Below are positions 1 through 64,000 of a DNA stretch of 64,000 nucleotides, one piece after another. The stretch is taken from UHGV virus genome UHGV-1376088. One strand, 5' to 3'. The notes under the pieces were generated by a model. That model was not told the DNA's origin. It saw only the letters and a program-made list of their open reading frames with translations, and searched no databases. This DNA is from a virus. Each line of letters begins with the position of its first letter. Within the stretch, counting starts at the first letter, position 1. The translations under genes were made by a program, and so were the position numbers.

Positions 1-1054
1 GGCCTTCCGGACCTTGAATGCCTTGGGGCCCAGGAGGGCCTTCCGGACCTTGAATACCTTTGACGCCCGATAGATCTAAAAGGAAATCCCATCCTGTTGC
101 AGTTCGAACATATAATCGGCCATTATCTTCGTCTGTATCAGGATTGCTAGAAGCTACGACTGCCATTCTACCTTCTGGCACGTCTGTATATGCTAAAAGT
201 TCCTCTTTTGTCCTAAATGTTATATAAATATTAAATGGGCTTCCTCGCTCGCCAGGAGGACCTTGTACACCTTGTACACCTTGGAACCCTCGAATACCTT
301 GAGGACCTACTGATCCGTCTCGACCACGTTGACCCTCTGGGCCTGCTGGACCTCTTTCACCTTTAAGCGAAAGTAGCCACTCCTCTTTTGTTCCCCCGTA
401 ACCATTTTCTTTGGCAATTTCGTATGCTGACTTGCCGTCTTTACCATCTGCACCTTTTGGTCCGACTGGGCCTGGTTGACCTGCCGGGCCTGTTGGCCCT
501 GGCGGACCCATAGGGCCCTCTGGACCGATCGGACCTGCTGGACCCTGGATACCCTTAACTCCCGACAAGTCTAGAAGGAATGACCAGCCATCTTCAGTTC
601 TAACATATAGGCGACCGTTATCCTCATCTGTGTCAGGATTATCGGATGAGACAACGGCCATTTCGCCTTCTTTTACTGTTTGATCTGCTTCAAGCTCGGC
701 TTTTGTTTTAAAGGTTTTACTGATGGAGAATGATTTGCCCATTTCGCCTCGTGGCCCTTGAAGCCCTTCTGCACCCGGAATACCCTGGACACCTTGTTGG
801 CCTGTAGGTCCTGGAGGGCCTTGTAACCCAGTATCACCCTTTAATGATTGTAACCACTCTTCTTTTGTGCCAGTATAGCCATTCTCTTTAGCAATTTCAT
901 ATGCCGATTTACCATCGGCTCCTTTAGGGCCCGGTACAGCTGAAGTCTCTAGGGATGCAACCTTCTCTTCTAGCTCTTTATCTTTGGACTTTAAAGTGTT
1001 TAGGCTCTGCGAAATCTTTTTAAATTGCAGTGCCATTAATTGTAAAACATTCAT
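1..1054 (-). CDS. Collagen-like tail fiber protein, partial (start codon at 1054; the C-terminus runs past the window edge). N-terminal coiled coil, then G-X-Y runs interrupted by SAYEIAKENGY.GTKEEWL.SLKG modules and two copies of a ~60-aa globular module.
   Basis: Reverse-complement translation from the ATG at 1052-1054 gives MNVLQLMALQFKK...[47 protein letters not shown]... with long Gly-X-Y runs. An AAGGT Shine-Dalgarno sits 7 nt upstream. The ORF track omits it because it is truncated by the window edge. Confidence 0.7.
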   Translation of the reverse strand, partial: MNVLQLMALQFKKISQSLNTLKSKDKELEEKVASLETSAVPGPKGADGKSAYEIAKENGYTGTKEEWLQSLKGDTGLQGPPGPTGQQGVQGIPGAEGLQGPRGEMGKSFSISKTFKTKAELEADQTVKEGEMAVVSSDNPDTDEDNGRLYVRTEDGWSFLLDLSGVKGIQGPAGPIGPEGPMGPPGPTGPAGQPGPVGPKGADGKDGKSAYEIAKENGYGGTKEEWLLSLKGERGPAGPEGQRGRDGSVGPQGIRGFQGVQGVQGPPGERGSPFNIYITFRTKEELLAYTDVPEGRMAVVASSNPDTDEDNGRLYVRTATGWDFLLDLSGVKGIQGPEGPPGPQGIQGPEG

Positions 1055-1090
1055 TTATATTACCTTTATATACGTTTAGATAGTTCGGAC

Positions 1091-1969
1091 TTAGATTTCT
1101 GAAAAGTTAACTATTTCTTCCATAAGTCCGTTAACCTTTCTGTATATAATAGAGTTTTCCTGATTACCTTCTCTGTCCAAAACTCCAACGAATGCTCCTT
1201 CTTCTATAGTAGAGTCTGCATTCATATCGTCGATAGTATTGTAGAATTTAGTAATCTTTAGAGAGAGGTCAGGAATAACTCCATTTTGACCAGTGCCAGA
1301 TGTACCTGCATCACCTTTGGGACCTGGAGGGCCTGGAGGACCTGCTGGACCAGTAGGGCCAGGATCTCCTTTAGGGCCTTTTAATGATTCTAATTGTTCG
1401 GAAGTGAAGTCTGAGAATCTGAATGGTTCACCTTTATCGCCTTTAGGTCCGGCTTGTCCATCTTGACCACGTTCACCGTTGTGGCCTTTTAGGCTTTCAA
1501 GCCATTGTGTTTCATCGCCAACAAAGCCATGTGCAACTGCGATCTCATAAGCGGATTTACCGTCTCGTCCACGCTCACCGGCATCCCCTTTTGGACCTGG
1601 TAAACCATCTACACCACGTTCGCCTTTAGGGCCAGGTAGCCCGTTTGCTCCCGCTGGTCCGGTATCGCCCTTTGGCCCCATTGGTCCTGGAGGACCTGCT
1701 GGACCTATTGGTCCTATTGGTCCTTGTGCCCCTTGTGGACCTGGACTACCACTTCCTCCGCCTCCGCCTCCGCCAGATGGAGTAACAATTGCTCGGATAG
1801 ATGCGGCTGGCACTGACGATTCAATTCTTTTGCCCTCAATCCCTCTGACTATTGAAATTAGAGCTGCAGTATCGCCATTGTCAACATTGAATGTTGAAAA
1901 TTCTTTTTTGACAGAAATTCCATTAACGAAAAAGAACGCGGCTTGTTTTAATTTTAAGTCTAGCTGCAT
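1091..1969 (-). CDS. Collagen-like tail fiber protein (292 aa) with poly-Gly and G-X-Y triple-helix repeats and a [25 protein letters not shown] module.
   Basis: The ORF-track translation contains [54 protein letters not shown]... and a second run [26 protein letters not shown]. Its start is coupled to the upstream stop by a TAATG overlap. Confidence 0.75.
1183..1790. repeat. Collagen-type GGN/CCN 9-nt periodic coding repeat, including the (cctccg)n poly-Gly codon run at about 1754-1774.
   Basis: Direct reading of the sequence: repeated ggacc/tggac/cctgg triplet periodicity and the cctccgcctccgcctccgcc run. Confidence 0.7.
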
Positions 1970-3705
1970 TATGCCACCTTAATTAAAATTCTGGATACAT
2001 TAGGTTTAGTGTATCCGTCCAAGGTTTTCATTCTTATCTTAATTCTGGCAGTATTAATAATAGCATTCTTTTGTCTGGCAGCTACATATAGAGCTTTTAC
2101 ATTCTCTGATGTTTTTAGCTGATACCCATTTTCGGATTTACTAGTATTGATATCTTTGCCGTATTCTAGTTCTCTACCAAGGATATACTTAAGCGATAGA
2201 ACAATAGAGGTGAATGGGTTTTTCTCCCAGTCTTCATCTATGATTGTATGTTCTTCGCCGGCCGTGTCCACAACCCTAAACTCCCCGGATTTAAAAGAAA
2301 CTAGAGTATATTTAGTTACGTCATAAATTTCGACATAATTGTCAGCAGGGAATGACAAACTATTAAACCCTGTGTAGATAGTGGATTCACCTGAGAATGG
2401 TACACCGTTTACAAAATATGTATCTTTAAAGTTGATAACTTTTTCTGAAATTGCTATACCTGAAGCTGATACTACATTACCCTTTACGGATATAGGGTTA
2501 GTAGCATCGTAATATTTGAATATATTAGTTTCAAGTAATGCTGGTTCTATCTCAGTCGTGAAAGTGTTCCCATCAGAACTTCTAGTATGGGAGTGTAGCG
2601 TAACAATGTTATTATCAGAATAGTCATTTATTGGTAAAATACTCCTAATTGACCTACCAGTTTTTGATAGTTTTCGAAGAGGTTTAATATCTTTATATGC
2701 GCCGCCATTGATTGAAATCTGGTAATGCATATCGACATTTTTAGACTGGTAATTATCACAAGTGTCTATTGCAACAAACTCTCCGGTGGCCCTAATAGGA
2801 ATATCGCCTGTGACATATTCTGTCGGTGTAGAATATCTTTTTACTGCTATATGAAAAGAGCTTATATCTATATTGTAAATATATCTTCCAGACATATAGT
2901 CAGAGTGTTTATCAAGCTCTATGACTATACGGACATAGCGATCATTTGTTTCACCAATTGATTCATTTAGACTATTTGTCAGGATTCTATCTGTTATCCT
3001 ATTATATTTAACAGAGTCATTACTCGTGTAAATAGTGTAGACGTATGCCTTTTTTGTTTTCAACTGAATATTGTTAAAAACGCCATACTCTTTTCTATCT
3101 ATGTCTAATATAAAACTTTTAGTTCCGCCATTTTGTGACGAATAAGATATTGTTGAACTAATATTTGAATTCAGTACAGTTCGATTTTGAGCTGTACCGC
3201 CATTAATAGTCCATACCAGATCAATCTTCTTATTACCCTCAAAGATATAGCATGAGACACCAGAGTTGGTATTATTGGAAATAGTAAAGGACTCAGACTT
3301 ATCGAACGTATCAGATTCTTTTACGCCGATAATCTTTCCTCCATCTACATAGGCAGTTGTCTCATCCTCAATGTAGGATATTGAGGATGGCGAATAATAA
3401 ACTGCCTTTGTGTATTTCGTAATAGACCTATCTGCAACATTTGCAGCTTTTGCATCTGAAGATGCTTTAGCCAGTCTTGTCTTTATGTCTCTTACATAGT
3501 CAGATGATTTAATTTCAAACTTTTCTATGCGCGGCATTAATTCATCCATTTTATCTTGATTACAAAACAGAATGTCATACCACTCTTTTAGAATTTTATT
3601 TAATCCAGCTTCAGTATATTCACTGCCAATGTCTGGGATTTCAGTTCCAGCAGATGAAGCTTGGAATGAATTTAAATTGTAAATTGCTTCTTCTACTTTA
3701 TTCAT
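1969..3705 (-). CDS. Hypothetical virion protein (578 aa), probably a tail fiber or baseplate-distal component.
   Basis: Long ORF in an operon with the fiber genes. It is Ser/Thr/Asn-rich and beta-rich, as is typical of fiber or receptor-binding proteins. No catalytic motif recognised. Confidence 0.45.
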
Positions 3706-3706
3706 T

Positions 3707-6334
3707 TTATACCGTTACTGTGTTTAATATTAAATTCTTCAATGTTGGTGAGCGCAAAATTTCTGCGCTTTTATCTGTCTTGCTTTCTGATAAAACGACA
3801 TATTCAGTATCGATTGTTGCGTCTTTTAGTTCTATATTACGCTCATTTACTGAATATGATTTTTTATTAAGAACCTTAATAGGAAAGCCCGATATGAAGA
3901 TATTCGAGTATATATATTCTACTTCTGATTCCCCACTAATCGTAGATTGAGAATACAGCATACCGTTTGTATAGTCAATAGAGTATAACCCGCTAGAGCC
4001 ATTTGAATCCGCCACTGAGACAGATATAAATGTGTCTATAATGTCATCTGTTTTGACACCATTTGGTAGCTGAACGAATGTCTCATTGCCTACATCTTCT
4101 AGCATATAGTCTCCACGATAGATAAGTTCATCCTTGCTAAAGACTTTTGAGTTTAGTTGCTCAACGCCGCCAGTTACCTCGATATCTTCGAAGTGATTTA
4201 TAAGTCTTCCAAGGCTAAATCTATTTGCAGATTTAGGAATAAGAATACTTGCCTTACTAGAAGATTTGAATTCATCGATACCATTAATGTATGGAACTTC
4301 CTTTACAAATGATAAAAGTGATGATGCTTTATTTGTAAACTTTAGGCCGCCCTTTAGTAGTCCAGAATGTTTGAGTTTTGCAGATGTTTGCCCATCAAAT
4401 TTTGATAGTCTCTCTTTGGATTTCGAGAATTTAGCTTCCTCTGTATATAAGTCAATACCATTAATATTGGATCTCATAACCAATGGGATTTCTTCATAGT
4501 TTATATACATCCCATTTACAATAGCGGCATGAGAAGACGAATAAAATCTTCCGTCTATAATTGTAAATTCACTCTCGTTTAATCCTACTTCTGGGTATCT
4601 GCTATTGAATGTTACATTAATAGCGGTTTTATCTGAACTTGTCGGCAATGTTACTGTGAAGTAATCCAGAAGGTTTATAGTTTTCCCCGGATCGAATTCC
4701 ATAACCTTTTTGCCAAATGGGTCTGTAAGGGATACCACTTTATCTGATGGCATAAATACCCATTCGTAACAAGATGTAAATGCACCCAATGTCAAATTGA
4801 TTCTTCTAGTATTCTCTCCGTCTGTTAAAGTGTATATACCTGCAGGCTCTGTAAATGGGATTACCATATTATTACTGTCAGATATTCTAACCTCTCTATT
4901 TACCGGAAGAGATGCCTTATATGCCTTAGCAGATTTCGGATCAATATTATATGGAGGAACAATTCTATATACTTCCCCGCCCTCGATTGCACACTTAATC
5001 TTGGTAGCTCTTATCGTTGCCCTTGTTATGCCTTTTATCGGGACGACTGTTTTAATAATATTGTCAGACTCCGATTTGATTGAACTAATCGAATCTACAA
5101 GATCAGGATTATCGTTATATAGGAAGTATGAACCACGCTCTCCAAACTGATACCCTAGCCTTTCCGCAACTATATATTTGTCAGATAGATCAAATGGCAC
5201 TTGTATTACTGGAGATTGCTGACTTACTTGTTGTATATGTCTATCAATATTAGATGCAACCAATGGTAAACTATGTTTACTACCAGTCATTCTTATTCTA
5301 AGGAATAGTGTAGTAACCGGTGTTTTTGTATTAATTGAATCTTCAGATTTAGTATTGAAATCCAAATGCTTAGGATAATCGCTAACTGAAAACGGTGTTG
5401 ATACCTGATACCATGTTGAAGAATCATTGCTTATCTCAAAGGCAATATTTTCAAATGAATATTTATCAGTAGGAATAGATCCGGCGATTGATGCTTTTAA
5501 TACTTCGTCTTTCTGTGTGATTGGGCCAAATACAATTTCACCATGCTCTATTGATGTTGCAATTCCAATAGACAAATTTCTGATACCTATTGCGTATCTT
5601 ATTTGTCCGCTCTTTGATGTATATGGATTGTTTTGTAAGAATGACAGTTTAACAGATGTTGCATTAACACCAGGAAAACTTATTTGAGACACTCCGTTTA
5701 TTTCCTGAACAGAAAAATCGGAGCGGTAGAATCGCTTCCCGTCTTGAGAAACTTCAAGATACATAACGGTCGGTTTATCAATTCCGTACTCAGAATGAGT
5801 TAATGCTATTCTATTAACTTGGCTTATATCTCGCAAATTAATTGTAACAACCGCCGTAATAGCAGAATCGAATTTCTCTACTTCATACTGTGTTTCAGAT
5901 ATGATCGTATTCTTATTGTTATATCTAGGTATATCGAAGTCTGCAGAATTACCTTCTTGTCCATTGGTGTTGATTTTTACATCTACAATAGGAACTGGGG
6001 AGAATGTTTTTGTTTCTAGCGAAATGGTACTTTCACTTATAATGATTCCACTATTTTTAAGGATAGGCATATTATTAATGCCAAATTGCTTATTAGTATT
6101 TCCGCTTACAGTAGAAACAGTTAGATACAAGTCAGAGACCTCAGACATCTGCTCTCTTACATCAGAAACGCCTTCTGCGAACTTACCGATAGCCATAGCT
6201 ATTCTATTGTTCGAATCATTAACAGAGGCAGCTAGTTTATTGCCTCTTTCTCTAATATCCGATAATAGTTGTTCTCTCCATCCAGGAAGACGTTTTGAAT
6301 AAATGGAGTATGAACTAAAATAGTCTTTTATCAT
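3707..6334 (-). CDS. Hypothetical large virion protein (875 aa), tail fiber or baseplate-associated.
   Basis: Long ORF tightly coupled to its neighbours. The composition suggests a beta-rich structural protein. No specific motif recognised. Confidence 0.45.
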   Translation of the reverse strand: MIKDYFSSYSIYSKRLPGWREQLLSDIRERGNKLAASVNDSNNRIAMAIGKFAEGVSDVREQMSEVSDLYLTVSTVSGNTNKQFGINNMPILKNSGIIISESTISLETKTFSPVPIVDVKINTNGQEGNSADFDIPRYNNKNTIISETQYEVEKFDSAITAVVTINLRDISQVNRIALTHSEYGIDKPTVMYLEVSQDGKRFYRSDFSVQEINGVSQISFPGVNATSVKLSFLQNNPYTSKSGQIRYAIGIRNLSIGIATSIEHGEIVFGPITQKDEVLKASIAGSIPTDKYSFENIAFEISNDSSTWYQVSTPFSVSDYPKHLDFNTKSEDSINTKTPVTTLFLRIRMTGSKHSLPLVASNIDRHIQQVSQQSPVIQVPFDLSDKYIVAERLGYQFGERGSYFLYNDNPDLVDSISSIKSESDNIIKTVVPIKGITRATIRATKIKCAIEGGEVYRIVPPYNIDPKSAKAYKASLPVNREVRISDSNNMVIPFTEPAGIYTLTDGENTRRINLTLGAFTSCYEWVFMPSDKVVSLTDPFGKKVMEFDPGKTINLLDYFTVTLPTSSDKTAINVTFNSRYPEVGLNESEFTIIDGRFYSSSHAAIVNGMYINYEEIPLVMRSNINGIDLYTEEAKFSKSKERLSKFDGQTSAKLKHSGLLKGGLKFTNKASSLLSFVKEVPYINGIDEFKSSSKASILIPKSANRFSLGRLINHFEDIEVTGGVEQLNSKVFSKDELIYRGDYMLEDVGNETFVQLPNGVKTDDIIDTFISVSVADSNGSSGLYSIDYTNGMLYSQSTISGESEVEYIYSNIFISGFPIKVLNKKSYSVNERNIELKDATIDTEYVVLSESKTDKSAEILRSPTLKNLILNTVTV

Positions 6335-7119
6335 TTCGATATAATTCCAACGTACTTGATGTTAGGCTCAGACTTATCTGGGTCAATTACAATAGCGTCT
6401 AAATAACAGGCTATTTTATAAACATCATTATTTAAAATTCTAATTGAGTTGTTTTCATCGATAGATATATTCTCATTTCTATAAAGCCCTCCATTGTAAT
6501 CTGGGGATGCAATATATAGGCAAGACTCATCTCTATCTTGAATTTTCCCGTCTTTTATTACAACTTCATCTTTACTAACCATCCCGCCTCTGTACTTATA
6601 GGTATTTGATAGTTTATATTTAGGCTTCTCATTGCCAATAACTATCTCTCTTGTTTTGCCTAGCCCTAGAGTAACTTTCTCATTCATTAACTCTACACCA
6701 GAGCGAGAATATCCAGTTATATCAATATTCCCGGATATAATTGCAGTCTCTAAATCTTCGCCTTTTATAACAATATTTAATGATCCAGAGCTGAGGATTT
6801 CTGTCCTTTTTGTTCTTAAAGATGCAATATCATTTGACGAAATTCGGTTAGCATCAATATCAATAAATTTAGATAAAGAGTCACCATCTTCGATATGTTC
6901 ATGGATAATTGATACCTCAATTGCCATTGAGTTTTTATGTTTGTTCTTAATAACAACGGGCTCATCGATTGCCATAGGGAATGACACTACAGGACTTGCA
7001 TTCCCCATCGAGTCAATTGCTGTAATTGAGGATACAGTTACGTCTCTTACATTAGGACGAATTATAATCCTATTGAAGAATGATACGCCCGGGCGGAGTG
7101 TTTCTCTTAATTCCTTCAT
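6331..7119 (-). CDS. Hypothetical virion protein (262 aa).
   Basis: ORF with a 4-nt overlap to its neighbour, embedded in the structural operon. Confidence 0.45.
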   Translation of the reverse strand: MKELRETLRPGVSFFNRIIIRPNVRDVTVSSITAIDSMGNASPVVSFPMAIDEPVVIKNKHKNSMAIEVSIIHEHIEDGDSLSKFIDIDANRISSNDIASLRTKRTEILSSGSLNIVIKGEDLETAIISGNIDITGYSRSGVELMNEKVTLGLGKTREIVIGNEKPKYKLSNTYKYRGGMVSKDEVVIKDGKIQDRDESCLYIASPDYNGGLYRNENISIDENNSIRILNNDVYKIACYLDAIVIDPDKSEPNIKYVGIISK

Positions 7120-7505
7120 GCAAAATACCTTTCATCATACGGAGGCATAACATACGCTTCGTCAATTGTTGAATAAATCATACCTCCATTGGCCGATGTA
7201 TCAATTTCCATAATAGCGTAATGACCGGCGTCTTCGGATGAGAGATTGCTCCCTTGTATAAAGTCAGATCCGCTTTTAATAATACCAAGCTTTTCGATAT
7301 ATCCGTTATGCCATTTCTCTAGGTCGGATTCAATTCTATCCATTGACTCTAGAATAAAGTCAGACGAAGATGTAGCAGTCTCTCCGAATCTTGAGATCTC
7401 TTTGGTCACATAAGAGATGCTAATTCCATCTAGGTCTTTTATGTCTTTTATATTAAGCTCATCATTAACGTAGTTAAACTGATGGTTTTGTATAAACTCT
7501 TTCAT
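7116..7505 (-). CDS. Hypothetical virion protein (129 aa).
   Basis: ORF coupled by overlap to both neighbours. Confidence 0.4.
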   Translation of the reverse strand: MKEFIQNHQFNYVNDELNIKDIKDLDGISISYVTKEISRFGETATSSSDFILESMDRIESDLEKWHNGYIEKLGIIKSGSDFIQGSNLSSEDAGHYAIMEIDTSANGGMIYSTIDEAYVMPPYDERYFA

Positions 7506-9199
7506 TATTGACCTTTCGGAATTTTAGATAAATGGATATACTCTGCTGTTATTCTTCCTATAGGGTAATCGGATTTTTTAGCATTGATATAAGTTTTACC
7601 ATCAATCTCTTTAGAGGCGGTCTCTACTAGGATTTCTCTGTGTGTATTATATGTATTAACTAAGCATAGTTTAGAATTTTGGCCAAGAAAAATAGGAATA
7701 TTACGTCTATGGAAACGGCCATCATCATCATCGACAAAATCAACATCTGTTTCTTTTTCTGTGTTTTCTATTTCTACAAGTATATCTGATTCTGTTTCTC
7801 TAATAACAATAGGGTAACCGGCTGCTAAATTAGCGTCTATTACGGTTACATTTGAATTTATTGACTGTGGAGTGTAATCAGCTAAGACTATTCTGGAATA
7901 CGATAATTTTGGTATTCTCAAATCTCTTATACCGGCGCTTCCCTGTACAGGCATAGCCCTTCTCCCAGAGACAGCATAATCTAGGCTGTGCTTTTTAATT
8001 CGTATTTCAGCTATTTCTAGCACGGTATCTTTTTCTAGTTCCGGTGCAGATTGAAATAATGATCGTGGAGATTCTGATTTTTTACTATTGCTACCTACAC
8101 TGTATTGCACACCGGTTGCCGAATCTGACGTAATCAACACTGCTGCCGGCGAAGAATAGTCTATTCCGGTTAATGTAGAGTAGATGCAAACACCAAATCT
8201 ATCAAATGCAGAGAATAATAACTCCGTATTTAAAAAGTCTTCTGCCCCGCCCTTCACAATAGAGTATGGAGTTGCATAAACTTTAACTACAGATGATTTT
8301 CTAATCACATCCAATGGTATAGATGCGAAATTGTTTATCGGTTCGATATACTCATATTCGACATCTATTGATTTTAATGACGGATCAACAAGGATAAACC
8401 CTTGATTGTATACTACATTTTTATCGTCATGAGATTTAACGGAATTAATATATCTATGCGGCAATTTGGCCACGCCAGAATTTACAGGAACTGCTGCGTT
8501 ATTTGTTTTAATTACGGATGCTACAAACTCTGGAGATTGAAATCTATACTTTGTCTTAAGTCCATTAACCAAAGCAATTCTATCGCTAGAGTATTCATTC
8601 GCAAAGATGCCTACTATTGGGCTATTAGGATTAGTGTATTCATGCACTGTTGCAATTTCACCTGATACACTAGAGAATGAAACATTTTGATTTTTACACC
8701 TGATAATATATTCGCCAGATGCATCTTGAGATACGGAATATGTCCTATTGTCAATAGACTTAATAGCATTCAAAAAGTGATTGGATTCTTTTACAAATAC
8801 AGGAATCCCTATTTCACGCAATTCTATATTTCCATACTTAACATTTAGATATGGGACATCACTATAAATCCATTTATCGTCTTTCGTCCAGTTCTTTGCA
8901 GTTACAATAGGCTCCCCTCTCAACTGGTATTTATACCATAGTGGAAATCCATTGTGGACAATATCCGTAATTAGAATATCGGGACTGCTAGATCGAATAG
9001 CTATCCCTGATATAGATTTTGATTCAAGTCTGACAAATCTAAGTCTGTCTACTTGGCTTTTGTGTTTGATTTCAACTAGGGAACCATTCAATGGGGATGT
9101 ATCAACAGCCACGACAGCATTTCTGCTGTCTGTGGCTTGTTGAAATTCTGCTGAATGCTTTTTCCCTACAATTGAAATATTGTAGGTTATTGTTGTCAT
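7505..9199 (-). CDS. Hypothetical virion protein (564 aa), tail fiber or baseplate-associated.
   Basis: Long ORF in the fiber/baseplate region. No motif recognised. Confidence 0.45.
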   Translation of the reverse strand: MTTITYNISIVGKKHSAEFQQATDSRNAVVAVDTSPLNGSLVEIKHKSQVDRLRFVRLESKSISGIAIRSSSPDILITDIVHNGFPLWYKYQLRGEPIVTAKNWTKDDKWIYSDVPYLNVKYGNIELREIGIPVFVKESNHFLNAIKSIDNRTYSVSQDASGEYIIRCKNQNVSFSSVSGEIATVHEYTNPNSPIVGIFANEYSSDRIALVNGLKTKYRFQSPEFVASVIKTNNAAVPVNSGVAKLPHRYINSVKSHDDKNVVYNQGFILVDPSLKSIDVEYEYIEPINNFASIPLDVIRKSSVVKVYATPYSIVKGGAEDFLNTELLFSAFDRFGVCIYSTLTGIDYSSPAAVLITSDSATGVQYSVGSNSKKSESPRSLFQSAPELEKDTVLEIAEIRIKKHSLDYAVSGRRAMPVQGSAGIRDLRIPKLSYSRIVLADYTPQSINSNVTVIDANLAAGYPIVIRETESDILVEIENTEKETDVDFVDDDDGRFHRRNIPIFLGQNSKLCLVNTYNTHREILVETASKEIDGKTYINAKKSDYPIGRITAEYIHLSKIPKGQ

Positions 9200-12100
9200 G
9201 GAGCGTATTTTGCCCTTCTTGCAATAATGTTTAGAACAGATTTATTATTCAGCTCGTTCTTCGATTTCTCATTCTCAACTACCTCAATACCACTTACGAA
9301 GAGTGTACCAAGACAGTATAAGTTACCATTTGCAACCATGGAGTCTTCGATGTAGGCATTATTAATTGTCGTGAATTTTTTACGACTTAAGTTGTTCGCC
9401 TCTCTAGACATTGCTGCATTAGAGGAAGTAATTGGGACTGTTTTTGTTGCATCGCCTCTTATGCTATTTACAGACATCGAATCCGTTTTTATCAGTGAGG
9501 CTTCACCATTCATAACGATGGTGTTATTCTCAATGATAACGCCTGATCTTTCACTACCTGTCATTATAGCACCAGATACACCCATTTTGCCAGACACGCT
9601 AACTGTAGAGTTGAACCTGGTTTCACCGGCAAAGCTGTTAATCTCAGATGCACCAATTTGTGTTACACCTCTAGAGACATTAACCTGTCCAAGAGTAGCA
9701 GTTGATGCTGGAACTGAGGTTATATCGCCTTGAAGGCTTATACCACCCGATACGATAAGGTCTTTTTCTACAATCGCCTTATCCCTGATATAAACGCTGT
9801 TCAGGTCTGCCTGTTTATCAATGATAATACCGCCCTTAAACTCTGACTGAGCCTCTGCGCGTATTGTTTTAACGTTAGCAATCCCCTCTACCTCTAGGTT
9901 ACCTTTTGCTTTAATTGAACCTTCAACATTTATTTTAGAGTTAAAGGTAGTCTCACCAGATATTGTAACCTTATCAGTCATCAATACTTCACCGGAGAAT
10001 GTAGATTTTTCATTACCGAATATTACATCGCCGGCAATAGTGATACTATCTCCTTGCTGACCGATATTGGAGTTGCCCAATAAAGTAGCACCTTTGTCTG
10101 CTCTTAACTGTCCGTCTGAAACAATGTCTCCTTTAGCGTATATGTTTCCGGCCGAGCTAATATTCTCTTTAATATCTAATGCTGAAAACTCTGCACTAGA
10201 TTTAGAGTTAATTGGCCCGTCTATCTCTAGACCTGCCTTAGCTTTAATTGAGGAGTTAAAATTAGATTGACCGATTACTTCTAATTCGGCCTTAATCGAA
10301 ACCGGCGCCGACATTTCAACATCGCCGAGGAAGATATTTCGGTTATTATTGAATGTAGCATTAGAGAGAACATTTAGCTTGTCATTTTCATCTGACCCGA
10401 TATATGCATCTCCGTTTAGCTGAACCTTGCCTCCAACATACATATCGCCCTGTATAGAAGTATCTTTTTCTATACTTAGCATTAAGGCAGTTGCTGTTCC
10501 AGTGTACCGCGCGTTGGTTGCAGTTACGTCTCCGTCTGCGGTCAAGTTTCCGTTTGTAACAAAGTCGCCAGTACCAGAGATACCGGCTCTAGCATCAAGC
10601 TTATTAACTACAGATAACTGTCCAATGGTTGCTACATTGAATTTGGCTGAATCACCATTCACACCACCTGTTGTTGATATTGTTCCGGCACCAGTGAATC
10701 CAGCTCTAGAGTAAATATCTCCTTCGATATTTATCTGTTTTGAGAATGTTGCAGGACCAGAGAATATTGCACTAGACTGAATAGCAAGTTCATTTGCAGA
10801 AAGTCTATTTTTTGAAGAAATAGATCCACCGACTGATAATCCAGATGTGATCTCTACATCTTCTGTGAAGTCAACTTTTCCGGTAAATCTTGAATTTCCG
10901 GATACCTCAATTTCTTTTGTTGAGACTTTTGTTCTAAATTCGCCGCTCTCTGCGCTTATGTAACCTGCGGCATCTATATTACCGTTTAGACCGATATTCT
11001 TATCGATTGATGCAGAACCGAAGACTTTCAACTGACCTGTTGTTACTTCAGAGTATGACAGGTTAGAGCAGTTCATTTCTCCTGCTCTTGTTTCCGCAAA
11101 CACTACGCCATTTCTAGACTCAACAACCAGCCATCCAGGAGGACAGTCCGCATCAGCGCCTGTTGCATAGATGTTTGCGTCTGGACCGATATGAAGACCT
11201 TGTCTCTCTTTTAGAGAAGACTCTCTTACTTTAATACCATAAAAGTCGCCAATACCAGCGAAGGTGTTTGCTCTAGGCATTAGGGTTAGATTATCTAGCC
11301 TTGTTGCCCCGTCTTTTGCAAGTTCACCAAAACCATACTTGGTTCCGAAAATACTGTTAATTTTCGTGGTGTCTTTTAGGAAGTATAAGTCACCGTTGCC
11401 AGTTTCGAAGTAGGTGTCATGGTCAGTTTGCGTTGCCTGTCCGCCGTTTTCTGCTGAAACATAAACGTTAGCAAACGGTAAGCCTTCTTGACGCTGATAG
11501 CGGATACCGGTGTTCTTACCAGACTCTTCGATGGTTAAAGGCTTCTTGCCTCCAATTGTCGCAGAACCATTCACACTCTTAATTGAGCTTGAGTCGTCTT
11601 CACCAAATTTAATTGCGCCGTCACCAGAGATGGCAATAGATGTAGGATTAAAGGATTTCGCTGCTAATTTATCAAATGCAACTGGAACCTTAAATTCTAC
11701 TGATGCATCTGTATCCTCTGATGATACTTCAACCTTATTTCCATCTTGGCTGCGGAAGTCAACTTTTGCTACCTTAATACCACCTGTGCCTTTAGTAGCA
11801 AGTGTACCAGAAATTGACGCATCCTGAACAGAAATGCCTTTCGCTTCAATTGAAGCCAATTCTTCTTCTGTTTTAGATACTTTAACCAGTCCGTCCTTTG
11901 CTCTAATGTTAAGAGTATTTTTGGTATCACCTTTATCGCCTGTTGAATAGATTTTATTTCCATCAAATTCAATAGCAGTGGCGTATAGGTTTTTCTCTTC
12001 ACTAGGCAGACTATGGGTGTTGATCTTAAGACCAGAGTTTGTACCGAATAATTTTATACCTTGGAAGTCTTTGTCATACATCAGCGATGCGCCGGTAGCA

Positions 12101-13248
12101 ACAGAGCCGAAGAACAATTTATTAGAATTATCAAGAGTATTATTGTACAGATCTCCAGGGTTAGTTGAGCCTATAAGAACATCGCCAAGTATTGCATTGT
12201 TAAAGTTTCCTGGATTATCTGGAGTATACCCATCTCTGTGGAAATACTGAGGATGGTCATCACCCTTATGTTTAGATACCCCGAATCCTGGTTGACCTCT
12301 GACATATCTATCTGAAATTAGGTCTACTAATTTGGAATGGCTTAATAGTGCAGATGGGTCTTCCCCGTTATGTGCATGAGAGGTAAATAGTTTATACAGA
12401 AGACCTATACTGTCCCCAACTGTCCAGCTGTTAACATACAGGACGACTTCTGGGCTCTCTGGAAGAGACATCTGTGTCTTAAATTTGAATGTGGAATCAC
12501 TTAGCAGATATACAACTGCGTCAGATACGCGCTGATATCTTTCATCTGATTTAACCCACACTGATACATCTGATGCATTTGCTTCCTTGGTTCCATTAGG
12601 GTCAACGTATGGTTTAACCTTTTCTGGCAAAGAAGGCTGCATACCGTTAGGAACATTGATATCGCCGATTTTTGTTGTCGGCTTTATTGTTACCAAGTAT
12701 GTAGTGTTGTCTAGTTTTTGAACTTCTGACTTTTGCTGTTTTTCCAGCTGCACACTAGTTATATTGGGATAAGTATTTGTAGTGTACTTTTCGTACCCAG
12801 GAACACTTGGGAATTTACCCTTGTATGTCACTGAGAACTGACCCTCTGGGTTCTTATAGAAGTTAAGCCTGCGACCATTAATAGAATAATGGGAGTCATT
12901 GGTCATTGTAGTTTTATCTACTTTTTCATATGACTTACCTGACTGCGCTGTAATGGTCACATCGGACAATGGGACAAGAGTTAATACAAAGTCTTGTGAA
13001 GAGGATCCGCTAAAATTCTCAGTAAAGTCTGTGATTGTTTCTCCGAAAGGTATTTGTGGGGCTAGCGATTCCCCATTACCAAGAGTTCCGGCAAGTGTCC
13101 CATTAAGGGAATTAGACTTGCCACTAAAATTATTGACATCGCCAATATCACCATTAATACGATTGCTAGCTTCCGCAAGCATATTTATCGCATCAATTGT
13201 TCCTTGCTGGGTTATTGTGCTGCCTGAAAGCAGATTTAATTTATCCAT
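9196..13248 (-). CDS. Large tail fiber/spike protein (1350 aa) with many short beta-helix-like repeats (G-rich, S/T/N/D-rich 15-20-aa segments).
   Basis: The translation shows dozens of degenerate repeats (for example ...GNLTADGDVTATNARYTGTATA..., ...GDIVSDGQLRADKGATLLGNSNIGQQGDSITIAGDVIFG...) typical of phage long or short tail fibers and tailspikes. Its position is distal to the baseplate genes. Confidence 0.6.
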   Translation of the reverse strand: MDKLNLLSGSTITQQGTIDAINMLAEASNRINGDIGDVNNFSGKSNSLNGTLAGTLGNGESLAPQIPFGETITDFTENFSGSSSQDFVLTLVPLSDVTITAQSGKSYEKVDKTTMTNDSHYSINGRRLNFYKNPEGQFSVTYKGKFPSVPGYEKYTTNTYPNITSVQLEKQQKSEVQKLDNTTYLVTIKPTTKIGDINVPNGMQPSLPEKVKPYVDPNGTKEANASDVSVWVKSDERYQRVSDAVVYLLSDSTFKFKTQMSLPESPEVVLYVNSWTVGDSIGLLYKLFTSHAHNGEDPSALLSHSKLVDLISDRYVRGQPGFGVSKHKGDDHPQYFHRDGYTPDNPGNFNNAILGDVLIGSTNPGDLYNNTLDNSNKLFFGSVATGASLMYDKDFQGIKLFGTNSGLKINTHSLPSEEKNLYATAIEFDGNKIYSTGDKGDTKNTLNIRAKDGLVKVSKTEEELASIEAKGISVQDASISGTLATKGTGGIKVAKVDFRSQDGNKVEVSSEDTDASVEFKVPVAFDKLAAKSFNPTSIAISGDGAIKFGEDDSSSIKSVNGSATIGGKKPLTIEESGKNTGIRYQRQEGLPFANVYVSAENGGQATQTDHDTYFETGNGDLYFLKDTTKINSIFGTKYGFGELAKDGATRLDNLTLMPRANTFAGIGDFYGIKVRESSLKERQGLHIGPDANIYATGADADCPPGWLVVESRNGVVFAETRAGEMNCSNLSYSEVTTGQLKVFGSASIDKNIGLNGNIDAAGYISAESGEFRTKVSTKEIEVSGNSRFTGKVDFTEDVEITSGLSVGGSISSKNRLSANELAIQSSAIFSGPATFSKQINIEGDIYSRAGFTGAGTISTTGGVNGDSAKFNVATIGQLSVVNKLDARAGISGTGDFVTNGNLTADGDVTATNARYTGTATALMLSIEKDTSIQGDMYVGGKVQLNGDAYIGSDENDKLNVLSNATFNNNRNIFLGDVEMSAPVSIKAELEVIGQSNFNSSIKAKAGLEIDGPINSKSSAEFSALDIKENISSAGNIYAKGDIVSDGQLRADKGATLLGNSNIGQQGDSITIAGDVIFGNEKSTFSGEVLMTDKVTISGETTFNSKINVEGSIKAKGNLEVEGIANVKTIRAEAQSEFKGGIIIDKQADLNSVYIRDKAIVEKDLIVSGGISLQGDITSVPASTATLGQVNVSRGVTQIGASEINSFAGETRFNSTVSVSGKMGVSGAIMTGSERSGVIIENNTIVMNGEASLIKTDSMSVNSIRGDATKTVPITSSNAAMSREANNLSRKKFTTINNAYIEDSMVANGNLYCLGTLFVSGIEVVENEKSKNELNNKSVLNIIARRAKYAP

Positions 13249-14692
13249 TATTGCTACCTATAGTGATAGGGTTATCTATATTTAGATACTCTACGGAGCC
13301 GTCTTCTTCTGTTCCGTAATATACTCTAGTTTCTTCTTGCGGCGCTCCCAATGCAGCTACGATCGAATTTAGTATATTTATATCCGATGCTGCCAGCTCG
13401 TCCTCTCTGATTGGCGTGTATTTAATAATATATCTGCCAGTTGAATTAAGCTTTATCGTACCCGCACTGTCTTTTTCGTAATCAGTGATATCAGTTCTTG
13501 AGTTTCTATGCCCAACTCTAACTACAGATATTGAACTACTATCTATTAGATGAGGAAGAATCACTCTTCTGTTTTTATCATCTACCACTGTTTCTAATGA
13601 ATAGGTGCCTGAGCGTGTATCTTCTTTTACCTTATATACATCTCCATTAGCTACACTATTATACGATATAGGGTTTCCGCCGTCAGCTTTATATTTGCTT
13701 AGTAGTTTTGATTTTATATCACCAATAACAGATACGTCTAGCGCCTCAATTTTTGATTGGACTTCTTTTACCCATTCGGAACTTGCTCTAGATAATGTAT
13801 ATTTGCCAGGTGCAAAAATATGTCTTCTTCCTGGATAATATGTAACGCCGTTTACGTCAATTGGGTCAGATGACTCTATGAAGAAGCTAGATTTGGCATC
13901 TATGACATTTTCAGTAGAGGTTATACTATCGACTGTTTTGTTGTGTATCTCTAATAGGTTTAGAACAACAGAAGGGTCTATAGAGCTTAGATATACTGCA
14001 GGGCCGTTATTGATAATTACCAATGGCGCCAATTTATATTTAACACTTAGCTCAGAACCAGAGTTGTTTATAATAATTCCGGAATACTCATTGATAGTGT
14101 AATTATCAGAACCTTCAACGGTTACATTTGTAACAGGATAATAATCTAGTTTTATAACCTTTTCAGATGAAACTTTTGTTTTCTCTTCGCCAATAACGAT
14201 ATGAGAAATCTCTATTGTAAGCTCTCCGACCTCGTCCAGATTAATACCGTGGTTATGAGAATCCTCTTCTATATGGTCAAGTTCTCCAACTTTTGTTGTA
14301 ACAATATAGTATTCGCTATCTTTTCTATTTTCATACTTTATATAAACAGAATCCGAATTGGTCCCTCTTTTATACACATATGCCGAAACAGGAACATAAG
14401 ACTTTAGCTTTATCTTATTCTTAAGCGGAATGAAACCATACCCAGAAGCAGCAGAAACAGAACCGCTATCCTTTATGAAGGACATAGATCCAGAGCTTAG
14501 CTTACCGAACTCATCGAATAATATCAATTCAGATTCCCATCCAAACTTAGAGACAGATCCGATTGATGTATATGTATCTAAGATTGTGCTTCTATTGTTA
14601 TCAATCTCGGATAACCTAAGTGGAGGATTTCTGTATTCTGATGATATGCCAGCCCTAGATCCAACTTTCATATTATAAGTTAATGTAGGCAT
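13241..14692 (-). CDS. Hypothetical virion protein (483 aa), fiber or baseplate-associated.
   Basis: Long ORF overlapping both neighbours. Confidence 0.45.
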   Translation of the reverse strand: MPTLTYNMKVGSRAGISSEYRNPPLRLSEIDNNRSTILDTYTSIGSVSKFGWESELILFDEFGKLSSGSMSFIKDSGSVSAASGYGFIPLKNKIKLKSYVPVSAYVYKRGTNSDSVYIKYENRKDSEYYIVTTKVGELDHIEEDSHNHGINLDEVGELTIEISHIVIGEEKTKVSSEKVIKLDYYPVTNVTVEGSDNYTINEYSGIIINNSGSELSVKYKLAPLVIINNGPAVYLSSIDPSVVLNLLEIHNKTVDSITSTENVIDAKSSFFIESSDPIDVNGVTYYPGRRHIFAPGKYTLSRASSEWVKEVQSKIEALDVSVIGDIKSKLLSKYKADGGNPISYNSVANGDVYKVKEDTRSGTYSLETVVDDKNRRVILPHLIDSSSISVVRVGHRNSRTDITDYEKDSAGTIKLNSTGRYIIKYTPIREDELAASDINILNSIVAALGAPQEETRVYYGTEEDGSVEYLNIDNPITIGSNNG

Positions 14693-15302
14693 TATCTCTT
14701 CCGTATGTCTTTAGATTAAAATCAACTATGGCATCATTAACTTGATTTATATCCTTGATTCTTGCTGTATCTCTTATAACGTTTGCATCTGCAACTGACA
14801 GTATAAATGTTTTTGCTCTATGCAAACTCTCTATTTCTACAGGTAACTCCGAGCTTTCTGAAAAGTATTTTCTATTACCGTCTATGGTATTATTACTCAG
14901 TATGGTTATTTCAACATTTTCGTTGTAGCTACCAATAAGTCCTTTTGCAATATATTCAGATACGAGTGATGCTACGTATATGGGAGATCTTTTCGCTTCT
15001 GTTGTAACTAAATCTACATTTGAATAATTTGTAATGGATATTGCCGGAAGGTTTTCCATTCCTTTGAATACCTTTACAGTGATGCCTTTATCTTTTAGTA
15101 GTTTAAATAGCTTACCAACAGTTAAACCTTTTAGATCAACACGCTCGCCATTGATATTTATAATCCCATCATACACTGAAATAATCATATCAGTATTATA
15201 GATTGCGATGGCAGGATAAGTCTCTCCGATTGAATTAATATATGACGGAGAAACCTCTGCCCGTTCAAACGGATCGATATTAATTATTTCGGTTTTAATC
15301 AC
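14673..15302 (-). CDS. Hypothetical virion protein (209 aa).
   Basis: ORF in the baseplate region, with a 4-nt overlap to the upstream gene. Confidence 0.4.
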   Translation of the reverse strand: MIKTEIINIDPFERAEVSPSYINSIGETYPAIAIYNTDMIISVYDGIININGERVDLKGLTVGKLFKLLKDKGITVKVFKGMENLPAISITNYSNVDLVTTEAKRSPIYVASLVSEYIAKGLIGSYNENVEITILSNNTIDGNRKYFSESSELPVEIESLHRAKTFILSVADANVIRDTARIKDINQVNDAIVDFNLKTYGRDNAYINL

Positions 15303-16726
15303 GATACTTTTATCCTTCTATAATCTGAATCTAATGCAATCCTTGAACTGTTATATCTGGAATAAATATGTCTTAATGGCCTAACCTTATAGACGGATCC
15401 ATTTCTTACCACATATAGCTCTTTGTTATACAGATACATCGCTGTGCATCCGCCAATGATGTCACGATACTGCGAAAGCATTTGCGCAACCATTGTCGTA
15501 TAAGTGTTTCCATCTTCATCTTCAACTTTAAAGATATATGGATCTTTATTGTCACACATGATCGCAATATTAATAATGTCGGCTGTAATGCGAGCATCAA
15601 TCCATGTATTCTCGTCTGACATCAGGTTTCCAAATCTATCGACATAATATAGAGTGTCGCCGTTTTTAACAGATATCCTAATATTATTGCTACTAGATTT
15701 GGCTGCTATTTCATGAGCTTTAACTCTTGCTCTGATAACTGACCCAACCCTATGTTCGTAATCTTCCAGATAGACATACTCGTTATTATTCATTGAACCG
15801 TCAGCGATTGTATCTTCTGATAAATTGAAAGTAGGTTTTGCAATACCTAGCCAGCCAGCTTCATCTATTGTATATACGTCCAATATTGATGATATAAAGC
15901 CGAACCTTTCCGGTACCTCCATATCATATTGGCCAATTGGAGATCCTAACTCTTTTTCTTTATCTACAATAAAGACGGTCTCTTCATCAAAGAGTAAACC
16001 AACATCCAAGAATGTTCCATCTAAATCTGTGACTCTATTTGGAACAGTTTCTTTTGTTACTATGGAGTGTTCGTCTTGGCAATCAACATAGTTTGCAATA
16101 TCAATTTTTATGGGCGTTTGAACTGAACAAATTTCTGAAAACTCGTTAAATGATTCAAATACGCCTTTATGATTTACAGTGATAGACTCTGTTATGTATT
16201 TGTAGTCTTTTGTGTAGCCACTAATTGTAACTGGAATATTTTCTATTCCGCCGCCAGATATAATGTATAGTCTATTGGGAGAAACAAATCTTAGATTTAG
16301 ATGGGTTTCTCCAGTCTCTAAGTTTACAAAGAATGAATCTTCTAACCAGTTTGACTGATCTTCTGTTAGCTCCACTCCGGCCGCCGGGTACAGCCCGAAG
16401 AATTCCTCTCCGTACTGCCCTACGTTTTCTAGAATAGAAGTGCCGATATATTCAACACTTCCATCGCTCTTAATGATTCTTGTAGTTTCAGATTCTATTT
16501 TCTTATACTCGCCATAAGATGGAATCGTGTATAGCTTAGAGTATGTATCTAGACCTGATTGTCTATATCTGGTGTTTATTAAATTTGATGAATATTCGAT
16601 ATTTGAATTTATGATATCAGATATAGGAGATAATACTCTTCCTACATTTGAATATGGTGATAGATATGGAGTTGACCACTTTGCGAAATATTTTGTTAGA
16701 AGATTGAGCGATAAATTCTGTTTCAC
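15299..16726 (-). CDS. Putative baseplate wedge protein (475 aa), by position downstream of the J-like gene.
   Basis: Gene order after the gp25-like and gp6/J-like genes resembles the W-J-I arrangement of myovirus baseplates. No sequence motif to confirm. Confidence 0.35.
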   Translation of the reverse strand: MKQNLSLNLLTKYFAKWSTPYLSPYSNVGRVLSPISDIINSNIEYSSNLINTRYRQSGLDTYSKLYTIPSYGEYKKIESETTRIIKSDGSVEYIGTSILENVGQYGEEFFGLYPAAGVELTEDQSNWLEDSFFVNLETGETHLNLRFVSPNRLYIISGGGIENIPVTISGYTKDYKYITESITVNHKGVFESFNEFSEICSVQTPIKIDIANYVDCQDEHSIVTKETVPNRVTDLDGTFLDVGLLFDEETVFIVDKEKELGSPIGQYDMEVPERFGFISSILDVYTIDEAGWLGIAKPTFNLSEDTIADGSMNNNEYVYLEDYEHRVGSVIRARVKAHEIAAKSSSNNIRISVKNGDTLYYVDRFGNLMSDENTWIDARITADIINIAIMCDNKDPYIFKVEDEDGNTYTTMVAQMLSQYRDIIGGCTAMYLYNKELYVVRNGSVYKVRPLRHIYSRYNSSRIALDSDYRRIKVS

Positions 16727-17865
16727 TCTGGTGCCCCTTGTGCTTCTGCATCTGAGAATACGACAACATATGGGCCATCAATAGCAAGGGTGCCATTAGA
16801 TTGCGATCCAATGATACCAAGCTTGTTATGAGATGTTATAAACCTATCGACTGTAACTCCGATGCCTGATTCAGTGATCCTATTGTTAAGATCGTCAATA
16901 TTAACGGTTTTTGAGAATGGAGTATAAATGCTATTAAACGCATCGGCCATTGCAGCCATAGCCATATCCTCTGTTACATTTTTATATGTATACAAAGGAG
17001 AGAGTCTAATTACTTCTGCTTCATGAACCTCTATTCTCTGTTCTGCTGATAACTTATAATCAGCTCTTGATCTAATAGCGGAAACTATTGCCTCGAAGTT
17101 TTGTTCAGCCTGATTCAAAAGCGTTTTTGATGTTGCAATATAAACCCGAGTTACACCAAGAGATTTATCTTCCTCTATGCTGTAATATTTTATCAGAGGT
17201 ATTGAGGATACAATCCCTGCCAATGCAGCATTGCTTGATCCGTGTGTTTTATTTTTAGCCAGGAATACTCTACTTCTAAGCTGTATATCTGACTCTTCGT
17301 ATAGTCGATTATGTATCGGCTTCTTAAAACGAAGAAGCACGCCGGTAGTGTAGATATTGTCCTTACTAAAAATATCAATATGTGTATTGGTTTTAATATC
17401 AGATTGGGAGTTTGAAATAACTCTTGCTGCCACCGGAATAGATGTTTCACTTACAGAAATATAGGTATCTTTCAGGACCTCGATTACAGACGATCCGATC
17501 TTATATTGTTTTCCAGCCTTAATTGCTAATTTTCCATCGGCAAATTTAGGGAATGAAATTCCATTTTCAGGTTCAAGGACAATCGCTGCATCCTGCTCAT
17601 CAACATAGATGTCAGAGTAAATATCTCTGACAACACCGAATTCAAGAGCATTGTTTGTAAGAGTCTCTCCGACAGCAAGCTCTGTATATGTGCTATTAAT
17701 AAGGCCGTTTGAATATTTAATTGAGTCTGATACAACTCCACCGATAGATTCGGCTATCCCCGACATTATTGATGACCGGCTGTCATTATTAATTCCTGTA
17801 ACTTCAGCCATCTTCTGAAGAATACGTCTTTTTGTAAATGTAGGATTAGTAATTTCACTAAACAT
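16723..17865 (-). CDS. Putative baseplate J/gp6-like protein (380 aa).
   Basis: Size and position immediately after a ~139-aa gp25/W-like gene. A weak call from synteny only. Confidence 0.35.
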   Translation of the reverse strand: MFSEITNPTFTKRRILQKMAEVTGINNDSRSSIMSGIAESIGGVVSDSIKYSNGLINSTYTELAVGETLTNNALEFGVVRDIYSDIYVDEQDAAIVLEPENGISFPKFADGKLAIKAGKQYKIGSSVIEVLKDTYISVSETSIPVAARVISNSQSDIKTNTHIDIFSKDNIYTTGVLLRFKKPIHNRLYEESDIQLRSRVFLAKNKTHGSSNAALAGIVSSIPLIKYYSIEEDKSLGVTRVYIATSKTLLNQAEQNFEAIVSAIRSRADYKLSAEQRIEVHEAEVIRLSPLYTYKNVTEDMAMAAMADAFNSIYTPFSKTVNIDDLNNRITESGIGVTVDRFITSHNKLGIIGSQSNGTLAIDGPYVVVFSDAEAQGAPE

Positions 17866-18277
17866 ATCTAATTCCTCCAGAAGGACTAAATACTATATTT
17901 AATTCATTCTCTCTGCTTGTTAAAAAATCTCCTGTTGTACCAACTGATATCTTAAAGAAGATTTTATCTCTATCTAGAATTGGTATAACAGACAGCTGAG
18001 ATGCATTTAAAAAATTATCTGATGTTAACGAATCAACAATTGATCGTTGTATCTCCGTGGCAAGTCCCTGATTTATCTTTCTGCCTATAAATGACTGTAA
18101 ATTCGCACCATATAACCTATGCAAAAACAAGTCTCTATGGTTAGTCATAATTCTATGCGCGGAGTTTTGAACAACGATGTCGTTTTCATTTCTTGTTGAT
18201 TTAATATCATATCCGCTAAATAATATATCTCCATATTTATCCATACGGAGATCTCTTTGTATATTTTTAGAATACAT
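17858..18277 (-). CDS. Putative baseplate wedge gp25/GPW-like protein (139 aa).
   Basis: The ~130-140-aa size is typical. The segment RIMTNHRDLFLHRLYGANLQSFIGRKINQGLATEIQRSIVDSL loosely fits the GPW/gp25 pattern. It also sits between the giant proteins and the J-like gene. Confidence 0.4.
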   Translation of the reverse strand: MYSKNIQRDLRMDKYGDILFSGYDIKSTRNENDIVVQNSAHRIMTNHRDLFLHRLYGANLQSFIGRKINQGLATEIQRSIVDSLTSDNFLNASQLSVIPILDRDKIFFKISVGTTGDFLTSRENELNIVFSPSGGIRYV

Positions 18278-18603
18278 TAGAATATCCCTGTAATAGTGCT
18301 TACTACTATAGAGTTTAAAGCTTGTTGTGTTCCAATATTTTTTGTAGGAACTGTAACCTCAAATGTTGGGACTGGTGTAATTATAGTAGATGGCATACCA
18401 GACAGGGCAACTGGGTTGAATTTATAGAAACTGCCAAATGTCATTGATGTTGGAGATGATGATACAGAAAACGGGCCGTTAATAAACGTCCCGTAATCTT
18501 TGTGAACTGAAACAGACATTGAGCCTGCTGATACTGCAGTCACATCCTCTCTTACATCTACGACTGTTGAACTTGTTGGTGATGGTCTTAGTATAAGAGA
18601 CAT
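18277..18603 (-). CDS. Hypothetical small baseplate-region protein (108 aa).
   Basis: ORF coupled by overlap to its neighbours. No PAAR or other motif recognised. Confidence 0.35.
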   Translation of the reverse strand: MSLILRPSPTSSTVVDVREDVTAVSAGSMSVSVHKDYGTFINGPFSVSSSPTSMTFGSFYKFNPVALSGMPSTIITPVPTFEVTVPTKNIGTQQALNSIVVSTITGIF

Positions 18604-19286
18604 TAACTACGTCCTGTAAAAACTGTTGCGGGCATGTAGCAGTCTTTTTGTCTGGTTTCTTTTTGCACATCTAATATTGTGTATTTCTTATCAATACGAG
18701 ATGAAAAGTCCACGTATTGGGATTGGTGTGCTGGTGCAGCTACAAACATACTCTGCTCTGAGCCATAGACACCGACTGCGCCCTTATGGAATCTTGGGTC
18801 ATAAACCTCGCTCTGTATGACTTCTAAATTCTTAGAAGCCTCATTGCTCATTGTTTTAACTTCTTTCTTTGTTAATTGGTCTATTATACCATCCTTATTC
18901 CTAGATCGCAAATCAAATAACTCTCGCCTAGTCATAATTCGTGAGTCTGAGTTATTGATAATCGTAGCGCCCTCTGGAAATCCTGTTGATGTAAAGAACA
19001 CCATAACTCTACAGTCGATAAGCGTTTTAGGATCAACCGCTTGTATTGAGCTATTGATATTTATTGGTATAAGTAACTCTGCCATAGTTGCAGTGCTTTC
19101 GGGAGCATATCTAGGTAATCCGACTAGATGTCTTCCGCAGTTTACCGTGTTGCCCATCATATCGAGCATCGGTTCCCCTTCGAGCCTTATTACAGCAAAT
19201 AGCTGAGTTCCTTGAATGGAAATAGATTGTATGGAGCCGACTCTTGTAAAGTCAGCCCCAGATTTATTTACTAGGGCTGTTGACAT
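18603..19286 (-). CDS. Hypothetical protein (227 aa), possibly a baseplate hub or spike component.
   Basis: Lies immediately downstream of the giant tape-measure-like gene, where hub or spike genes usually sit. No motif recognised. Confidence 0.3.
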   Translation of the reverse strand: MSTALVNKSGADFTRVGSIQSISIQGTQLFAVIRLEGEPMLDMMGNTVNCGRHLVGLPRYAPESTATMAELLIPININSSIQAVDPKTLIDCRVMVFFTSTGFPEGATIINNSDSRIMTRRELFDLRSRNKDGIIDQLTKKEVKTMSNEASKNLEVIQSEVYDPRFHKGAVGVYGSEQSMFVAAPAHQSQYVDFSSRIDKKYTILDVQKETRQKDCYMPATVFTGRS

Positions 19287-19287
19287 A

Positions 19288-22200
19288 TTAATCCGTAGCT
19301 AATTTGAAATATAAGGCATATTGGGAACCATCATACCCAGCACGCATTGTAGCCTCGTTGATGTCGCCCAAAGCTCTAATTGATTCTATCACTGTATTCG
19401 CCTGTAATTCTAATGGAGTTTCTGTATCGTTCCATCCGGTAAGCCCCGCGGTGTATTCTTGGCCATACACTTTTACTGGAAACTTCATCAATGCTCTATG
19501 CCTCATTTCAAGTTTAAGGGCATATGATTCTATTAGATTTTGAACCATAGCTAATGCACCATATACCAGTACAACTACTAGTGCTGATACTGCTGCTGTG
19601 GCTATAAAGCCTCCTGCTGCATATCCCATTGCTGCTGTAGCTACTGCTCTACCTCCTGCTGCAAAACCTCTTACAGCTGATATTACTCTTGCTGCCCTTG
19701 GCAATACCTGTAGTGCTTTTGAGCCTACAGATGAACCAAAAGACATTGCTGTATGGGCTAATGAGCGAACCCATCCTGCTCCGGCGACTGCTTTACCGGC
19801 CCGTGCAGCTAAGGATAATCCTTTTGAGGCTTTACCTAAAATAGATCCTCCGAATACACGACTAGCAGCTCCGTATGTTGATGCAGTCAATAGGCCTCCG
19901 AGTGCGACATTGCCCACGCCAAGAAGATAAACAGATGCACCAAGGTCAGTTGGCTCGAATGCGGTCTGATCGTAGATGAGCCCCGGAATTGTTTCTGCGC
20001 TTGACACCTGAGCATACTCGGAAGCAGCAGTCGAAACGAAGTTCATGAAGATTCCAAGTTTCATATATAGATTTGAATACATATGAGTTGATGGCTCTAC
20101 AAACATACCCGGTGTAATAATTGTAATGTATCCATCGAAGTCCGTGAATACATGTTGAACTTCTCGGCATTTTATTACGCCAGACATATTTCTTAAGTCG
20201 TCCTGAATAAATGCATAATCTCCTGGCTGAACATCTGGGTTTCCAGTAATGATAATTGCGCCATTGTACATTTTTTCCAGTTCTTCTAATAGGTATCCTT
20301 GGGCAGTCTTAATTGCCATTCCTACAGAACTAATGGAGTTATCGTTAACATATCCGAACTTAGTAAGTGAACCTTTAAGTCCGCCATTCGCCTTCATATC
20401 GAATATATCTTCTCCGTATCCAAAATCTTCTGGATCCGAATTGTATTCAACTTTAGCGCCTGTTATACAGTTTTGATCCAATTTCATCTGATTAGAAATC
20501 AAATTGTAGGAACTGTTGAACATATGGAAATTAGTTGCAGGAACATAAGATGAGATGTCTACATATTGATCTGCCTTTGCGGCATCTAATAGTTCAATTA
20601 TGTCTGAGCCGTTAGATTTCAATGTTTGCTCACCTATGACATTAATCCTGTCTTTCATATGGTTTTCTACATATGAGTTACCAATACCAGTTGTGTCTCC
20701 AGCTAGGGCTTCTTCTGCCTCTTTCTTGAAGTCAGCTTTCTTCTGTACCTTTGATAAAAACTCTGCGGCTAATGATGTTGGCTTTTCTTTGCCTATCATC
20801 ATTTGCTCTTTGATTCCAGAGAATGTCGTTGAGCGGCCCTCTATATTTTTAACTAACAATACAGATGATGGGAACATTCTTCTGCCTGTGGTTAGAACAT
20901 CCCAAACCGTTTTATTGACAACATTAAAATTAGAAAAGAAGTCATTTAAAGAGAATGGGAATAAATCTTTCAGACTTGTAACGAAGAATCTGTCTGCCAT
21001 ATCGACATTCATCAGCCAGAAGTTCTCTAGGCTCTCTGTTGCACCTTTTGCTGAGTAAAAGAAGTATTCATCGAGCTGTGAATTCCAAAGAGAATTACTA
21101 AATCCTATACCGCTGTCGCCAACAGTATTTGAAGCAAGAGTTTCATTGGCCATTCCTCTTACGTCTCTAAAGTTATTGTTATCTGCGAACCATCTTGGGT
21201 TTCTACCAAAACTATCAAGATTAGCAGACTTAAGAACTTTTGCTACTGCTGCAGATACGTATAGGTTATCAATATCTGATAAGAATGAGAATGTTGGTAC
21301 TACGTCTCCAATAAATAATTGCTCGTTCTGCAATTCTCTTCCGTAGCCCTCGGCAACAATTGTTAGGATTTCTCCGCCATCAGACTCTGTAACAATGCCG
21401 TTAAATACAACAGACAGTTTGTTTGGATCGTTTCCATAGCCCATTCTGATCTGAATTTTATTACCGGCCTTAAGTCTGATTTGATCCATTGAAATAATAC
21501 GCGCGGCATCGGAATTTAGTGAGCGTATATCTATATGCTCAGATTTCAGTGCCCTAATTTCTTTTGGGTCGGAAGCCGTATTGAGAGCATTTAGAACTTC
21601 AAATGTAGCAACAGCAACAGGGTTATCCTGATTAGCCATCTCTACACGAATATTCCTAACAGCAGGAACTTCATAGTATGATGCGTGTTGACGATAGTTT
21701 ATCAGATTTATTAAGCTGTTTTCGTCATTACCGTGAACCATATAGACCTTATATGTTGGGATTAATTTCTGAATCCCTCGATTAAGGTCCTTAACAAAGT
21801 TTTCAAGTCTCGATTTTGCTTGAATCTCTTCTGTCCATGGCACCGGGTCAACTACAGCTTCAATTGGATCTTTCTCTCGTCCTGCATATAGCTCGTTTAC
21901 ATAGCTTGCTGCAACATCGGAGACGCTCTCTCCGGAAGCAACTCTAGCCAGTGCTGTTGATGCAACGGACTCTTCTTGTGCCTGCTCTTTGGACTTACCA
22001 CTAGAAAGAGATTTAACATAGGCTGCCCTTGCGGCAAGTAGTGCCTGTCTAACCCTCTCTGGTGTATATCCGGAATGAACCTTATCACCTTTTGCACTAG
22101 CAGAGCGACCATCCGGCATAGGGATAGATCTCCACTCTAATGCAAACTCTCTATGAGCTTTATCGAGATCATTGCTTTCGCCTCTGATATATGCACCCAG

Positions 22201-25182
22201 CGCAGGACGCTTATTGAAGATTAACCATGTACCGATTTTCTCTTGTGTAGCTGGAGAAAAAGACGTATTGCCATTTAATCGCAATCCCTGAACAGCGGCC
22301 CTTAATGTTACAGGTATAACTTGATACTTACCTACGGCATGAAGCTGACCTGCATTTTGCATAGCCATAACTTGGGCAACTGTTTTATTCGATAACCCTT
22401 TGTTTCCGGAATTTAATTTTTTACCATTATACCAGTTTGCAATGTCATAACTTCCGCCACTCTCACCATTAGCTATGAATTCCTTTAGGGTCATTATACT
22501 GGACCTTGCATTTGAACCACCTCTGGCATATGCAGCAGCAGAATAAGAAGAATTCGTTTTACTAGATGTAGCAATAGAGGTCGGACCATTTGTTGTTTTT
22601 CCGTAATAAGCTTTAGGGCTAATAACCTTGCCATTTATTCTTATTTCGTAATGCAAATGAGGACCTGTAGATCCACCGGTATTGCCTGATAGTCCAATAA
22701 CCTGACCTCTACTAACTTTTGAACCCTCTCTTACAAGGATTCTGCTTAAATGGGCATATCTTGTTTCGATTCCATTTGAGTGCTTAACGAATATCACATT
22801 GCCGTATCCGCGCTTACCATTCTTGTTCATTTGGAATTTAGCAACGGAAACAACGCCATCGTCTGCAACTCGGACAGGTGTACCTACTGGGACTGGCATA
22901 TCTAAGCCCATATGCCTTCCGCCAAAGTTTTGCAGGTCTCTTCCTAGCCTTGTGTATGCAACAATATTTTCAAGAGGCAACAATCTTTTGTTTGAACTTG
23001 TACTTACCTTATAGTCTCTTTCGTATTGCTCTCTTGTGTAAACTAAGTCTACGTTTGCTTTCTTTTTAGGAGAAGTGCCGCCTGCCGGGTCTTGAACCAT
23101 GACAGATGCACCGGTAGTAGAGTTACCACCAGCATCATTCATAGCAGGAGCTGTTGTATAGATATTAAGGTCAGTCTTAATTAATGCTCCTGTAGCCTCA
23201 AGAAGCTTATTAATTTCCGGGAGTTTTTCATCCCAATAAGCAACTACTTTGTCTGGAGATAGAATGCCTTGGTCGTATATAAATGGAAATGAAGATAAAT
23301 CTTTCCAGCTTTTATATTCTTTTGTCGGCGTTAAATCAGAGAAGATTTCTTTGATTCTTAAGTCAGGAATACCTTCGCCGCCAAATGAAGTGTAACTCCC
23401 TTCCATTTTCTCTATCCAATTTTTCTCTTTTTGCAGGTCTTCTTTGAGTGCCTTAATTGTAATTGGATTGAGATTTGTTACGGTCTCAAAATACAGAGAT
23501 TCTATTTCTGAATCTAATAAACGAATACGTTCTAATGTGATTCTTTCCTCTGATCCCGATGCTGTATTTGCAGATATAAGCTGCATATACATTTGGATAA
23601 TGTATACTGATTTTTGTGTTGCATCTGCCTTTTTGAAAACGTCAGAATCCTGTAATGCCTTAGCTTCTGACAGTTCAGAATCAGCCGTTCTTTTTAAGGC
23701 ATCGATAAGGCGGTTGTTAATTGCAGATACAATGGTGTCGTATTCTGATGTACTAGAGCCATCTTTCTTGAGCGTCTTGTACTGACTTATTACCTCAATA
23801 AGTCTTTGAGCTTTATTTGCGGCGTCGTTCCATCCGTTAACAGATGATGCCAATACATATCTGCTTGACTCTATTGCCCCGTAAGAATCGGATTCTATGA
23901 AAGTAAAATTGTTTATTAATAGATTATTTAACGAACCAGATGTTGTTGCATGAGATGAATCTAAAACTGCGTATTTAATACCCAGTCCGTTTACAAGAGG
24001 ATTCTCTATAGCTAAAACGTCAAGACCTTTTAATGCCGGTGTAGATACCCTAACATAATTGGTCATCTCATCTGCTTTTTTGACTGCCTGCATGGCGGTT
24101 GTTGATGCCATACCTTTTGTATGGTTGACGGCCGTTGTGATTAAAACTTCGGAAGGTGAACGTCCAAGATATTGTGCATATGGATAAACAAACCCTTGGA
24201 CTGTTTGATTTGCAAATCTGTTTCTACGTCTCACTGTTATAGATTGAAGAGCAACGTCTCCGTCCTTAACATTTGTTCCTGCCAGTCTTTCTCTGACATA
24301 ACCGACCCAGATTCTACCGGTCTCATCATAACGCTCAGCGTTCTCATCTGTAACCTCAGATATATTAGATTGCGATGATTTTTTGCCGTCTTTTGTTTGC
24401 AATGACCCATCTAAATCTACTGTCTTCAGTGTTCTAAATTGTCTAACAAGATTCCAACAGAAGTCAGATTTTGGTCTATCCTCATACTGGATATCAGTCA
24501 TCACTAATGGCCAGCCAAGATTAAATTCAAATGAGCGGCTTAGTCCAGAGTTAAGAATAGCGTCTATATCTTCGCTAGTGTTCTTTTCAACCATAAAGCT
24601 AAGAATATTGGATTCTTCTGGATTATCAACATACTTAACATAACTTCCTGTTGATACAACCTGATCTCCATCTTCGCCATTATACTCTGATATATTCCTA
24701 ACCTTACCAGATTTTGTTTTAACCTCAGCGCCTTCTTCGATTGTGATGAATTTAATACTCTTTGCTAATGGCTTCCAGTTTACCATTTGCAATCTTAAAG
24801 AAACTGTGACTACACCCTGGTCTGCATCTGTCGATGACATCTCTGCCTGAAACTCATGCAGTGCATACATATAATATCCGGAGCCTATGCTAAGATTTAG
24901 AGGCATCAGATGGTTTTCAATGATAGCATCTGATCGAATAAATATGTATGGGAATGAATTACATATAGCTACTAGTGTTTTTAGTTTTTCAACATCTTGC
25001 GCACTCGATGCATCAAATGCGAATGTGGCAAGATGAAGCATCTCGCTATATCTGGACTTAGAGGTTAGAACCGATGTATCTCTTAAAAATTCGTGTTGGG
25101 TTGTATAAAATTTATCAACCTTGTCGAATGAGATTGGTTCCAAATCTAGCATTCCGTTGATAGAAAAAGTAAATCTTGCCAT
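19288..25182 (-). CDS. Giant virion protein (1964 aa) with an internal M23/LytM peptidase domain and a C-terminal Gly/Ala-rich hydrophobic (glycine-zipper) region. Tape-measure-like or tail-associated peptidoglycan hydrolase.
   Basis: The translation contains GGRHMGLDMPVPVGTPVRVADDG...YGNVIFVKHSNGIETRYAHL...GLSGNTGGSTGPHLHYEIRINGKV, which carries the HxxxD and HxH signature of M23 peptidases. It is followed by an ESGGSY segment that may be glycosidase-like, and by the C-terminal stretch ...GGLLTASTYGAASRVFGGSILGKAS...AAGGFIATAAVSALVVVLVYGALA. Confidence 0.75.
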   Translation of the reverse strand: MARFTFSINGMLDLEPISFDKVDKFYTTQHEFLRDTSVLTSKSRYSEMLHLATFAFDASSAQDVEKLKTLVAICNSFPYIFIRSDAIIENHLMPLNLSIGSGYYMYALHEFQAEMSSTDADQGVVTVSLRLQMVNWKPLAKSIKFITIEEGAEVKTKSGKVRNISEYNGEDGDQVVSTGSYVKYVDNPEESNILSFMVEKNTSEDIDAILNSGLSRSFEFNLGWPLVMTDIQYEDRPKSDFCWNLVRQFRTLKTVDLDGSLQTKDGKKSSQSNISEVTDENAERYDETGRIWVGYVRERLAGTNVKDGDVALQSITVRRRNRFANQTVQGFVYPYAQYLGRSPSEVLITTAVNHTKGMASTTAMQAVKKADEMTNYVRVSTPALKGLDVLAIENPLVNGLGIKYAVLDSSHATTSGSLNNLLINNFTFIESDSYGAIESSRYVLASSVNGWNDAANKAQRLIEVISQYKTLKKDGSSTSEYDTIVSAINNRLIDALKRTADSELSEAKALQDSDVFKKADATQKSVYIIQMYMQLISANTASGSEERITLERIRLLDSEIESLYFETVTNLNPITIKALKEDLQKEKNWIEKMEGSYTSFGGEGIPDLRIKEIFSDLTPTKEYKSWKDLSSFPFIYDQGILSPDKVVAYWDEKLPEINKLLEATGALIKTDLNIYTTAPAMNDAGGNSTTGASVMVQDPAGGTSPKKKANVDLVYTREQYERDYKVSTSSNKRLLPLENIVAYTRLGRDLQNFGGRHMGLDMPVPVGTPVRVADDGVVSVAKFQMNKNGKRGYGNVIFVKHSNGIETRYAHLSRILVREGSKVSRGQVIGLSGNTGGSTGPHLHYEIRINGKVISPKAYYGKTTNGPTSIATSSKTNSSYSAAAYARGGSNARSSIMTLKEFIANGESGGSYDIANWYNGKKLNSGNKGLSNKTVAQVMAMQNAGQLHAVGKYQVIPVTLRAAVQGLRLNGNTSFSPATQEKIGTWLIFNKRPALGAYIRGESNDLDKAHREFALEWRSIPMPDGRSASAKGDKVHSGYTPERVRQALLAARAAYVKSLSSGKSKEQAQEESVASTALARVASGESVSDVAASYVNELYAGREKDPIEAVVDPVPWTEEIQAKSRLENFVKDLNRGIQKLIPTYKVYMVHGNDENSLINLINYRQHASYYEVPAVRNIRVEMANQDNPVAVATFEVLNALNTASDPKEIRALKSEHIDIRSLNSDAARIISMDQIRLKAGNKIQIRMGYGNDPNKLSVVFNGIVTESDGGEILTIVAEGYGRELQNEQLFIGDVVPTFSFLSDIDNLYVSAAVAKVLKSANLDSFGRNPRWFADNNNFRDVRGMANETLASNTVGDSGIGFSNSLWNSQLDEYFFYSAKGATESLENFWLMNVDMADRFFVTSLKDLFPFSLNDFFSNFNVVNKTVWDVLTTGRRMFPSSVLLVKNIEGRSTTFSGIKEQMMIGKEKPTSLAAEFLSKVQKKADFKKEAEEALAGDTTGIGNSYVENHMKDRINVIGEQTLKSNGSDIIELLDAAKADQYVDISSYVPATNFHMFNSSYNLISNQMKLDQNCITGAKVEYNSDPEDFGYGEDIFDMKANGGLKGSLTKFGYVNDNSISSVGMAIKTAQGYLLEELEKMYNGAIIITGNPDVQPGDYAFIQDDLRNMSGVIKCREVQHVFTDFDGYITIITPGMFVEPSTHMYSNLYMKLGIFMNFVSTAASEYAQVSSAETIPGLIYDQTAFEPTDLGASVYLLGVGNVALGGLLTASTYGAASRVFGGSILGKASKGLSLAARAGKAVAGAGWVRSLAHTAMSFGSSVGSKALQVLPRAARVISAVRGFAAGGRAVATAAMGYAAGGFIATAAVSALVVVLVYGALAMVQNLIESYALKLEMRHRALMKFPVKVYGQEYTAGLTGWNDTETPLELQANTVIESIRALGDINEATMRAGYDGSQYALYFKLATD

Positions 25183-25191
25183 ATTCTTCTC

Positions 25192-28100
25192 TTAGTAATT
25201 TCTATTGTCAAATGTTACTGTTGATCTTTGATTTGTATCGCCTTGAATTAAGCCTCTTAACCCCTGCTTGATTCTGGCATCAGAATAACCGCTAATTACG
25301 TGTCCATTGATTGTTATAGAATTCGGGTCATTTCCCCAATCTTTTACATAGCTTGTTTCTGATGTTCTTCCTTCCAATACAGGGGTTGTTCTAGCTGTTG
25401 GAGCATTATACATAGGTGAGCTTGGATTTGGAGTTTCGGATCTGCTAATCATAGCCAATCCGGCCATTCCTGCCGCGCCTAAAATAAGTTTGTTCTTATT
25501 GTGTTTTAATGTATCTAAAACGCTATAAGCACCGTCCTCTATTTTATTAATGGTACTAGAATTTGGCTCAAAAGGCAACACTTCGGGACCCACTGGGCTG
25601 TTTCTAGCGGCGGCAGCAGTTGCTGCAGAACGCCAATTAGAACCACCGTGCTTACTGCCGACCATACCTGTCGGATCACCTAACACTTCTTTCCCATATT
25701 TACCTACAGACTTTCTAATTGTGTCAATAGATTTCTGGATAGACCTTCCAACATCATCATCTGAGTGCTGGTATAAAGACCCCATAAAGTCACCAATAAT
25801 GCCACCAAGCTTGTCAAAGTTTGCGCGTTTACCTCGGTTTGACTCCATGAATTCTTCTATTTGCTCAGCTAGATTTTCTGACACTCCACCCTTGTTTGCT
25901 AAACGAACAGACTTAAGAGTGTTCTCTTGCATCATGTAGGCTGCCTGGTCAGCGATGTAATATCTTGCCCTAATTTCTTCAATTGCAGCTTTTCTCGCAG
26001 CTTCATCCATTTCTATTCTTGACAACAGCTCCATCTCTTCGTCTTTTGCTCGTTTTAGTGAGCCTTCTACCAATTGATGGAATGCAGTTACCCTAGGGGC
26101 TTCAATATCACGTTCTTTACCAGACATGATATTTTCGATCAGCTTTTTAGTTGGATCACTGACGCCGGAGATATTGGTAAACTTCTTATTAGCCTCATTA
26201 AGCTTTGGTGTCAATTTGGTAATTGCTGCTTTATGACTTTTCACCATCTCTGCTTGGCGTTTCATGATGGCAGCCATCTCTTTATTGTGCTTAGCGAAAT
26301 CTTTAGACTTAGTATCTAGAACGGATAGCAATGCTTTGTCATCGTCAAAGTCACCGGAATTCCATTTCATCATCTGGGCATCCATGCTAACGGCCATACC
26401 ATTTTTTATATTCTTATCGACAATTATCTCTGTGCTAAGAACAGAGTTTGGACCAGTTGCAGGCTCACGAGTGAATAGGCCATGAACAGGAAGCTTTCCT
26501 TCCTCGTCCATAACCCTAAACATTCCGCTGTCGCCTATCTCTTGATACTTAAACCTCTTCTTGTCAAGACCATACTCAGAAGCGGCCTCTTCGGATATAA
26601 ATACTCTTATCTTATCCTTATTCATACCAGCATCGAACACTGCCTGTTGAGCATGAGTTAACGGTTGAACTGTTGAATATGAGGCGTTCCTATAATTTCT
26701 ACCGGCTGCCGCTTTTTTAAGTGGAGAACCAGTTACATTCTGAAAATCCTTATATTCCTTAAATGCATTCATATATGCTGTAGCTGCAAACTCTTCTGCA
26801 ACTCCGCCTATACCTTTGGCATTAAAATAGTCAGACAAAGAAAGAAGTAGATTTCTTCTAATCTTAGTTGCCTCTTTTGTGGCATCCTTACCATTAGGAA
26901 GTTCTGCATATCCGCTGATATTGCTATCTAGAATTGGGATGGATAAAGACTTATGGTTTTTAAACTCTTTGGCCATTCCTTTTGGAACTGGCAGGTCAAT
27001 ATTTAGTATTCCATCTTGTGGCTTAATATGGCTTAGCGAGCCGCCTTCTTCGAATGCAGCAATACGTCTTGCTTCGTCCTTATGAAATAGGTCTTCAATT
27101 TGAATAGCACGTTCTCTTTGGTCAGCATCAAATACATTACCAAACTGATGACCATTCTCCATTTCCATAGCTCTAGCTTTGACCTCATATATTGCATCCA
27201 TATTGACTGTTGTTAAAGCATCTTTTAGCTCATGTGAGTTTGTCAGATTATCGAATTTACCTGCGGCCATCCATGACATTTTCTGTCCTCGACTTGATTC
27301 GCCAGTAAGAGCGGCTGTACCTGGACGTAAACCTGCTAGATTGTATAAACCCATTTTTGCACCAATGGACTCTAGGCCCATATAGTCTGCTTTTATTGCA
27401 TTATACATTTGGCCGTAACTAATTTTGCCTGAAGAATATAGATTCTGACGTTTACTTGAGGCTTTAATTAGTTCTGCCATTGCTGATGATATATCAGTAT
27501 CTTTGCCGATATTTATTGCTACTGTTGAACCGTCACCAAGTGCAACTTTGAATACGGAAGAGTTGCCTCGTTTAACAGCCTTATCGTGTGCTTGTGATAA
27601 ATTTCCAAGCATAGTGCCCAATGCAATATTTGAGAACTTAGGATCTTCGACTGCTTTTGCTGCGAATAAGCTTGCTCTAGCCTGTTTAACTTCTTTACCG
27701 GCGGTGTTTGAATCTATTCCAGCTTCTGATAGCTTAGCGAATGAAGATTTCAAATCCTTTAGCGCTTGTGGGGCGTCGTCTGGAAGCTCTTCGGCCAGAT
27801 CGAATCCACTATTGGTTATAACTTCTCCGATTATATTTTTTGCCCTATTAATTTGGCTATTATCTCTGAAGTTATTAACCTCTAAATTTTGTAGAGTATA
27901 ACCGGCCTTAAAGTCTTCTGAACGAACATTGATGTCTCTGTATGTACCTCTAACCTTTGATAGGGCAACATCCATCTCTGCGGGGTTCTGCTCTACGAAC
28001 TTCTCAATGGCACCTCTAAATTCTTTTGGAGAGAAATGGCTACGTCCTTCGGGTAATACTTTTTGAAGCTGACCATGTCTCTCGAGATTTCTTGTATTCT

Positions 28101-30192
28101 TTGACGACACAACGACTGCGCCGTTTTCCATTGAGATAGATCCTTCTTTTTCAAATCTATCTATGATTTCTTTCAATGCGAAATCGCGCTCGGTCCTGTG
28201 AGTGGATGTAGACTTAACATCGTTAAAGATTTTGATACCAGAATTTGAATCTGTATCTGTAACAATATTATTTTTGCCTACAAATTTATATCCATCTCTG
28301 GTGTTTTCAATTCTTGAAACTGTAAATGAGTCCACTGTTTTAGGAATCGTATATTCCTTACCTCCAAAGAATCCAATACTCTCTCCGCCCTTGTATATGA
28401 CACTGTTTCCGTTTTGAATTTGACCAAGCTTAGCGATTTGCTCTTCAGTTCCGGTAAATGCACCTTGTCCAAGCTTAACAGTTCCTGGCGCATTAAGATG
28501 AATACCTTTAAGCATTTGTTCGGTCTTACCATCTTCGAGCACCATACCCATGACTGCGCTACCAATAGTATGATTAAAATTGCTGTCGTGACCTGCAATT
28601 GATGCTAGAATTGCTCCGCTAAAATTGTGACCAAGCCCTTGCTCTACTAGTAATTTAGAGGCACCAGCAATACGTTTTGTTTCTTCGTGTGTTGTATTTG
28701 CAAGATCAATTATAGTGCCTCTTGATACTGTACCAGTAGATCGTTCAGGGTGTGGTGATATACCAGCGATTGCTTGTCCCGCCTGCTCTATGCTAGATAC
28801 GGAATATGTTCTTTGACGGATATTTGATGGAATTGTAGATAGACCTGTTTGATCAATCATTGCCTGATTGATCGTGTTCATTATTCTTCGTGAATCTTCT
28901 AATGAGCTGGCATCTTTCATTCTTACGATTTTTCCATCTTCGGAAGAACTGAATTGAAGTTTTGTATCAAGAGATGGAGCCCTAACTACATTGCTTCCAT
29001 CATCTGGTCCAACATAAGCACCAAGACTGTTTACTTTCTCTAGCGCCTTACCGTATGGTGTTCCTTCTACATGGCCCATAAATCCTGCAACTTCAAGATT
29101 TGTGAATCCATCAATTACGGCATTATCAGCAATAGTAGAGCTAATAATGACACTTTTGCCATCTGATGACAGTGAGGCAAGCTCTATTCCACCCAACGTA
29201 GAACCAATAGAGTCCGCAAATGGTTGGTACAACTTCCCTTCGTATATATTGCCGTTCTTGGCATATTGTAAGACCCCGTCTCTTTTTATTGGGATAAGGT
29301 CTTTTATAACTTCTCCGTCTGGCATTTTAATTGAGATGTCAGAGTTTGAAATATCAATTGCGGCGCCGGGATAGAAATTACTGATATTGCGTGCAAATCT
29401 TTCTGCAAACGCATTATCGTGCCCAAGTGTTCCAGATAGATAACCTTTAAGGGCATTTATCTTCTCTTCTATACTTGCTGTTCTATCAATTGAAAGAGAC
29501 CCTATATTGGGAACTTCTTTGTTTTTAACCCAGCTCATATCAACAGTTCTTAGCTTAGAGGCATAGTCAATCTCTCCTGCTTTTACTGCTGAAGAAATCA
29601 TCTCATTTGATGATGCGCGTCTAAGAATTTTGAAATGCTCGTCGTTTATCTTTCCTGAAGAAATTAGGCTTGAAAGTTCTTCTGCGCTATATTGACCGCG
29701 TATAAACTTCATTGCGCCGCTTTGACCTAAAGTTTCCGCTATATCCATATTCGACAAGGAGTTGAAATTATGAAGTACAGCATTCTCCCATTTAGATATA
29801 GAACTATTAGTTCTATCAACGGCAGCACTTCTCATAGAATCGGTCATGATACCCTTATTCTTTTGAGCCTGTTGTGTTGCCTCACGAAGACTTCTTCGTC
29901 CGGAGAATCTAGTCATAGCATCATAACGCTTGGCCTGTCTTTGCATCTCCGAACTGTAGCCATCTTCTGTTAACGCTCGATTTGCCCTGCTATTAAGCTT
30001 AGTGTGGTCGACTGCAATATCAGCGGCACCACGAGGGGCCCGCTCTCTTCTATTTGATTTAACGACTTCAATTGAGGAACCAATTAAAGCACCTAATCCA
30101 ATGCCAGCGATGGATGAAATCGGACTGTCAATTGGGTCACCTGCCATAAAGCCGACGGTCGCACCGCCGAGCACTAGATTATTCATTGCCAT
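25192..30192 (-). CDS. Giant virion protein (1666 aa). It has an N-terminal glycine-zipper hydrophobic segment, a long coiled-coil near the C-terminus and an internal NSGDFDDD motif. Putative ejected internal or tape-measure-like protein.
   Basis: N-terminus is MAMNNLVLGGATVGFMAGDPIDSPISSIAGIGLGALIGSSIEVV. The C-terminal region is coiled-coil-like (...EMELLSRIEMDEAARKAAIEEIRARYY...). No enzymatic domain securely recognised. Confidence 0.5.
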   Translation of the reverse strand: MAMNNLVLGGATVGFMAGDPIDSPISSIAGIGLGALIGSSIEVVKSNRRERAPRGAADIAVDHTKLNSRANRALTEDGYSSEMQRQAKRYDAMTRFSGRRSLREATQQAQKNKGIMTDSMRSAAVDRTNSSISKWENAVLHNFNSLSNMDIAETLGQSGAMKFIRGQYSAEELSSLISSGKINDEHFKILRRASSNEMISSAVKAGEIDYASKLRTVDMSWVKNKEVPNIGSLSIDRTASIEEKINALKGYLSGTLGHDNAFAERFARNISNFYPGAAIDISNSDISIKMPDGEVIKDLIPIKRDGVLQYAKNGNIYEGKLYQPFADSIGSTLGGIELASLSSDGKSVIISSTIADNAVIDGFTNLEVAGFMGHVEGTPYGKALEKVNSLGAYVGPDDGSNVVRAPSLDTKLQFSSSEDGKIVRMKDASSLEDSRRIMNTINQAMIDQTGLSTIPSNIRQRTYSVSSIEQAGQAIAGISPHPERSTGTVSRGTIIDLANTTHEETKRIAGASKLLVEQGLGHNFSGAILASIAGHDSNFNHTIGSAVMGMVLEDGKTEQMLKGIHLNAPGTVKLGQGAFTGTEEQIAKLGQIQNGNSVIYKGGESIGFFGGKEYTIPKTVDSFTVSRIENTRDGYKFVGKNNIVTDTDSNSGIKIFNDVKSTSTHRTERDFALKEIIDRFEKEGSISMENGAVVVSSKNTRNLERHGQLQKVLPEGRSHFSPKEFRGAIEKFVEQNPAEMDVALSKVRGTYRDINVRSEDFKAGYTLQNLEVNNFRDNSQINRAKNIIGEVITNSGFDLAEELPDDAPQALKDLKSSFAKLSEAGIDSNTAGKEVKQARASLFAAKAVEDPKFSNIALGTMLGNLSQAHDKAVKRGNSSVFKVALGDGSTVAINIGKDTDISSAMAELIKASSKRQNLYSSGKISYGQMYNAIKADYMGLESIGAKMGLYNLAGLRPGTAALTGESSRGQKMSWMAAGKFDNLTNSHELKDALTTVNMDAIYEVKARAMEMENGHQFGNVFDADQRERAIQIEDLFHKDEARRIAAFEEGGSLSHIKPQDGILNIDLPVPKGMAKEFKNHKSLSIPILDSNISGYAELPNGKDATKEATKIRRNLLLSLSDYFNAKGIGGVAEEFAATAYMNAFKEYKDFQNVTGSPLKKAAAGRNYRNASYSTVQPLTHAQQAVFDAGMNKDKIRVFISEEAASEYGLDKKRFKYQEIGDSGMFRVMDEEGKLPVHGLFTREPATGPNSVLSTEIIVDKNIKNGMAVSMDAQMMKWNSGDFDDDKALLSVLDTKSKDFAKHNKEMAAIMKRQAEMVKSHKAAITKLTPKLNEANKKFTNISGVSDPTKKLIENIMSGKERDIEAPRVTAFHQLVEGSLKRAKDEEMELLSRIEMDEAARKAAIEEIRARYYIADQAAYMMQENTLKSVRLANKGGVSENLAEQIEEFMESNRGKRANFDKLGGIIGDFMGSLYQHSDDDVGRSIQKSIDTIRKSVGKYGKEVLGDPTGMVGSKHGGSNWRSAATAAAARNSPVGPEVLPFEPNSSTINKIEDGAYSVLDTLKHNKNKLILGAAGMAGLAMISRSETPNPSSPMYNAPTARTTPVLEGRTSETSYVKDWGNDPNSITINGHVISGYSDARIKQGLRGLIQGDTNQRSTVTFDNRNY

Positions 30193-30195
30193 ATC

Positions 30196-33100
30196 TTAAC
30201 CTATGTTTATATTCTGATCACTGAATCCAGTGTTTGAGAAGCGAATATCTTTTGCAAATATTCCTTGTTTCATTAACTGGTCTTTTACTAATAATGATCT
30301 TTGAAATTCTCGTCTTGCTCTTGTCTCTTTTATTGAGGCTAATTGGGTTGTTACCTGGTCCTCATTTAAGATGTATGACTGCCTAGATAGGTCGTCTTCA
30401 TCGGACTGCCAAAAACCATATTCACGAACGTCTTCTTTTGATAGTTGAAGAGCTCTTAATTTTACATCTTTAATTTCAATGCGCGGATCCCATCCTGCAA
30501 AATCTTCTGTTGGAATACCTGTAGCTTCCTCAATTAACGATGCGGCTCTTAGCTCCTGAACATACTCTCTAAACGATATACCTATATCTGCATCTTTGCT
30601 ATTCTTATAAGCCATATACGCAGAGTGGTTATCATTAATCAGATCCTGTTCTTCTTGTTGAATCAATGCCGAAATATCTTCTCCGTTATCGATAGCGTCT
30701 TTTCTTGCCCATAACATTTTGTACATTTCGGAAGTATTATTTTCGTCAACAATTCTAGATATCTTACCTCTGTCCGACTCTTTTGCGTTTACAAAAGAAG
30801 AAAAATATGCCCGCTCATTATCAGATAGTGCACCATATGCAGACTCTACATCCTGTCTGGTATCAAGTCCAGATGCAACGGCGCCGTAAACAGTTCTACT
30901 TGCTTTCTGTTTTGCTATTGAAGCTTCATAACTATTTACACCGGCAGACTTTCTATAAATTTGCATTTGCTTGTAAAATTCTAATGCATCAAAGTAGTTG
31001 TCTACATTTCTACGCTCTTGGATATACTCAGGGACATGTTCTGAATCTATGTATTTGTATGAGTCTTCTGCGAATGGTCTTATGAAATGCTCGTATGGCT
31101 TATTCCATAGCGCAGTGTCGCCTTCTGATAATTGTGTTTTTACATAGTCCTCTATTGCGGTTCTTTGGTGTAATAGTTTACCGGCAGGACGGAAGAAAGT
31201 TAGGCGTTCTGTTGATAGCTCTGCATTATGGGTTGTACTTTCCCATAATGAACCGAGCATTCTTCCCCACATTGAAATACCATCTAGTTCTTCTTCTGTT
31301 TTGTATTCAAAGAACCGTTTCTTTCTTGATCGCTCCTGAGATTGTATGTATATCTCTTCGAATCTGGCTGCATCTTCGTCAGACATTTCTGTCTCTTCTC
31401 CTGCAACCTTTCTTCTGTATAAATCCTCCATCTTCTCATGCATCTTGTAGTATTCGTTACTACCAAATGCTACGTCAGACAAGATTTTGAATTTATCTAT
31501 ATCAGGATAGTCATTGGGATCAACACCAGATAGCTCTGGGTTCCATGTTTCATAGCCTTTACCGGGGAGTCTATCGTAACCATTCTCTACCTTGTCCCAA
31601 AATGCACCTCTGGAGAAATCATTGAAGTAACCACCATTAGGCAACCATTCTGGTGAAGCAGTATTTTTAAGTGGGTTAAATCTTTCTCCGGTAACATCTG
31701 CAGACATCGGAATAATGCGTCGGGTAACGTCGGCAGCGCCAAGCATACCGCCCAGGTTTTGTGCTTCAAAATCCTTAGCAATATTTGTTGCTTCGCCTGA
31801 TCTAGCGTATTGTGTTTTAAGATCCGGAATTCCTAATCCGAAATCTTTAAGCACACCAGAAGCTGCCCAACCTTTAAGACCAATGAAATCTAATCCAGAG
31901 GATACTATATAGTTTGCAGATTCTGTATTAGGGTCATACTTTGCCAATTCGCCGTATGTACTTTTACCCTCGCCAATTAGGGATAATTGTTTATTTGAGA
32001 CATTTGGCGTTATCGACAATGCAGGGATTATTTGAGGTTCACCAGATTCTTGTAGTTCACTGGTTAACTCTTTCATCCTTGGATTAATTAGGTCCGGCTT
32101 GATTGCGTCCCCAAATGCCATTTGAAGTCCGCGACCTATCCAACCGCCCATAGATACATCCATCCCCCATACAGGGTAAGGCATATCACCTTGATGCATC
32201 TCTTCAAGTCTATATGGATTTCTTAGGTAATCAAAAGGACTAAGAAACGGATTTAGATCCTCTTTTGTATCTTGGTCTCCATAAAGGATTTTATCCTTAT
32301 TGCCGGCCATTAATCTTTGATACCAGTTCTTAGTGAAGTATTTTATTCCTTCACCTTCTATTGGTGTAGATGATGAGAACCATCCCCTGTTTTTACGAAT
32401 AGAGACATCTTTGCCGTAGATATACTCTTCTCTAATCTCGTCGCTGCTTTCGCCTATCAGTGCACCAGGAAGAAATGGCAATGCTAGTAAGGCACCTATT
32501 GCAGCACCTCTTGTTGCAAATCTTCTGGCCCTTGTACCAACTGCTAATGCGTCTTGAACTGGTGTATTTACAGCAAGTGTTGCTATATTGCGGCCGAATA
32601 TAAAGCTTTCTCTTGCGGCCTCTCTTGTAGATTTAATATAACCATCATTGGCAATAGCTGCAGGAAGTGCACGTCTACCGTAAGCAAACGTACCTCCAGC
32701 CATAGCGCCAGCTAAAGGGAAGCCAGCTAGTTTTAATAATGAAGTAGATCCAGGGGCTACGTATTCTTGTTCTTGCCTGTATTCTTCGAATCTGTCAGAT
32801 ATAGTCTCTGCATATAGTAATTTTGCACCAAGGAATGTTGTTGCTAACCCTTCAGTTATACCCTGGCCAAATCCAGATCCATCTGTGCCTATCACTTTTG
32901 AAGCATTGTCTAACGCATAAAATCCTGCTGCAAGAGCAGCCAATTTAGTTATACCATGCTTGGCATATCCTGTTGTTAATTCTTTTATTGTCGATTCGGA
33001 TGTTGCATTAGGATTGATTCGGCCATATTTGCCGATCATTTTAAATAATGTTGAGTCTTTATTTATTAATGTTCCGCCGGTTTCCTCTAGGAATCCAAGA

Positions 33101-33966
33101 GGTTCATTAACCATATTGAAGCCTTGGGCAACCGCCTGCCCTACAACAGACTTCATCCATTCCTTACCTATGCTAGCATTTTTATCTGCTGCTATGATTG
33201 TAAATGGATTATGTGCTGGAACATTTTTTGAAAGGTCTCCAACTTCTTTCTTTGCAAAGAATGAGGCACCTTCGCCGACAGCTATATGTCTACGCAGTAT
33301 TTTATTGTAATTAGATGTAACAGAGTGACCTGGCTCAGTTCCGGCAAATTCAGTTAATGTAAGTCTTGTGTTCTCAATAACCACATTGCCCGATGAGTCT
33401 AATAGCTTACCTTTTGAGTATTTAAGACCAGACTCAAAATCTGCATCTGTTAATTCACGCTCACCATACTTTGACGATAAAAATTTGAAATATCTTTTCT
33501 GGGCTTTCAGTAAATCTGATGAAAATTCAAATTCAGATTCTGCTGTTGCGAATGGCGTTAGGATATGTGAAGTGTTAAATGTTCTTAAAATAGAAAAAGG
33601 GGAAAGCTCCTCGAACGCCCTTGCCACGTTCATAGACAAGTTTGCTAAGGTAACTTTCCCCCCGCCGAATACGCTAAGAGCATCCTGCTTTGTTCCTCTA
33701 ATAGAGTCAGCAAGATAGCTAAGATTAACATAGCGTTCTGCTTTTCGTTGCACTTCTTTATTCTTTAATGCCTTATTCGCCAATACAATAGCTTCAAGTG
33801 TCAGTCCGTATTTCATGACCGAACCGATTATATCTTTGGCATCTTGCTCAGATTTATTTTCCTCAATTGTCTGAGCATCCATTAATATTCTACGATGAGC
33901 TAGACTTCCATCTCTTCTGTCTCTATAATCGTCTAGAGCAGACCATCCTATATTGGCTGTTATCAT
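30196..33966 (-). CDS. Giant virion protein (1256 aa) with Gly/Ala-rich hydrophobic segments. The best positional candidate for the tape measure protein, since it directly follows the chaperone-like genes.
   Basis: Segments such as ...AALAAGFYALDNASKVIGTDGSGFGQGITEGLATTFLGAKLL... and ...RGAAIGALLALPFLPGALIG.... The gene order is tube, then chaperone-like 161-aa and 176-aa genes, then this gene. Confidence 0.5.
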   Translation of the reverse strand: MITANIGWSALDDYRDRRDGSLAHRRILMDAQTIEENKSEQDAKDIIGSVMKYGLTLEAIVLANKALKNKEVQRKAERYVNLSYLADSIRGTKQDALSVFGGGKVTLANLSMNVARAFEELSPFSILRTFNTSHILTPFATAESEFEFSSDLLKAQKRYFKFLSSKYGERELTDADFESGLKYSKGKLLDSSGNVVIENTRLTLTEFAGTEPGHSVTSNYNKILRRHIAVGEGASFFAKKEVGDLSKNVPAHNPFTIIAADKNASIGKEWMKSVVGQAVAQGFNMVNEPLGFLEETGGTLINKDSTLFKMIGKYGRINPNATSESTIKELTTGYAKHGITKLAALAAGFYALDNASKVIGTDGSGFGQGITEGLATTFLGAKLLYAETISDRFEEYRQEQEYVAPGSTSLLKLAGFPLAGAMAGGTFAYGRRALPAAIANDGYIKSTREAARESFIFGRNIATLAVNTPVQDALAVGTRARRFATRGAAIGALLALPFLPGALIGESSDEIREEYIYGKDVSIRKNRGWFSSSTPIEGEGIKYFTKNWYQRLMAGNKDKILYGDQDTKEDLNPFLSPFDYLRNPYRLEEMHQGDMPYPVWGMDVSMGGWIGRGLQMAFGDAIKPDLINPRMKELTSELQESGEPQIIPALSITPNVSNKQLSLIGEGKSTYGELAKYDPNTESANYIVSSGLDFIGLKGWAASGVLKDFGLGIPDLKTQYARSGEATNIAKDFEAQNLGGMLGAADVTRRIIPMSADVTGERFNPLKNTASPEWLPNGGYFNDFSRGAFWDKVENGYDRLPGKGYETWNPELSGVDPNDYPDIDKFKILSDVAFGSNEYYKMHEKMEDLYRRKVAGEETEMSDEDAARFEEIYIQSQERSRKKRFFEYKTEEELDGISMWGRMLGSLWESTTHNAELSTERLTFFRPAGKLLHQRTAIEDYVKTQLSEGDTALWNKPYEHFIRPFAEDSYKYIDSEHVPEYIQERRNVDNYFDALEFYKQMQIYRKSAGVNSYEASIAKQKASRTVYGAVASGLDTRQDVESAYGALSDNERAYFSSFVNAKESDRGKISRIVDENNTSEMYKMLWARKDAIDNGEDISALIQQEEQDLINDNHSAYMAYKNSKDADIGISFREYVQELRAASLIEEATGIPTEDFAGWDPRIEIKDVKLRALQLSKEDVREYGFWQSDEDDLSRQSYILNEDQVTTQLASIKETRARREFQRSLLVKDQLMKQGIFAKDIRFSNTGFSDQNINIG

Positions 33967-34493
33967 ACCGGAGGTCCTTCCCTTTCTTCTTCCTGTTTTA
34001 CAATAGGTGCCACTTCATTAGGGAATGCGACATGGCAGGCTGCATACATTTCAAATAGGTCGTTGATTGGAATATTTTTTACTTCTGTGTATTTTATTCC
34101 AAGAAACCTAGATATAACTGCAGCCATAGCCTCTACCATAGGAACAGACTCTACAGCCCTATCGTATGCCTTAAAGGGATCGTCGACGTATTCTTTTGAT
34201 TTTATAAATATAATTTTACCAACGGTAGATACAAATCCCGCTGAAGAACTATTGTAGTCGACCCCTTTTGGAATACCTGGCACATCTATAACGCAAGATT
34301 TAAATATCTCTTCGTATAGCTCATCTTCGTTTGCGCTATCCTCTATGTTGATACGCATAGCTCTATCTAGCTCAGTCATAGACATTAGTCTAGCCAAGAC
34401 AGATAGATTTTTAAACATTCGCCCCTCGATTTGAATAGGGGTGTTATTAAAGGGGATAACAATTGTCCCCGTCTTCAAATCCAATGCACTCAT
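33963..34493 (-). CDS. Hypothetical protein (176 aa), possibly a tail assembly chaperone-like protein.
   Basis: A small gene between the tube paralogs and the first giant protein. TAATG overlap with the upstream gene. Confidence 0.3.
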   Translation of the reverse strand: MSALDLKTGTIVIPFNNTPIQIEGRMFKNLSVLARLMSMTELDRAMRINIEDSANEDELYEEIFKSCVIDVPGIPKGVDYNSSSAGFVSTVGKIIFIKSKEYVDDPFKAYDRAVESVPMVEAMAAVISRFLGIKYTEVKNIPINDLFEMYAACHVAFPNEVAPIVKQEEEREGPPV

Positions 34494-34978
34494 TATAGAA
34501 TCTTAATTTGTGAATATGCTTGTTGTAATGGAACAAATCCTGAGCGGTACATAATTTGCTCTTTTAGTGTAGAGATAAATCCTGCTGGAGCAGTAGTCAA
34601 AAATTCCTGCTTCGCTTCAGGATACAATAGGCAGCGGCGTACTACCGAGTCTTCTGCTCTAACCTCATTGTCCATCATTCCCTGTTTAATCATGTTGGAA
34701 TACTCTTGGCGTCTTAATACACGCCAAATGAATATATCCTTGCCACCCAATACTGATGATACATGAATCGTGCCGTACTTCTCTAGCCATGCTTCAATAT
34801 CATAGAGTTTAGGCGCATCCTCTTTATCTGAAAGAGCGTTAAGAAGAATATCGATATCAGTCTGTTCTTTTTGTTCTTCTTCGATATTTTCTTTGGCTTG
34901 CTCTAACTGCTCATGTTCATCTGGAGATAGATCATCTGGATTTAACGATTCTAGTCCTTCAATTTTTTCAACTCTCAT
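34493..34978 (-). CDS. Acidic hypothetical protein (161 aa), possibly a tail assembly chaperone.
   Basis: Highly acidic N-terminal half (DDLSPDEHEQLEQAKENIEEEQKEQTD). It occupies the position that gpG-like chaperones take in myovirus tail modules. Confidence 0.3.
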   Translation of the reverse strand: MRVEKIEGLESLNPDDLSPDEHEQLEQAKENIEEEQKEQTDIDILLNALSDKEDAPKLYDIEAWLEKYGTIHVSSVLGGKDIFIWRVLRRQEYSNMIKQGMMDNEVRAEDSVVRRCLLYPEAKQEFLTTAPAGFISTLKEQIMYRSGFVPLQQAYSQIKIL

Positions 34979-35925
34979 TCTGGAATTACCTCTTTAGCAA
35001 TAAATTTATATCCGTCAATTAACTGGCCATCTGAGCCGATATCTACTGAATGTTCATACCCAACTATTCTACATTCTACAATAGATATTCGTTGTTGAAC
35101 ACCCTCTGTAACAGCATCAGAATTATTATAAACCATATGAATAGTAAAGCTACCAAGGTCCGCCCAGTCTAATACAGACTTAGCCGATACCTGCTCGTTT
35201 TGATATTCTTTCAATTGCTTTCTATATTTGGCTAGCTCTTCGGATGTTAATTGGATTTGCTCATATGGGCTTAGGATTTTAAACTCATTGGTTCTGCCGC
35301 GATAATGCGCAATAACTCTAGCCAGATAATCTTTTTCTGCCTTATTGATTCTAATAATACCGTTTGTTAAGACATTGCCTCTGGCTAAAAAATCGTATCT
35401 ACTATTACCAATAGTGTAAATTGGTGTACTTGTTAGAGTCTCATTTACAGCGATTCCGGCCGCTCTGTCTATTAGAATATCGCCAATGTATATATTGAAA
35501 TCACTAGAAGAGAAATACTTTGTATACAGCCCATCGTATGATGCAGTTTGTACTTTCTTATGAGCCAATGCTCTTTCTGCGTCTGTTTCTCCCGGATTAG
35601 GATTATATGGCCTAGCCCTACCCTTTGAAGAGATAGCCGACATATTATCAACGGGGTCAACTTTGCTTGAACTCTTTGGGACGCCTTTTGGTTTAAAGTC
35701 CGTAGAATTACTTCTAGAGTCTTTAATTTGCGGATACATCTTTTCAATAACTGTTTTATCCACAGTGATCGATTTGCCCGGCGCAAGTCTTTTGGCAAGA
35801 GAATATTCTAGACCTATATTATATTCTCTAGACTGATTCTCTACGACATTACCGTCTACAGATACGACAATACCATTATCGGTATTCTCTATATTATATT
35901 TTGATTTAGCCATTATTTCTTCCAA
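34975..35925 (-). CDS. Tail-tube-fold paralog (316 aa), possibly a tube initiator or terminator-type protein.
   Basis: Its segment IAVNETLTSTPIYTIGNSRYDFLARGNVLTNGIIRI aligns with PIHTMGSPDARAIARGKRTCMGSCVF in the 234-aa tube protein. It also aligns with VPVYNLGNTNIDGFAIGKRYVAGSIV in the 466-aa tube paralog. Confidence 0.45.
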   Translation of the reverse strand: MEEIMAKSKYNIENTDNGIVVSVDGNVVENQSREYNIGLEYSLAKRLAPGKSITVDKTVIEKMYPQIKDSRSNSTDFKPKGVPKSSSKVDPVDNMSAISSKGRARPYNPNPGETDAERALAHKKVQTASYDGLYTKYFSSSDFNIYIGDILIDRAAGIAVNETLTSTPIYTIGNSRYDFLARGNVLTNGIIRINKAEKDYLARVIAHYRGRTNEFKILSPYEQIQLTSEELAKYRKQLKEYQNEQVSAKSVLDWADLGSFTIHMVYNNSDAVTEGVQQRISIVECRIVGYEHSVDIGSDGQLIDGYKFIAKEVIPE

Positions 35926-37313
35926 GTTTTTCTATGTGCCGCCGGGTCGACAATATTATCGCCTCCCCATAGCCCGCGCTTATTAGCCTTAGCATCATGA
36001 TATTTCTTCTTAATCCTATTAATATCTTCAGCTGACATGCCGGCTTGTCTTGCACCCTCTGGCTTAAACCACGCCAATCCTGCCTCTACTATTGCTTCAA
36101 CATATCTTGGATTGAAGAATAATTTACGACCGTAAACATCTGTACCTGTAATCTTTGTTACACCGTCATCAATGTCCTTATCCCATTTTCCATCGGCTAT
36201 ATATTTTTCGAGAAAGGCTTTTGCTTCATATCCATACTCTTGACCTTTATCTATATGGTCCCCTTTATCATGGTCAGTTTCCGGAGTATCAATGCCCATA
36301 AAACGCAAGTGAGTGTTGCCGTCTTCCTGCACTTGCTTAAACTTTGAGCCATCTATATTTCTGACATGCACATACACGGTATCGCCGTCATCCACAAAGA
36401 AGCCTGGAGCTGTTGATTTAAACGTCGCCTTATCGATATATTTATTATCATATTCAGAAGGCTTAGAACCGGATGTGCTGTCTGGGGCATCTGTTGCTCC
36501 CTGCTTACGATACTCTTCTCTTGCTGCATCTATATAGCTTTGAGGAACATTTGCTTCAGTTCCATTTCCTGCAAGCTGAGAGTAGGCATTGATTCGGTTA
36601 ATTTCATCTTGAGACCATGTGCCTTTTTTAACTGCATCGTTTACAGACTGATTCCATCTGTCGTAGTAATATGATGTGTCGCTATTATTATAATTTACAG
36701 CATCTCCTGATAATTGAGAGGCCTTTACACCATTGTATTTAGATTCGCCATATACAACGCTGCCAATTTTATTTCGCGTTTGTCTAGCATCTCTAGCAAC
36801 AAATGAAAGGGTATTTTCTGTGATAAGATCGTGGATTGAGTGAACTTGTCCAGAATTGATTAAGGTTGCCCCATAGATAACCTCTGAAACGGAGAACCCT
36901 CCATATTCTGAACTAAGAAGAATGATGATATCAAATGGCAAAATATCATCCGCCATTAGGTGATGATATGCCTTTTGTTTTTCGAGCTTTAATTGATAGA
37001 TAGAATCGACCGGTTCTTTAATTCCAATGCCGTCTGCGATGTCTTGCATGAATTGTCGAAGGTCGTCGTGTAGAAAGGATGTCTTAACGATAGATCCGGC
37101 TACATATCTTTTGCCTATGGCGAATCCGTCGATATTTGTATTGCCCAAGTTATAGACCGGGACTTTGTCTCTGAATATTTGATAAGACAGCGAAAGAAGA
37201 CTGCCCATGTAAAGATAGCCGTATCCAGGGAAGTTAAAAATAATGTGGGTGGCATCGCCACCCACAGAATGATATTCTTCCTTGTGTAATGGCTGATTTT
37301 TGTAATCTTGCAT
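35913..37313 (-). CDS. Tail-tube paralog fused to a C-terminal staphylococcal nuclease (SNase/thermonuclease) domain (466 aa).
   Basis: The N-terminal ~190 aa are paralogous to the 234-aa tube protein (DDILPFDIIILLSSEYGGFSVSEVIYG versus DQILPFDIVLASTNEFGSSTKMTIYG). The C-terminal region contains FFVDDGDTVYV...LRFMGIDTPET...YGYEAKAFLEKYI...DVYGRKLFF...EAIVEAGLAW. This matches the SNase motifs IDGDTVKL...FRLLLVDTPE...YGPEASAFTKKMV...DKYGRGLAY...EALVRQGLAK, including the Ca-ligand and catalytic Asp/Glu/Arg positions. Confidence 0.75.
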   Translation of the reverse strand: MQDYKNQPLHKEEYHSVGGDATHIIFNFPGYGYLYMGSLLSLSYQIFRDKVPVYNLGNTNIDGFAIGKRYVAGSIVKTSFLHDDLRQFMQDIADGIGIKEPVDSIYQLKLEKQKAYHHLMADDILPFDIIILLSSEYGGFSVSEVIYGATLINSGQVHSIHDLITENTLSFVARDARQTRNKIGSVVYGESKYNGVKASQLSGDAVNYNNSDTSYYYDRWNQSVNDAVKKGTWSQDEINRINAYSQLAGNGTEANVPQSYIDAAREEYRKQGATDAPDSTSGSKPSEYDNKYIDKATFKSTAPGFFVDDGDTVYVHVRNIDGSKFKQVQEDGNTHLRFMGIDTPETDHDKGDHIDKGQEYGYEAKAFLEKYIADGKWDKDIDDGVTKITGTDVYGRKLFFNPRYVEAIVEAGLAWFKPEGARQAGMSAEDINRIKKKYHDAKANKRGLWGGDNIVDPAAHRKTWKK

Positions 37314-37343
37314 ATTACACCTATAGGAGAATAAGTTTAAGTA

Positions 37344-38048
37344 TTAACGAGAGTTAAAGGTATCCATCGGCTCCCATGGAGATACAGAGCGGGCAATAAA
37401 TGAATATTGTTTCTCAGTAGTCAAGTCGTCGATAGAAATACCACCAGACTCGGATACAAACTCTACGCCGTAGATGGTCATCTTAGTAGAGCTACCAAAT
37501 TCGTTAGTAGAAGCCAATACGATATCGAATGGGAGAATTTGGTCAGCCAGACGAGCTTTTGTCAGATCGCGCAGACCTGAACGAATACCTTGAGAGGTAT
37601 TTAAGTCTAGTTTACCATATTCTGGATTCAATGTACCACCGCCACGGATGCCGTTGTTAGCTTTAGGATCGGTAGAACCATAAATAGCATTACGAGCAGC
37701 TTCTGGGATAGCATCTTGATATTGGCCATTGTTAATGTGTTTATACGTACCGCCACGACGATAGTTTGCGGTTTCATGTTTACCAAGCCACACGTCTGAA
37801 CGACCCATTTCGTCCATGATGTCAAACAGCGCTTCACGGTCAAATACTGTAAATACGCAAGAACCCATACATGTACGTTTACCACGCGCGATTGCACGAG
37901 CGTCTGGAGAGCCCATAGTGTGAATAGGCACTTTCTCACGGTCAAGACGATAAGAGATCATCTGCATGGTGCCGATTGGTTTACCAGCTAATACTGGTGT
38001 AATATCTACACCTGAAGTGGTGGCATTATATGTAACAAAATCTGACAT
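37344..38048 (-). CDS. Tail tube protein (234 aa).
   Basis: Lies immediately downstream of the sheath gene. Shares the strong translational-selection codon bias of the sheath gene (CGT/CTG/GGT/ACC codons). Has two longer paralogs directly downstream. Confidence 0.65.
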   Translation of the reverse strand: MSDFVTYNATTSGVDITPVLAGKPIGTMQMISYRLDREKVPIHTMGSPDARAIARGKRTCMGSCVFTVFDREALFDIMDEMGRSDVWLGKHETANYRRGGTYKHINNGQYQDAIPEAARNAIYGSTDPKANNGIRGGGTLNPEYGKLDLNTSQGIRSGLRDLTKARLADQILPFDIVLASTNEFGSSTKMTIYGVEFVSESGGISIDDLTTEKQYSFIARSVSPWEPMDTFNSR

Positions 38049-38067
38049 AATATTCCTGATTTAATTT

Positions 38068-38087
38068 GGAGGGGATTAAACCCCTCC
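38068..38087. promoter_or_regulatory. GC-rich stem-loop (GGAGGGG-ATTAAA-CCCCTCC) in the 45-nt sheath-tube intergenic spacer.
   Basis: Perfect 7-bp inverted repeat read directly from the sequence. On the minus-strand mRNA it overlaps an AAGGAGGGG element and is not followed by a U tract. Confidence 0.5.
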
Positions 38088-38093
38088 TTTATC

Positions 38094-40349
38094 TTAGATT
38101 TCTAGGGCCAGTTTAACGGCTACGTTAATCTCACGCAGTTCAAATGCAGGAACGATAGTCAGAGCTACGTCCAGACTTGCACGTCCATTAACGATAGGAC
38201 GTTGATTCACTACATGCAGATATTTGACAATATGTCCTTGCTCTACCAGACGTTGCAATGCGCCTTCGATCGCTACGTCTACAGCGGCTAAGGTTGCCTC
38301 TGTTAGACCACGACCGATGAACGGTTGAACAACGTCACGAACAGCGTTAGAAGCCTCAGCAACAGCCATAGTAGTTGAGAGCAGACGGTAGTCTGAATCA
38401 GCAGTAGTAGCCAGTTCGCCTGAAACTACACGAACACTATTGTTAGTGGTTTTGAAGAATACGTAACCAGCACCAGTCAATTGGTCCAGTTTCAATTTTT
38501 TGATTTCGCCAGGCAATGAGATGCGAGGGATCAACATATTGGTAGTAGATACGCTAGCATCGATAGTAGTAATCAGACCGGCATAAACTGCTGCACCGTT
38601 GGTAACGATAGTGTTAGAACCAGCAGAAGAATAAGAAGGAGTTACGATTACTTGAGGAACTACAGACAGGAATTTACCAATATTAATTGGAGCACCGTTA
38701 GAGTCGGTAACAATAGCGCCATCTACGAATCCAGAAATGGTTTTGTAGAATCCGCGGCGAGTGTCTGCACGTTCAACCATATTGCGAAGACCTAGCAATC
38801 CAGTACCGTTAGATACGATGTTGCCCAGTGCGTCATATGTTGCAGGAGAACCGATCCAGCGGTTAACCTCATACTGAGACAGTGAACGTGGCATTGTAGC
38901 GCCGATGGTAACCAAGCAGAACTGTTCGTTTTCAGAAATAGTGTTTGCGAAGTTTGCTAACAGGTGAGCAAAGTTTGCTTCGTGATAACGTCTGTATACG
39001 ATAGGTTGACCGTTACCGTTAATATCGGCTTCAGCTGGATTAGCAGTAGTGGCAGTACCACGGTTTTTACGGTACAGAACTTTCTCAGTTGACCATTCGT
39101 ATTTCAATTCACCGTTATCTTCTGATACATAAACGTAGTCAAGACGGTCAAGATCGTTAGAGCCGTCAGCAATGTTCGGAGCATCAATTACAGCGTAGTC
39201 TGTAACAACAGAGATAGCATTAACTGATTCCAATTCTGCCAGAGCGGTATGAAGCAGTTCGTAGTAGTTTTTCCAAGTGGTATTGATATTGTCTTCGCCC
39301 TCTTCGTATTCGCCAGTAACAGCTTCACGTTTAGGGTCTACGGTGTACTCTACGATAATTGAGCTTTGTTCGCCAGGGGCTTCGGTAAGTTTCAACGCTT
39401 TAGCATCTGAACCGGCGCTGTCATTTTGAACGTTTGAATCCTCAGTTTTATCTTGGCCGGCAACTTTCACAACATCAAGAGTTACTTCGTAATCTTTTTT
39501 AGTGCCAGGAAGAACAAACTCGTCTTTATTACCTTTACCAATGAAGACTGCAGAACCTGCAACTTTACCGCTGGACTTGAATGTATACAGAACTTGAATT
39601 TCTTTGGCTTGTTCTGGAGCGGTAGTAAATTCTACATATTGAGAAGATGTGGCTTTATCCACTTTTACAGAGAAGTCTGTTCCAGAGTTTTTAGCTTCGC
39701 CATCAACGGTAAGTGTCTTAACGGTTACTTCGTCAGTTTTGGTAACGCCAGGCAGACTGAATTTGGTAGTAGTACCATTACCGATAAATTTAGCAGTGCG
39801 GCTGTACTCTTTCAGGATAACTTCAGAGAATGGAATTGGTTCAGTTGGTGTACCAATTTTTACTTTGGTATCAGGGTCGAATCCAAATACTTCTACTTGG
39901 TTACGGTTGATTTCAGAACCAGGTACGTTAGAGTAGACGATTTCGTTGCCTTTGAAGACAATCAGACATGCCTTACCGTCGTTGTTTGGACGAGGACCAA
40001 CGTATACTTTAAGATTGTCTACTGCTGATACTGATGCCTCTACTGCGGCAAGATAGCTATCTTTGCCGAAGATATTTTTCAGTTTAGCCTGCTTACCACC
40101 AATGCGGTACAGGGATACACGGCGAGCTCCGCCAATGAGAGCTTCTGACATCTTACGGATTAATGGAGAGTCTTGACCAAATACAGCAGCTGCACGGTTG
40201 GTGTCAGTCACTGGGTATAGAGCATTAGTCAGACCTTTTTCTGCGCGACCGATAATAAGTACGCGAGGAGAGCTATCAGTTTGGTCGATACGAAGGTTAC
40301 CATCCAGAAGCTCTAGGTTTACACCTGGTAAGTGTTGATATGTGGCCAT
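38094..40349 (-). CDS. Contractile tail sheath protein (751 aa).
   Basis: N-terminus is MATYQHLPGVNLELLDGNL...PRVLIIGRAEKGLTNALYPVTDTNRAAAVFGQDSP...GGARRVSLYRIG. This fits the conserved sheath N-terminal pattern (PG[IV].L.e...G...G.........FG...; compare T4 gp18 SPGIELKE...FGQP...GNDLRVVRAVD). C-terminus ...RASLDVALTIVPAFELREINVAVKLA matches the sheath C-terminal pattern (T4 ...RNEFVATFYIQPARSINYITLNFVA). Strong high-expression codon bias. Confidence 0.8.
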   Translation of the reverse strand: MATYQHLPGVNLELLDGNLRIDQTDSSPRVLIIGRAEKGLTNALYPVTDTNRAAAVFGQDSPLIRKMSEALIGGARRVSLYRIGGKQAKLKNIFGKDSYLAAVEASVSAVDNLKVYVGPRPNNDGKACLIVFKGNEIVYSNVPGSEINRNQVEVFGFDPDTKVKIGTPTEPIPFSEVILKEYSRTAKFIGNGTTTKFSLPGVTKTDEVTVKTLTVDGEAKNSGTDFSVKVDKATSSQYVEFTTAPEQAKEIQVLYTFKSSGKVAGSAVFIGKGNKDEFVLPGTKKDYEVTLDVVKVAGQDKTEDSNVQNDSAGSDAKALKLTEAPGEQSSIIVEYTVDPKREAVTGEYEEGEDNINTTWKNYYELLHTALAELESVNAISVVTDYAVIDAPNIADGSNDLDRLDYVYVSEDNGELKYEWSTEKVLYRKNRGTATTANPAEADINGNGQPIVYRRYHEANFAHLLANFANTISENEQFCLVTIGATMPRSLSQYEVNRWIGSPATYDALGNIVSNGTGLLGLRNMVERADTRRGFYKTISGFVDGAIVTDSNGAPINIGKFLSVVPQVIVTPSYSSAGSNTIVTNGAAVYAGLITTIDASVSTTNMLIPRISLPGEIKKLKLDQLTGAGYVFFKTTNNSVRVVSGELATTADSDYRLLSTTMAVAEASNAVRDVVQPFIGRGLTEATLAAVDVAIEGALQRLVEQGHIVKYLHVVNQRPIVNGRASLDVALTIVPAFELREINVAVKLALEI

Positions 40350-40361
40350 TTATTTACCTTA

Positions 40362-41117
40362 TCATTTATCTATCAATTTTGTTATTTTTTCTACTTCCCT
40401 ATTTTTTAGGGAGTTAACGACTTGACTATAGGTTTTAATTGCTACAATCTCGTCCTGTTTGATGAACCCAGGTTCTGCTGTTCCTATGAGATAGGAAAGT
40501 GTAACTCCAAACAGTCTCCGGTTTTTATAATGGTCGGTGTTAATTGTAGGTGACCTACCCTTATAAACCATATATCTAATCGCCCGCTTGAAATGGGGAT
40601 TAAATTTTAAAAATAGATTTTCCAGAGTTGAAGCTAGCCTTCTTGCATCCCTAGCGTTTGTAGACCAGGCAGTGAAACTAACTAGATTGTCATACATCGC
40701 TTCATAGACAACAGCTAGTCTGTCTTGGTTAGTCTTTACCTGACCAAGTAAAACTGGTCTATATTGCTTAGTACCACCTTGTACTACTTTTGAATCAAAA
40801 ATAGCCGGTTCTCTCCGTGAGATTTCCCACGTTACAACATTTTGAACCGGCGTATCGTCTGGCTGGTCAGGGAAAATTTCAGTAAAGTAAAATTTGTTTG
40901 AATCATATGGTCCAAACTCTAACTCATTTTCGATGAGAAGCCCTTCTGATTTGAATAGAGGATATAGCGATTCCATAAAATTGTCAATCGTTAATCCTGC
41001 ACGCTCTTCAAATATCTGCTCTAAAGGTATTGATTCGACTGCTTTTCTATTTGAAACCTGGATAAGTTGCTTTAATGCATATTCGTATGGATCTCTTAGA
41101 TCATATTCTTCTATCAT
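40362..41117 (-). CDS. Hypothetical protein (251 aa), a neck or tail-completion region protein.
   Basis: Lies directly upstream of the sheath gene in the same operon. No motif recognised. Confidence 0.4.
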   Translation of the reverse strand: MIEEYDLRDPYEYALKQLIQVSNRKAVESIPLEQIFEERAGLTIDNFMESLYPLFKSEGLLIENELEFGPYDSNKFYFTEIFPDQPDDTPVQNVVTWEISRREPAIFDSKVVQGGTKQYRPVLLGQVKTNQDRLAVVYEAMYDNLVSFTAWSTNARDARRLASTLENLFLKFNPHFKRAIRYMVYKGRSPTINTDHYKNRRLFGVTLSYLIGTAEPGFIKQDEIVAIKTYSQVVNSLKNREVEKITKLIDK

Positions 41118-41644
41118 CTTGTTTGAAGTCCTATTGCTGTAAAGTCTTTTCTACCCATATCGAATCCAACTCTTAAGACCTCTGTAATATAATATGACTT
41201 TTCCGGTCTGATAGGAAACTTTATTGACCCTTCGTCATTCATGGCCGGAATATATATTACGTCTTTTTCGAATGCCTCTAGTCTATATGGCAGTATTAAT
41301 ACCCATGCTGAGTCTACTGAACGGCCAATACGCGATGTGCCGTTGTTATATGATGACCCAGTTGTTGGCATTATTGAACGAGTTAGCCACATATGTCCTG
41401 TAACTATCTCTTCGTCCCATAAATATCCGGCGCCTCCGCAGTCTGGACAGTCGCTCATACCCTCTTTGCTAATTTCATTGTAGCAGTGGCACTTTACTTT
41501 TGAACCGTCTTCATTGTGCCTAGATTTACGGTAAATGAATGGACGCATCTTATTTACAAACTCATCACCTGTAAAAAGATCGACCATCTCTTGTCGTAAA
41601 TCAACCTCTGCGATAAAGGGGAATTTGTTCGTTGCCATGTCCAT
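41114..41644 (-). CDS. Hypothetical protein (176 aa) with a zinc-ribbon-like CxC...CPDC motif. Neck or tail-completion region.
   Basis: ...KVKCHCYNEISKEGMSDCPDCGGAGYLWDE... The start may be the internal Met at 41638 (MDMATN...). It overlaps the end of the upstream ORF by about 40 nt. Confidence 0.4.
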   Translation of the reverse strand: MDMATNKFPFIAEVDLRQEMVDLFTGDEFVNKMRPFIYRKSRHNEDGSKVKCHCYNEISKEGMSDCPDCGGAGYLWDEEIVTGHMWLTRSIMPTTGSSYNNGTSRIGRSVDSAWVLILPYRLEAFEKDVIYIPAMNDEGSIKFPIRPEKSYYITEVLRVGFDMGRKDFTAIGLQTR

Positions 41645-42284
41645 AACCTGTCTTGTAGAATTTTCCGTCCATCTCTAAATACTTGTCGGCAGCAACTGGC
41701 ATTATACTTCTATAGTTTGGATGGTGCCATTCGCGATTTGAAACGCGATTTGAGCAGTTCCATTTGCCTTTAACAAAACCATAAGCAAGTAACGTTGAGG
41801 CGTCATCTATTGCGGATAGAACATCATCTGCACATTCCTTAGATTCATTTGCAAATTTAAGAGCAGAACTTACATCGAATGTCGAATCCCTTTGAACTTC
41901 AAAATCTCCAAGAACCTTTTTAACAGATTGACCCTTAAGAAGTGTCCCATATAGTTTATTTGCAACACTAGATAAGGCTGAGCATATGACAAAGTCCCGC
42001 TTTATCATATACAGCTCTTCTTCTGAGAGATTGATTTTCTTTCTACGGATATAATTATCTATCCAGATTGACTTATTAAATATAATCTCCGAAATGTCTT
42101 TTGAGAATTTTTCTGTAAAAGAAACATTTTCGGCAGGGACATTTAATTCGATGTCTCGTATTGATGCGTAAAACGGACAAAGAGAAATCTCAGATGTAGA
42201 CTCTGCTACATCAACAGAGCCTCCATCTTTAAAATCAACTTTAAATCCGTATATTTTGATACGGTTATTCAATGATTTCCTCAC
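41601..42284 (-). CDS. Hypothetical protein (227 aa).
   Basis: ORF in the operon. Overlaps both neighbours by 20-44 nt. Confidence 0.4.
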   Translation of the reverse strand: MRKSLNNRIKIYGFKVDFKDGGSVDVAESTSEISLCPFYASIRDIELNVPAENVSFTEKFSKDISEIIFNKSIWIDNYIRRKKINLSEEELYMIKRDFVICSALSSVANKLYGTLLKGQSVKKVLGDFEVQRDSTFDVSSALKFANESKECADDVLSAIDDASTLLAYGFVKGKWNCSNRVSNREWHHPNYRSIMPVAADKYLEMDGKFYKTGYGHGNEQIPLYRRG

Positions 42285-45200
42285 CTATTCCAAGACTATC
42301 GCCTTTGTAATATTTGTATCTAATTCTATATGGCTTACCTATATCTTCATCGGAGAAGAATACAAGACCCGTATAGGGCTCTATTTTTACTTGTCCAGCC
42401 GAGATGTTTGCAGCGACTCCACCACGATTTGGCTTATCTGATTTTACGAAGAATTTAGGCTCAAGATCTAGGTAATTTGTATATACAACCTCTGCACTTC
42501 TGCCATCTATCTCGATATTTATCATATCTGGAGAACCGATAAAAGGCAACCCATAAAACACCGGATCGAATGTGCCAGACCGAGAAGCTTCATTTCCAAG
42601 TCTTGTGCATAATGCTCCTCTATATACATATTCAAATGTTGGCAATTTCATCTCTGGATCGACATTTATCTCATCGCCATTTAATGTGCCAGGAGTGGAA
42701 CTTGTAAAGCCAACCTTTATCGTACCGGATACCTTAGATGTTGTTACTGGCACTATAGTGACATAACTCATCTGATATGAACCAGAGGAATCAGATCCGG
42801 ATGTCCATATCACTTTATCGCCATCGTTTACAGTGACACCCATTTTTTCTGAATCAATAGTTATTGAGAAATTACTAGGATTCTGCAGCAATGTATTTGT
42901 AGGTAATAAAAAATCGTCTAAATAATTAGGCCTTTTCGTATTACAATGGTATGACACGCCTGACCCAATGTTGGATACAAATATATTTTTATAATTAAAA
43001 TATTCTCCAGAGCTTTGAGATGTTTTTATTGATATAAGGAATGTCCCCTTAAGTGTTGATAAGTCAAACTTCATTTTGGACGATCCTGGAAGTATATATT
43101 GTGGATAAGCATTATGGATATATCCTAAAAGGGTATGAGTCTTGTCTTTTGTTTTTAGTCTTCCGTCTCTTGTTAGGTACATATTTGTTTTTGTGCAAAT
43201 AGGGTGACGATATTTAGGTTTATTATTTTCCTCCGATACCGTACCAGACTGCTCAAATTCATTTGATACAGGCAAACAAGATTCCTCTATAGTAAATGAT
43301 GCAGTAGAAACATTGTCGTTAACGTAGGCATAAGTCCTGTGGAACACAAAGCAATCACCTGCAACGAAATTATCTCCTGATGCTAAGAATTGTACACCAT
43401 CTATTTCAAAATTACTTGATGATGTTTTAAATTTAGACTCTTTAACTTTTGTAAAAGACTGACTCTCGCTAGAATAATAATCAAATATATCTGGATTATC
43501 CTTGGATATACCTATATTTGGACCGGAAACTAATGTATAAGTTTTACTAAAACCGCTTCTTCTTACATCAAGAGACCATCTCCCATTGCTAATACTATTA
43601 GGATTCTCGCCTATGCCACTAACTATAGGATTACCATTACTGTCGATAATGGCATGCATAGTTTTAGAATATTCATTTGATGTTGAAGCACTCATATTAT
43701 ATCTATACTCATATCTTTTAATATCGCCATAAGCTATATTTATCGCTTCATATCCTACCATAACAGGACGTCCGTCAATAGCAATGCCCCATGCTGCACC
43801 TGGCTGAAGAGAATATTTCTCTGAGTTAACCATGTCCCTTATTGTTGTCTTCTCTGCCTCTGCCTTTTGTGGACCAATACATATCGGTATCAACGACACA
43901 CCATTGGATTTTTCACTACCAATTGGATATGATTGATAGTAATCTCTGTCTGAGCTATATGGCGTACCTGAACCCTTTTTCTCAGTCTTTAGTTCTATAA
44001 ATGGAATCTCTGAGTTGTAATAATGCGCTAACAGACATATACCAACACTATTACCGTCTCTAGATAACACAAATCCCATATTGCTATATTTTAATTTATT
44101 CTCATAATCAAATGCAGCATCGAATCCTGAACTTACACCCATTAGCTGTTTTTTAACAGTTGAGAATGGTTTAGTGTTCCATGTCTCACCCATGTTATCA
44201 GAATACATTATGCCGGAATCTGTTATAATTGCAACTCCGCCTTTGCCATTTCCAGAAATTGCATATACGCGTTCGATACCATCCTTTGTAACCCTCTTAA
44301 CAACAGGAGTCTCATCAGTATCGTTATCAAATTCTACCTTGTATAATCCGCTTTCACCACATCCGATCAATAGCCCCTTTTTGCTATCATTCCATGCGAT
44401 ACCAGTAATTTGTATACCTCTATTTTCATGTGGCAAGTTGGTCTCATCCAAGATTATATACCTTGAATTCCCTATAGATGTGAGTAGAACACCTTTTCTA
44501 ATAACGATAGCGATATTCTGTCCATACAGTGGCCATATTGCAGGAGAAGACTCATAATACATTCCATCCGGATGGTTATACTTTTTATACACCATACCAT
44601 TTATATTGCCAGGGTAGGATAGGTGCGGAATAGGTTCAAATGATTGAACATTGGAATTTCCATAATATCCAGAAACTATAGTTTTTCTAACCCTAAATTC
44701 AGAATCAGACAGCGATCCGCCTTTTAGTACATCAATCTCCCATCTTTCGGGAAGACCATATCTTTCCGTTGCGGATATTGCCTTTATAGACCCTGTACCC
44801 TTTTTAATGGATGATGCCTCAAAAAATGGTTTAATTGAGGAACTAATATTGACCCTTGTCTTTGAGAAGGTTGTACTAACACCTTTTCCATTGCTAATTT
44901 TTCTAATTGATTCTGGTGATATAGACCTTCTGCTGGCACCAACACAGCCTATGATACTTCCTGATTTTTTCATATCCTCATATGAAACATCGCTGATTAT
45001 AACTGGAGACATAATATTTTTATGACTATACCTATTTATAGTAGCATTCCTGTCGCTACCGGTAAATGCCCTCATAATAAGGCTGTTATATTGAGAACTT
45101 TTCATATTTGTGTCTAACAACCCAAATATTACTTTATCATCATCATCAATATCCCATGTTGTTGAGTCGATACCCATTCCACCTACGGAATCCTTATAAT

Positions 45201-45834
45201 TCAATGGATATGATATACTGCCTTCACCATGACCATCTCCGTTGTAGCTATACGACAGTACACCAGAAAGGTTTGTTATATACTCCCTTTCAGAGTCTCC
45301 TGATACTATAACCTTGTATGTTATATCCACTACTGTTGCAGAATCTTGCACTATAATCTCGTCCAAAGGTGTGTAGAACTCTGTTCCTTCAGTATTTATA
45401 TTTAAAGCTATTGTACCGATCTTCCTTACGCCAGAATCTGGGGCATATAGAACACCCTTGAAAACTATAACAGTTCTTCCACTAGAATCTTTATCATATC
45501 TTAAATTTTCTACACCAGTAACATCTGTTACAACCCTTGATGCCTGACCATCTTGGAATATGCACTTACCTCTTCTCCATCCCTCCTCGTCCCTATTGTC
45601 CATATAATAGTACGGTGTCTTTGGCATCCTATATGGCATAGTATATATAAAACTGATAGGATTACTACTGCTAGATTGTCTTATCATCAACGTATATGTT
45701 TCACCTATATACCCGGTATTAGAGAACATCATCTTTGCAGGGATTGTCTGGATATTTTTGCAGGATATCTCTTTCTTAATCCTGCCAGTTTCTTTGTCTT
45801 TTAATGTTATTGTAGGATAACCGTATGAGTTCAT
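42265..45834 (-). CDS. Large hypothetical virion protein (1189 aa), beta-rich. Possibly a neck, collar or head-fiber protein.
   Basis: Very long ORF between the head-proximal genes and the neck/sheath genes. No catalytic motif recognised. Confidence 0.45.
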   Translation of the reverse strand: MNSYGYPTITLKDKETGRIKKEISCKNIQTIPAKMMFSNTGYIGETYTLMIRQSSSSNPISFIYTMPYRMPKTPYYYMDNRDEEGWRRGKCIFQDGQASRVVTDVTGVENLRYDKDSSGRTVIVFKGVLYAPDSGVRKIGTIALNINTEGTEFYTPLDEIIVQDSATVVDITYKVIVSGDSEREYITNLSGVLSYSYNGDGHGEGSISYPLNYKDSVGGMGIDSTTWDIDDDDKVIFGLLDTNMKSSQYNSLIMRAFTGSDRNATINRYSHKNIMSPVIISDVSYEDMKKSGSIIGCVGASRRSISPESIRKISNGKGVSTTFSKTRVNISSSIKPFFEASSIKKGTGSIKAISATERYGLPERWEIDVLKGGSLSDSEFRVRKTIVSGYYGNSNVQSFEPIPHLSYPGNINGMVYKKYNHPDGMYYESSPAIWPLYGQNIAIVIRKGVLLTSIGNSRYIILDETNLPHENRGIQITGIAWNDSKKGLLIGCGESGLYKVEFDNDTDETPVVKRVTKDGIERVYAISGNGKGGVAIITDSGIMYSDNMGETWNTKPFSTVKKQLMGVSSGFDAAFDYENKLKYSNMGFVLSRDGNSVGICLLAHYYNSEIPFIELKTEKKGSGTPYSSDRDYYQSYPIGSEKSNGVSLIPICIGPQKAEAEKTTIRDMVNSEKYSLQPGAAWGIAIDGRPVMVGYEAINIAYGDIKRYEYRYNMSASTSNEYSKTMHAIIDSNGNPIVSGIGENPNSISNGRWSLDVRRSGFSKTYTLVSGPNIGISKDNPDIFDYYSSESQSFTKVKESKFKTSSSNFEIDGVQFLASGDNFVAGDCFVFHRTYAYVNDNVSTASFTIEESCLPVSNEFEQSGTVSEENNKPKYRHPICTKTNMYLTRDGRLKTKDKTHTLLGYIHNAYPQYILPGSSKMKFDLSTLKGTFLISIKTSQSSGEYFNYKNIFVSNIGSGVSYHCNTKRPNYLDDFLLPTNTLLQNPSNFSITIDSEKMGVTVNDGDKVIWTSGSDSSGSYQMSYVTIVPVTTSKVSGTIKVGFTSSTPGTLNGDEINVDPEMKLPTFEYVYRGALCTRLGNEASRSGTFDPVFYGLPFIGSPDMINIEIDGRSAEVVYTNYLDLEPKFFVKSDKPNRGGVAANISAGQVKIEPYTGLVFFSDEDIGKPYRIRYKYYKGDSLGIGEEIIE

Positions 45835-47039
45835 TATTGTCCGCCGGATGTAATCGTTACTTTTACTGAAGAAGAATTTAGCGAGAGTGTACTTAACATA
45901 TCTTCAGAAATGAGTCTTTTCTGTTTAAAGTCATTAGACTTGATATTTGATACAGCTGATGACCAAGGAATAGCTATAGATGATAAACTGTCGTTATATT
46001 TATATGATGACTGTTTGGGGTCTGCTGATAATATTCGTGAATTAACAGAGCTCCCGCCCTTTAATGTAATTGATTCTACTATATCAATTGCGTTTGGGCC
46101 GCTGTATGGTGGAATCTGATCAGATATTAGTGCCCTATATTCTCCGCCAAAGATAGTTTTTATCTTTAACAATGGAGATTCTGAGTCTCCAAATACAGAT
46201 TCTACTATACCATTATTATATGTTGAATTGCCTGTTACTGATATTTCTGTTAAATCTGCCTTAAGATCGTCGCTTATCTGACCTCTAAATCTTCCGCCTG
46301 GAGATTTAAATAGGATTTCATTCTTAGGCTTTGCGCCGAAGTCTTCTCCGACTGTGGTATTTATAAGCCTATATTCTGCAGGTAGAATCTTTGAATATGA
46401 ACTATATGGATCATTAGAAACCAAACCTACTGATGTCTCCTTCTGAGACTCGGCCATGTCCTCAATAATAACTATTGCCTGACCGTTTTCTATTTTTATG
46501 TTGGTCTTCTCGACATAGACAAATACGTCTTTATCGTTAATTATTGATAACCCATTAGCTTTATCTGTGAAGTCAGTTTCAGGAATATTGAAGTAGAATT
46601 TATATTTATATTTAGGATCACCAGAGTCTTTTACTTGTTTTTCTATTAGCTCAAGAACAAATCTTTGTGGCAATATAGAAAGTCTTTTTGATAAAACCTT
46701 TTTTGTTTCCTCTAAAACAGTTTCCTCATTGTCGACTTCTTTTAGTCTTATTGGGGTGAATTCATCACCCATGAGCTGTTTATTTAAGTATTCGAATTCA
46801 GATAATTTTACACGGTTATATCTAAATTTTGTTTTACCAAATACGTTCTTAAATGGTATTCCTATTACTTGTATTTCACTGGATCCATGAACGTCTTCTA
46901 CCTGTATCGGCTTTTTCAATACAAGGCCGCCAGGAAGATATTCCATATTCCTATCAGCAAATCCTCGTGCCATCAACTCTGAGAAGTTTTCTACATCTGT
47001 CTTCTTCCAGTCTATTGGCATTAACTCTCTATCTGACAT
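45834..47039 (-). CDS. Hypothetical virion protein (401 aa).
   Basis: ORF with ATGA-type coupling to the downstream gene. Confidence 0.4.
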   Translation of the reverse strand: MSDRELMPIDWKKTDVENFSELMARGFADRNMEYLPGGLVLKKPIQVEDVHGSSEIQVIGIPFKNVFGKTKFRYNRVKLSEFEYLNKQLMGDEFTPIRLKEVDNEETVLEETKKVLSKRLSILPQRFVLELIEKQVKDSGDPKYKYKFYFNIPETDFTDKANGLSIINDKDVFVYVEKTNIKIENGQAIVIIEDMAESQKETSVGLVSNDPYSSYSKILPAEYRLINTTVGEDFGAKPKNEILFKSPGGRFRGQISDDLKADLTEISVTGNSTYNNGIVESVFGDSESPLLKIKTIFGGEYRALISDQIPPYSGPNAIDIVESITLKGGSSVNSRILSADPKQSSYKYNDSLSSIAIPWSSAVSNIKSNDFKQKRLISEDMLSTLSLNSSSVKVTITSGGQ

Positions 47040-47064
47040 TATATATCCTTCTGGCGTACTTGTT

Positions 47065-47718
47065 TTACGGAGATTCGACTACTGGTTTATTGTTACTTTC
47101 ACCTTCACCAGCTTTATCTCCAAGATGTTCTGAACTGTTAAAGTTATCGGACTCTTTATATTGTCTAGCATATACTATAAATTCGTTATAGTATCTTCTT
47201 ACATTCTGTTCCCACCTTGTAAAGATTGCTGCGCGATTATCGGGTTTTATTGTAACTTTCCATTTTTTAACACCCTCTTGCCCAGCTACATCTTCAATAA
47301 ACTCTACGTTGTCAACTAAATTAAAGTATGCGGCTTTAATTCCTGCCTCTGTATTCTCTCTTACAATAAATGGTACGTCCGGCACTCCGACTGTCTCTGT
47401 TTGAGAGAATTCTAATAGTGCTAAGTCCACTCTTCCGTATGATAAAAGTATAGTTACGGGGCCGCCATCCCTATTCATAAGATGACAGCCATCTGTAACA
47501 ATTTCGGCTATTGTGTTGTATTTAAACGCATTTGTTTGAGATGGGTTAGTATAAACCTTTGTTACTGCACATGCATCCTTGATGTCTACATTATTATCCT
47601 TAAGCTCTTTTTCAAGTCTCGGATTAATAGATGCAAACAGATCAAGGACCCATCCATCTGTATTTAAAACCTTGCCACTTCTAAGTAACCATGGCTTTAA
47701 CTCAAGCTCTCTACTCAT
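47065..47718 (-). CDS. Hypothetical protein (217 aa).
   Basis: ORF in the operon. Confidence 0.4.
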   Translation of the reverse strand: MSRELELKPWLLRSGKVLNTDGWVLDLFASINPRLEKELKDNNVDIKDACAVTKVYTNPSQTNAFKYNTIAEIVTDGCHLMNRDGGPVTILLSYGRVDLALLEFSQTETVGVPDVPFIVRENTEAGIKAAYFNLVDNVEFIEDVAGQEGVKKWKVTIKPDNRAAIFTRWEQNVRRYYNEFIVYARQYKESDNFNSSEHLGDKAGEGESNNKPVVESP

Positions 47719-48695
47719 CTTCTAAATCCTGGTAGGTATCTATCTCTTATGAAGTCAAGGTTTACAAATCTTCTTGCATCTTCAGAGTCTGTTGATAATG
47801 GCGTAGGTTTCACTGGAGTTGGCTTAGACGGAACAGTAGGGTTAAACTCTACACTAATAGTCGGAGGAGGCACTTCGACTTTAACCTCTGATTTACGAGA
47901 ATCATCCTTAAAGGAGTCGCCCGGGTTAAAGTTGTATGACTCTGTTTTAGCAAATTGATCTGGATATCGGATAACATTACCTGTATTGTCAGTTACCTTA
48001 CCAGCATCAATAAGCCACCATTCTATACCGCCAACATTAAATCCGTCCTGAATACCGACAATTGCGCCTATAGAGTTTAGGCTGTCTATTAAGCCTTCGA
48101 CCTCTATTCTAGAACATATGATAGTCGGATCATAATTTCCGCCTGTAACCTTATATTCTACATCTGTCTTGATTATAGTACATCCGTTAGATGAGTCTTT
48201 ATTCAATACAGCCTTATCTAGGCAGCAATTATTAGGCTCAGAGAATTTAACCTCAAAAGTGTCAGATTCTAGACCGCGAGGGATTTTACTTCCTAAGACG
48301 ATACTTTCCTCTTTGATGTCAATCTTCTTAGCTTCAAGGTTATAAAGAACGCCAGGGTCATAGACTTTTGAGTCAACCCACTTCTCCCCGCGAATAATCT
48401 GTGTAGTGTCCACTGGGAAACTATTATATCTATAAATAGAGATTGAAATAGGTGAAAGGGTTTTAAGATATGATGCGATTTGCGCTTCTGTTGCTTCTTC
48501 TGACGGAATAACGGAGGGGATATACAAAAATAAGCCATCTTTATCTTCGGCTATAAATGGTATATCCCCATATTTAACATACTCGGAAATTTCCTTTATT
48601 TCGCCTACTACTGCTTCCGGAGAGCCTCGGTCCCTAGTGTCGCCCGATTCACCTGTTAAACCAGTAGGTGTATTTTGTGGGTTTCTTGTTTCCAT
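47715..48695 (-). CDS. Hypothetical protein (326 aa).
   Basis: ORF in the operon. Contains a Cys cluster (NNCCLDK...NGCTII...IICSRIE). Confidence 0.4.
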   Translation of the reverse strand: METRNPQNTPTGLTGESGDTRDRGSPEAVVGEIKEISEYVKYGDIPFIAEDKDGLFLYIPSVIPSEEATEAQIASYLKTLSPISISIYRYNSFPVDTTQIIRGEKWVDSKVYDPGVLYNLEAKKIDIKEESIVLGSKIPRGLESDTFEVKFSEPNNCCLDKAVLNKDSSNGCTIIKTDVEYKVTGGNYDPTIICSRIEVEGLIDSLNSIGAIVGIQDGFNVGGIEWWLIDAGKVTDNTGNVIRYPDQFAKTESYNFNPGDSFKDDSRKSEVKVEVPPPTISVEFNPTVPSKPTPVKPTPLSTDSEDARRFVNLDFIRDRYLPGFRR

Positions 48696-48713
48696 ATTAA
48701 CCTTAGTTGAAGT

Positions 48714-50063
48714 TTATTTGACACGTACATGCTTAACTGCCCAATAGCCTTTTTGACTTGGATTATCAGGATCTGTTTGAACTACCCATTCAACCTCTGA
48801 GTTTTTAGCATCAGAATATGTAGGTAAGAGGCGCTTCAAGTGCTCGGGGGTATCAGAGGCCTCAACCAACTTATTAATAGGCGCGATGGCATCATACCTG
48901 CCGAACTTATTAGGTTCATAGCCATATCTCAGCATCCGATCTTCTGAATAGAGATACCGTGAATCACTGAAGTCTGGGATAGAGTGTACAGGCTTCTCAA
49001 CAAAAGCATTCTGGTCTGTAACCCTAGATACAGGCGCTGATTTGTCATCTTTCATATATTTAATGAGCTTAGCCCGCTGTCTTTCTGCTTCTTCGGCGTA
49101 ATTTCCATCTGCCCTTGCTCCAACATATTTATCTCCCTGAATACCGAGGGCATATGCCCACATATTATATGCAGGGATGATATGGCCACCATAGGCAACT
49201 GTTCCATCGACAATAAGATTTGAATAGTCGTCTAGCCAATTTTTATCGACCCAGTCTCTCGGTTTTCGATAAATGCCAAGTGCAGTGTCCCACACCCTCC
49301 AGCCATATTCGCCCCAGTCTTTCTCATTGAGCTTTCCAGGGAGTCTATATTTTCCAGGTGTAACCCATTTGCCCTCCCACCAGTCATATACAGCATCTTC
49401 AGATGGTTTTTCTCCATTAGGACTACCAGACACAGTTGGAATAGTATGGGTTTTTGTTTCTTTAAGATGAAAAAATCCAGAACTCCATCCTTCAGAATCC
49501 TCACTCTTTTCTGTAAAGTACCCAACAAATCTAGGGTATTTAACCTTGTAGAAAGTTTCTTTTAATGGATACTCAACAGGAATATATCTCCAGTCTTCTA
49601 TGTAGGAGGTTCTTGCTCTTGTCCATTGCGGTAGAGCCCTGAAGTAGTCCGACTTATCCCCATGTGTTCTTTCATAGCCACCCACTATAAAACACCCATA
49701 TGTCTTATCCCAGCATACAATATCCCTGATTTTATTATACACTCTTTTTATGTATCTTTCCGATGGCTGTTTAAATGAGCCGACTTCAACCCATGTCTTA
49801 GTTATAGGATGATATACTAAATCTTTACCATTGCTTGATTTTTTAGCTATATAGCTTGGATAATCGTCATCATTGTCTGGCTCATACATAGTATAATCAA
49901 CTAGGCCTATGTCGCTCTCATCCCCAGATATCTCGTAGACCATATTGTGTCTATATGAACTATCGAAATTAAAAAAATTGAGCAGAGATTTGTTTTTTGT
50001 AAAAATCATATTGATATTCCAATTATAGTCTACAAGAATTATTATCGGTAATCTACCGCCCAA
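48714..50063 (-). CDS. Hypothetical virion protein (449 aa). Its C-terminal ~65-aa domain is shared with the neighbouring 636-aa protein.
   Basis: The C-terminus YGYEPNKFGRYDAIAPINKLVEASDTPEHLKRLLPTYSDAKNSEVEWVVQTDPDNPSQKGYWAVKHVRV is paralogous to two domains in the 50042..51952 product. Confidence 0.45.
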   Translation of the reverse strand: MGGRLPIIILVDYNWNINMIFTKNKSLLNFFNFDSSYRHNMVYEISGDESDIGLVDYTMYEPDNDDDYPSYIAKKSSNGKDLVYHPITKTWVEVGSFKQPSERYIKRVYNKIRDIVCWDKTYGCFIVGGYERTHGDKSDYFRALPQWTRARTSYIEDWRYIPVEYPLKETFYKVKYPRFVGYFTEKSEDSEGWSSGFFHLKETKTHTIPTVSGSPNGEKPSEDAVYDWWEGKWVTPGKYRLPGKLNEKDWGEYGWRVWDTALGIYRKPRDWVDKNWLDDYSNLIVDGTVAYGGHIIPAYNMWAYALGIQGDKYVGARADGNYAEEAERQRAKLIKYMKDDKSAPVSRVTDQNAFVEKPVHSIPDFSDSRYLYSEDRMLRYGYEPNKFGRYDAIAPINKLVEASDTPEHLKRLLPTYSDAKNSEVEWVVQTDPDNPSQKGYWAVKHVRVK

Positions 50064-51952
50064 TAGCTTTCTGGCCGCGTTGTTTCAGTATCCGTCCGTG
50101 TCACCCATTCAAGTACAGAGTTCTTGCTGTCAACATATACAGGCAAACCTTCTTTTAGATACTCAGGAGTATCGTCGGCAATCACGTACTTCGTAATTGG
50201 CGCGACAGCAGGGTAGTCACCAAACTTATTAGGCTGGTATCCATAAGCTGCCATATTGTCGTTTGAGCTCCGAGCACGGTAACGCGGAAGCCTTGTATCT
50301 GCATGCACAGGTACAACTTTTACATCACGATCTTTAGCTGTAGTATCAGGAGCCGATGCAGCTGAAGTTGGTTCTTCATCAAGTTTGAGCGTCCAATAAC
50401 CTGTTTGCTCACCCTCAGCATCTTCCTTTTCTGTCCACTCAACTAATGAGTTGTGCTCGTCAAGATATAAAGGCTGTGTACTGCGTGCACTTTCAGGGGA
50501 ATCCTTGGCAACAACCCACTTAGTAACGTCACCTAGCGCAGGGTAGTTGCCATAAGCGTCTCGACTGTAACCTAAGTCGGTAGGCACATTGTCTTCATTA
50601 CGATAATGTACAGTCGGCGCAGATCCTACGCGATACTCTTTGATAAGTGCCCCATGGTCTTCAGGGTCATCGCTAACCACTCTGGCAGGGCTAGGCTCTG
50701 CAGGTACTGGCGCAGCAGGAGCAGGTTCGGTAGGCGCAGGCTCTTCTCTGCGCTCAGGGGCCGGCTCTTCACGACGCCCCGGTGCCGGTTCAGGACTATG
50801 TTCCGGATTAGCTGGCGCTGGCTCTGATGGTACAGGTTCAGCTGGTGCAGGTTCTTCACGGCGCGTAGGCGGCGAAGGTTCTTCTCGACGCTCAGGAGCG
50901 GGCTCAGGTCTTGGTTCAGGTCTTGGTTCAGGTCTTGGTTCAGGCTCAGGCTCGTGTCTTGTCTCAGATTCTGGCACAATCCCTATTTCAGACTCTCCAC
51001 GTACATTTAAAGATTCAAATCTGATTTTATGGTCAATTACATAAGGACCGTCTTTCATTTTCTCTGGAGGAGGTGGCGGTGGAGGTTGAACTGGGTCCTT
51101 ATGTGGACGCTCGCTCTTACCTGACAGCTTCTCAAATCTGTCCCTCATTACTGCACAATAGTTTATATATTTAGGAGGGAAGTTTAAGTAGATTCTTATA
51201 CCATCTGTACCTAGGTTTAGCTTTTCTTTGTCCAATGCAACCCTGATGCCACTTGATCCGTCTTTCTGCTTAATGATTTTCCACGGCGTTGGCAACTCAG
51301 CGATAGTGGTATTAGCACCTGCGGCATTCTTATTGTATTTTCTAGGGAATACAAATTTAGATACGCTATGTCTATATCCGGCCTTATAACTTTGCTCTAT
51401 TCTATTGATAAGGATTACATTGAAGTAGTCTGTGTATCTAAACTCTGTCTCGCTTCTTCTACTATATCTATAAGAACATTTGTAGTTTAAGAATAGCGGA
51501 TCCCTCTTTGCATTTGACACTCTAAAGGCTGTACGATAATTAAGTTTAAATCTGGTTTTACCAAGTTCAAGCTTATATCCAGCCTTATAGTTGTATCTAA
51601 TTCTCTCGCCAAATAGGAAGTGTCTTTTAAACATACTTCTATATTTGTATTCGGTTCTTTGTGAGAATTTTACACTATACCCCGCAAGATACCTTTGTTC
51701 AGTAGAGGTTATTTTTACCCCTACACGATATCCGCAAAAATATCGCATAGGTGGTTCTGGTTTATTAATCCAGAAATAGTCTCTATATCTCTGAACAACC
51801 TCTTTTCCGGTATCCATATTAAACCCGGAAGAGAATCTATATTGCTCTACATTTGAATAATATATAGTAATAGGGATTTTAATTGAGTTGTTTTGATGCC
51901 TAGCTAGGGCTATATGTTCAGAACTCAGATTTTCGTTAAAAATGATTATCAT
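50042..51952 (-). CDS. Hypothetical virion protein (636 aa). It has a basic Tyr/Lys/Arg-rich repeat N-terminus, a poly-Pro stretch, a Pro/Glu-rich low-complexity linker and two copies of the ~65-aa C-terminal domain shared with the 449-aa neighbour.
   Basis: N-terminal YKAGYKLELGKTRFKLNYRTAFR-type repeats. Then PPPPPPPEKMKDGP. Then EPEPEPRPEPRPEPRPEPAPERREEPSPPTRREEPAPAEPVPSEPAPANPEHSPEPAPGRREEPAPERREEPAPTEPAPAAPVPAEPSPAR. Then the domains ...DAYGNYPALGDVTKWVVAKDSPE...EWTEKED...YWTL and ...YGYQPNKFGDYPAVAPITKYVIADDTPEYLKEGLPVYVDSKNSVLEWVTRTD...YWAV. Confidence 0.5.
   Translation of the reverse strand: MIIIFNENLSSEHIALARHQNNSIKIPITIYYSNVEQYRFSSGFNMDTGKEVVQRYRDYFWINKPEPPMRYFCGYRVGVKITSTEQRYLAGYSVKFSQRTEYKYRSMFKRHFLFGERIRYNYKAGYKLELGKTRFKLNYRTAFRVSNAKRDPLFLNYKCSYRYSRRSETEFRYTDYFNVILINRIEQSYKAGYRHSVSKFVFPRKYNKNAAGANTTIAELPTPWKIIKQKDGSSGIRVALDKEKLNLGTDGIRIYLNFPPKYINYCAVMRDRFEKLSGKSERPHKDPVQPPPPPPPEKMKDGPYVIDHKIRFESLNVRGESEIGIVPESETRHEPEPEPRPEPRPEPRPEPAPERREEPSPPTRREEPAPAEPVPSEPAPANPEHSPEPAPGRREEPAPERREEPAPTEPAPAAPVPAEPSPARVVSDDPEDHGALIKEYRVGSAPTVHYRNEDNVPTDLGYSRDAYGNYPALGDVTKWVVAKDSPESARSTQPLYLDEHNSLVEWTEKEDAEGEQTGYWTLKLDEEPTSAASAPDTTAKDRDVKVVPVHADTRLPRYRARSSNDNMAAYGYQPNKFGDYPAVAPITKYVIADDTPEYLKEGLPVYVDSKNSVLEWVTRTDTETTRPESYWAVDYR
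50901..50952. repeat. Perfect 12-nt tandem repeat (caggtcttggtt x3) flanked by degenerate copies, inside the Pro/Glu-rich linker coding region.
   Basis: Direct reading: ggctcaggtcttggttcaggtcttggttcaggtcttggttcaggctcaggctcg. It encodes (PEPR)n on the minus strand. Confidence 0.8.
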
Positions 51953-51961
51953 ATTGTAGCC

Positions 51962-53734
51962 CTATTTTGATACTTTTAAGCCAATCTTAAATCCTGCAAG
52001 GTCAAATTCATTAAGGGCTCCTGCGCGAGCATACAAAGCACTAATTGGATTATAAAGTATATTGATTTTTATAACGGCAATATCATATGCCTTGAAGAAC
52101 CTAATTCTAGCGGTGTCAAATGTATACAGATCATTGAGTGATTCTGATAGATTTTGTTTTGGAGTAATTTTAGCTGATATGATCTCGAAGAATCTATCTC
52201 TATCCTTCTTCAATTGTTGATCAACTGTAGCATTAAAACGTTTATTTACAGCGGCTTTTTCATCGCCCGTAAATGCGTTAGCCAAAGTGTTAAATCCATC
52301 TATAAGGATGTCTTGATAGTCAATTGGCTCTTGGTAATACTGAGAAGAACCCCACCTATATTGTCTTCTGTTTCGTTTGGCCGCTTCTTGTCTTTCTCGC
52401 TCTATTCTGGCTTTTTCCTCGTTTACAGCCTTCTCAATGTCTTCATATCTTGGACCAAGAAATTGGCTTGGAAATGGGTTTAATGCATCTGAACGGTTTT
52501 CAACTGCAGAATAGATATTGGTAGCTTTGATTGATGAACCTTTAGAGTTCCTGGTCGATTTGCTTCTATCGGACTTACCGCTAATATTTTTGGAAGGATT
52601 ACTAATTCCAACTCTAATACTAGAAGAGGCTATGCCCAGAATCTTTGAAGATACACCTTGAATAGGCGTCAATAGGAATCCGCCCGAATTAGCTGCAGAC
52701 TTAATTCTTATCTTGACTCTGCCGCCGTCCAAGAAGATTTTTTCAATGGTACCTTGTGCTTCGTATGAATTACTTGAGCCAAACATTCTGATGTCTTGCC
52801 CGATGTAAAAGATTTCCCTGACAGCCCTTAGAAGTTCATTATTATTAATGTTGTTACTATTGAGGCTGGAAATAATATCTGCAACAAGTCCATCGGCCCC
52901 TCTAATATAGAAATCTTTTCTAGAGTTGTATTTTCCTCTATCAGAGGCAATATATCTTTCCCCGTCGTTTGGATTATCCGAGTAGGGGATTTCCTGTTCA
53001 GAGCCTGGAACTTCATCTACATACAGCACTGTGTATGGACTTACTGAAACTTCAAGTTCAAATTTACCGCCAGCAACTTTTTGACTATATTCTTTTAACC
53101 TCTGCAAATCTGATTCATGCATTGGAATATTGTTTCGCATTATCAGAAGTGGAAGCTCAATATAACATTTACTTACCTCATCCCCGTTAATAGCAACACG
53201 GAACGAGGTGTCGACATTAGTGTTCTCACCACTATCAAACATGCGTCTTGTTATAAGATTTGCGTAATACTTAGCCTGTCTATCATAGTCGATATCTCGC
53301 GCTTGTATATAGCTCGGACCCTCTTTATTGATCAAGTCGGCGAACGACATAAGTGGATTGTCGCTTTCGAATGTATACTTTTGGTCGACAGAACCTGGAT
53401 TGCCTGTACTGGCAATAACCTTTGTGCCTAGAATAGAGCCAGCCTTTTCGAAGATATATTTCTTACGGCCTACAGCATCTGCAATGAAATATTCGTAATA
53501 TTTGGAATTCAGGATATCTTTGAAATATCCCTCAGTTAATTGTATAACTTCTCTGGCGTTATTAATGTCGGTCTGATCCAACATTTCCATCATGCCATTA
53601 ACAGAGTAGAAGGGGTTATTCCCCTTCTCTTCCATTTGATCGTCAAAATTGGCTGGCAAATAGATGTCAAAATAACGCTGAATAATGCCATCAATTTCTA
53701 CACTATCTGGCGTGTAGTCTAGTATCTGCGCCAT
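51962..53734 (-). CDS. Hypothetical virion protein (590 aa).
   Basis: Long ORF with an AAGGGG Shine-Dalgarno 7 nt upstream of the ATG at 53734. Confidence 0.45.
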   Translation of the reverse strand: MAQILDYTPDSVEIDGIIQRYFDIYLPANFDDQMEEKGNNPFYSVNGMMEMLDQTDINNAREVIQLTEGYFKDILNSKYYEYFIADAVGRKKYIFEKAGSILGTKVIASTGNPGSVDQKYTFESDNPLMSFADLINKEGPSYIQARDIDYDRQAKYYANLITRRMFDSGENTNVDTSFRVAINGDEVSKCYIELPLLIMRNNIPMHESDLQRLKEYSQKVAGGKFELEVSVSPYTVLYVDEVPGSEQEIPYSDNPNDGERYIASDRGKYNSRKDFYIRGADGLVADIISSLNSNNINNNELLRAVREIFYIGQDIRMFGSSNSYEAQGTIEKIFLDGGRVKIRIKSAANSGGFLLTPIQGVSSKILGIASSSIRVGISNPSKNISGKSDRSKSTRNSKGSSIKATNIYSAVENRSDALNPFPSQFLGPRYEDIEKAVNEEKARIERERQEAAKRNRRQYRWGSSQYYQEPIDYQDILIDGFNTLANAFTGDEKAAVNKRFNATVDQQLKKDRDRFFEIISAKITPKQNLSESLNDLYTFDTARIRFFKAYDIAVIKINILYNPISALYARAGALNEFDLAGFKIGLKVSK

Positions 53735-53752
53735 TACCAGCCCCTTTTTATA

Positions 53753-54272
53753 TTATGCACTTGCGGTAAGTGTAAAGTCCATAAATTCTCTAACTTCACC
53801 AGCACCTGATACGTTTGTTGGTGTTCGTTTAAACCATACTGCCTGGTATTCGCCAGGTTGTAATGTTCCGATCAATAGCGGGTCATCTTTTGTATGGTCC
53901 TCAAATGTAATGCTTAATGGAGCAGAGTTCTCATCACGAATAATGTTTGCATCAGAGTTTGGCAATGGAGTTTTGCCTACTTGGAATTTTGCATATGAGT
54001 TTGAAGATAAGATAAGCTTCATACCCATAGCTGGGCCCTTTCTAGAGCCAAGAGGATTGTTATAGATATAAACACATCTGTAATCTGATGAACCGTTTTC
54101 ACTATCCATTTGTGTAATGTCATCCCATAGGTTATTTATAACCATACTGTTCTGACCAAGAATATATGAAACACCTTCATTTGCACTTTGTGCCATCTTG
54201 CCGCCGATAGATTTATTCGGCTCTGTTAAATTGGTTGATGTAGTGCTACCTGTTGATAGTCTAACTTCGATA

Positions 54273-54280
<8 letters not shown>
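53753..54280 (-). CDS. Hypothetical protein (175 aa).
   Basis: ORF overlapping the upstream gene by 8 nt. Confidence 0.4.
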
Positions 54281-56859
<2,579 letters not shown>

Positions 56860-56876
56860 CTATCCGTAATCTAGAT

Positions 56877-57453
56877 TTATTCTTCTTCTGTTGTTGCGGT
56901 TTCAGATTCAACAGACTCTTTAAGACGTTTGATCTCTGAATCCAAAGATGAGATTACGCCTCTTCTGTTTTTGCCGTTGATTTCTGATGTTTTAGCAAAT
57001 TCGATAATTTCCAGGTCAACATCTGGAATATTTTTAGCTGCCACCATAGCAAGTGCTGTAGAGGCGTTAAGAATTTTGTCTTGGATAAAGCTAACACGAG
57101 GGTCTTCTTTTTGTGCTTCTTCCAATGCGGCGATGGTTGTTTTAGTACCATCCTCAAGTTCGATTTCTGCGTCAAGAATACGTACTTCTTCTGTATCCTC
57201 AATCTTTAGCAGATTGTCGTATTTGCCTTGTTGCACTTCTTTTCGTAGGGCGCCGGCTCTTTCGATGAATTTTTCAGAAGGGATGTTTGATTCAACCTCT
57301 CCTCTGCGAATATGATACGCAAGAATTTCCAGGTCTCCGATTGTCAATTTAGACAGATCGTATACAACTTCTTGGCCACGACGCATATGGATTTTTTCAC
57401 CAAACAAGAATGTCTGTGTTAATAGTTTTACTTTTGCTTGTAATGCTTTCATT
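56877..57453 (-). CDS. Hypothetical protein (about 192 aa) downstream of the capsid terminator. Start adjusted from the track's 57515 to the Met at 57453.
   Basis: The track ORF begins at 57515, inside the terminator hairpin. The internal Met (MKALQAKVKLL...) at 57451-57453 has a GGTGA Shine-Dalgarno about 5 nt upstream and lies just 3' of the terminator. Confidence 0.45.
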
Positions 57454-57460
57454 AAATCAC

Positions 57461-57503
57461 CAAATAAAAAATGGGGGCAGGGAGTTCTAACCCTACCCCC
57501 ATG
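57461..57503 (-). terminator. Rho-independent terminator downstream of the putative major capsid gene. A 12-bp stem with one G-U pair, an 8-nt loop and a U-rich tail.
   Basis: The minus-strand RNA reads AUGGGGGUAGGG-UUAGAACU-CCCUGCCCCCAU followed by UUUUUUAUUU. On the plus strand this is aaataaaaaatgggggcagggagttctaaccctacccccat. Confidence 0.7.
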
Positions 57504-57548
57504 TTGTTTAATCAACTATGAGTATATTATATACCTAGTTTTAAAAAA

Positions 57549-58805
57549 TTACTTGCGTTGAATACGTGGCAAATCGCTAACAACTGCTTGAGGAGGCAGA
57601 ACCACTTCGTTAGGTTCGATGCTTACGTTTTTAGCGATAGAAACTGCTTGACCATCATTAAACAATGCCAGGCCGTAACGTTCACGGATTTTGATATTTT
57701 GAATGTCACGTGCTGGGTCATCCCATTGGTCTACAGTAGGCTCTTCTTGAACGAAGATGGCGCCCAGTTCATTAGTATCCAACATGATAATAGAAGTGGT
57801 TTTCTTCTCAGCATCGAATGGAACATAATGAGAGGTCATGATAGTCAGACCTTGAGTACCAGGGAAGTATGATGGGAATTGGAATGGTGTATCTTGAGTA
57901 CCAACGCGCTCTTCAGTAGTCAGCGGAGTAGCTGGACGGCCAGACATACGGCTGAAGCGACGATAAGCCTCTGGAACATCACCACCAATTTTTTGGCTAG
58001 GCATACTGGTAAACCAGTTGTCCAAAGAACCATTTTTCAGTGCATATTCACGCAGAACTGGGTCTTTAGTGAATGTAGCCCAAGCCAATGGGTGGCACAG
58101 GATAACGTTAGGTTTGTAACCACGCTCCAGCATGTTGGCATACATATCATACATATCGTCAGCGGTGAAAGAACCATTGCCAGCACCAGAAATATCACGA
58201 CCGGTAGTACGGCCCAAGATGGATTGGTTAGGATTGTCGTTGTCAAATACAACAACACCGGCAGAGTTGATCATGCGGAAGATGTTTTGTTCTTTAGCGC
58301 GAGCCATAGCGCGACCCAGGCGATTCAGATGGAAAGCGATAACATCCCATTGAGAGTTACGCAACATTTCTTCGGTGATGCGCAGACGGTTACCGTATTT
58401 GCCAACACCAGCGAAGAGTTGACCACCACCGTTAGTGGTGCTAACTTCTGGGTATTCGCCACCCTCAGCAACAGAGTTGTCGCCAACCTCGATAGCACCA
58501 TAAGTGCTAACGTTAACTTGGGTGATGTTAGGATCGATATGAATGGTTTGCAGCAATTTGTGACCGATCAGATTTGGTTCAATAGCATCGATTACAAATT
58601 CTTCGATTACACGTTTGAATGCAATCGGGAAGTTAGGAGTAGCAAAAGCGTCAGAAACTTTAAGGCTTTCGATGTTACCAGTCATAGCGTCGCTGATGGA
58701 GATTTGTTCACCATCTACAGTTTTACCGCCATTGTCGAACAGGCCACGAATAAATTGAATGCTTTGAGATTCTTGTGCGTAAGTTTTGTCGAATTTTTTA
58801 GACAT
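57549..58805 (-). CDS. Putative major capsid protein (418 aa).
   Basis: Size is typical of HK97-fold capsid proteins. Extreme high-expression codon bias distinct from the flanking genes. Followed by a strong terminator. Preceded by portal and protease/scaffold-like genes. Confidence 0.55.
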   Translation of the reverse strand: MSKKFDKTYAQESQSIQFIRGLFDNGGKTVDGEQISISDAMTGNIESLKVSDAFATPNFPIAFKRVIEEFVIDAIEPNLIGHKLLQTIHIDPNITQVNVSTYGAIEVGDNSVAEGGEYPEVSTTNGGGQLFAGVGKYGNRLRITEEMLRNSQWDVIAFHLNRLGRAMARAKEQNIFRMINSAGVVVFDNDNPNQSILGRTTGRDISGAGNGSFTADDMYDMYANMLERGYKPNVILCHPLAWATFTKDPVLREYALKNGSLDNWFTSMPSQKIGGDVPEAYRRFSRMSGRPATPLTTEERVGTQDTPFQFPSYFPGTQGLTIMTSHYVPFDAEKKTTSIIMLDTNELGAIFVQEEPTVDQWDDPARDIQNIKIRERYGLALFNDGQAVSIAKNVSIEPNEVVLPPQAVVSDLPRIQRK

Positions 58806-58834
58806 ATTATTTATTTATTCCTATGATTGTAAGA

Positions 58835-59713
58835 TTAGCGGTTAATCAGGTTAACGCGAACCAGGCCGTAACCGTTAGAGTAAGCAACTTTATGTTCAGC
58901 ACCTTTAGTAGCGGTACCAGGCATTTTGTCCAGGTCATGACCACCAGCAGAGCTAGTGCGAACCAGTTTTAACAGACTGTCTTCTTGAGGTTTAACAACT
59001 TGCAGAACTTGACCCAGAATTTTCTCTTTAGCGACTGAAGCTTGAGCAACAACCATGTTAGAGTTTTTGTCAAAGGTTACGAAGTCACCAGGTTTAACAG
59101 TGGTGAAGTCAGCAAGAGTACCTGTACCGGCATTTGCACCTTTAGCAGCGATGAAGGCAGAAATACCTTTCATAGGAGCTTTTTCGTATTCAGCATCAGA
59201 TTCTACCAGTGGCAACTCGATCATGTAGTCACATACGAATTGAACGCGATGTTGATAGTTCAGGTTTTGATAGTTGAAGTGGGCGGGGTTGATACCGTCG
59301 CCACCTGGATGACGCCAGAAGTCATACAGTGCAACACCAACAGGAGCAGAAACAGTCAGGTTGGCGGCGTTCATTTTATCTTTAACTTTATCGCCTGCAG
59401 CAACTGGTTGACCGTCTGGACCAACGATGCCTTCTTGAACGTCTACTTCGGTGTAAGTTGCGTCAGAATCCAAGATACCGGCAGGAACCAGATAACCATT
59501 GCTGTCGAATGCAACTACTTTACCAGTAGAAATTACAACATGAGTTTTGATATCTTTGGAAGGTACGCGGATAAGTGGTAGGTAAGGAGCTGGCATAAAT
59601 TGGCCGGCAGGATGCATACCTTCTGAGAACATGACATTAGGAGTTGCCCAGTTCTCACGGCTGTAGTGTTTAGTCTTAGGAGCATTAGCAGCTACGTTTT
59701 GATATTGGAACAT
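58835..59713 (-). CDS. Highly expressed virion protein (292 aa), possibly a head decoration or accessory capsid protein.
   Basis: Same strong codon bias as the capsid gene. Not coiled-coil. Sits between the scaffold-like and capsid genes. GGAGAA Shine-Dalgarno upstream of the ATG. Confidence 0.45.
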   Translation of the reverse strand: MFQYQNVAANAPKTKHYSRENWATPNVMFSEGMHPAGQFMPAPYLPLIRVPSKDIKTHVVISTGKVVAFDSNGYLVPAGILDSDATYTEVDVQEGIVGPDGQPVAAGDKVKDKMNAANLTVSAPVGVALYDFWRHPGGDGINPAHFNYQNLNYQHRVQFVCDYMIELPLVESDAEYEKAPMKGISAFIAAKGANAGTGTLADFTTVKPGDFVTFDKNSNMVVAQASVAKEKILGQVLQVVKPQEDSLLKLVRTSSAGGHDLDKMPGTATKGAEHKVAYSNGYGLVRVNLINR

Positions 59714-59735
59714 TGTGGATTATTCTCCGTATATT

Positions 59736-61394
59736 TTAGCTTTCGCTTTTAATTTTTACTTTTGCTGCAAACGCTTTAGCTGCTGCAGCACCCTCTTTAT
59801 TGAGAACCTTTAGGAACTCTTTTTGAGCTTCAATTTTATTTTCAAAAATTAAACCGTCTTCAATTTTAACATCTTTAGGCTCCTCTACAGTAGTTGTATC
59901 GGCGCTATCTTCGATCTTAACAGAATCTTTTTCCAGAGGCTCTTTTGTGTCTTTTTCTACTGAGTCAGACACCTTTTCAGTTGTATCGGTTTTTGCGGCC
60001 TGAAGATCTTTTAATTTGTCAGAAAGAGATTCAAGACTTCGTTTTTTCAATTCTTCAATTTTAACAGAATCTGAAATTTTTTCAATAGCCGAAATCTGTG
60101 ATACCACTGATTCTTTTAATGCGTCTTGTACTTTAACAAGCTCGATAGTCTTGTTAGCTAATTCTTGGCGCAGCACTTTGTTTTGTGAGTTTAAGTAGCT
60201 GTTTGCATTACCGGCGATAAGAGCTTGGATCTTATCAGAGATTGCAACGGCGACTTTCTCAACAAGAGCGTCTTGATCAAACTCTGCTTGAGCTAAACCT
60301 TGCTCAACATTGTCTGAAACCTTTTCTGCTTCTTTAGGTTCTTCGCTTGCCTTGATCGCATCGGCGATCACTTGTTCATAATCTTCGACACCTAGCTCTT
60401 GTAGTTTTTCATCAATCAAAGTGATGATTGATTCTTTGTCGCCTGAATCGGAAATTTTAGTGGTGAAGTATGACTTAGCCAATGATGCAGATAATTTATC
60501 TGAGATTGGGAAAGTTTTTTGCTCGCCAAAAACATAATCCAGAACAGTTAAGCCTTCCTCAGAGGGAAGCTGATAGTCTTTAATCCCCAGAGTTTTGGCA
60601 TGTTCGACAAGATGTTCGCTAGACTTATTAATGTCTTGGATTCCTACTGTCATCTGTTTACCTTTTTCTATTTCAAAATCTAATATCTGTAGATGGGATT
60701 GACTATTTTTACTATCCCGAATTAATGTTGCAACGGCATTACTATCCGCAGGTGTAGCAACATATGATATATGATCGAAGTGCATTTTGCCTCCGACATA
60801 ATAGCATTTCTCATTCCCATATTTAACGCCGCGTCTATGTTCGCAGCGATTAGGTGAATTTACCTTTGTAGAGCAGATAGAACAATATGCCTCTTCTACT
60901 CTGCCGTCAACCGAAACAAATCCGAACTCTCCATCGAGAATTTTATCAATTGCCTCTTTATCCGTAATCTTGGCAACCAGCTCGATGTGACCAAGACCTT
61001 TATAGCCCCGTGATCGATATTGCTTATCAAGATTTAACTCTTTTGCCTTACCGAGATATTCTACAGGAGAAAGGCTATTAAATGAATCACTAATATTCCC
61101 GTAATCAACATATTTGGATGAAATAACTCTACCAAGAGTTCTTGAATCCGGATTGTGTTCTTCCGTTACAGGCTTAAACACTGGAGATACAAATGAACGA
61201 TATCCGTCATACATTCCTTTAGGTGTGTAAATCCAGTTATTGCCATTTGGTCGGCCAGAATGAGTGGCCTCCATTTTAACGGTAATGCTTTTTACTTTAG
61301 CGCCATTAGATAGAGAATCAGAGATTCGTTGTTGAATCTCTTCTCCTAAACTTACTCTCGCAGTTGTCTCGAAGTGGTCATTAAAAGGCCTCAC
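59736..61394 (-). CDS. Putative prohead protease / scaffolding fusion protein (552 aa). N-terminal globular ~250 aa, C-terminal long acidic coiled coil.
   Basis: The C-terminal half is coiled-coil and acidic (...LQELGVEDYEQVIADAIKASEEPKEAEKVSD...KVLRQELANKTIELVKVQDALKE...), typical of scaffold proteins. Located between portal-sized and capsid-sized genes. No protease catalytic motif verified. Confidence 0.4.
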   Translation of the reverse strand: MRPFNDHFETTARVSLGEEIQQRISDSLSNGAKVKSITVKMEATHSGRPNGNNWIYTPKGMYDGYRSFVSPVFKPVTEEHNPDSRTLGRVISSKYVDYGNISDSFNSLSPVEYLGKAKELNLDKQYRSRGYKGLGHIELVAKITDKEAIDKILDGEFGFVSVDGRVEEAYCSICSTKVNSPNRCEHRRGVKYGNEKCYYVGGKMHFDHISYVATPADSNAVATLIRDSKNSQSHLQILDFEIEKGKQMTVGIQDINKSSEHLVEHAKTLGIKDYQLPSEEGLTVLDYVFGEQKTFPISDKLSASLAKSYFTTKISDSGDKESIITLIDEKLQELGVEDYEQVIADAIKASEEPKEAEKVSDNVEQGLAQAEFDQDALVEKVAVAISDKIQALIAGNANSYLNSQNKVLRQELANKTIELVKVQDALKESVVSQISAIEKISDSVKIEELKKRSLESLSDKLKDLQAAKTDTTEKVSDSVEKDTKEPLEKDSVKIEDSADTTTVEEPKDVKIEDGLIFENKIEAQKEFLKVLNKEGAAAAKAFAAKVKIKSES

Positions 61395-63151
61395 GACTCT
61401 CCTCCAATCAACTCATATATTTCCATAAGTGAATCTTCGATATATGAATCTGAAACATCTTCAGTCTGACCAGCCAAATACAAAGAGTCAGAGAAGACAG
61501 AAACAATATCTTTTACGTTATTATCCATTTGTGAATCAGATATGTCAACAACCAATTTTACATGATTTTCAATGTATTCAGATAGTAACTCTTTATTTGG
61601 CATTGCTGCTCTAATTTCGTCTACTGGAAACAATGAATAACTTAGTGAATCACTGAACTGATTTTTAGGATTGGTTTTTGATACTGAAGCTTTCTTAGCA
61701 CCATCTGCTTTTGTCTTATTGCCGGAGCTATTTTCTTTTTTAGACTGCGCGGCGGCTGAAGCTGCAATCTTAGCTGTTTCAACTTGGTAAGTCGGAAGGA
61801 TCATTTCCTTGTCTTTGCCAATTCTTGAGATCTCTTTATCACCAATTTCTTTGTATCCAATCTCAAGTCTTGCTTCGTTGATTGACAATAGGCCACTGTT
61901 AAACATATTAAGGATATGTGATTCTATCTTAATACGTGCATCCTGGTCAACATGGTTAAATTTAAACTTAACCAAATCTTCTTCTGGAATCATATATTCT
62001 GCTTCATACATTCCAGATTCAACTAGTAGAGGTTTAAACAGAACATGAGTAATAAACTCTGCTATTGCATCCTGTTTATTAATAACTGCCTCTTTTAGTG
62101 TTTGTGAGATAATTTGACCTGTTGCTTTACCGGAAGAATCGCCGATACCCATGTCGATATCTGAGACACCAAGACCCAACATTACGCGGTCTTTGAAATA
62201 CTCTAGGTAACTCTCTACTCTTAATGCCAACGATTCAGACCCAATGGCTTTTACCTCTACGCGTTCACTCGTAGTAATACCGCCATATTCATCTAGCTCC
62301 TGCATTACATATCCCATCTTTTCAACTTCATCGCTTCCATCGATAAGGATTTTTGCCGGGTTAGACTCTGTACCAACCTTGACGTGAATCATTGGGAAGA
62401 TACCCTTATAAATCAGTGTTTCAACTGATTCTTCAATTCGTCTCAATGCAAGGATGTCGTCTTTTACCGCTTCTAATGGAGGTGTACCCATTGTAAAGCC
62501 TGAGCGGGCATTGTATTTAAGATGTCTAACTTTTTCTGGTGAAAATAATCTAAATGTTGCCGGATCTAAATACTGCTTATACATTTCAACGTCACCGTTC
62601 TCTTTTAGTTTACGTTGAATTGTTTCTGTAGGTAAATTGAACCATCCTGCAATAGGTTCTAGCTCTTTATTACCCACATTAACAGTTTCTCCAGTAGATT
62701 TATTTTCATTTCGAACCACTAAGATGTAAGAATTATGAAACATTACAAGATTGTAGGCCATCTCTTCTATGAAGTTTCTAAATGTTAGACCTGTTACATA
62801 TTCTATTTCTCTAATCCTAGATTTTATATATTCGACATTCTTTGGATTGTTCGATTCGAAATAGTAGCCATTTTTAAATATTAGCGCTCTTTGTCTCTCA
62901 AACGCTTTGGCAACTATAGCTTCGGTATCAATAATTCTAGAGTATTCAAATAGATCATACTCGTGATTTTTAAAACCGCTATAAATTACATCATTAAATC
63001 CGCCGGTTCTTTTTCCAAAATAAGACAGGCCTGGGTTGGATAAGGACTGTCTTTTTATACCTAGAGCTTTACTGCTCAAAGCATCCTTAATTACCTTTGG
63101 ATTTGAAGAATAATTAGTATTCAAAAGAATGCCTATATCTTCATTTTTCAT
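61391..63151 (-). CDS. Putative portal protein (586 aa).
   Basis: Size and position immediately upstream of the protease/scaffold-like and capsid genes. Assignment by synteny only. Confidence 0.45.
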   Translation of the reverse strand: MKNEDIGILLNTNYSSNPKVIKDALSSKALGIKRQSLSNPGLSYFGKRTGGFNDVIYSGFKNHEYDLFEYSRIIDTEAIVAKAFERQRALIFKNGYYFESNNPKNVEYIKSRIREIEYVTGLTFRNFIEEMAYNLVMFHNSYILVVRNENKSTGETVNVGNKELEPIAGWFNLPTETIQRKLKENGDVEMYKQYLDPATFRLFSPEKVRHLKYNARSGFTMGTPPLEAVKDDILALRRIEESVETLIYKGIFPMIHVKVGTESNPAKILIDGSDEVEKMGYVMQELDEYGGITTSERVEVKAIGSESLALRVESYLEYFKDRVMLGLGVSDIDMGIGDSSGKATGQIISQTLKEAVINKQDAIAEFITHVLFKPLLVESGMYEAEYMIPEEDLVKFKFNHVDQDARIKIESHILNMFNSGLLSINEARLEIGYKEIGDKEISRIGKDKEMILPTYQVETAKIAASAAAQSKKENSSGNKTKADGAKKASVSKTNPKNQFSDSLSYSLFPVDEIRAAMPNKELLSEYIENHVKLVVDISDSQMDNNVKDIVSVFSDSLYLAGQTEDVSDSYIEDSLMEIYELIGGES

Positions 63152-63990
63152 TATTGGTCTCCGAGTTTATTAAGGACGTTCTCTATGTCTGTAATACAGT
63201 CTAGCTGTCCAAGTGGGGAATTCGAATCATTAGATTTACTAAAGTTTGCTATCAGTCGTTCTACACTCTCAACCGCAGTAGGGGTCGGTGCACCATTATT
63301 GGTTTGAATACGTCCAGTCGAATCGACAATCTTAATGCTACCATCCTCATTTACAATTCTTACTGAAGAGTCTGTTAAACCGTCAACAATATTATCATCT
63401 TTTGTTTTAATTTGTCTATCTTTGATGATTTTATTCAGATCTTCGTCTATGAATGTAATTTCATTTGATGTTCTAGCAGGATCTGTTGCACCGTTATATT
63501 TATCAATAAAGCCTATAACGTTTTGAATATGCTTAGGGATGCTCCAGTCGGGATCATCGGTATTTATGACCAATGGAATGATGGATGTATTTGGTCTACC
63601 GTAATCATATTTTGAATCCGGGATTATTGTTACTTTCCATGGTGACGGATTCCATTCGTCAATTTTGATATTAGGAAAGTCGTATTTGGATATTTCTTCA
63701 ATTAGCCCCGGAACCGTTACAGACCTTGCAAAGTCATCAAGATTACATGAGTAAAATGAAAGGTTGTCCTTATTACCATCGCTATCATCTTTTATTGCAA
63801 CAGCGATTGCATTCCCTTTTTCATCTGTTATAAGATCAATGTCCGAACCAATAGTATCTGCAATTACAGACCCTATATTACCTATAGACAGATTTCCGTC
63901 TATGGCGGAAGTATCGTTATCTTCCCCGAAGTTTGGTTGTCCGGATGGAGCATTACAGATTTTTTCGATAGCAGCTTTTCCTGACTTCAT
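63151..63990 (-). CDS. Hypothetical protein (279 aa), an acidic, Asp/Asn-rich head-module protein.
   Basis: ORF coupled to the portal-like gene by a 1-nt overlap. The start lies near the window edge. Confidence 0.4.
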   Translation of the reverse strand: MKSGKAAIEKICNAPSGQPNFGEDNDTSAIDGNLSIGNIGSVIADTIGSDIDLITDEKGNAIAVAIKDDSDGNKDNLSFYSCNLDDFARSVTVPGLIEEISKYDFPNIKIDEWNPSPWKVTIIPDSKYDYGRPNTSIIPLVINTDDPDWSIPKHIQNVIGFIDKYNGATDPARTSNEITFIDEDLNKIIKDRQIKTKDDNIVDGLTDSSVRIVNEDGSIKIVDSTGRIQTNNGAPTPTAVESVERLIANFSKSNDSNSPLGQLDCITDIENVLNKLGDQ

Positions 63991-64000
63991 TCTGACAATA

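Follow-up and report, generated by a model that had tools for sequence, protein, structure and literature searches.

Tail-tube proteins form hexameric rings that are stacked into a tube, and where a tail protein includes an enzymatic domain, this is normally a polysaccharide depolymerase or a peptidoglycan hydrolase. Some phages encode more than one tube-like protein. One such case is gp141 of Bacillus phage 0305phi8-36 (ORF141, 502 aa), which GenBank records as 'identified as virion protein by mass spectrometry; tail tube paralog'. Likewise, gp179 and gp180 of phage G are two tail-tube candidates, of which the role of the second has been called unclear (PMC8570332); both are short (242 and 189 aa) and without an enzymatic domain.

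Nucleases of the staphylococcal type (SNases) catalyze the Ca2+-dependent hydrolysis of DNA and RNA to 3'-phosphomononucleotides and need roughly millimolar Ca2+ to do so. The S. aureus nuclease A (Nuc; PF00565, 1STN) is a secreted enzyme, but SNase domains have also been seen at the tail tip of phages. In Acinetobacter phage vB_AbaM_ME3, we found that the hub protein ME3_37 carries such a domain (53.2 bits in Pfam) beside an M23 peptidase, with the DGDT and DTPET motifs retained. The hub homolog of the BtI1 prophage also carries an SNase domain, and Hardies et al. (2007, PMC2147016) called its purpose 'not obvious'.

A further comparison is offered by the T6SS, a bacterial secretion system in which specialised ('evolved') forms of Hcp bear toxin domains. 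Antibacterial T6SS effectors are paired with immunity genes, and the toxin of one such protein, Hcp-ET1, is said to be of the HNH type. Specialised Hcps such as Hcp-ET1 are attributed to Ma et al. 2017 where they are cited in PMC5471719 and PMC8262886; the toxin domains listed in the latter are the pyocin S-type, DUF2235 phospholipase and colicin-DNase domains, and SNase does not appear in that list.

Here we analyze a 64,000-nucleotide stretch (hereafter the window) of the UHGV virus genome UHGV-1376088, which comes from an uncultured, contractile-tailed myophage of ~186 kb that belongs to the 0305phi8-36/ME3 lineage and has Acinetobacter phage ME3 as its closest isolated relative. An earlier note on this DNA had proposed that one of its genes fuses a tail-tube paralog to a staphylococcal nuclease domain in an arrangement not previously described. 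A full-text literature search returned no tube-nuclease or tube-SNase fusion described in phages, and the fusion appears to be undescribed; the claim has to be qualified by partial precedents, namely the C-terminal extension of gp141 and the SNase domain of the tail hub (PMC2147016). It is unusual for a subunit with the tube fold to bear a conserved and apparently active nuclease. The comparison of related loci presented below also bears on a question raised for phage G and the 0305phi8-36-like phages, namely what the job of the second tube paralog might be.

Architecture and conservation of the fusion gene

The gene occupies positions 35913..37313 of the minus strand and encodes a protein of 466 aa, an extent that we confirmed against the ORF list: it ends in a TAA stop at 35913-35915, an RBS-like AGGTG lies 4-5 nt 5' of its ATG, and the plus-strand translation of the same interval is riddled with stops. 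A 186,050-bp metagenomic scaffold and a 20.8-kb contig each encode the identical protein. Three parts can be distinguished, all on the minus strand. Residues 1-190 (36744..37313) form a tail-tube-fold domain, which we assign to a clade termed 'tube B'; residues 191-300 (36414..36743) are a variable, partly helical linker, as delimited by the AF2 model and the family alignment; and residues 301-466 (35916..36413) are an SNase domain of the OB-fold, recognized by Pfam, phmmer against PDB, AF2 and Foldseek. The N-terminal portion earlier described as a tube-like half is paralogous to a tube protein (see below), but it makes up 41% of the protein and is followed by the ~110-aa linker.

We found 69 full-length homologs with 33-94% identity, 67 of which have a precomputed Pfam SNase match. 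Within the family alignment conservation is lowest in the linker, for which AF2 predicts helices at residues 211-230, 235-247 and 258-270 with low confidence (pLDDT ~50-60), and its amino-acid identity falls to 26% where that of the tube domain is still 73%. The C-terminal module is diverging much faster than the tube domain (70% versus 96-99% identity); we read this as the behaviour of a host interface and counted it in favour of the reading that we prefer. In the comparison with the closest relative (L005), dN/dS was 0.026 in the SNase domain and as low as 0.004 in the strongly constrained tube domain, this pair alone being informative because synonymous sites are saturated in most comparisons. 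Judged from its sequence, the SNase domain has a complete catalytic and Ca-binding site and is under purifying selection. A recent horizontal insertion was considered and rejected, since the GC content is flat along the gene (0.39-0.42) and the fusion is kept down to 33% identity. A 12-kb megablast query had no match in the phage collection, and a scan of 185,579 reference genomes detected no relative and therefore provided no prophage or host clue.

The tube-fold domain probably belongs with second tube paralogs

BLASTP aligns the 466-aa protein with the neighbouring 234-aa tube protein, tube A, in two collinear HSPs, one joining residues 120-174 to tube A residues 167-220 (44% identity, E 2e-10) and the other joining residues 18-92 to tube A residues 13-81 (31% identity, E 7e-9). 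The two proteins fall in the same PHROG families and match the family tube profile with E-values of 3.6e-60 and 9.4e-54, respectively; no other ORF of the 64-kb window reaches the threshold of E 0.01 with this profile. These matches uphold the proposed paralogy of the N-terminal part to the 234-aa protein. The label 'major head protein' attached to phrog_9206 is a mis-annotation, as its members follow a sheath gene and have the tube fold.

In the full-length AF2 model, which was built with a 26-sequence alignment, the N-terminal domain had a pLDDT below 50, and residues 1-200 were re-modelled after a profile search had collected 622 distant homologs. Residues 1-190 display a beta-sandwich, a long, lumen-forming beta-hairpin and one helix, as is characteristic of the tube fold shared by the T4 gp19/Hcp/lambda gpV superfamily. 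A search of PDB sequences with the tube-domain profile retrieved nothing, and the tube assignment is accordingly based on fold comparison rather than sequence.

With the 466-aa protein as query, BLASTP gives gp141 of 0305phi8-36 an E-value of 6e-21 (residues 19-185), as against 2e-10 for the phage's own tube A, indicating that the tube domains of the two proteins are homologous. Tblastn against phages recovered gp100 of WH1 and its Edson counterpart only. Furthermore, the 466-aa protein contains a 5-residue insertion, 'FPGYG', that is common to second paralogs and missing from first paralogs. Percent identity to the two WH1 paralogs is similar (34% to gp101 and 32% to gp100). In a neighbour-joining tree, tube A groups with the first paralog, WH1 gp101, and the tube-B domain stands alone on a long branch at the midpoint root, outside clade B. 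On the basis of sequence and position, the gene is probably an ortholog of that for gp141, and it is predicted to encode a minor, second tail-tube paralog of the tube B group, along with gp141, WH1 gp100 and ME3_31. A C-terminal extension of ~300 aa is present in both gp141 and the protein studied here, but the extensions are unrelated in sequence: that of gp141 has no Pfam domain, whereas here it consists of the linker and the SNase domain. Among tube-fold proteins of baseplate-proximal rings in contractile systems, no sequence relationship to tube B is detectable in T4 gp54/gp48, PVC Pvc5/Pvc7 or the 'baseplate tube' protein gp37 of Pa193, and to our knowledge none of these proteins has an enzymatic C-terminal domain.

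Identity and active site of the nuclease domain

The reading of the C-terminal part as a staphylococcal-type nuclease came with two expectations, a Pfam match to PF00565 and a predicted structure superposable on SNase 1STN. Pfam matched PF00565 to residues 336-449 with a score of 41.7 bits, the cutoff being 21 (E 1.7e-10), in an alignment that spans positions 2-105 of the 107 in the profile, and phmmer recovered staphylococcal nuclease from PDB (E ~1e-6). AF2 modelled the domain (residues 300-460) with a pLDDT of 85-95, and Foldseek comparison of this model with 1IHZ, 1STN and others gave a probability of 1.00, E-values of ~1e-6 to 1e-5 and TMt of 0.58-0.65, the OB-fold being superposable on that of 1STN with a TM of ~0.6. 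Pfam, PDB phmmer and Foldseek thus agree on the identification, and the domain is the only SNase in the 64-kb window. In comparison to S. aureus Nuc it has the same fold and all the catalytic and Ca-binding residues, but it is only ~25% identical, has 11-19 additional residues in the beta2-beta3 hairpin and a longer helical C-terminal tail, and is fused to a predicted virion protein rather than secreted.

We scored residue conservation in a MAFFT alignment of 26 homologs (down to 33% identity) with wild-type SNase and verified the coordinates of the motifs, which are all on the minus strand, by translation. The motif D309-G-D311-T312 (36378..36389) corresponds to D19-G-D21-T22 of SNase, and its D309, D311 and T312 are found in all 26 homologs, as is R337 (36303..36305), the counterpart of the catalytic R35. 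D342-T-P-E345 (36279..36290) corresponds to D40-T41-P42-E43, with D342, P344 and E345 invariant. R396 (36126..36128), equivalent to the catalytic R87, lies in a YGR motif whose arginine is invariant (26/26) and whose tyrosine, Y394, is present in 25 of the 26. We take D21 of SNase to be a Ca ligand, and D40-T41-P42-E43 to supply Ca ligands and the general base. The remaining position, T343, is threonine in 17 and alanine in 9 homologs, a swap that the site can tolerate, since the Ca contact of T41 in SNase is made by the backbone oxygen. The alignment reproduced all five motif pairs quoted in the earlier note, and its statement on the catalytic and Ca-binding residues is accurate for D311, R337, D342, E345 and R396, with T343 being T or A. 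An alternative pairing of SNase IDGDT with NIDGSK (residues 319-324), from the HMMER pairwise alignment to PDB chains, was rejected as NIDGSK is not conserved in the family; the original alignment of DGDT is correct, given the (near-)invariance of D309-G-D311-T312 and its placement in the beta1-beta2 turn of the AF2 model.

Retention of these residues suggests that the nuclease is apparently active. The pI of the domain is near-neutral at 6.3 (family range 4.7-9.1), against a basic 9.5 in S. aureus SNase, and the equivalents of SNase K84, Y113 and Y115, the latter two being nucleotide-binding positions, are not conserved in the family. The near-neutral pI and the loss of the Y113/Y115 equivalents imply that substrate affinity or specificity may differ from that of SNase. 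BLASTP relates the domain to the SNase domain of ME3_37 with an E-value of 2e-9. An exhaustive HMMER search with the SNase domain alone retrieved 25 of 1.84 billion representatives at E 1e-3, the nearest match outside the family having E ~1e-6, and a word-indexed search yielded a single match; because matches are so few, no donor lineage can be named.

Genomic context and survey of related loci

The phage structural module that contains the fusion gene also encodes portal, capsid, sheath, hub and fibre proteins. Within its tail part the fusion gene is placed downstream of the sheath gene, in the order sheath (751 aa), tube A (234 aa), fusion gene, tube C (312 aa), two chaperone-sized genes, large proteins and hub, all those detailed here being on the minus strand. 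The sheath (38094..40349) matches phrog_16991 'tail sheath' (E 8e-64) and is 38% identical to the ME3 sheath. Tube A (37344..38048), which adjoins the sheath gene on its downstream side, is presumed to be the major tail-tube protein; in GenBank, the note on its 0305phi8-36 counterpart gp140 reads 'major structural protein... tail tube'. Tube C (34975..35913) has a third, divergent tube-fold domain at residues 134-310, detected by phmmer and hhalign: phmmer connects it (~1e-9) with third ORFs at related loci, and many of these ORFs match the tube profile; the tube-C family profile aligns with the tube profile over 153 columns with an hhalign probability of 97.0% (E 1.1e-10). As read from the sequence, the tube C ATG overlaps the stop of the fusion gene (TAATG). 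There are, hence, three consecutive tube-fold genes, a number that agrees with other contractile systems, in which a tube is combined with two adaptor rings.

By synteny, the two small genes that follow (161 and 176 aa; 33963..34978) occupy the position of tail assembly chaperones: ME3_33 and ME3_34, annotated 'putative tail chaperonin' and 'hypothetical protein', have the same order and sizes (161 and 176 aa), and WH1 gp098 and gp097 at this position are both 'tail chaperonin'. WH1, ME3 and 0305phi8-36 share this gene order, the last with sheath, tube, gp141, virion protein and two chaperonins. The baseplate hub (1964 aa; 19288..25182) has an M23 peptidase domain (Peptidase_M23, 104.9 bits in Pfam) and no Pfam SNase match, and is the ortholog of the ME3 hub ME3_37 (BLASTP 1e-58). 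The same enzyme family is found elsewhere in this phage lineage within a structural protein of the tail tip, but in ME3 and BtI1 the carrier is the gp27-like hub, whereas here it is the tube paralog and the orthologous hub has M23 without SNase.

At least two adjacent tube-profile ORFs are present in all 108 related loci that we surveyed. The first paralog is short throughout (155-281 aa). The second is 300 aa or longer in the SNase family, at locus L004 with its PG_binding_1 domain and at 17 of the 80 other loci, where it can be as long as 1367 aa. Across the 108 loci, extra modules attach to the second paralog and never to the first, these being SNase in the present family, PG_binding_1 in a sister clade and, elsewhere, extensions of up to ~1,100 aa with no recognized domain. 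Pfam searches of ten long tube-B extensions and gp141 returned nothing beyond a sub-threshold fn3. As the long extensions are without recognizable domains, the generalization of the second paralog as an 'enzyme platform' draws on two annotated domain types only.

Proposed location and function

That the protein is a tail component, as the earlier note held, is supported indirectly by the annotation of its ortholog gp141 as a virion protein identified by mass spectrometry. The note's candidate substrates were extracellular DNA and host DNA. We give about an even chance to the reading that the protein forms a minor ring of the tube, next to the baseplate, and displays a Ca-dependent nuclease cutting extracellular or surface nucleic acid. 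The position of the ring is argued from analogy and domain swaps. Tube B would form one ring, presumably hexameric, with the hub/tube-C layer on one side and the tube-A polymer on the other, comparable to T4 gp48/gp54 and PVC Pvc5/Pvc7. C-terminal extensions of tube-fold proteins would emerge on the outer surface of the tube, so that the ~110-aa linker would tether six nuclease domains at the tail tip, probably providing each tail with six DNA/RNA-cutting domains. The PG_binding_1 domain in the sister clade and the hub SNase of ME3 and BtI1 point to a distal tail location, and the recurrence of SNase on these hubs points to a nuclease function of the tail tip. The nucleases might cut nucleic acid of biofilms or DNA derived from lysis on the way to or through the envelope, in a role comparable to that of depolymerases on polysaccharide and tail lysins on peptidoglycan. 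In the low-Ca cytoplasm the domain would be silent during assembly, which would explain why there is no immunity gene, and it would become active outside the cell. If the nuclease does act on extracellular DNA, these human-associated phages would possess an anti-biofilm DNase of their own, which would matter for the ecology of phages in DNA-rich matrices and for the engineering of therapeutic phages.

The same architecture could be that of an injected effector, with the tube-B ring crossing the envelope on sheath contraction and the nuclease degrading host, plasmid or competitor nucleic acid in the periplasm or cytoplasm. Such a protein would be the phage counterpart of the T6SS specialised Hcps with C-terminal DNase domains. 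However, Hcp-ET proteins belong to a bacterial secretion system and the fusion gene lies in a phage structural module; its domain is an SNase and not of the HNH, colicin or pyocin type, and the next gene is not one for immunity or an inhibitor but tube C, with its overlapping start codon. The established Ca2+ need of SNases far exceeds the cytoplasmic level, a non-specific nuclease entering beside the genome would endanger the phage's own DNA, and a tube ring normally stays in the tube; hence, we consider injection rather unlikely. The nuclease could instead sit at the neck, if tube B closes the tube on its head-proximal side or makes up a collar; it would then act on nothing but the free DNA around the virion. 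Progeny might, for example, be freed in this way from viscous lysate DNA. Terminator and neck genes are usually upstream of the sheath gene, and three small genes hold that position here, whereas the translation of tube B is coupled to that of tube C and its gene adjoins the block of chaperone, TMP and hub genes; with the PG_binding_1 variant and the hub-borne SNase of ME3 and BtI1 also pointing to the cell-wall end, a neck location seems clearly improbable.

It might also be asked if the fold is used for nucleolysis at all, as opposed to Ca-dependent binding or sensing of wall polyanions, DNA ends or Ca2+, or cleavage of other phosphodiesters, such as those of teichoic acid. The domain has long diverged from other SNases, as seen in the few and distant matches outside its family, many family members are near-neutral or acidic, K84, Y113 and Y115 are not conserved, and the module of the sister clade is a wall-binding domain. 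Nevertheless, the five catalytic and metal-binding residues remain invariant down to 33% identity, as in an active hydrolase, whereas SNase-like domains that only bind, the Tudor-SN repeats for instance, have typically lost them; moreover, we know of no SNase-fold teichoicase. A non-nucleolytic role thus strikes us as very unlikely.

Beyond the minor-ring reading that we prefer, a broader and rather doubtful proposal is that the second tube paralog is a general carrier of cargo or effectors, like the T6SS 'evolved' Hcp/VgrG, with the SNase version being a true tail-delivered effector. If so, the lineage would provide a new class of virion-delivered enzymes and a function for its second jumbo-phage tube gene. 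The modules concerned would be SNase, PG-binding and the large extensions without a recognized domain, with a module such as SNase moving between hub and tube ring. Contraction would then drive the nuclease into the envelope, where it might serve in take-over, in an anti-plasmid or anti-competitor role, or in the breach of a DNA-containing surface layer.

The SNase domain and its active site

The minus-strand gene at 35913-37313 is the only ORF that the ORF list of the window gives for this interval, and translation of the plus strand yields no open frame, with stop codons throughout. Its ATG is preceded by an AGGTG motif, and its 466-aa product comprises a tube-like region (residues 1-190), a linker and a C-terminal domain (301-466). 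An earlier note had described the latter as a staphylococcal nuclease (SNase) domain with its catalytic and Ca-binding positions kept, and this assignment is borne out by several lines of evidence. Pfam recovers SNase (PF00565) at residues 336-449 with 41.7 bits (gathering score 21), and phmmer searches of PDB sequences retrieve staphylococcal nuclease chains only (E ~1e-6). In the AF2 model residues ~300-460 have a pLDDT of 85-95, and Foldseek superposes this region on crystal structures of SNase (probability 1.00, TM ~0.6). The dN/dS of the domain in comparison with the closest relative is 0.026.

Active-site residues were mapped by aligning wild-type SNase with 26 family members of 33-94% identity. 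D309, D311, T312, R337, D342, E345 and R396, equivalent to SNase D19, D21, T22, R35, D40, E43 and R87, are invariant in the 26 homologs, while Y394 (SNase Y85) is present in 25 of them. Position T343 (SNase T41) is threonine in 17 and alanine in nine, a variation that is tolerable because it is the backbone oxygen of T41 that ligates Ca. An alternative pairing from pairwise HMMER alignment, matching the IDGDT of SNase with NIDGSK (319-324), was rejected, since this segment is not conserved and falls within the 11-19 residues by which the beta2-beta3 hairpin is lengthened; the motif alignment in the earlier note, which pairs DDGDTVYV with IDGDTVKL, is thus the correct one.

Provenance of the tube half

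The proposed paralogy of the N-terminal part with the 234-aa tail tube protein (37344-38048, minus strand) also holds, with BLASTP giving two collinear HSPs (2e-10 and 7e-9). Searches with a profile of the two proteins and more distant relatives yielded 622 proteins, the majority of ~190 aa and encoded on 200-240-kb contigs; for one of these proteins the depositor gave the name "tail tube protein". Fold comparison of the tube half recovered several Hcp proteins among its matches. Both tube genes match phrog_9206, which is labeled "major head protein", yet the matched region is the tail-tube domain; given the Hcp matches, this label looks like a propagated mis-annotation.

The window comprises a structural module with portal, major capsid and sheath genes. 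The sheath gene is followed by two tube genes, a 312-aa gene, two chaperone-sized genes and genes for 1256-aa and 1666-aa proteins, and the module closes with genes for a 1964-aa hub bearing an M23 peptidase, a gp25-like baseplate protein and collagen-like fibres. This gene order, often down to identical sizes, is the same in Bacillus phages vB_BceM_WH1 and 0305phi8-36 and Acinetobacter phage vB_AbaM_ME3; judged by the sheath (38% identity), ME3 is the nearest of the isolated phages. The GenBank record of 0305phi8-36 describes ORF140 as "major structural protein... tail tube", and the 502-aa ORF141 carries the note [quoted passage not shown]. Over residues 19-185 the 466-aa protein matches gp141 (BLASTP 6e-21) more strongly than its own neighbouring tube protein, and the C-terminal regions of the two are unrelated. 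A 5-residue insertion in the FPGYG region is likewise common to the 466-aa protein and second paralogs and missing from first paralogs. In a neighbor-joining tree, a first-paralog clade (WH1 gp101 and the 234-aa protein) is separate from a second-paralog clade (WH1 gp100), and the tube domain of the SNase family forms a long branch by itself; synteny, best hits and the indel are therefore the main grounds for its orthology to the second paralogs.

The second tube paralog as a carrier of modules

We searched every ORF of the 108 fetched loci with the tube profile and found two adjacent tube genes in each locus, with a weak third match in 33. The first paralog is short throughout (155-281 aa), and all second paralogs of the SNase family reach 300 aa or more. 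In a sister clade, represented by L004 10001-12564 on a 206,775-bp Logan contig (SRR22387968), the second paralog (592 aa) has a PG_binding_1 domain instead of SNase, and the next gene (260 aa) likewise carries PG_binding_1. A marginal PG_binding_1 match is also seen in 0305phi8-36 gp142 (23.9 bits, cutoff 23). Among the other IMG/VR loci the second paralog is 302-1367 aa in 17 of 80 (e.g. L029 3893-6634, L032 3815-6592 and L060 3467-7570), lengths that may in some cases include over-called N-termini, because each ORF was begun at the start codon nearest to the preceding stop. Pfam recognised nothing in the long extensions except a sub-threshold fn3 match in L029. Of the results presented here, the most useful is probably that it is the second tube paralog that carries modules; two tube candidates have been reported in phage G, where the role of the second was called unclear (PMC8570332).

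Relative to two relatives among the fetched loci (L015 and L024) the gene is a mosaic, with near-identical tube domains (96-99%) and C-terminal modules of about 70% identity. These sequences suggest module exchange or much faster C-terminal evolution, the latter being the behaviour expected of host-interface modules. Identical proteins are encoded by a 186,050-bp ENA scaffold (ERZ28662767, ZHAN15-1_SAMEA2738129_METAG-scaffold_15) and by another contig, and the related loci in IMG/VR number 24, on contigs 66-188 kb long. Sample identifiers of many of these resemble those of the Human Microbiome Project, and from the look of these names we read the phages as human-associated. Public databases already contain these sequences, one auto-named "MAG TPA: nuclease-like protein".

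Location and function of the nuclease

The C-terminal additions of tube-fold proteins, such as the decorations of lambda gpV, T5 pb6 and SPP1 gp17.1*, are displayed outside the tube. The linker here is ~110 aa, helical and of low confidence in the AF2 model, and by this precedent would tether the nuclease beyond the tube wall. The ME3 "baseplate hub protein" ME3_37 (KU935715.1 37999-44988; 2710-9699 of the fetched locus L109) contains an unannotated SNase domain (residues 1126-1241, Pfam 53.2 bits) directly before its M23 peptidase, with DGDT and DTPET kept and recognisable relationship to the SNase domain of the window (2e-9). The orthologous hub of the window (19288-25182; BLASTP 1e-58) has M23 and no SNase. 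An SNase domain was also noted on the BtI1 hub homolog, its purpose being called not obvious (Hardies et al. 2007, PMC2147016). That related phages bear the same module on either the hub or the second tube paralog points to spatial equivalence of the two positions. Together with the peptidoglycan-binding domain that is the sister clade's alternative module, these hub domains make it probable that the nuclease lies at the baseplate end of the tube. A position at the neck or collar is unlikely.

The explanation we favor, at roughly even odds, is that the fusion protein forms a minor ring at the tail tip bearing six Ca-dependent nuclease domains, whose substrate would be extracellular or surface-associated nucleic acid, cut while the phage approaches and penetrates the cell. 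Cytoplasmic Ca2+ would be too low for activity while the virion assembles, which fits the lack of any immunity gene. An injected effector, after the Hcp-ET proteins of T6SS (PMC5471719, PMC8262886), is unlikely, if slightly less so than a neck protein. Least probable is non-nucleolytic binding or another phosphodiesterase role. Three features call for caution over the nuclease reading. At pI 6.3 (family range 4.7-9.1) the domain is near-neutral, and the S. aureus enzyme has a pI of 9.5; the family alignment shows no conservation at the positions of K84, Y113 and Y115; and the domain is long diverged, with only 25 hits at E<=1e-3 among 1.84 billion representatives scanned exhaustively with HMMER.

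The components of this arrangement are known separately: a tube paralog with an extension in 0305phi8-36 gp141, nuclease-tipped tube subunits in T6SS, and SNase in BtI1 and, as found here, ME3, in these cases on the hub rather than a tube paralog. Full-text literature searches gave no description of a tube-SNase fusion, in agreement with the earlier note, which did not recognise it as a described arrangement.

A third tube-fold protein and neighbouring genes

The SNase gene overlaps its downstream neighbour in TAATG, the last base of its TAA stop being the first of the next ATG, so that this neighbour is 34975-35913 (minus strand), of 312 rather than 316 aa. Its product has homologs in the third ORFs of the other loci (phmmer ~1e-9), and its family profile matches the tube profile at residues 134-310 (hhalign probability 97.0%, E 1.1e-10). 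From this profile match, residues 134-310, preceded by an N-terminal region of ~130 aa, are assigned as a third, divergent tube-fold domain, and the locus thus encodes three consecutive tube-fold proteins.

Elsewhere on the minus strand, a series of large ORFs separates the capsid genes from the sheath gene (42265-45834 and 45834-53734; 1189, 401, 217, 326, 449, 636 and 590 aa), none of the seven with a PHROG match. The 1666-aa protein (25192-30192), which occupies the ME3_36/tape-measure slot, has a Gly-rich hydrophobic N-terminus and an SGDFDDDK motif, and has no match in PHROG or Pfam. The 292-aa protein at 1091-1969 has many collagen-like or tail-fibre PHROG matches and is probably a collagen-repeat tail fibre, encoded where the structural module ends.
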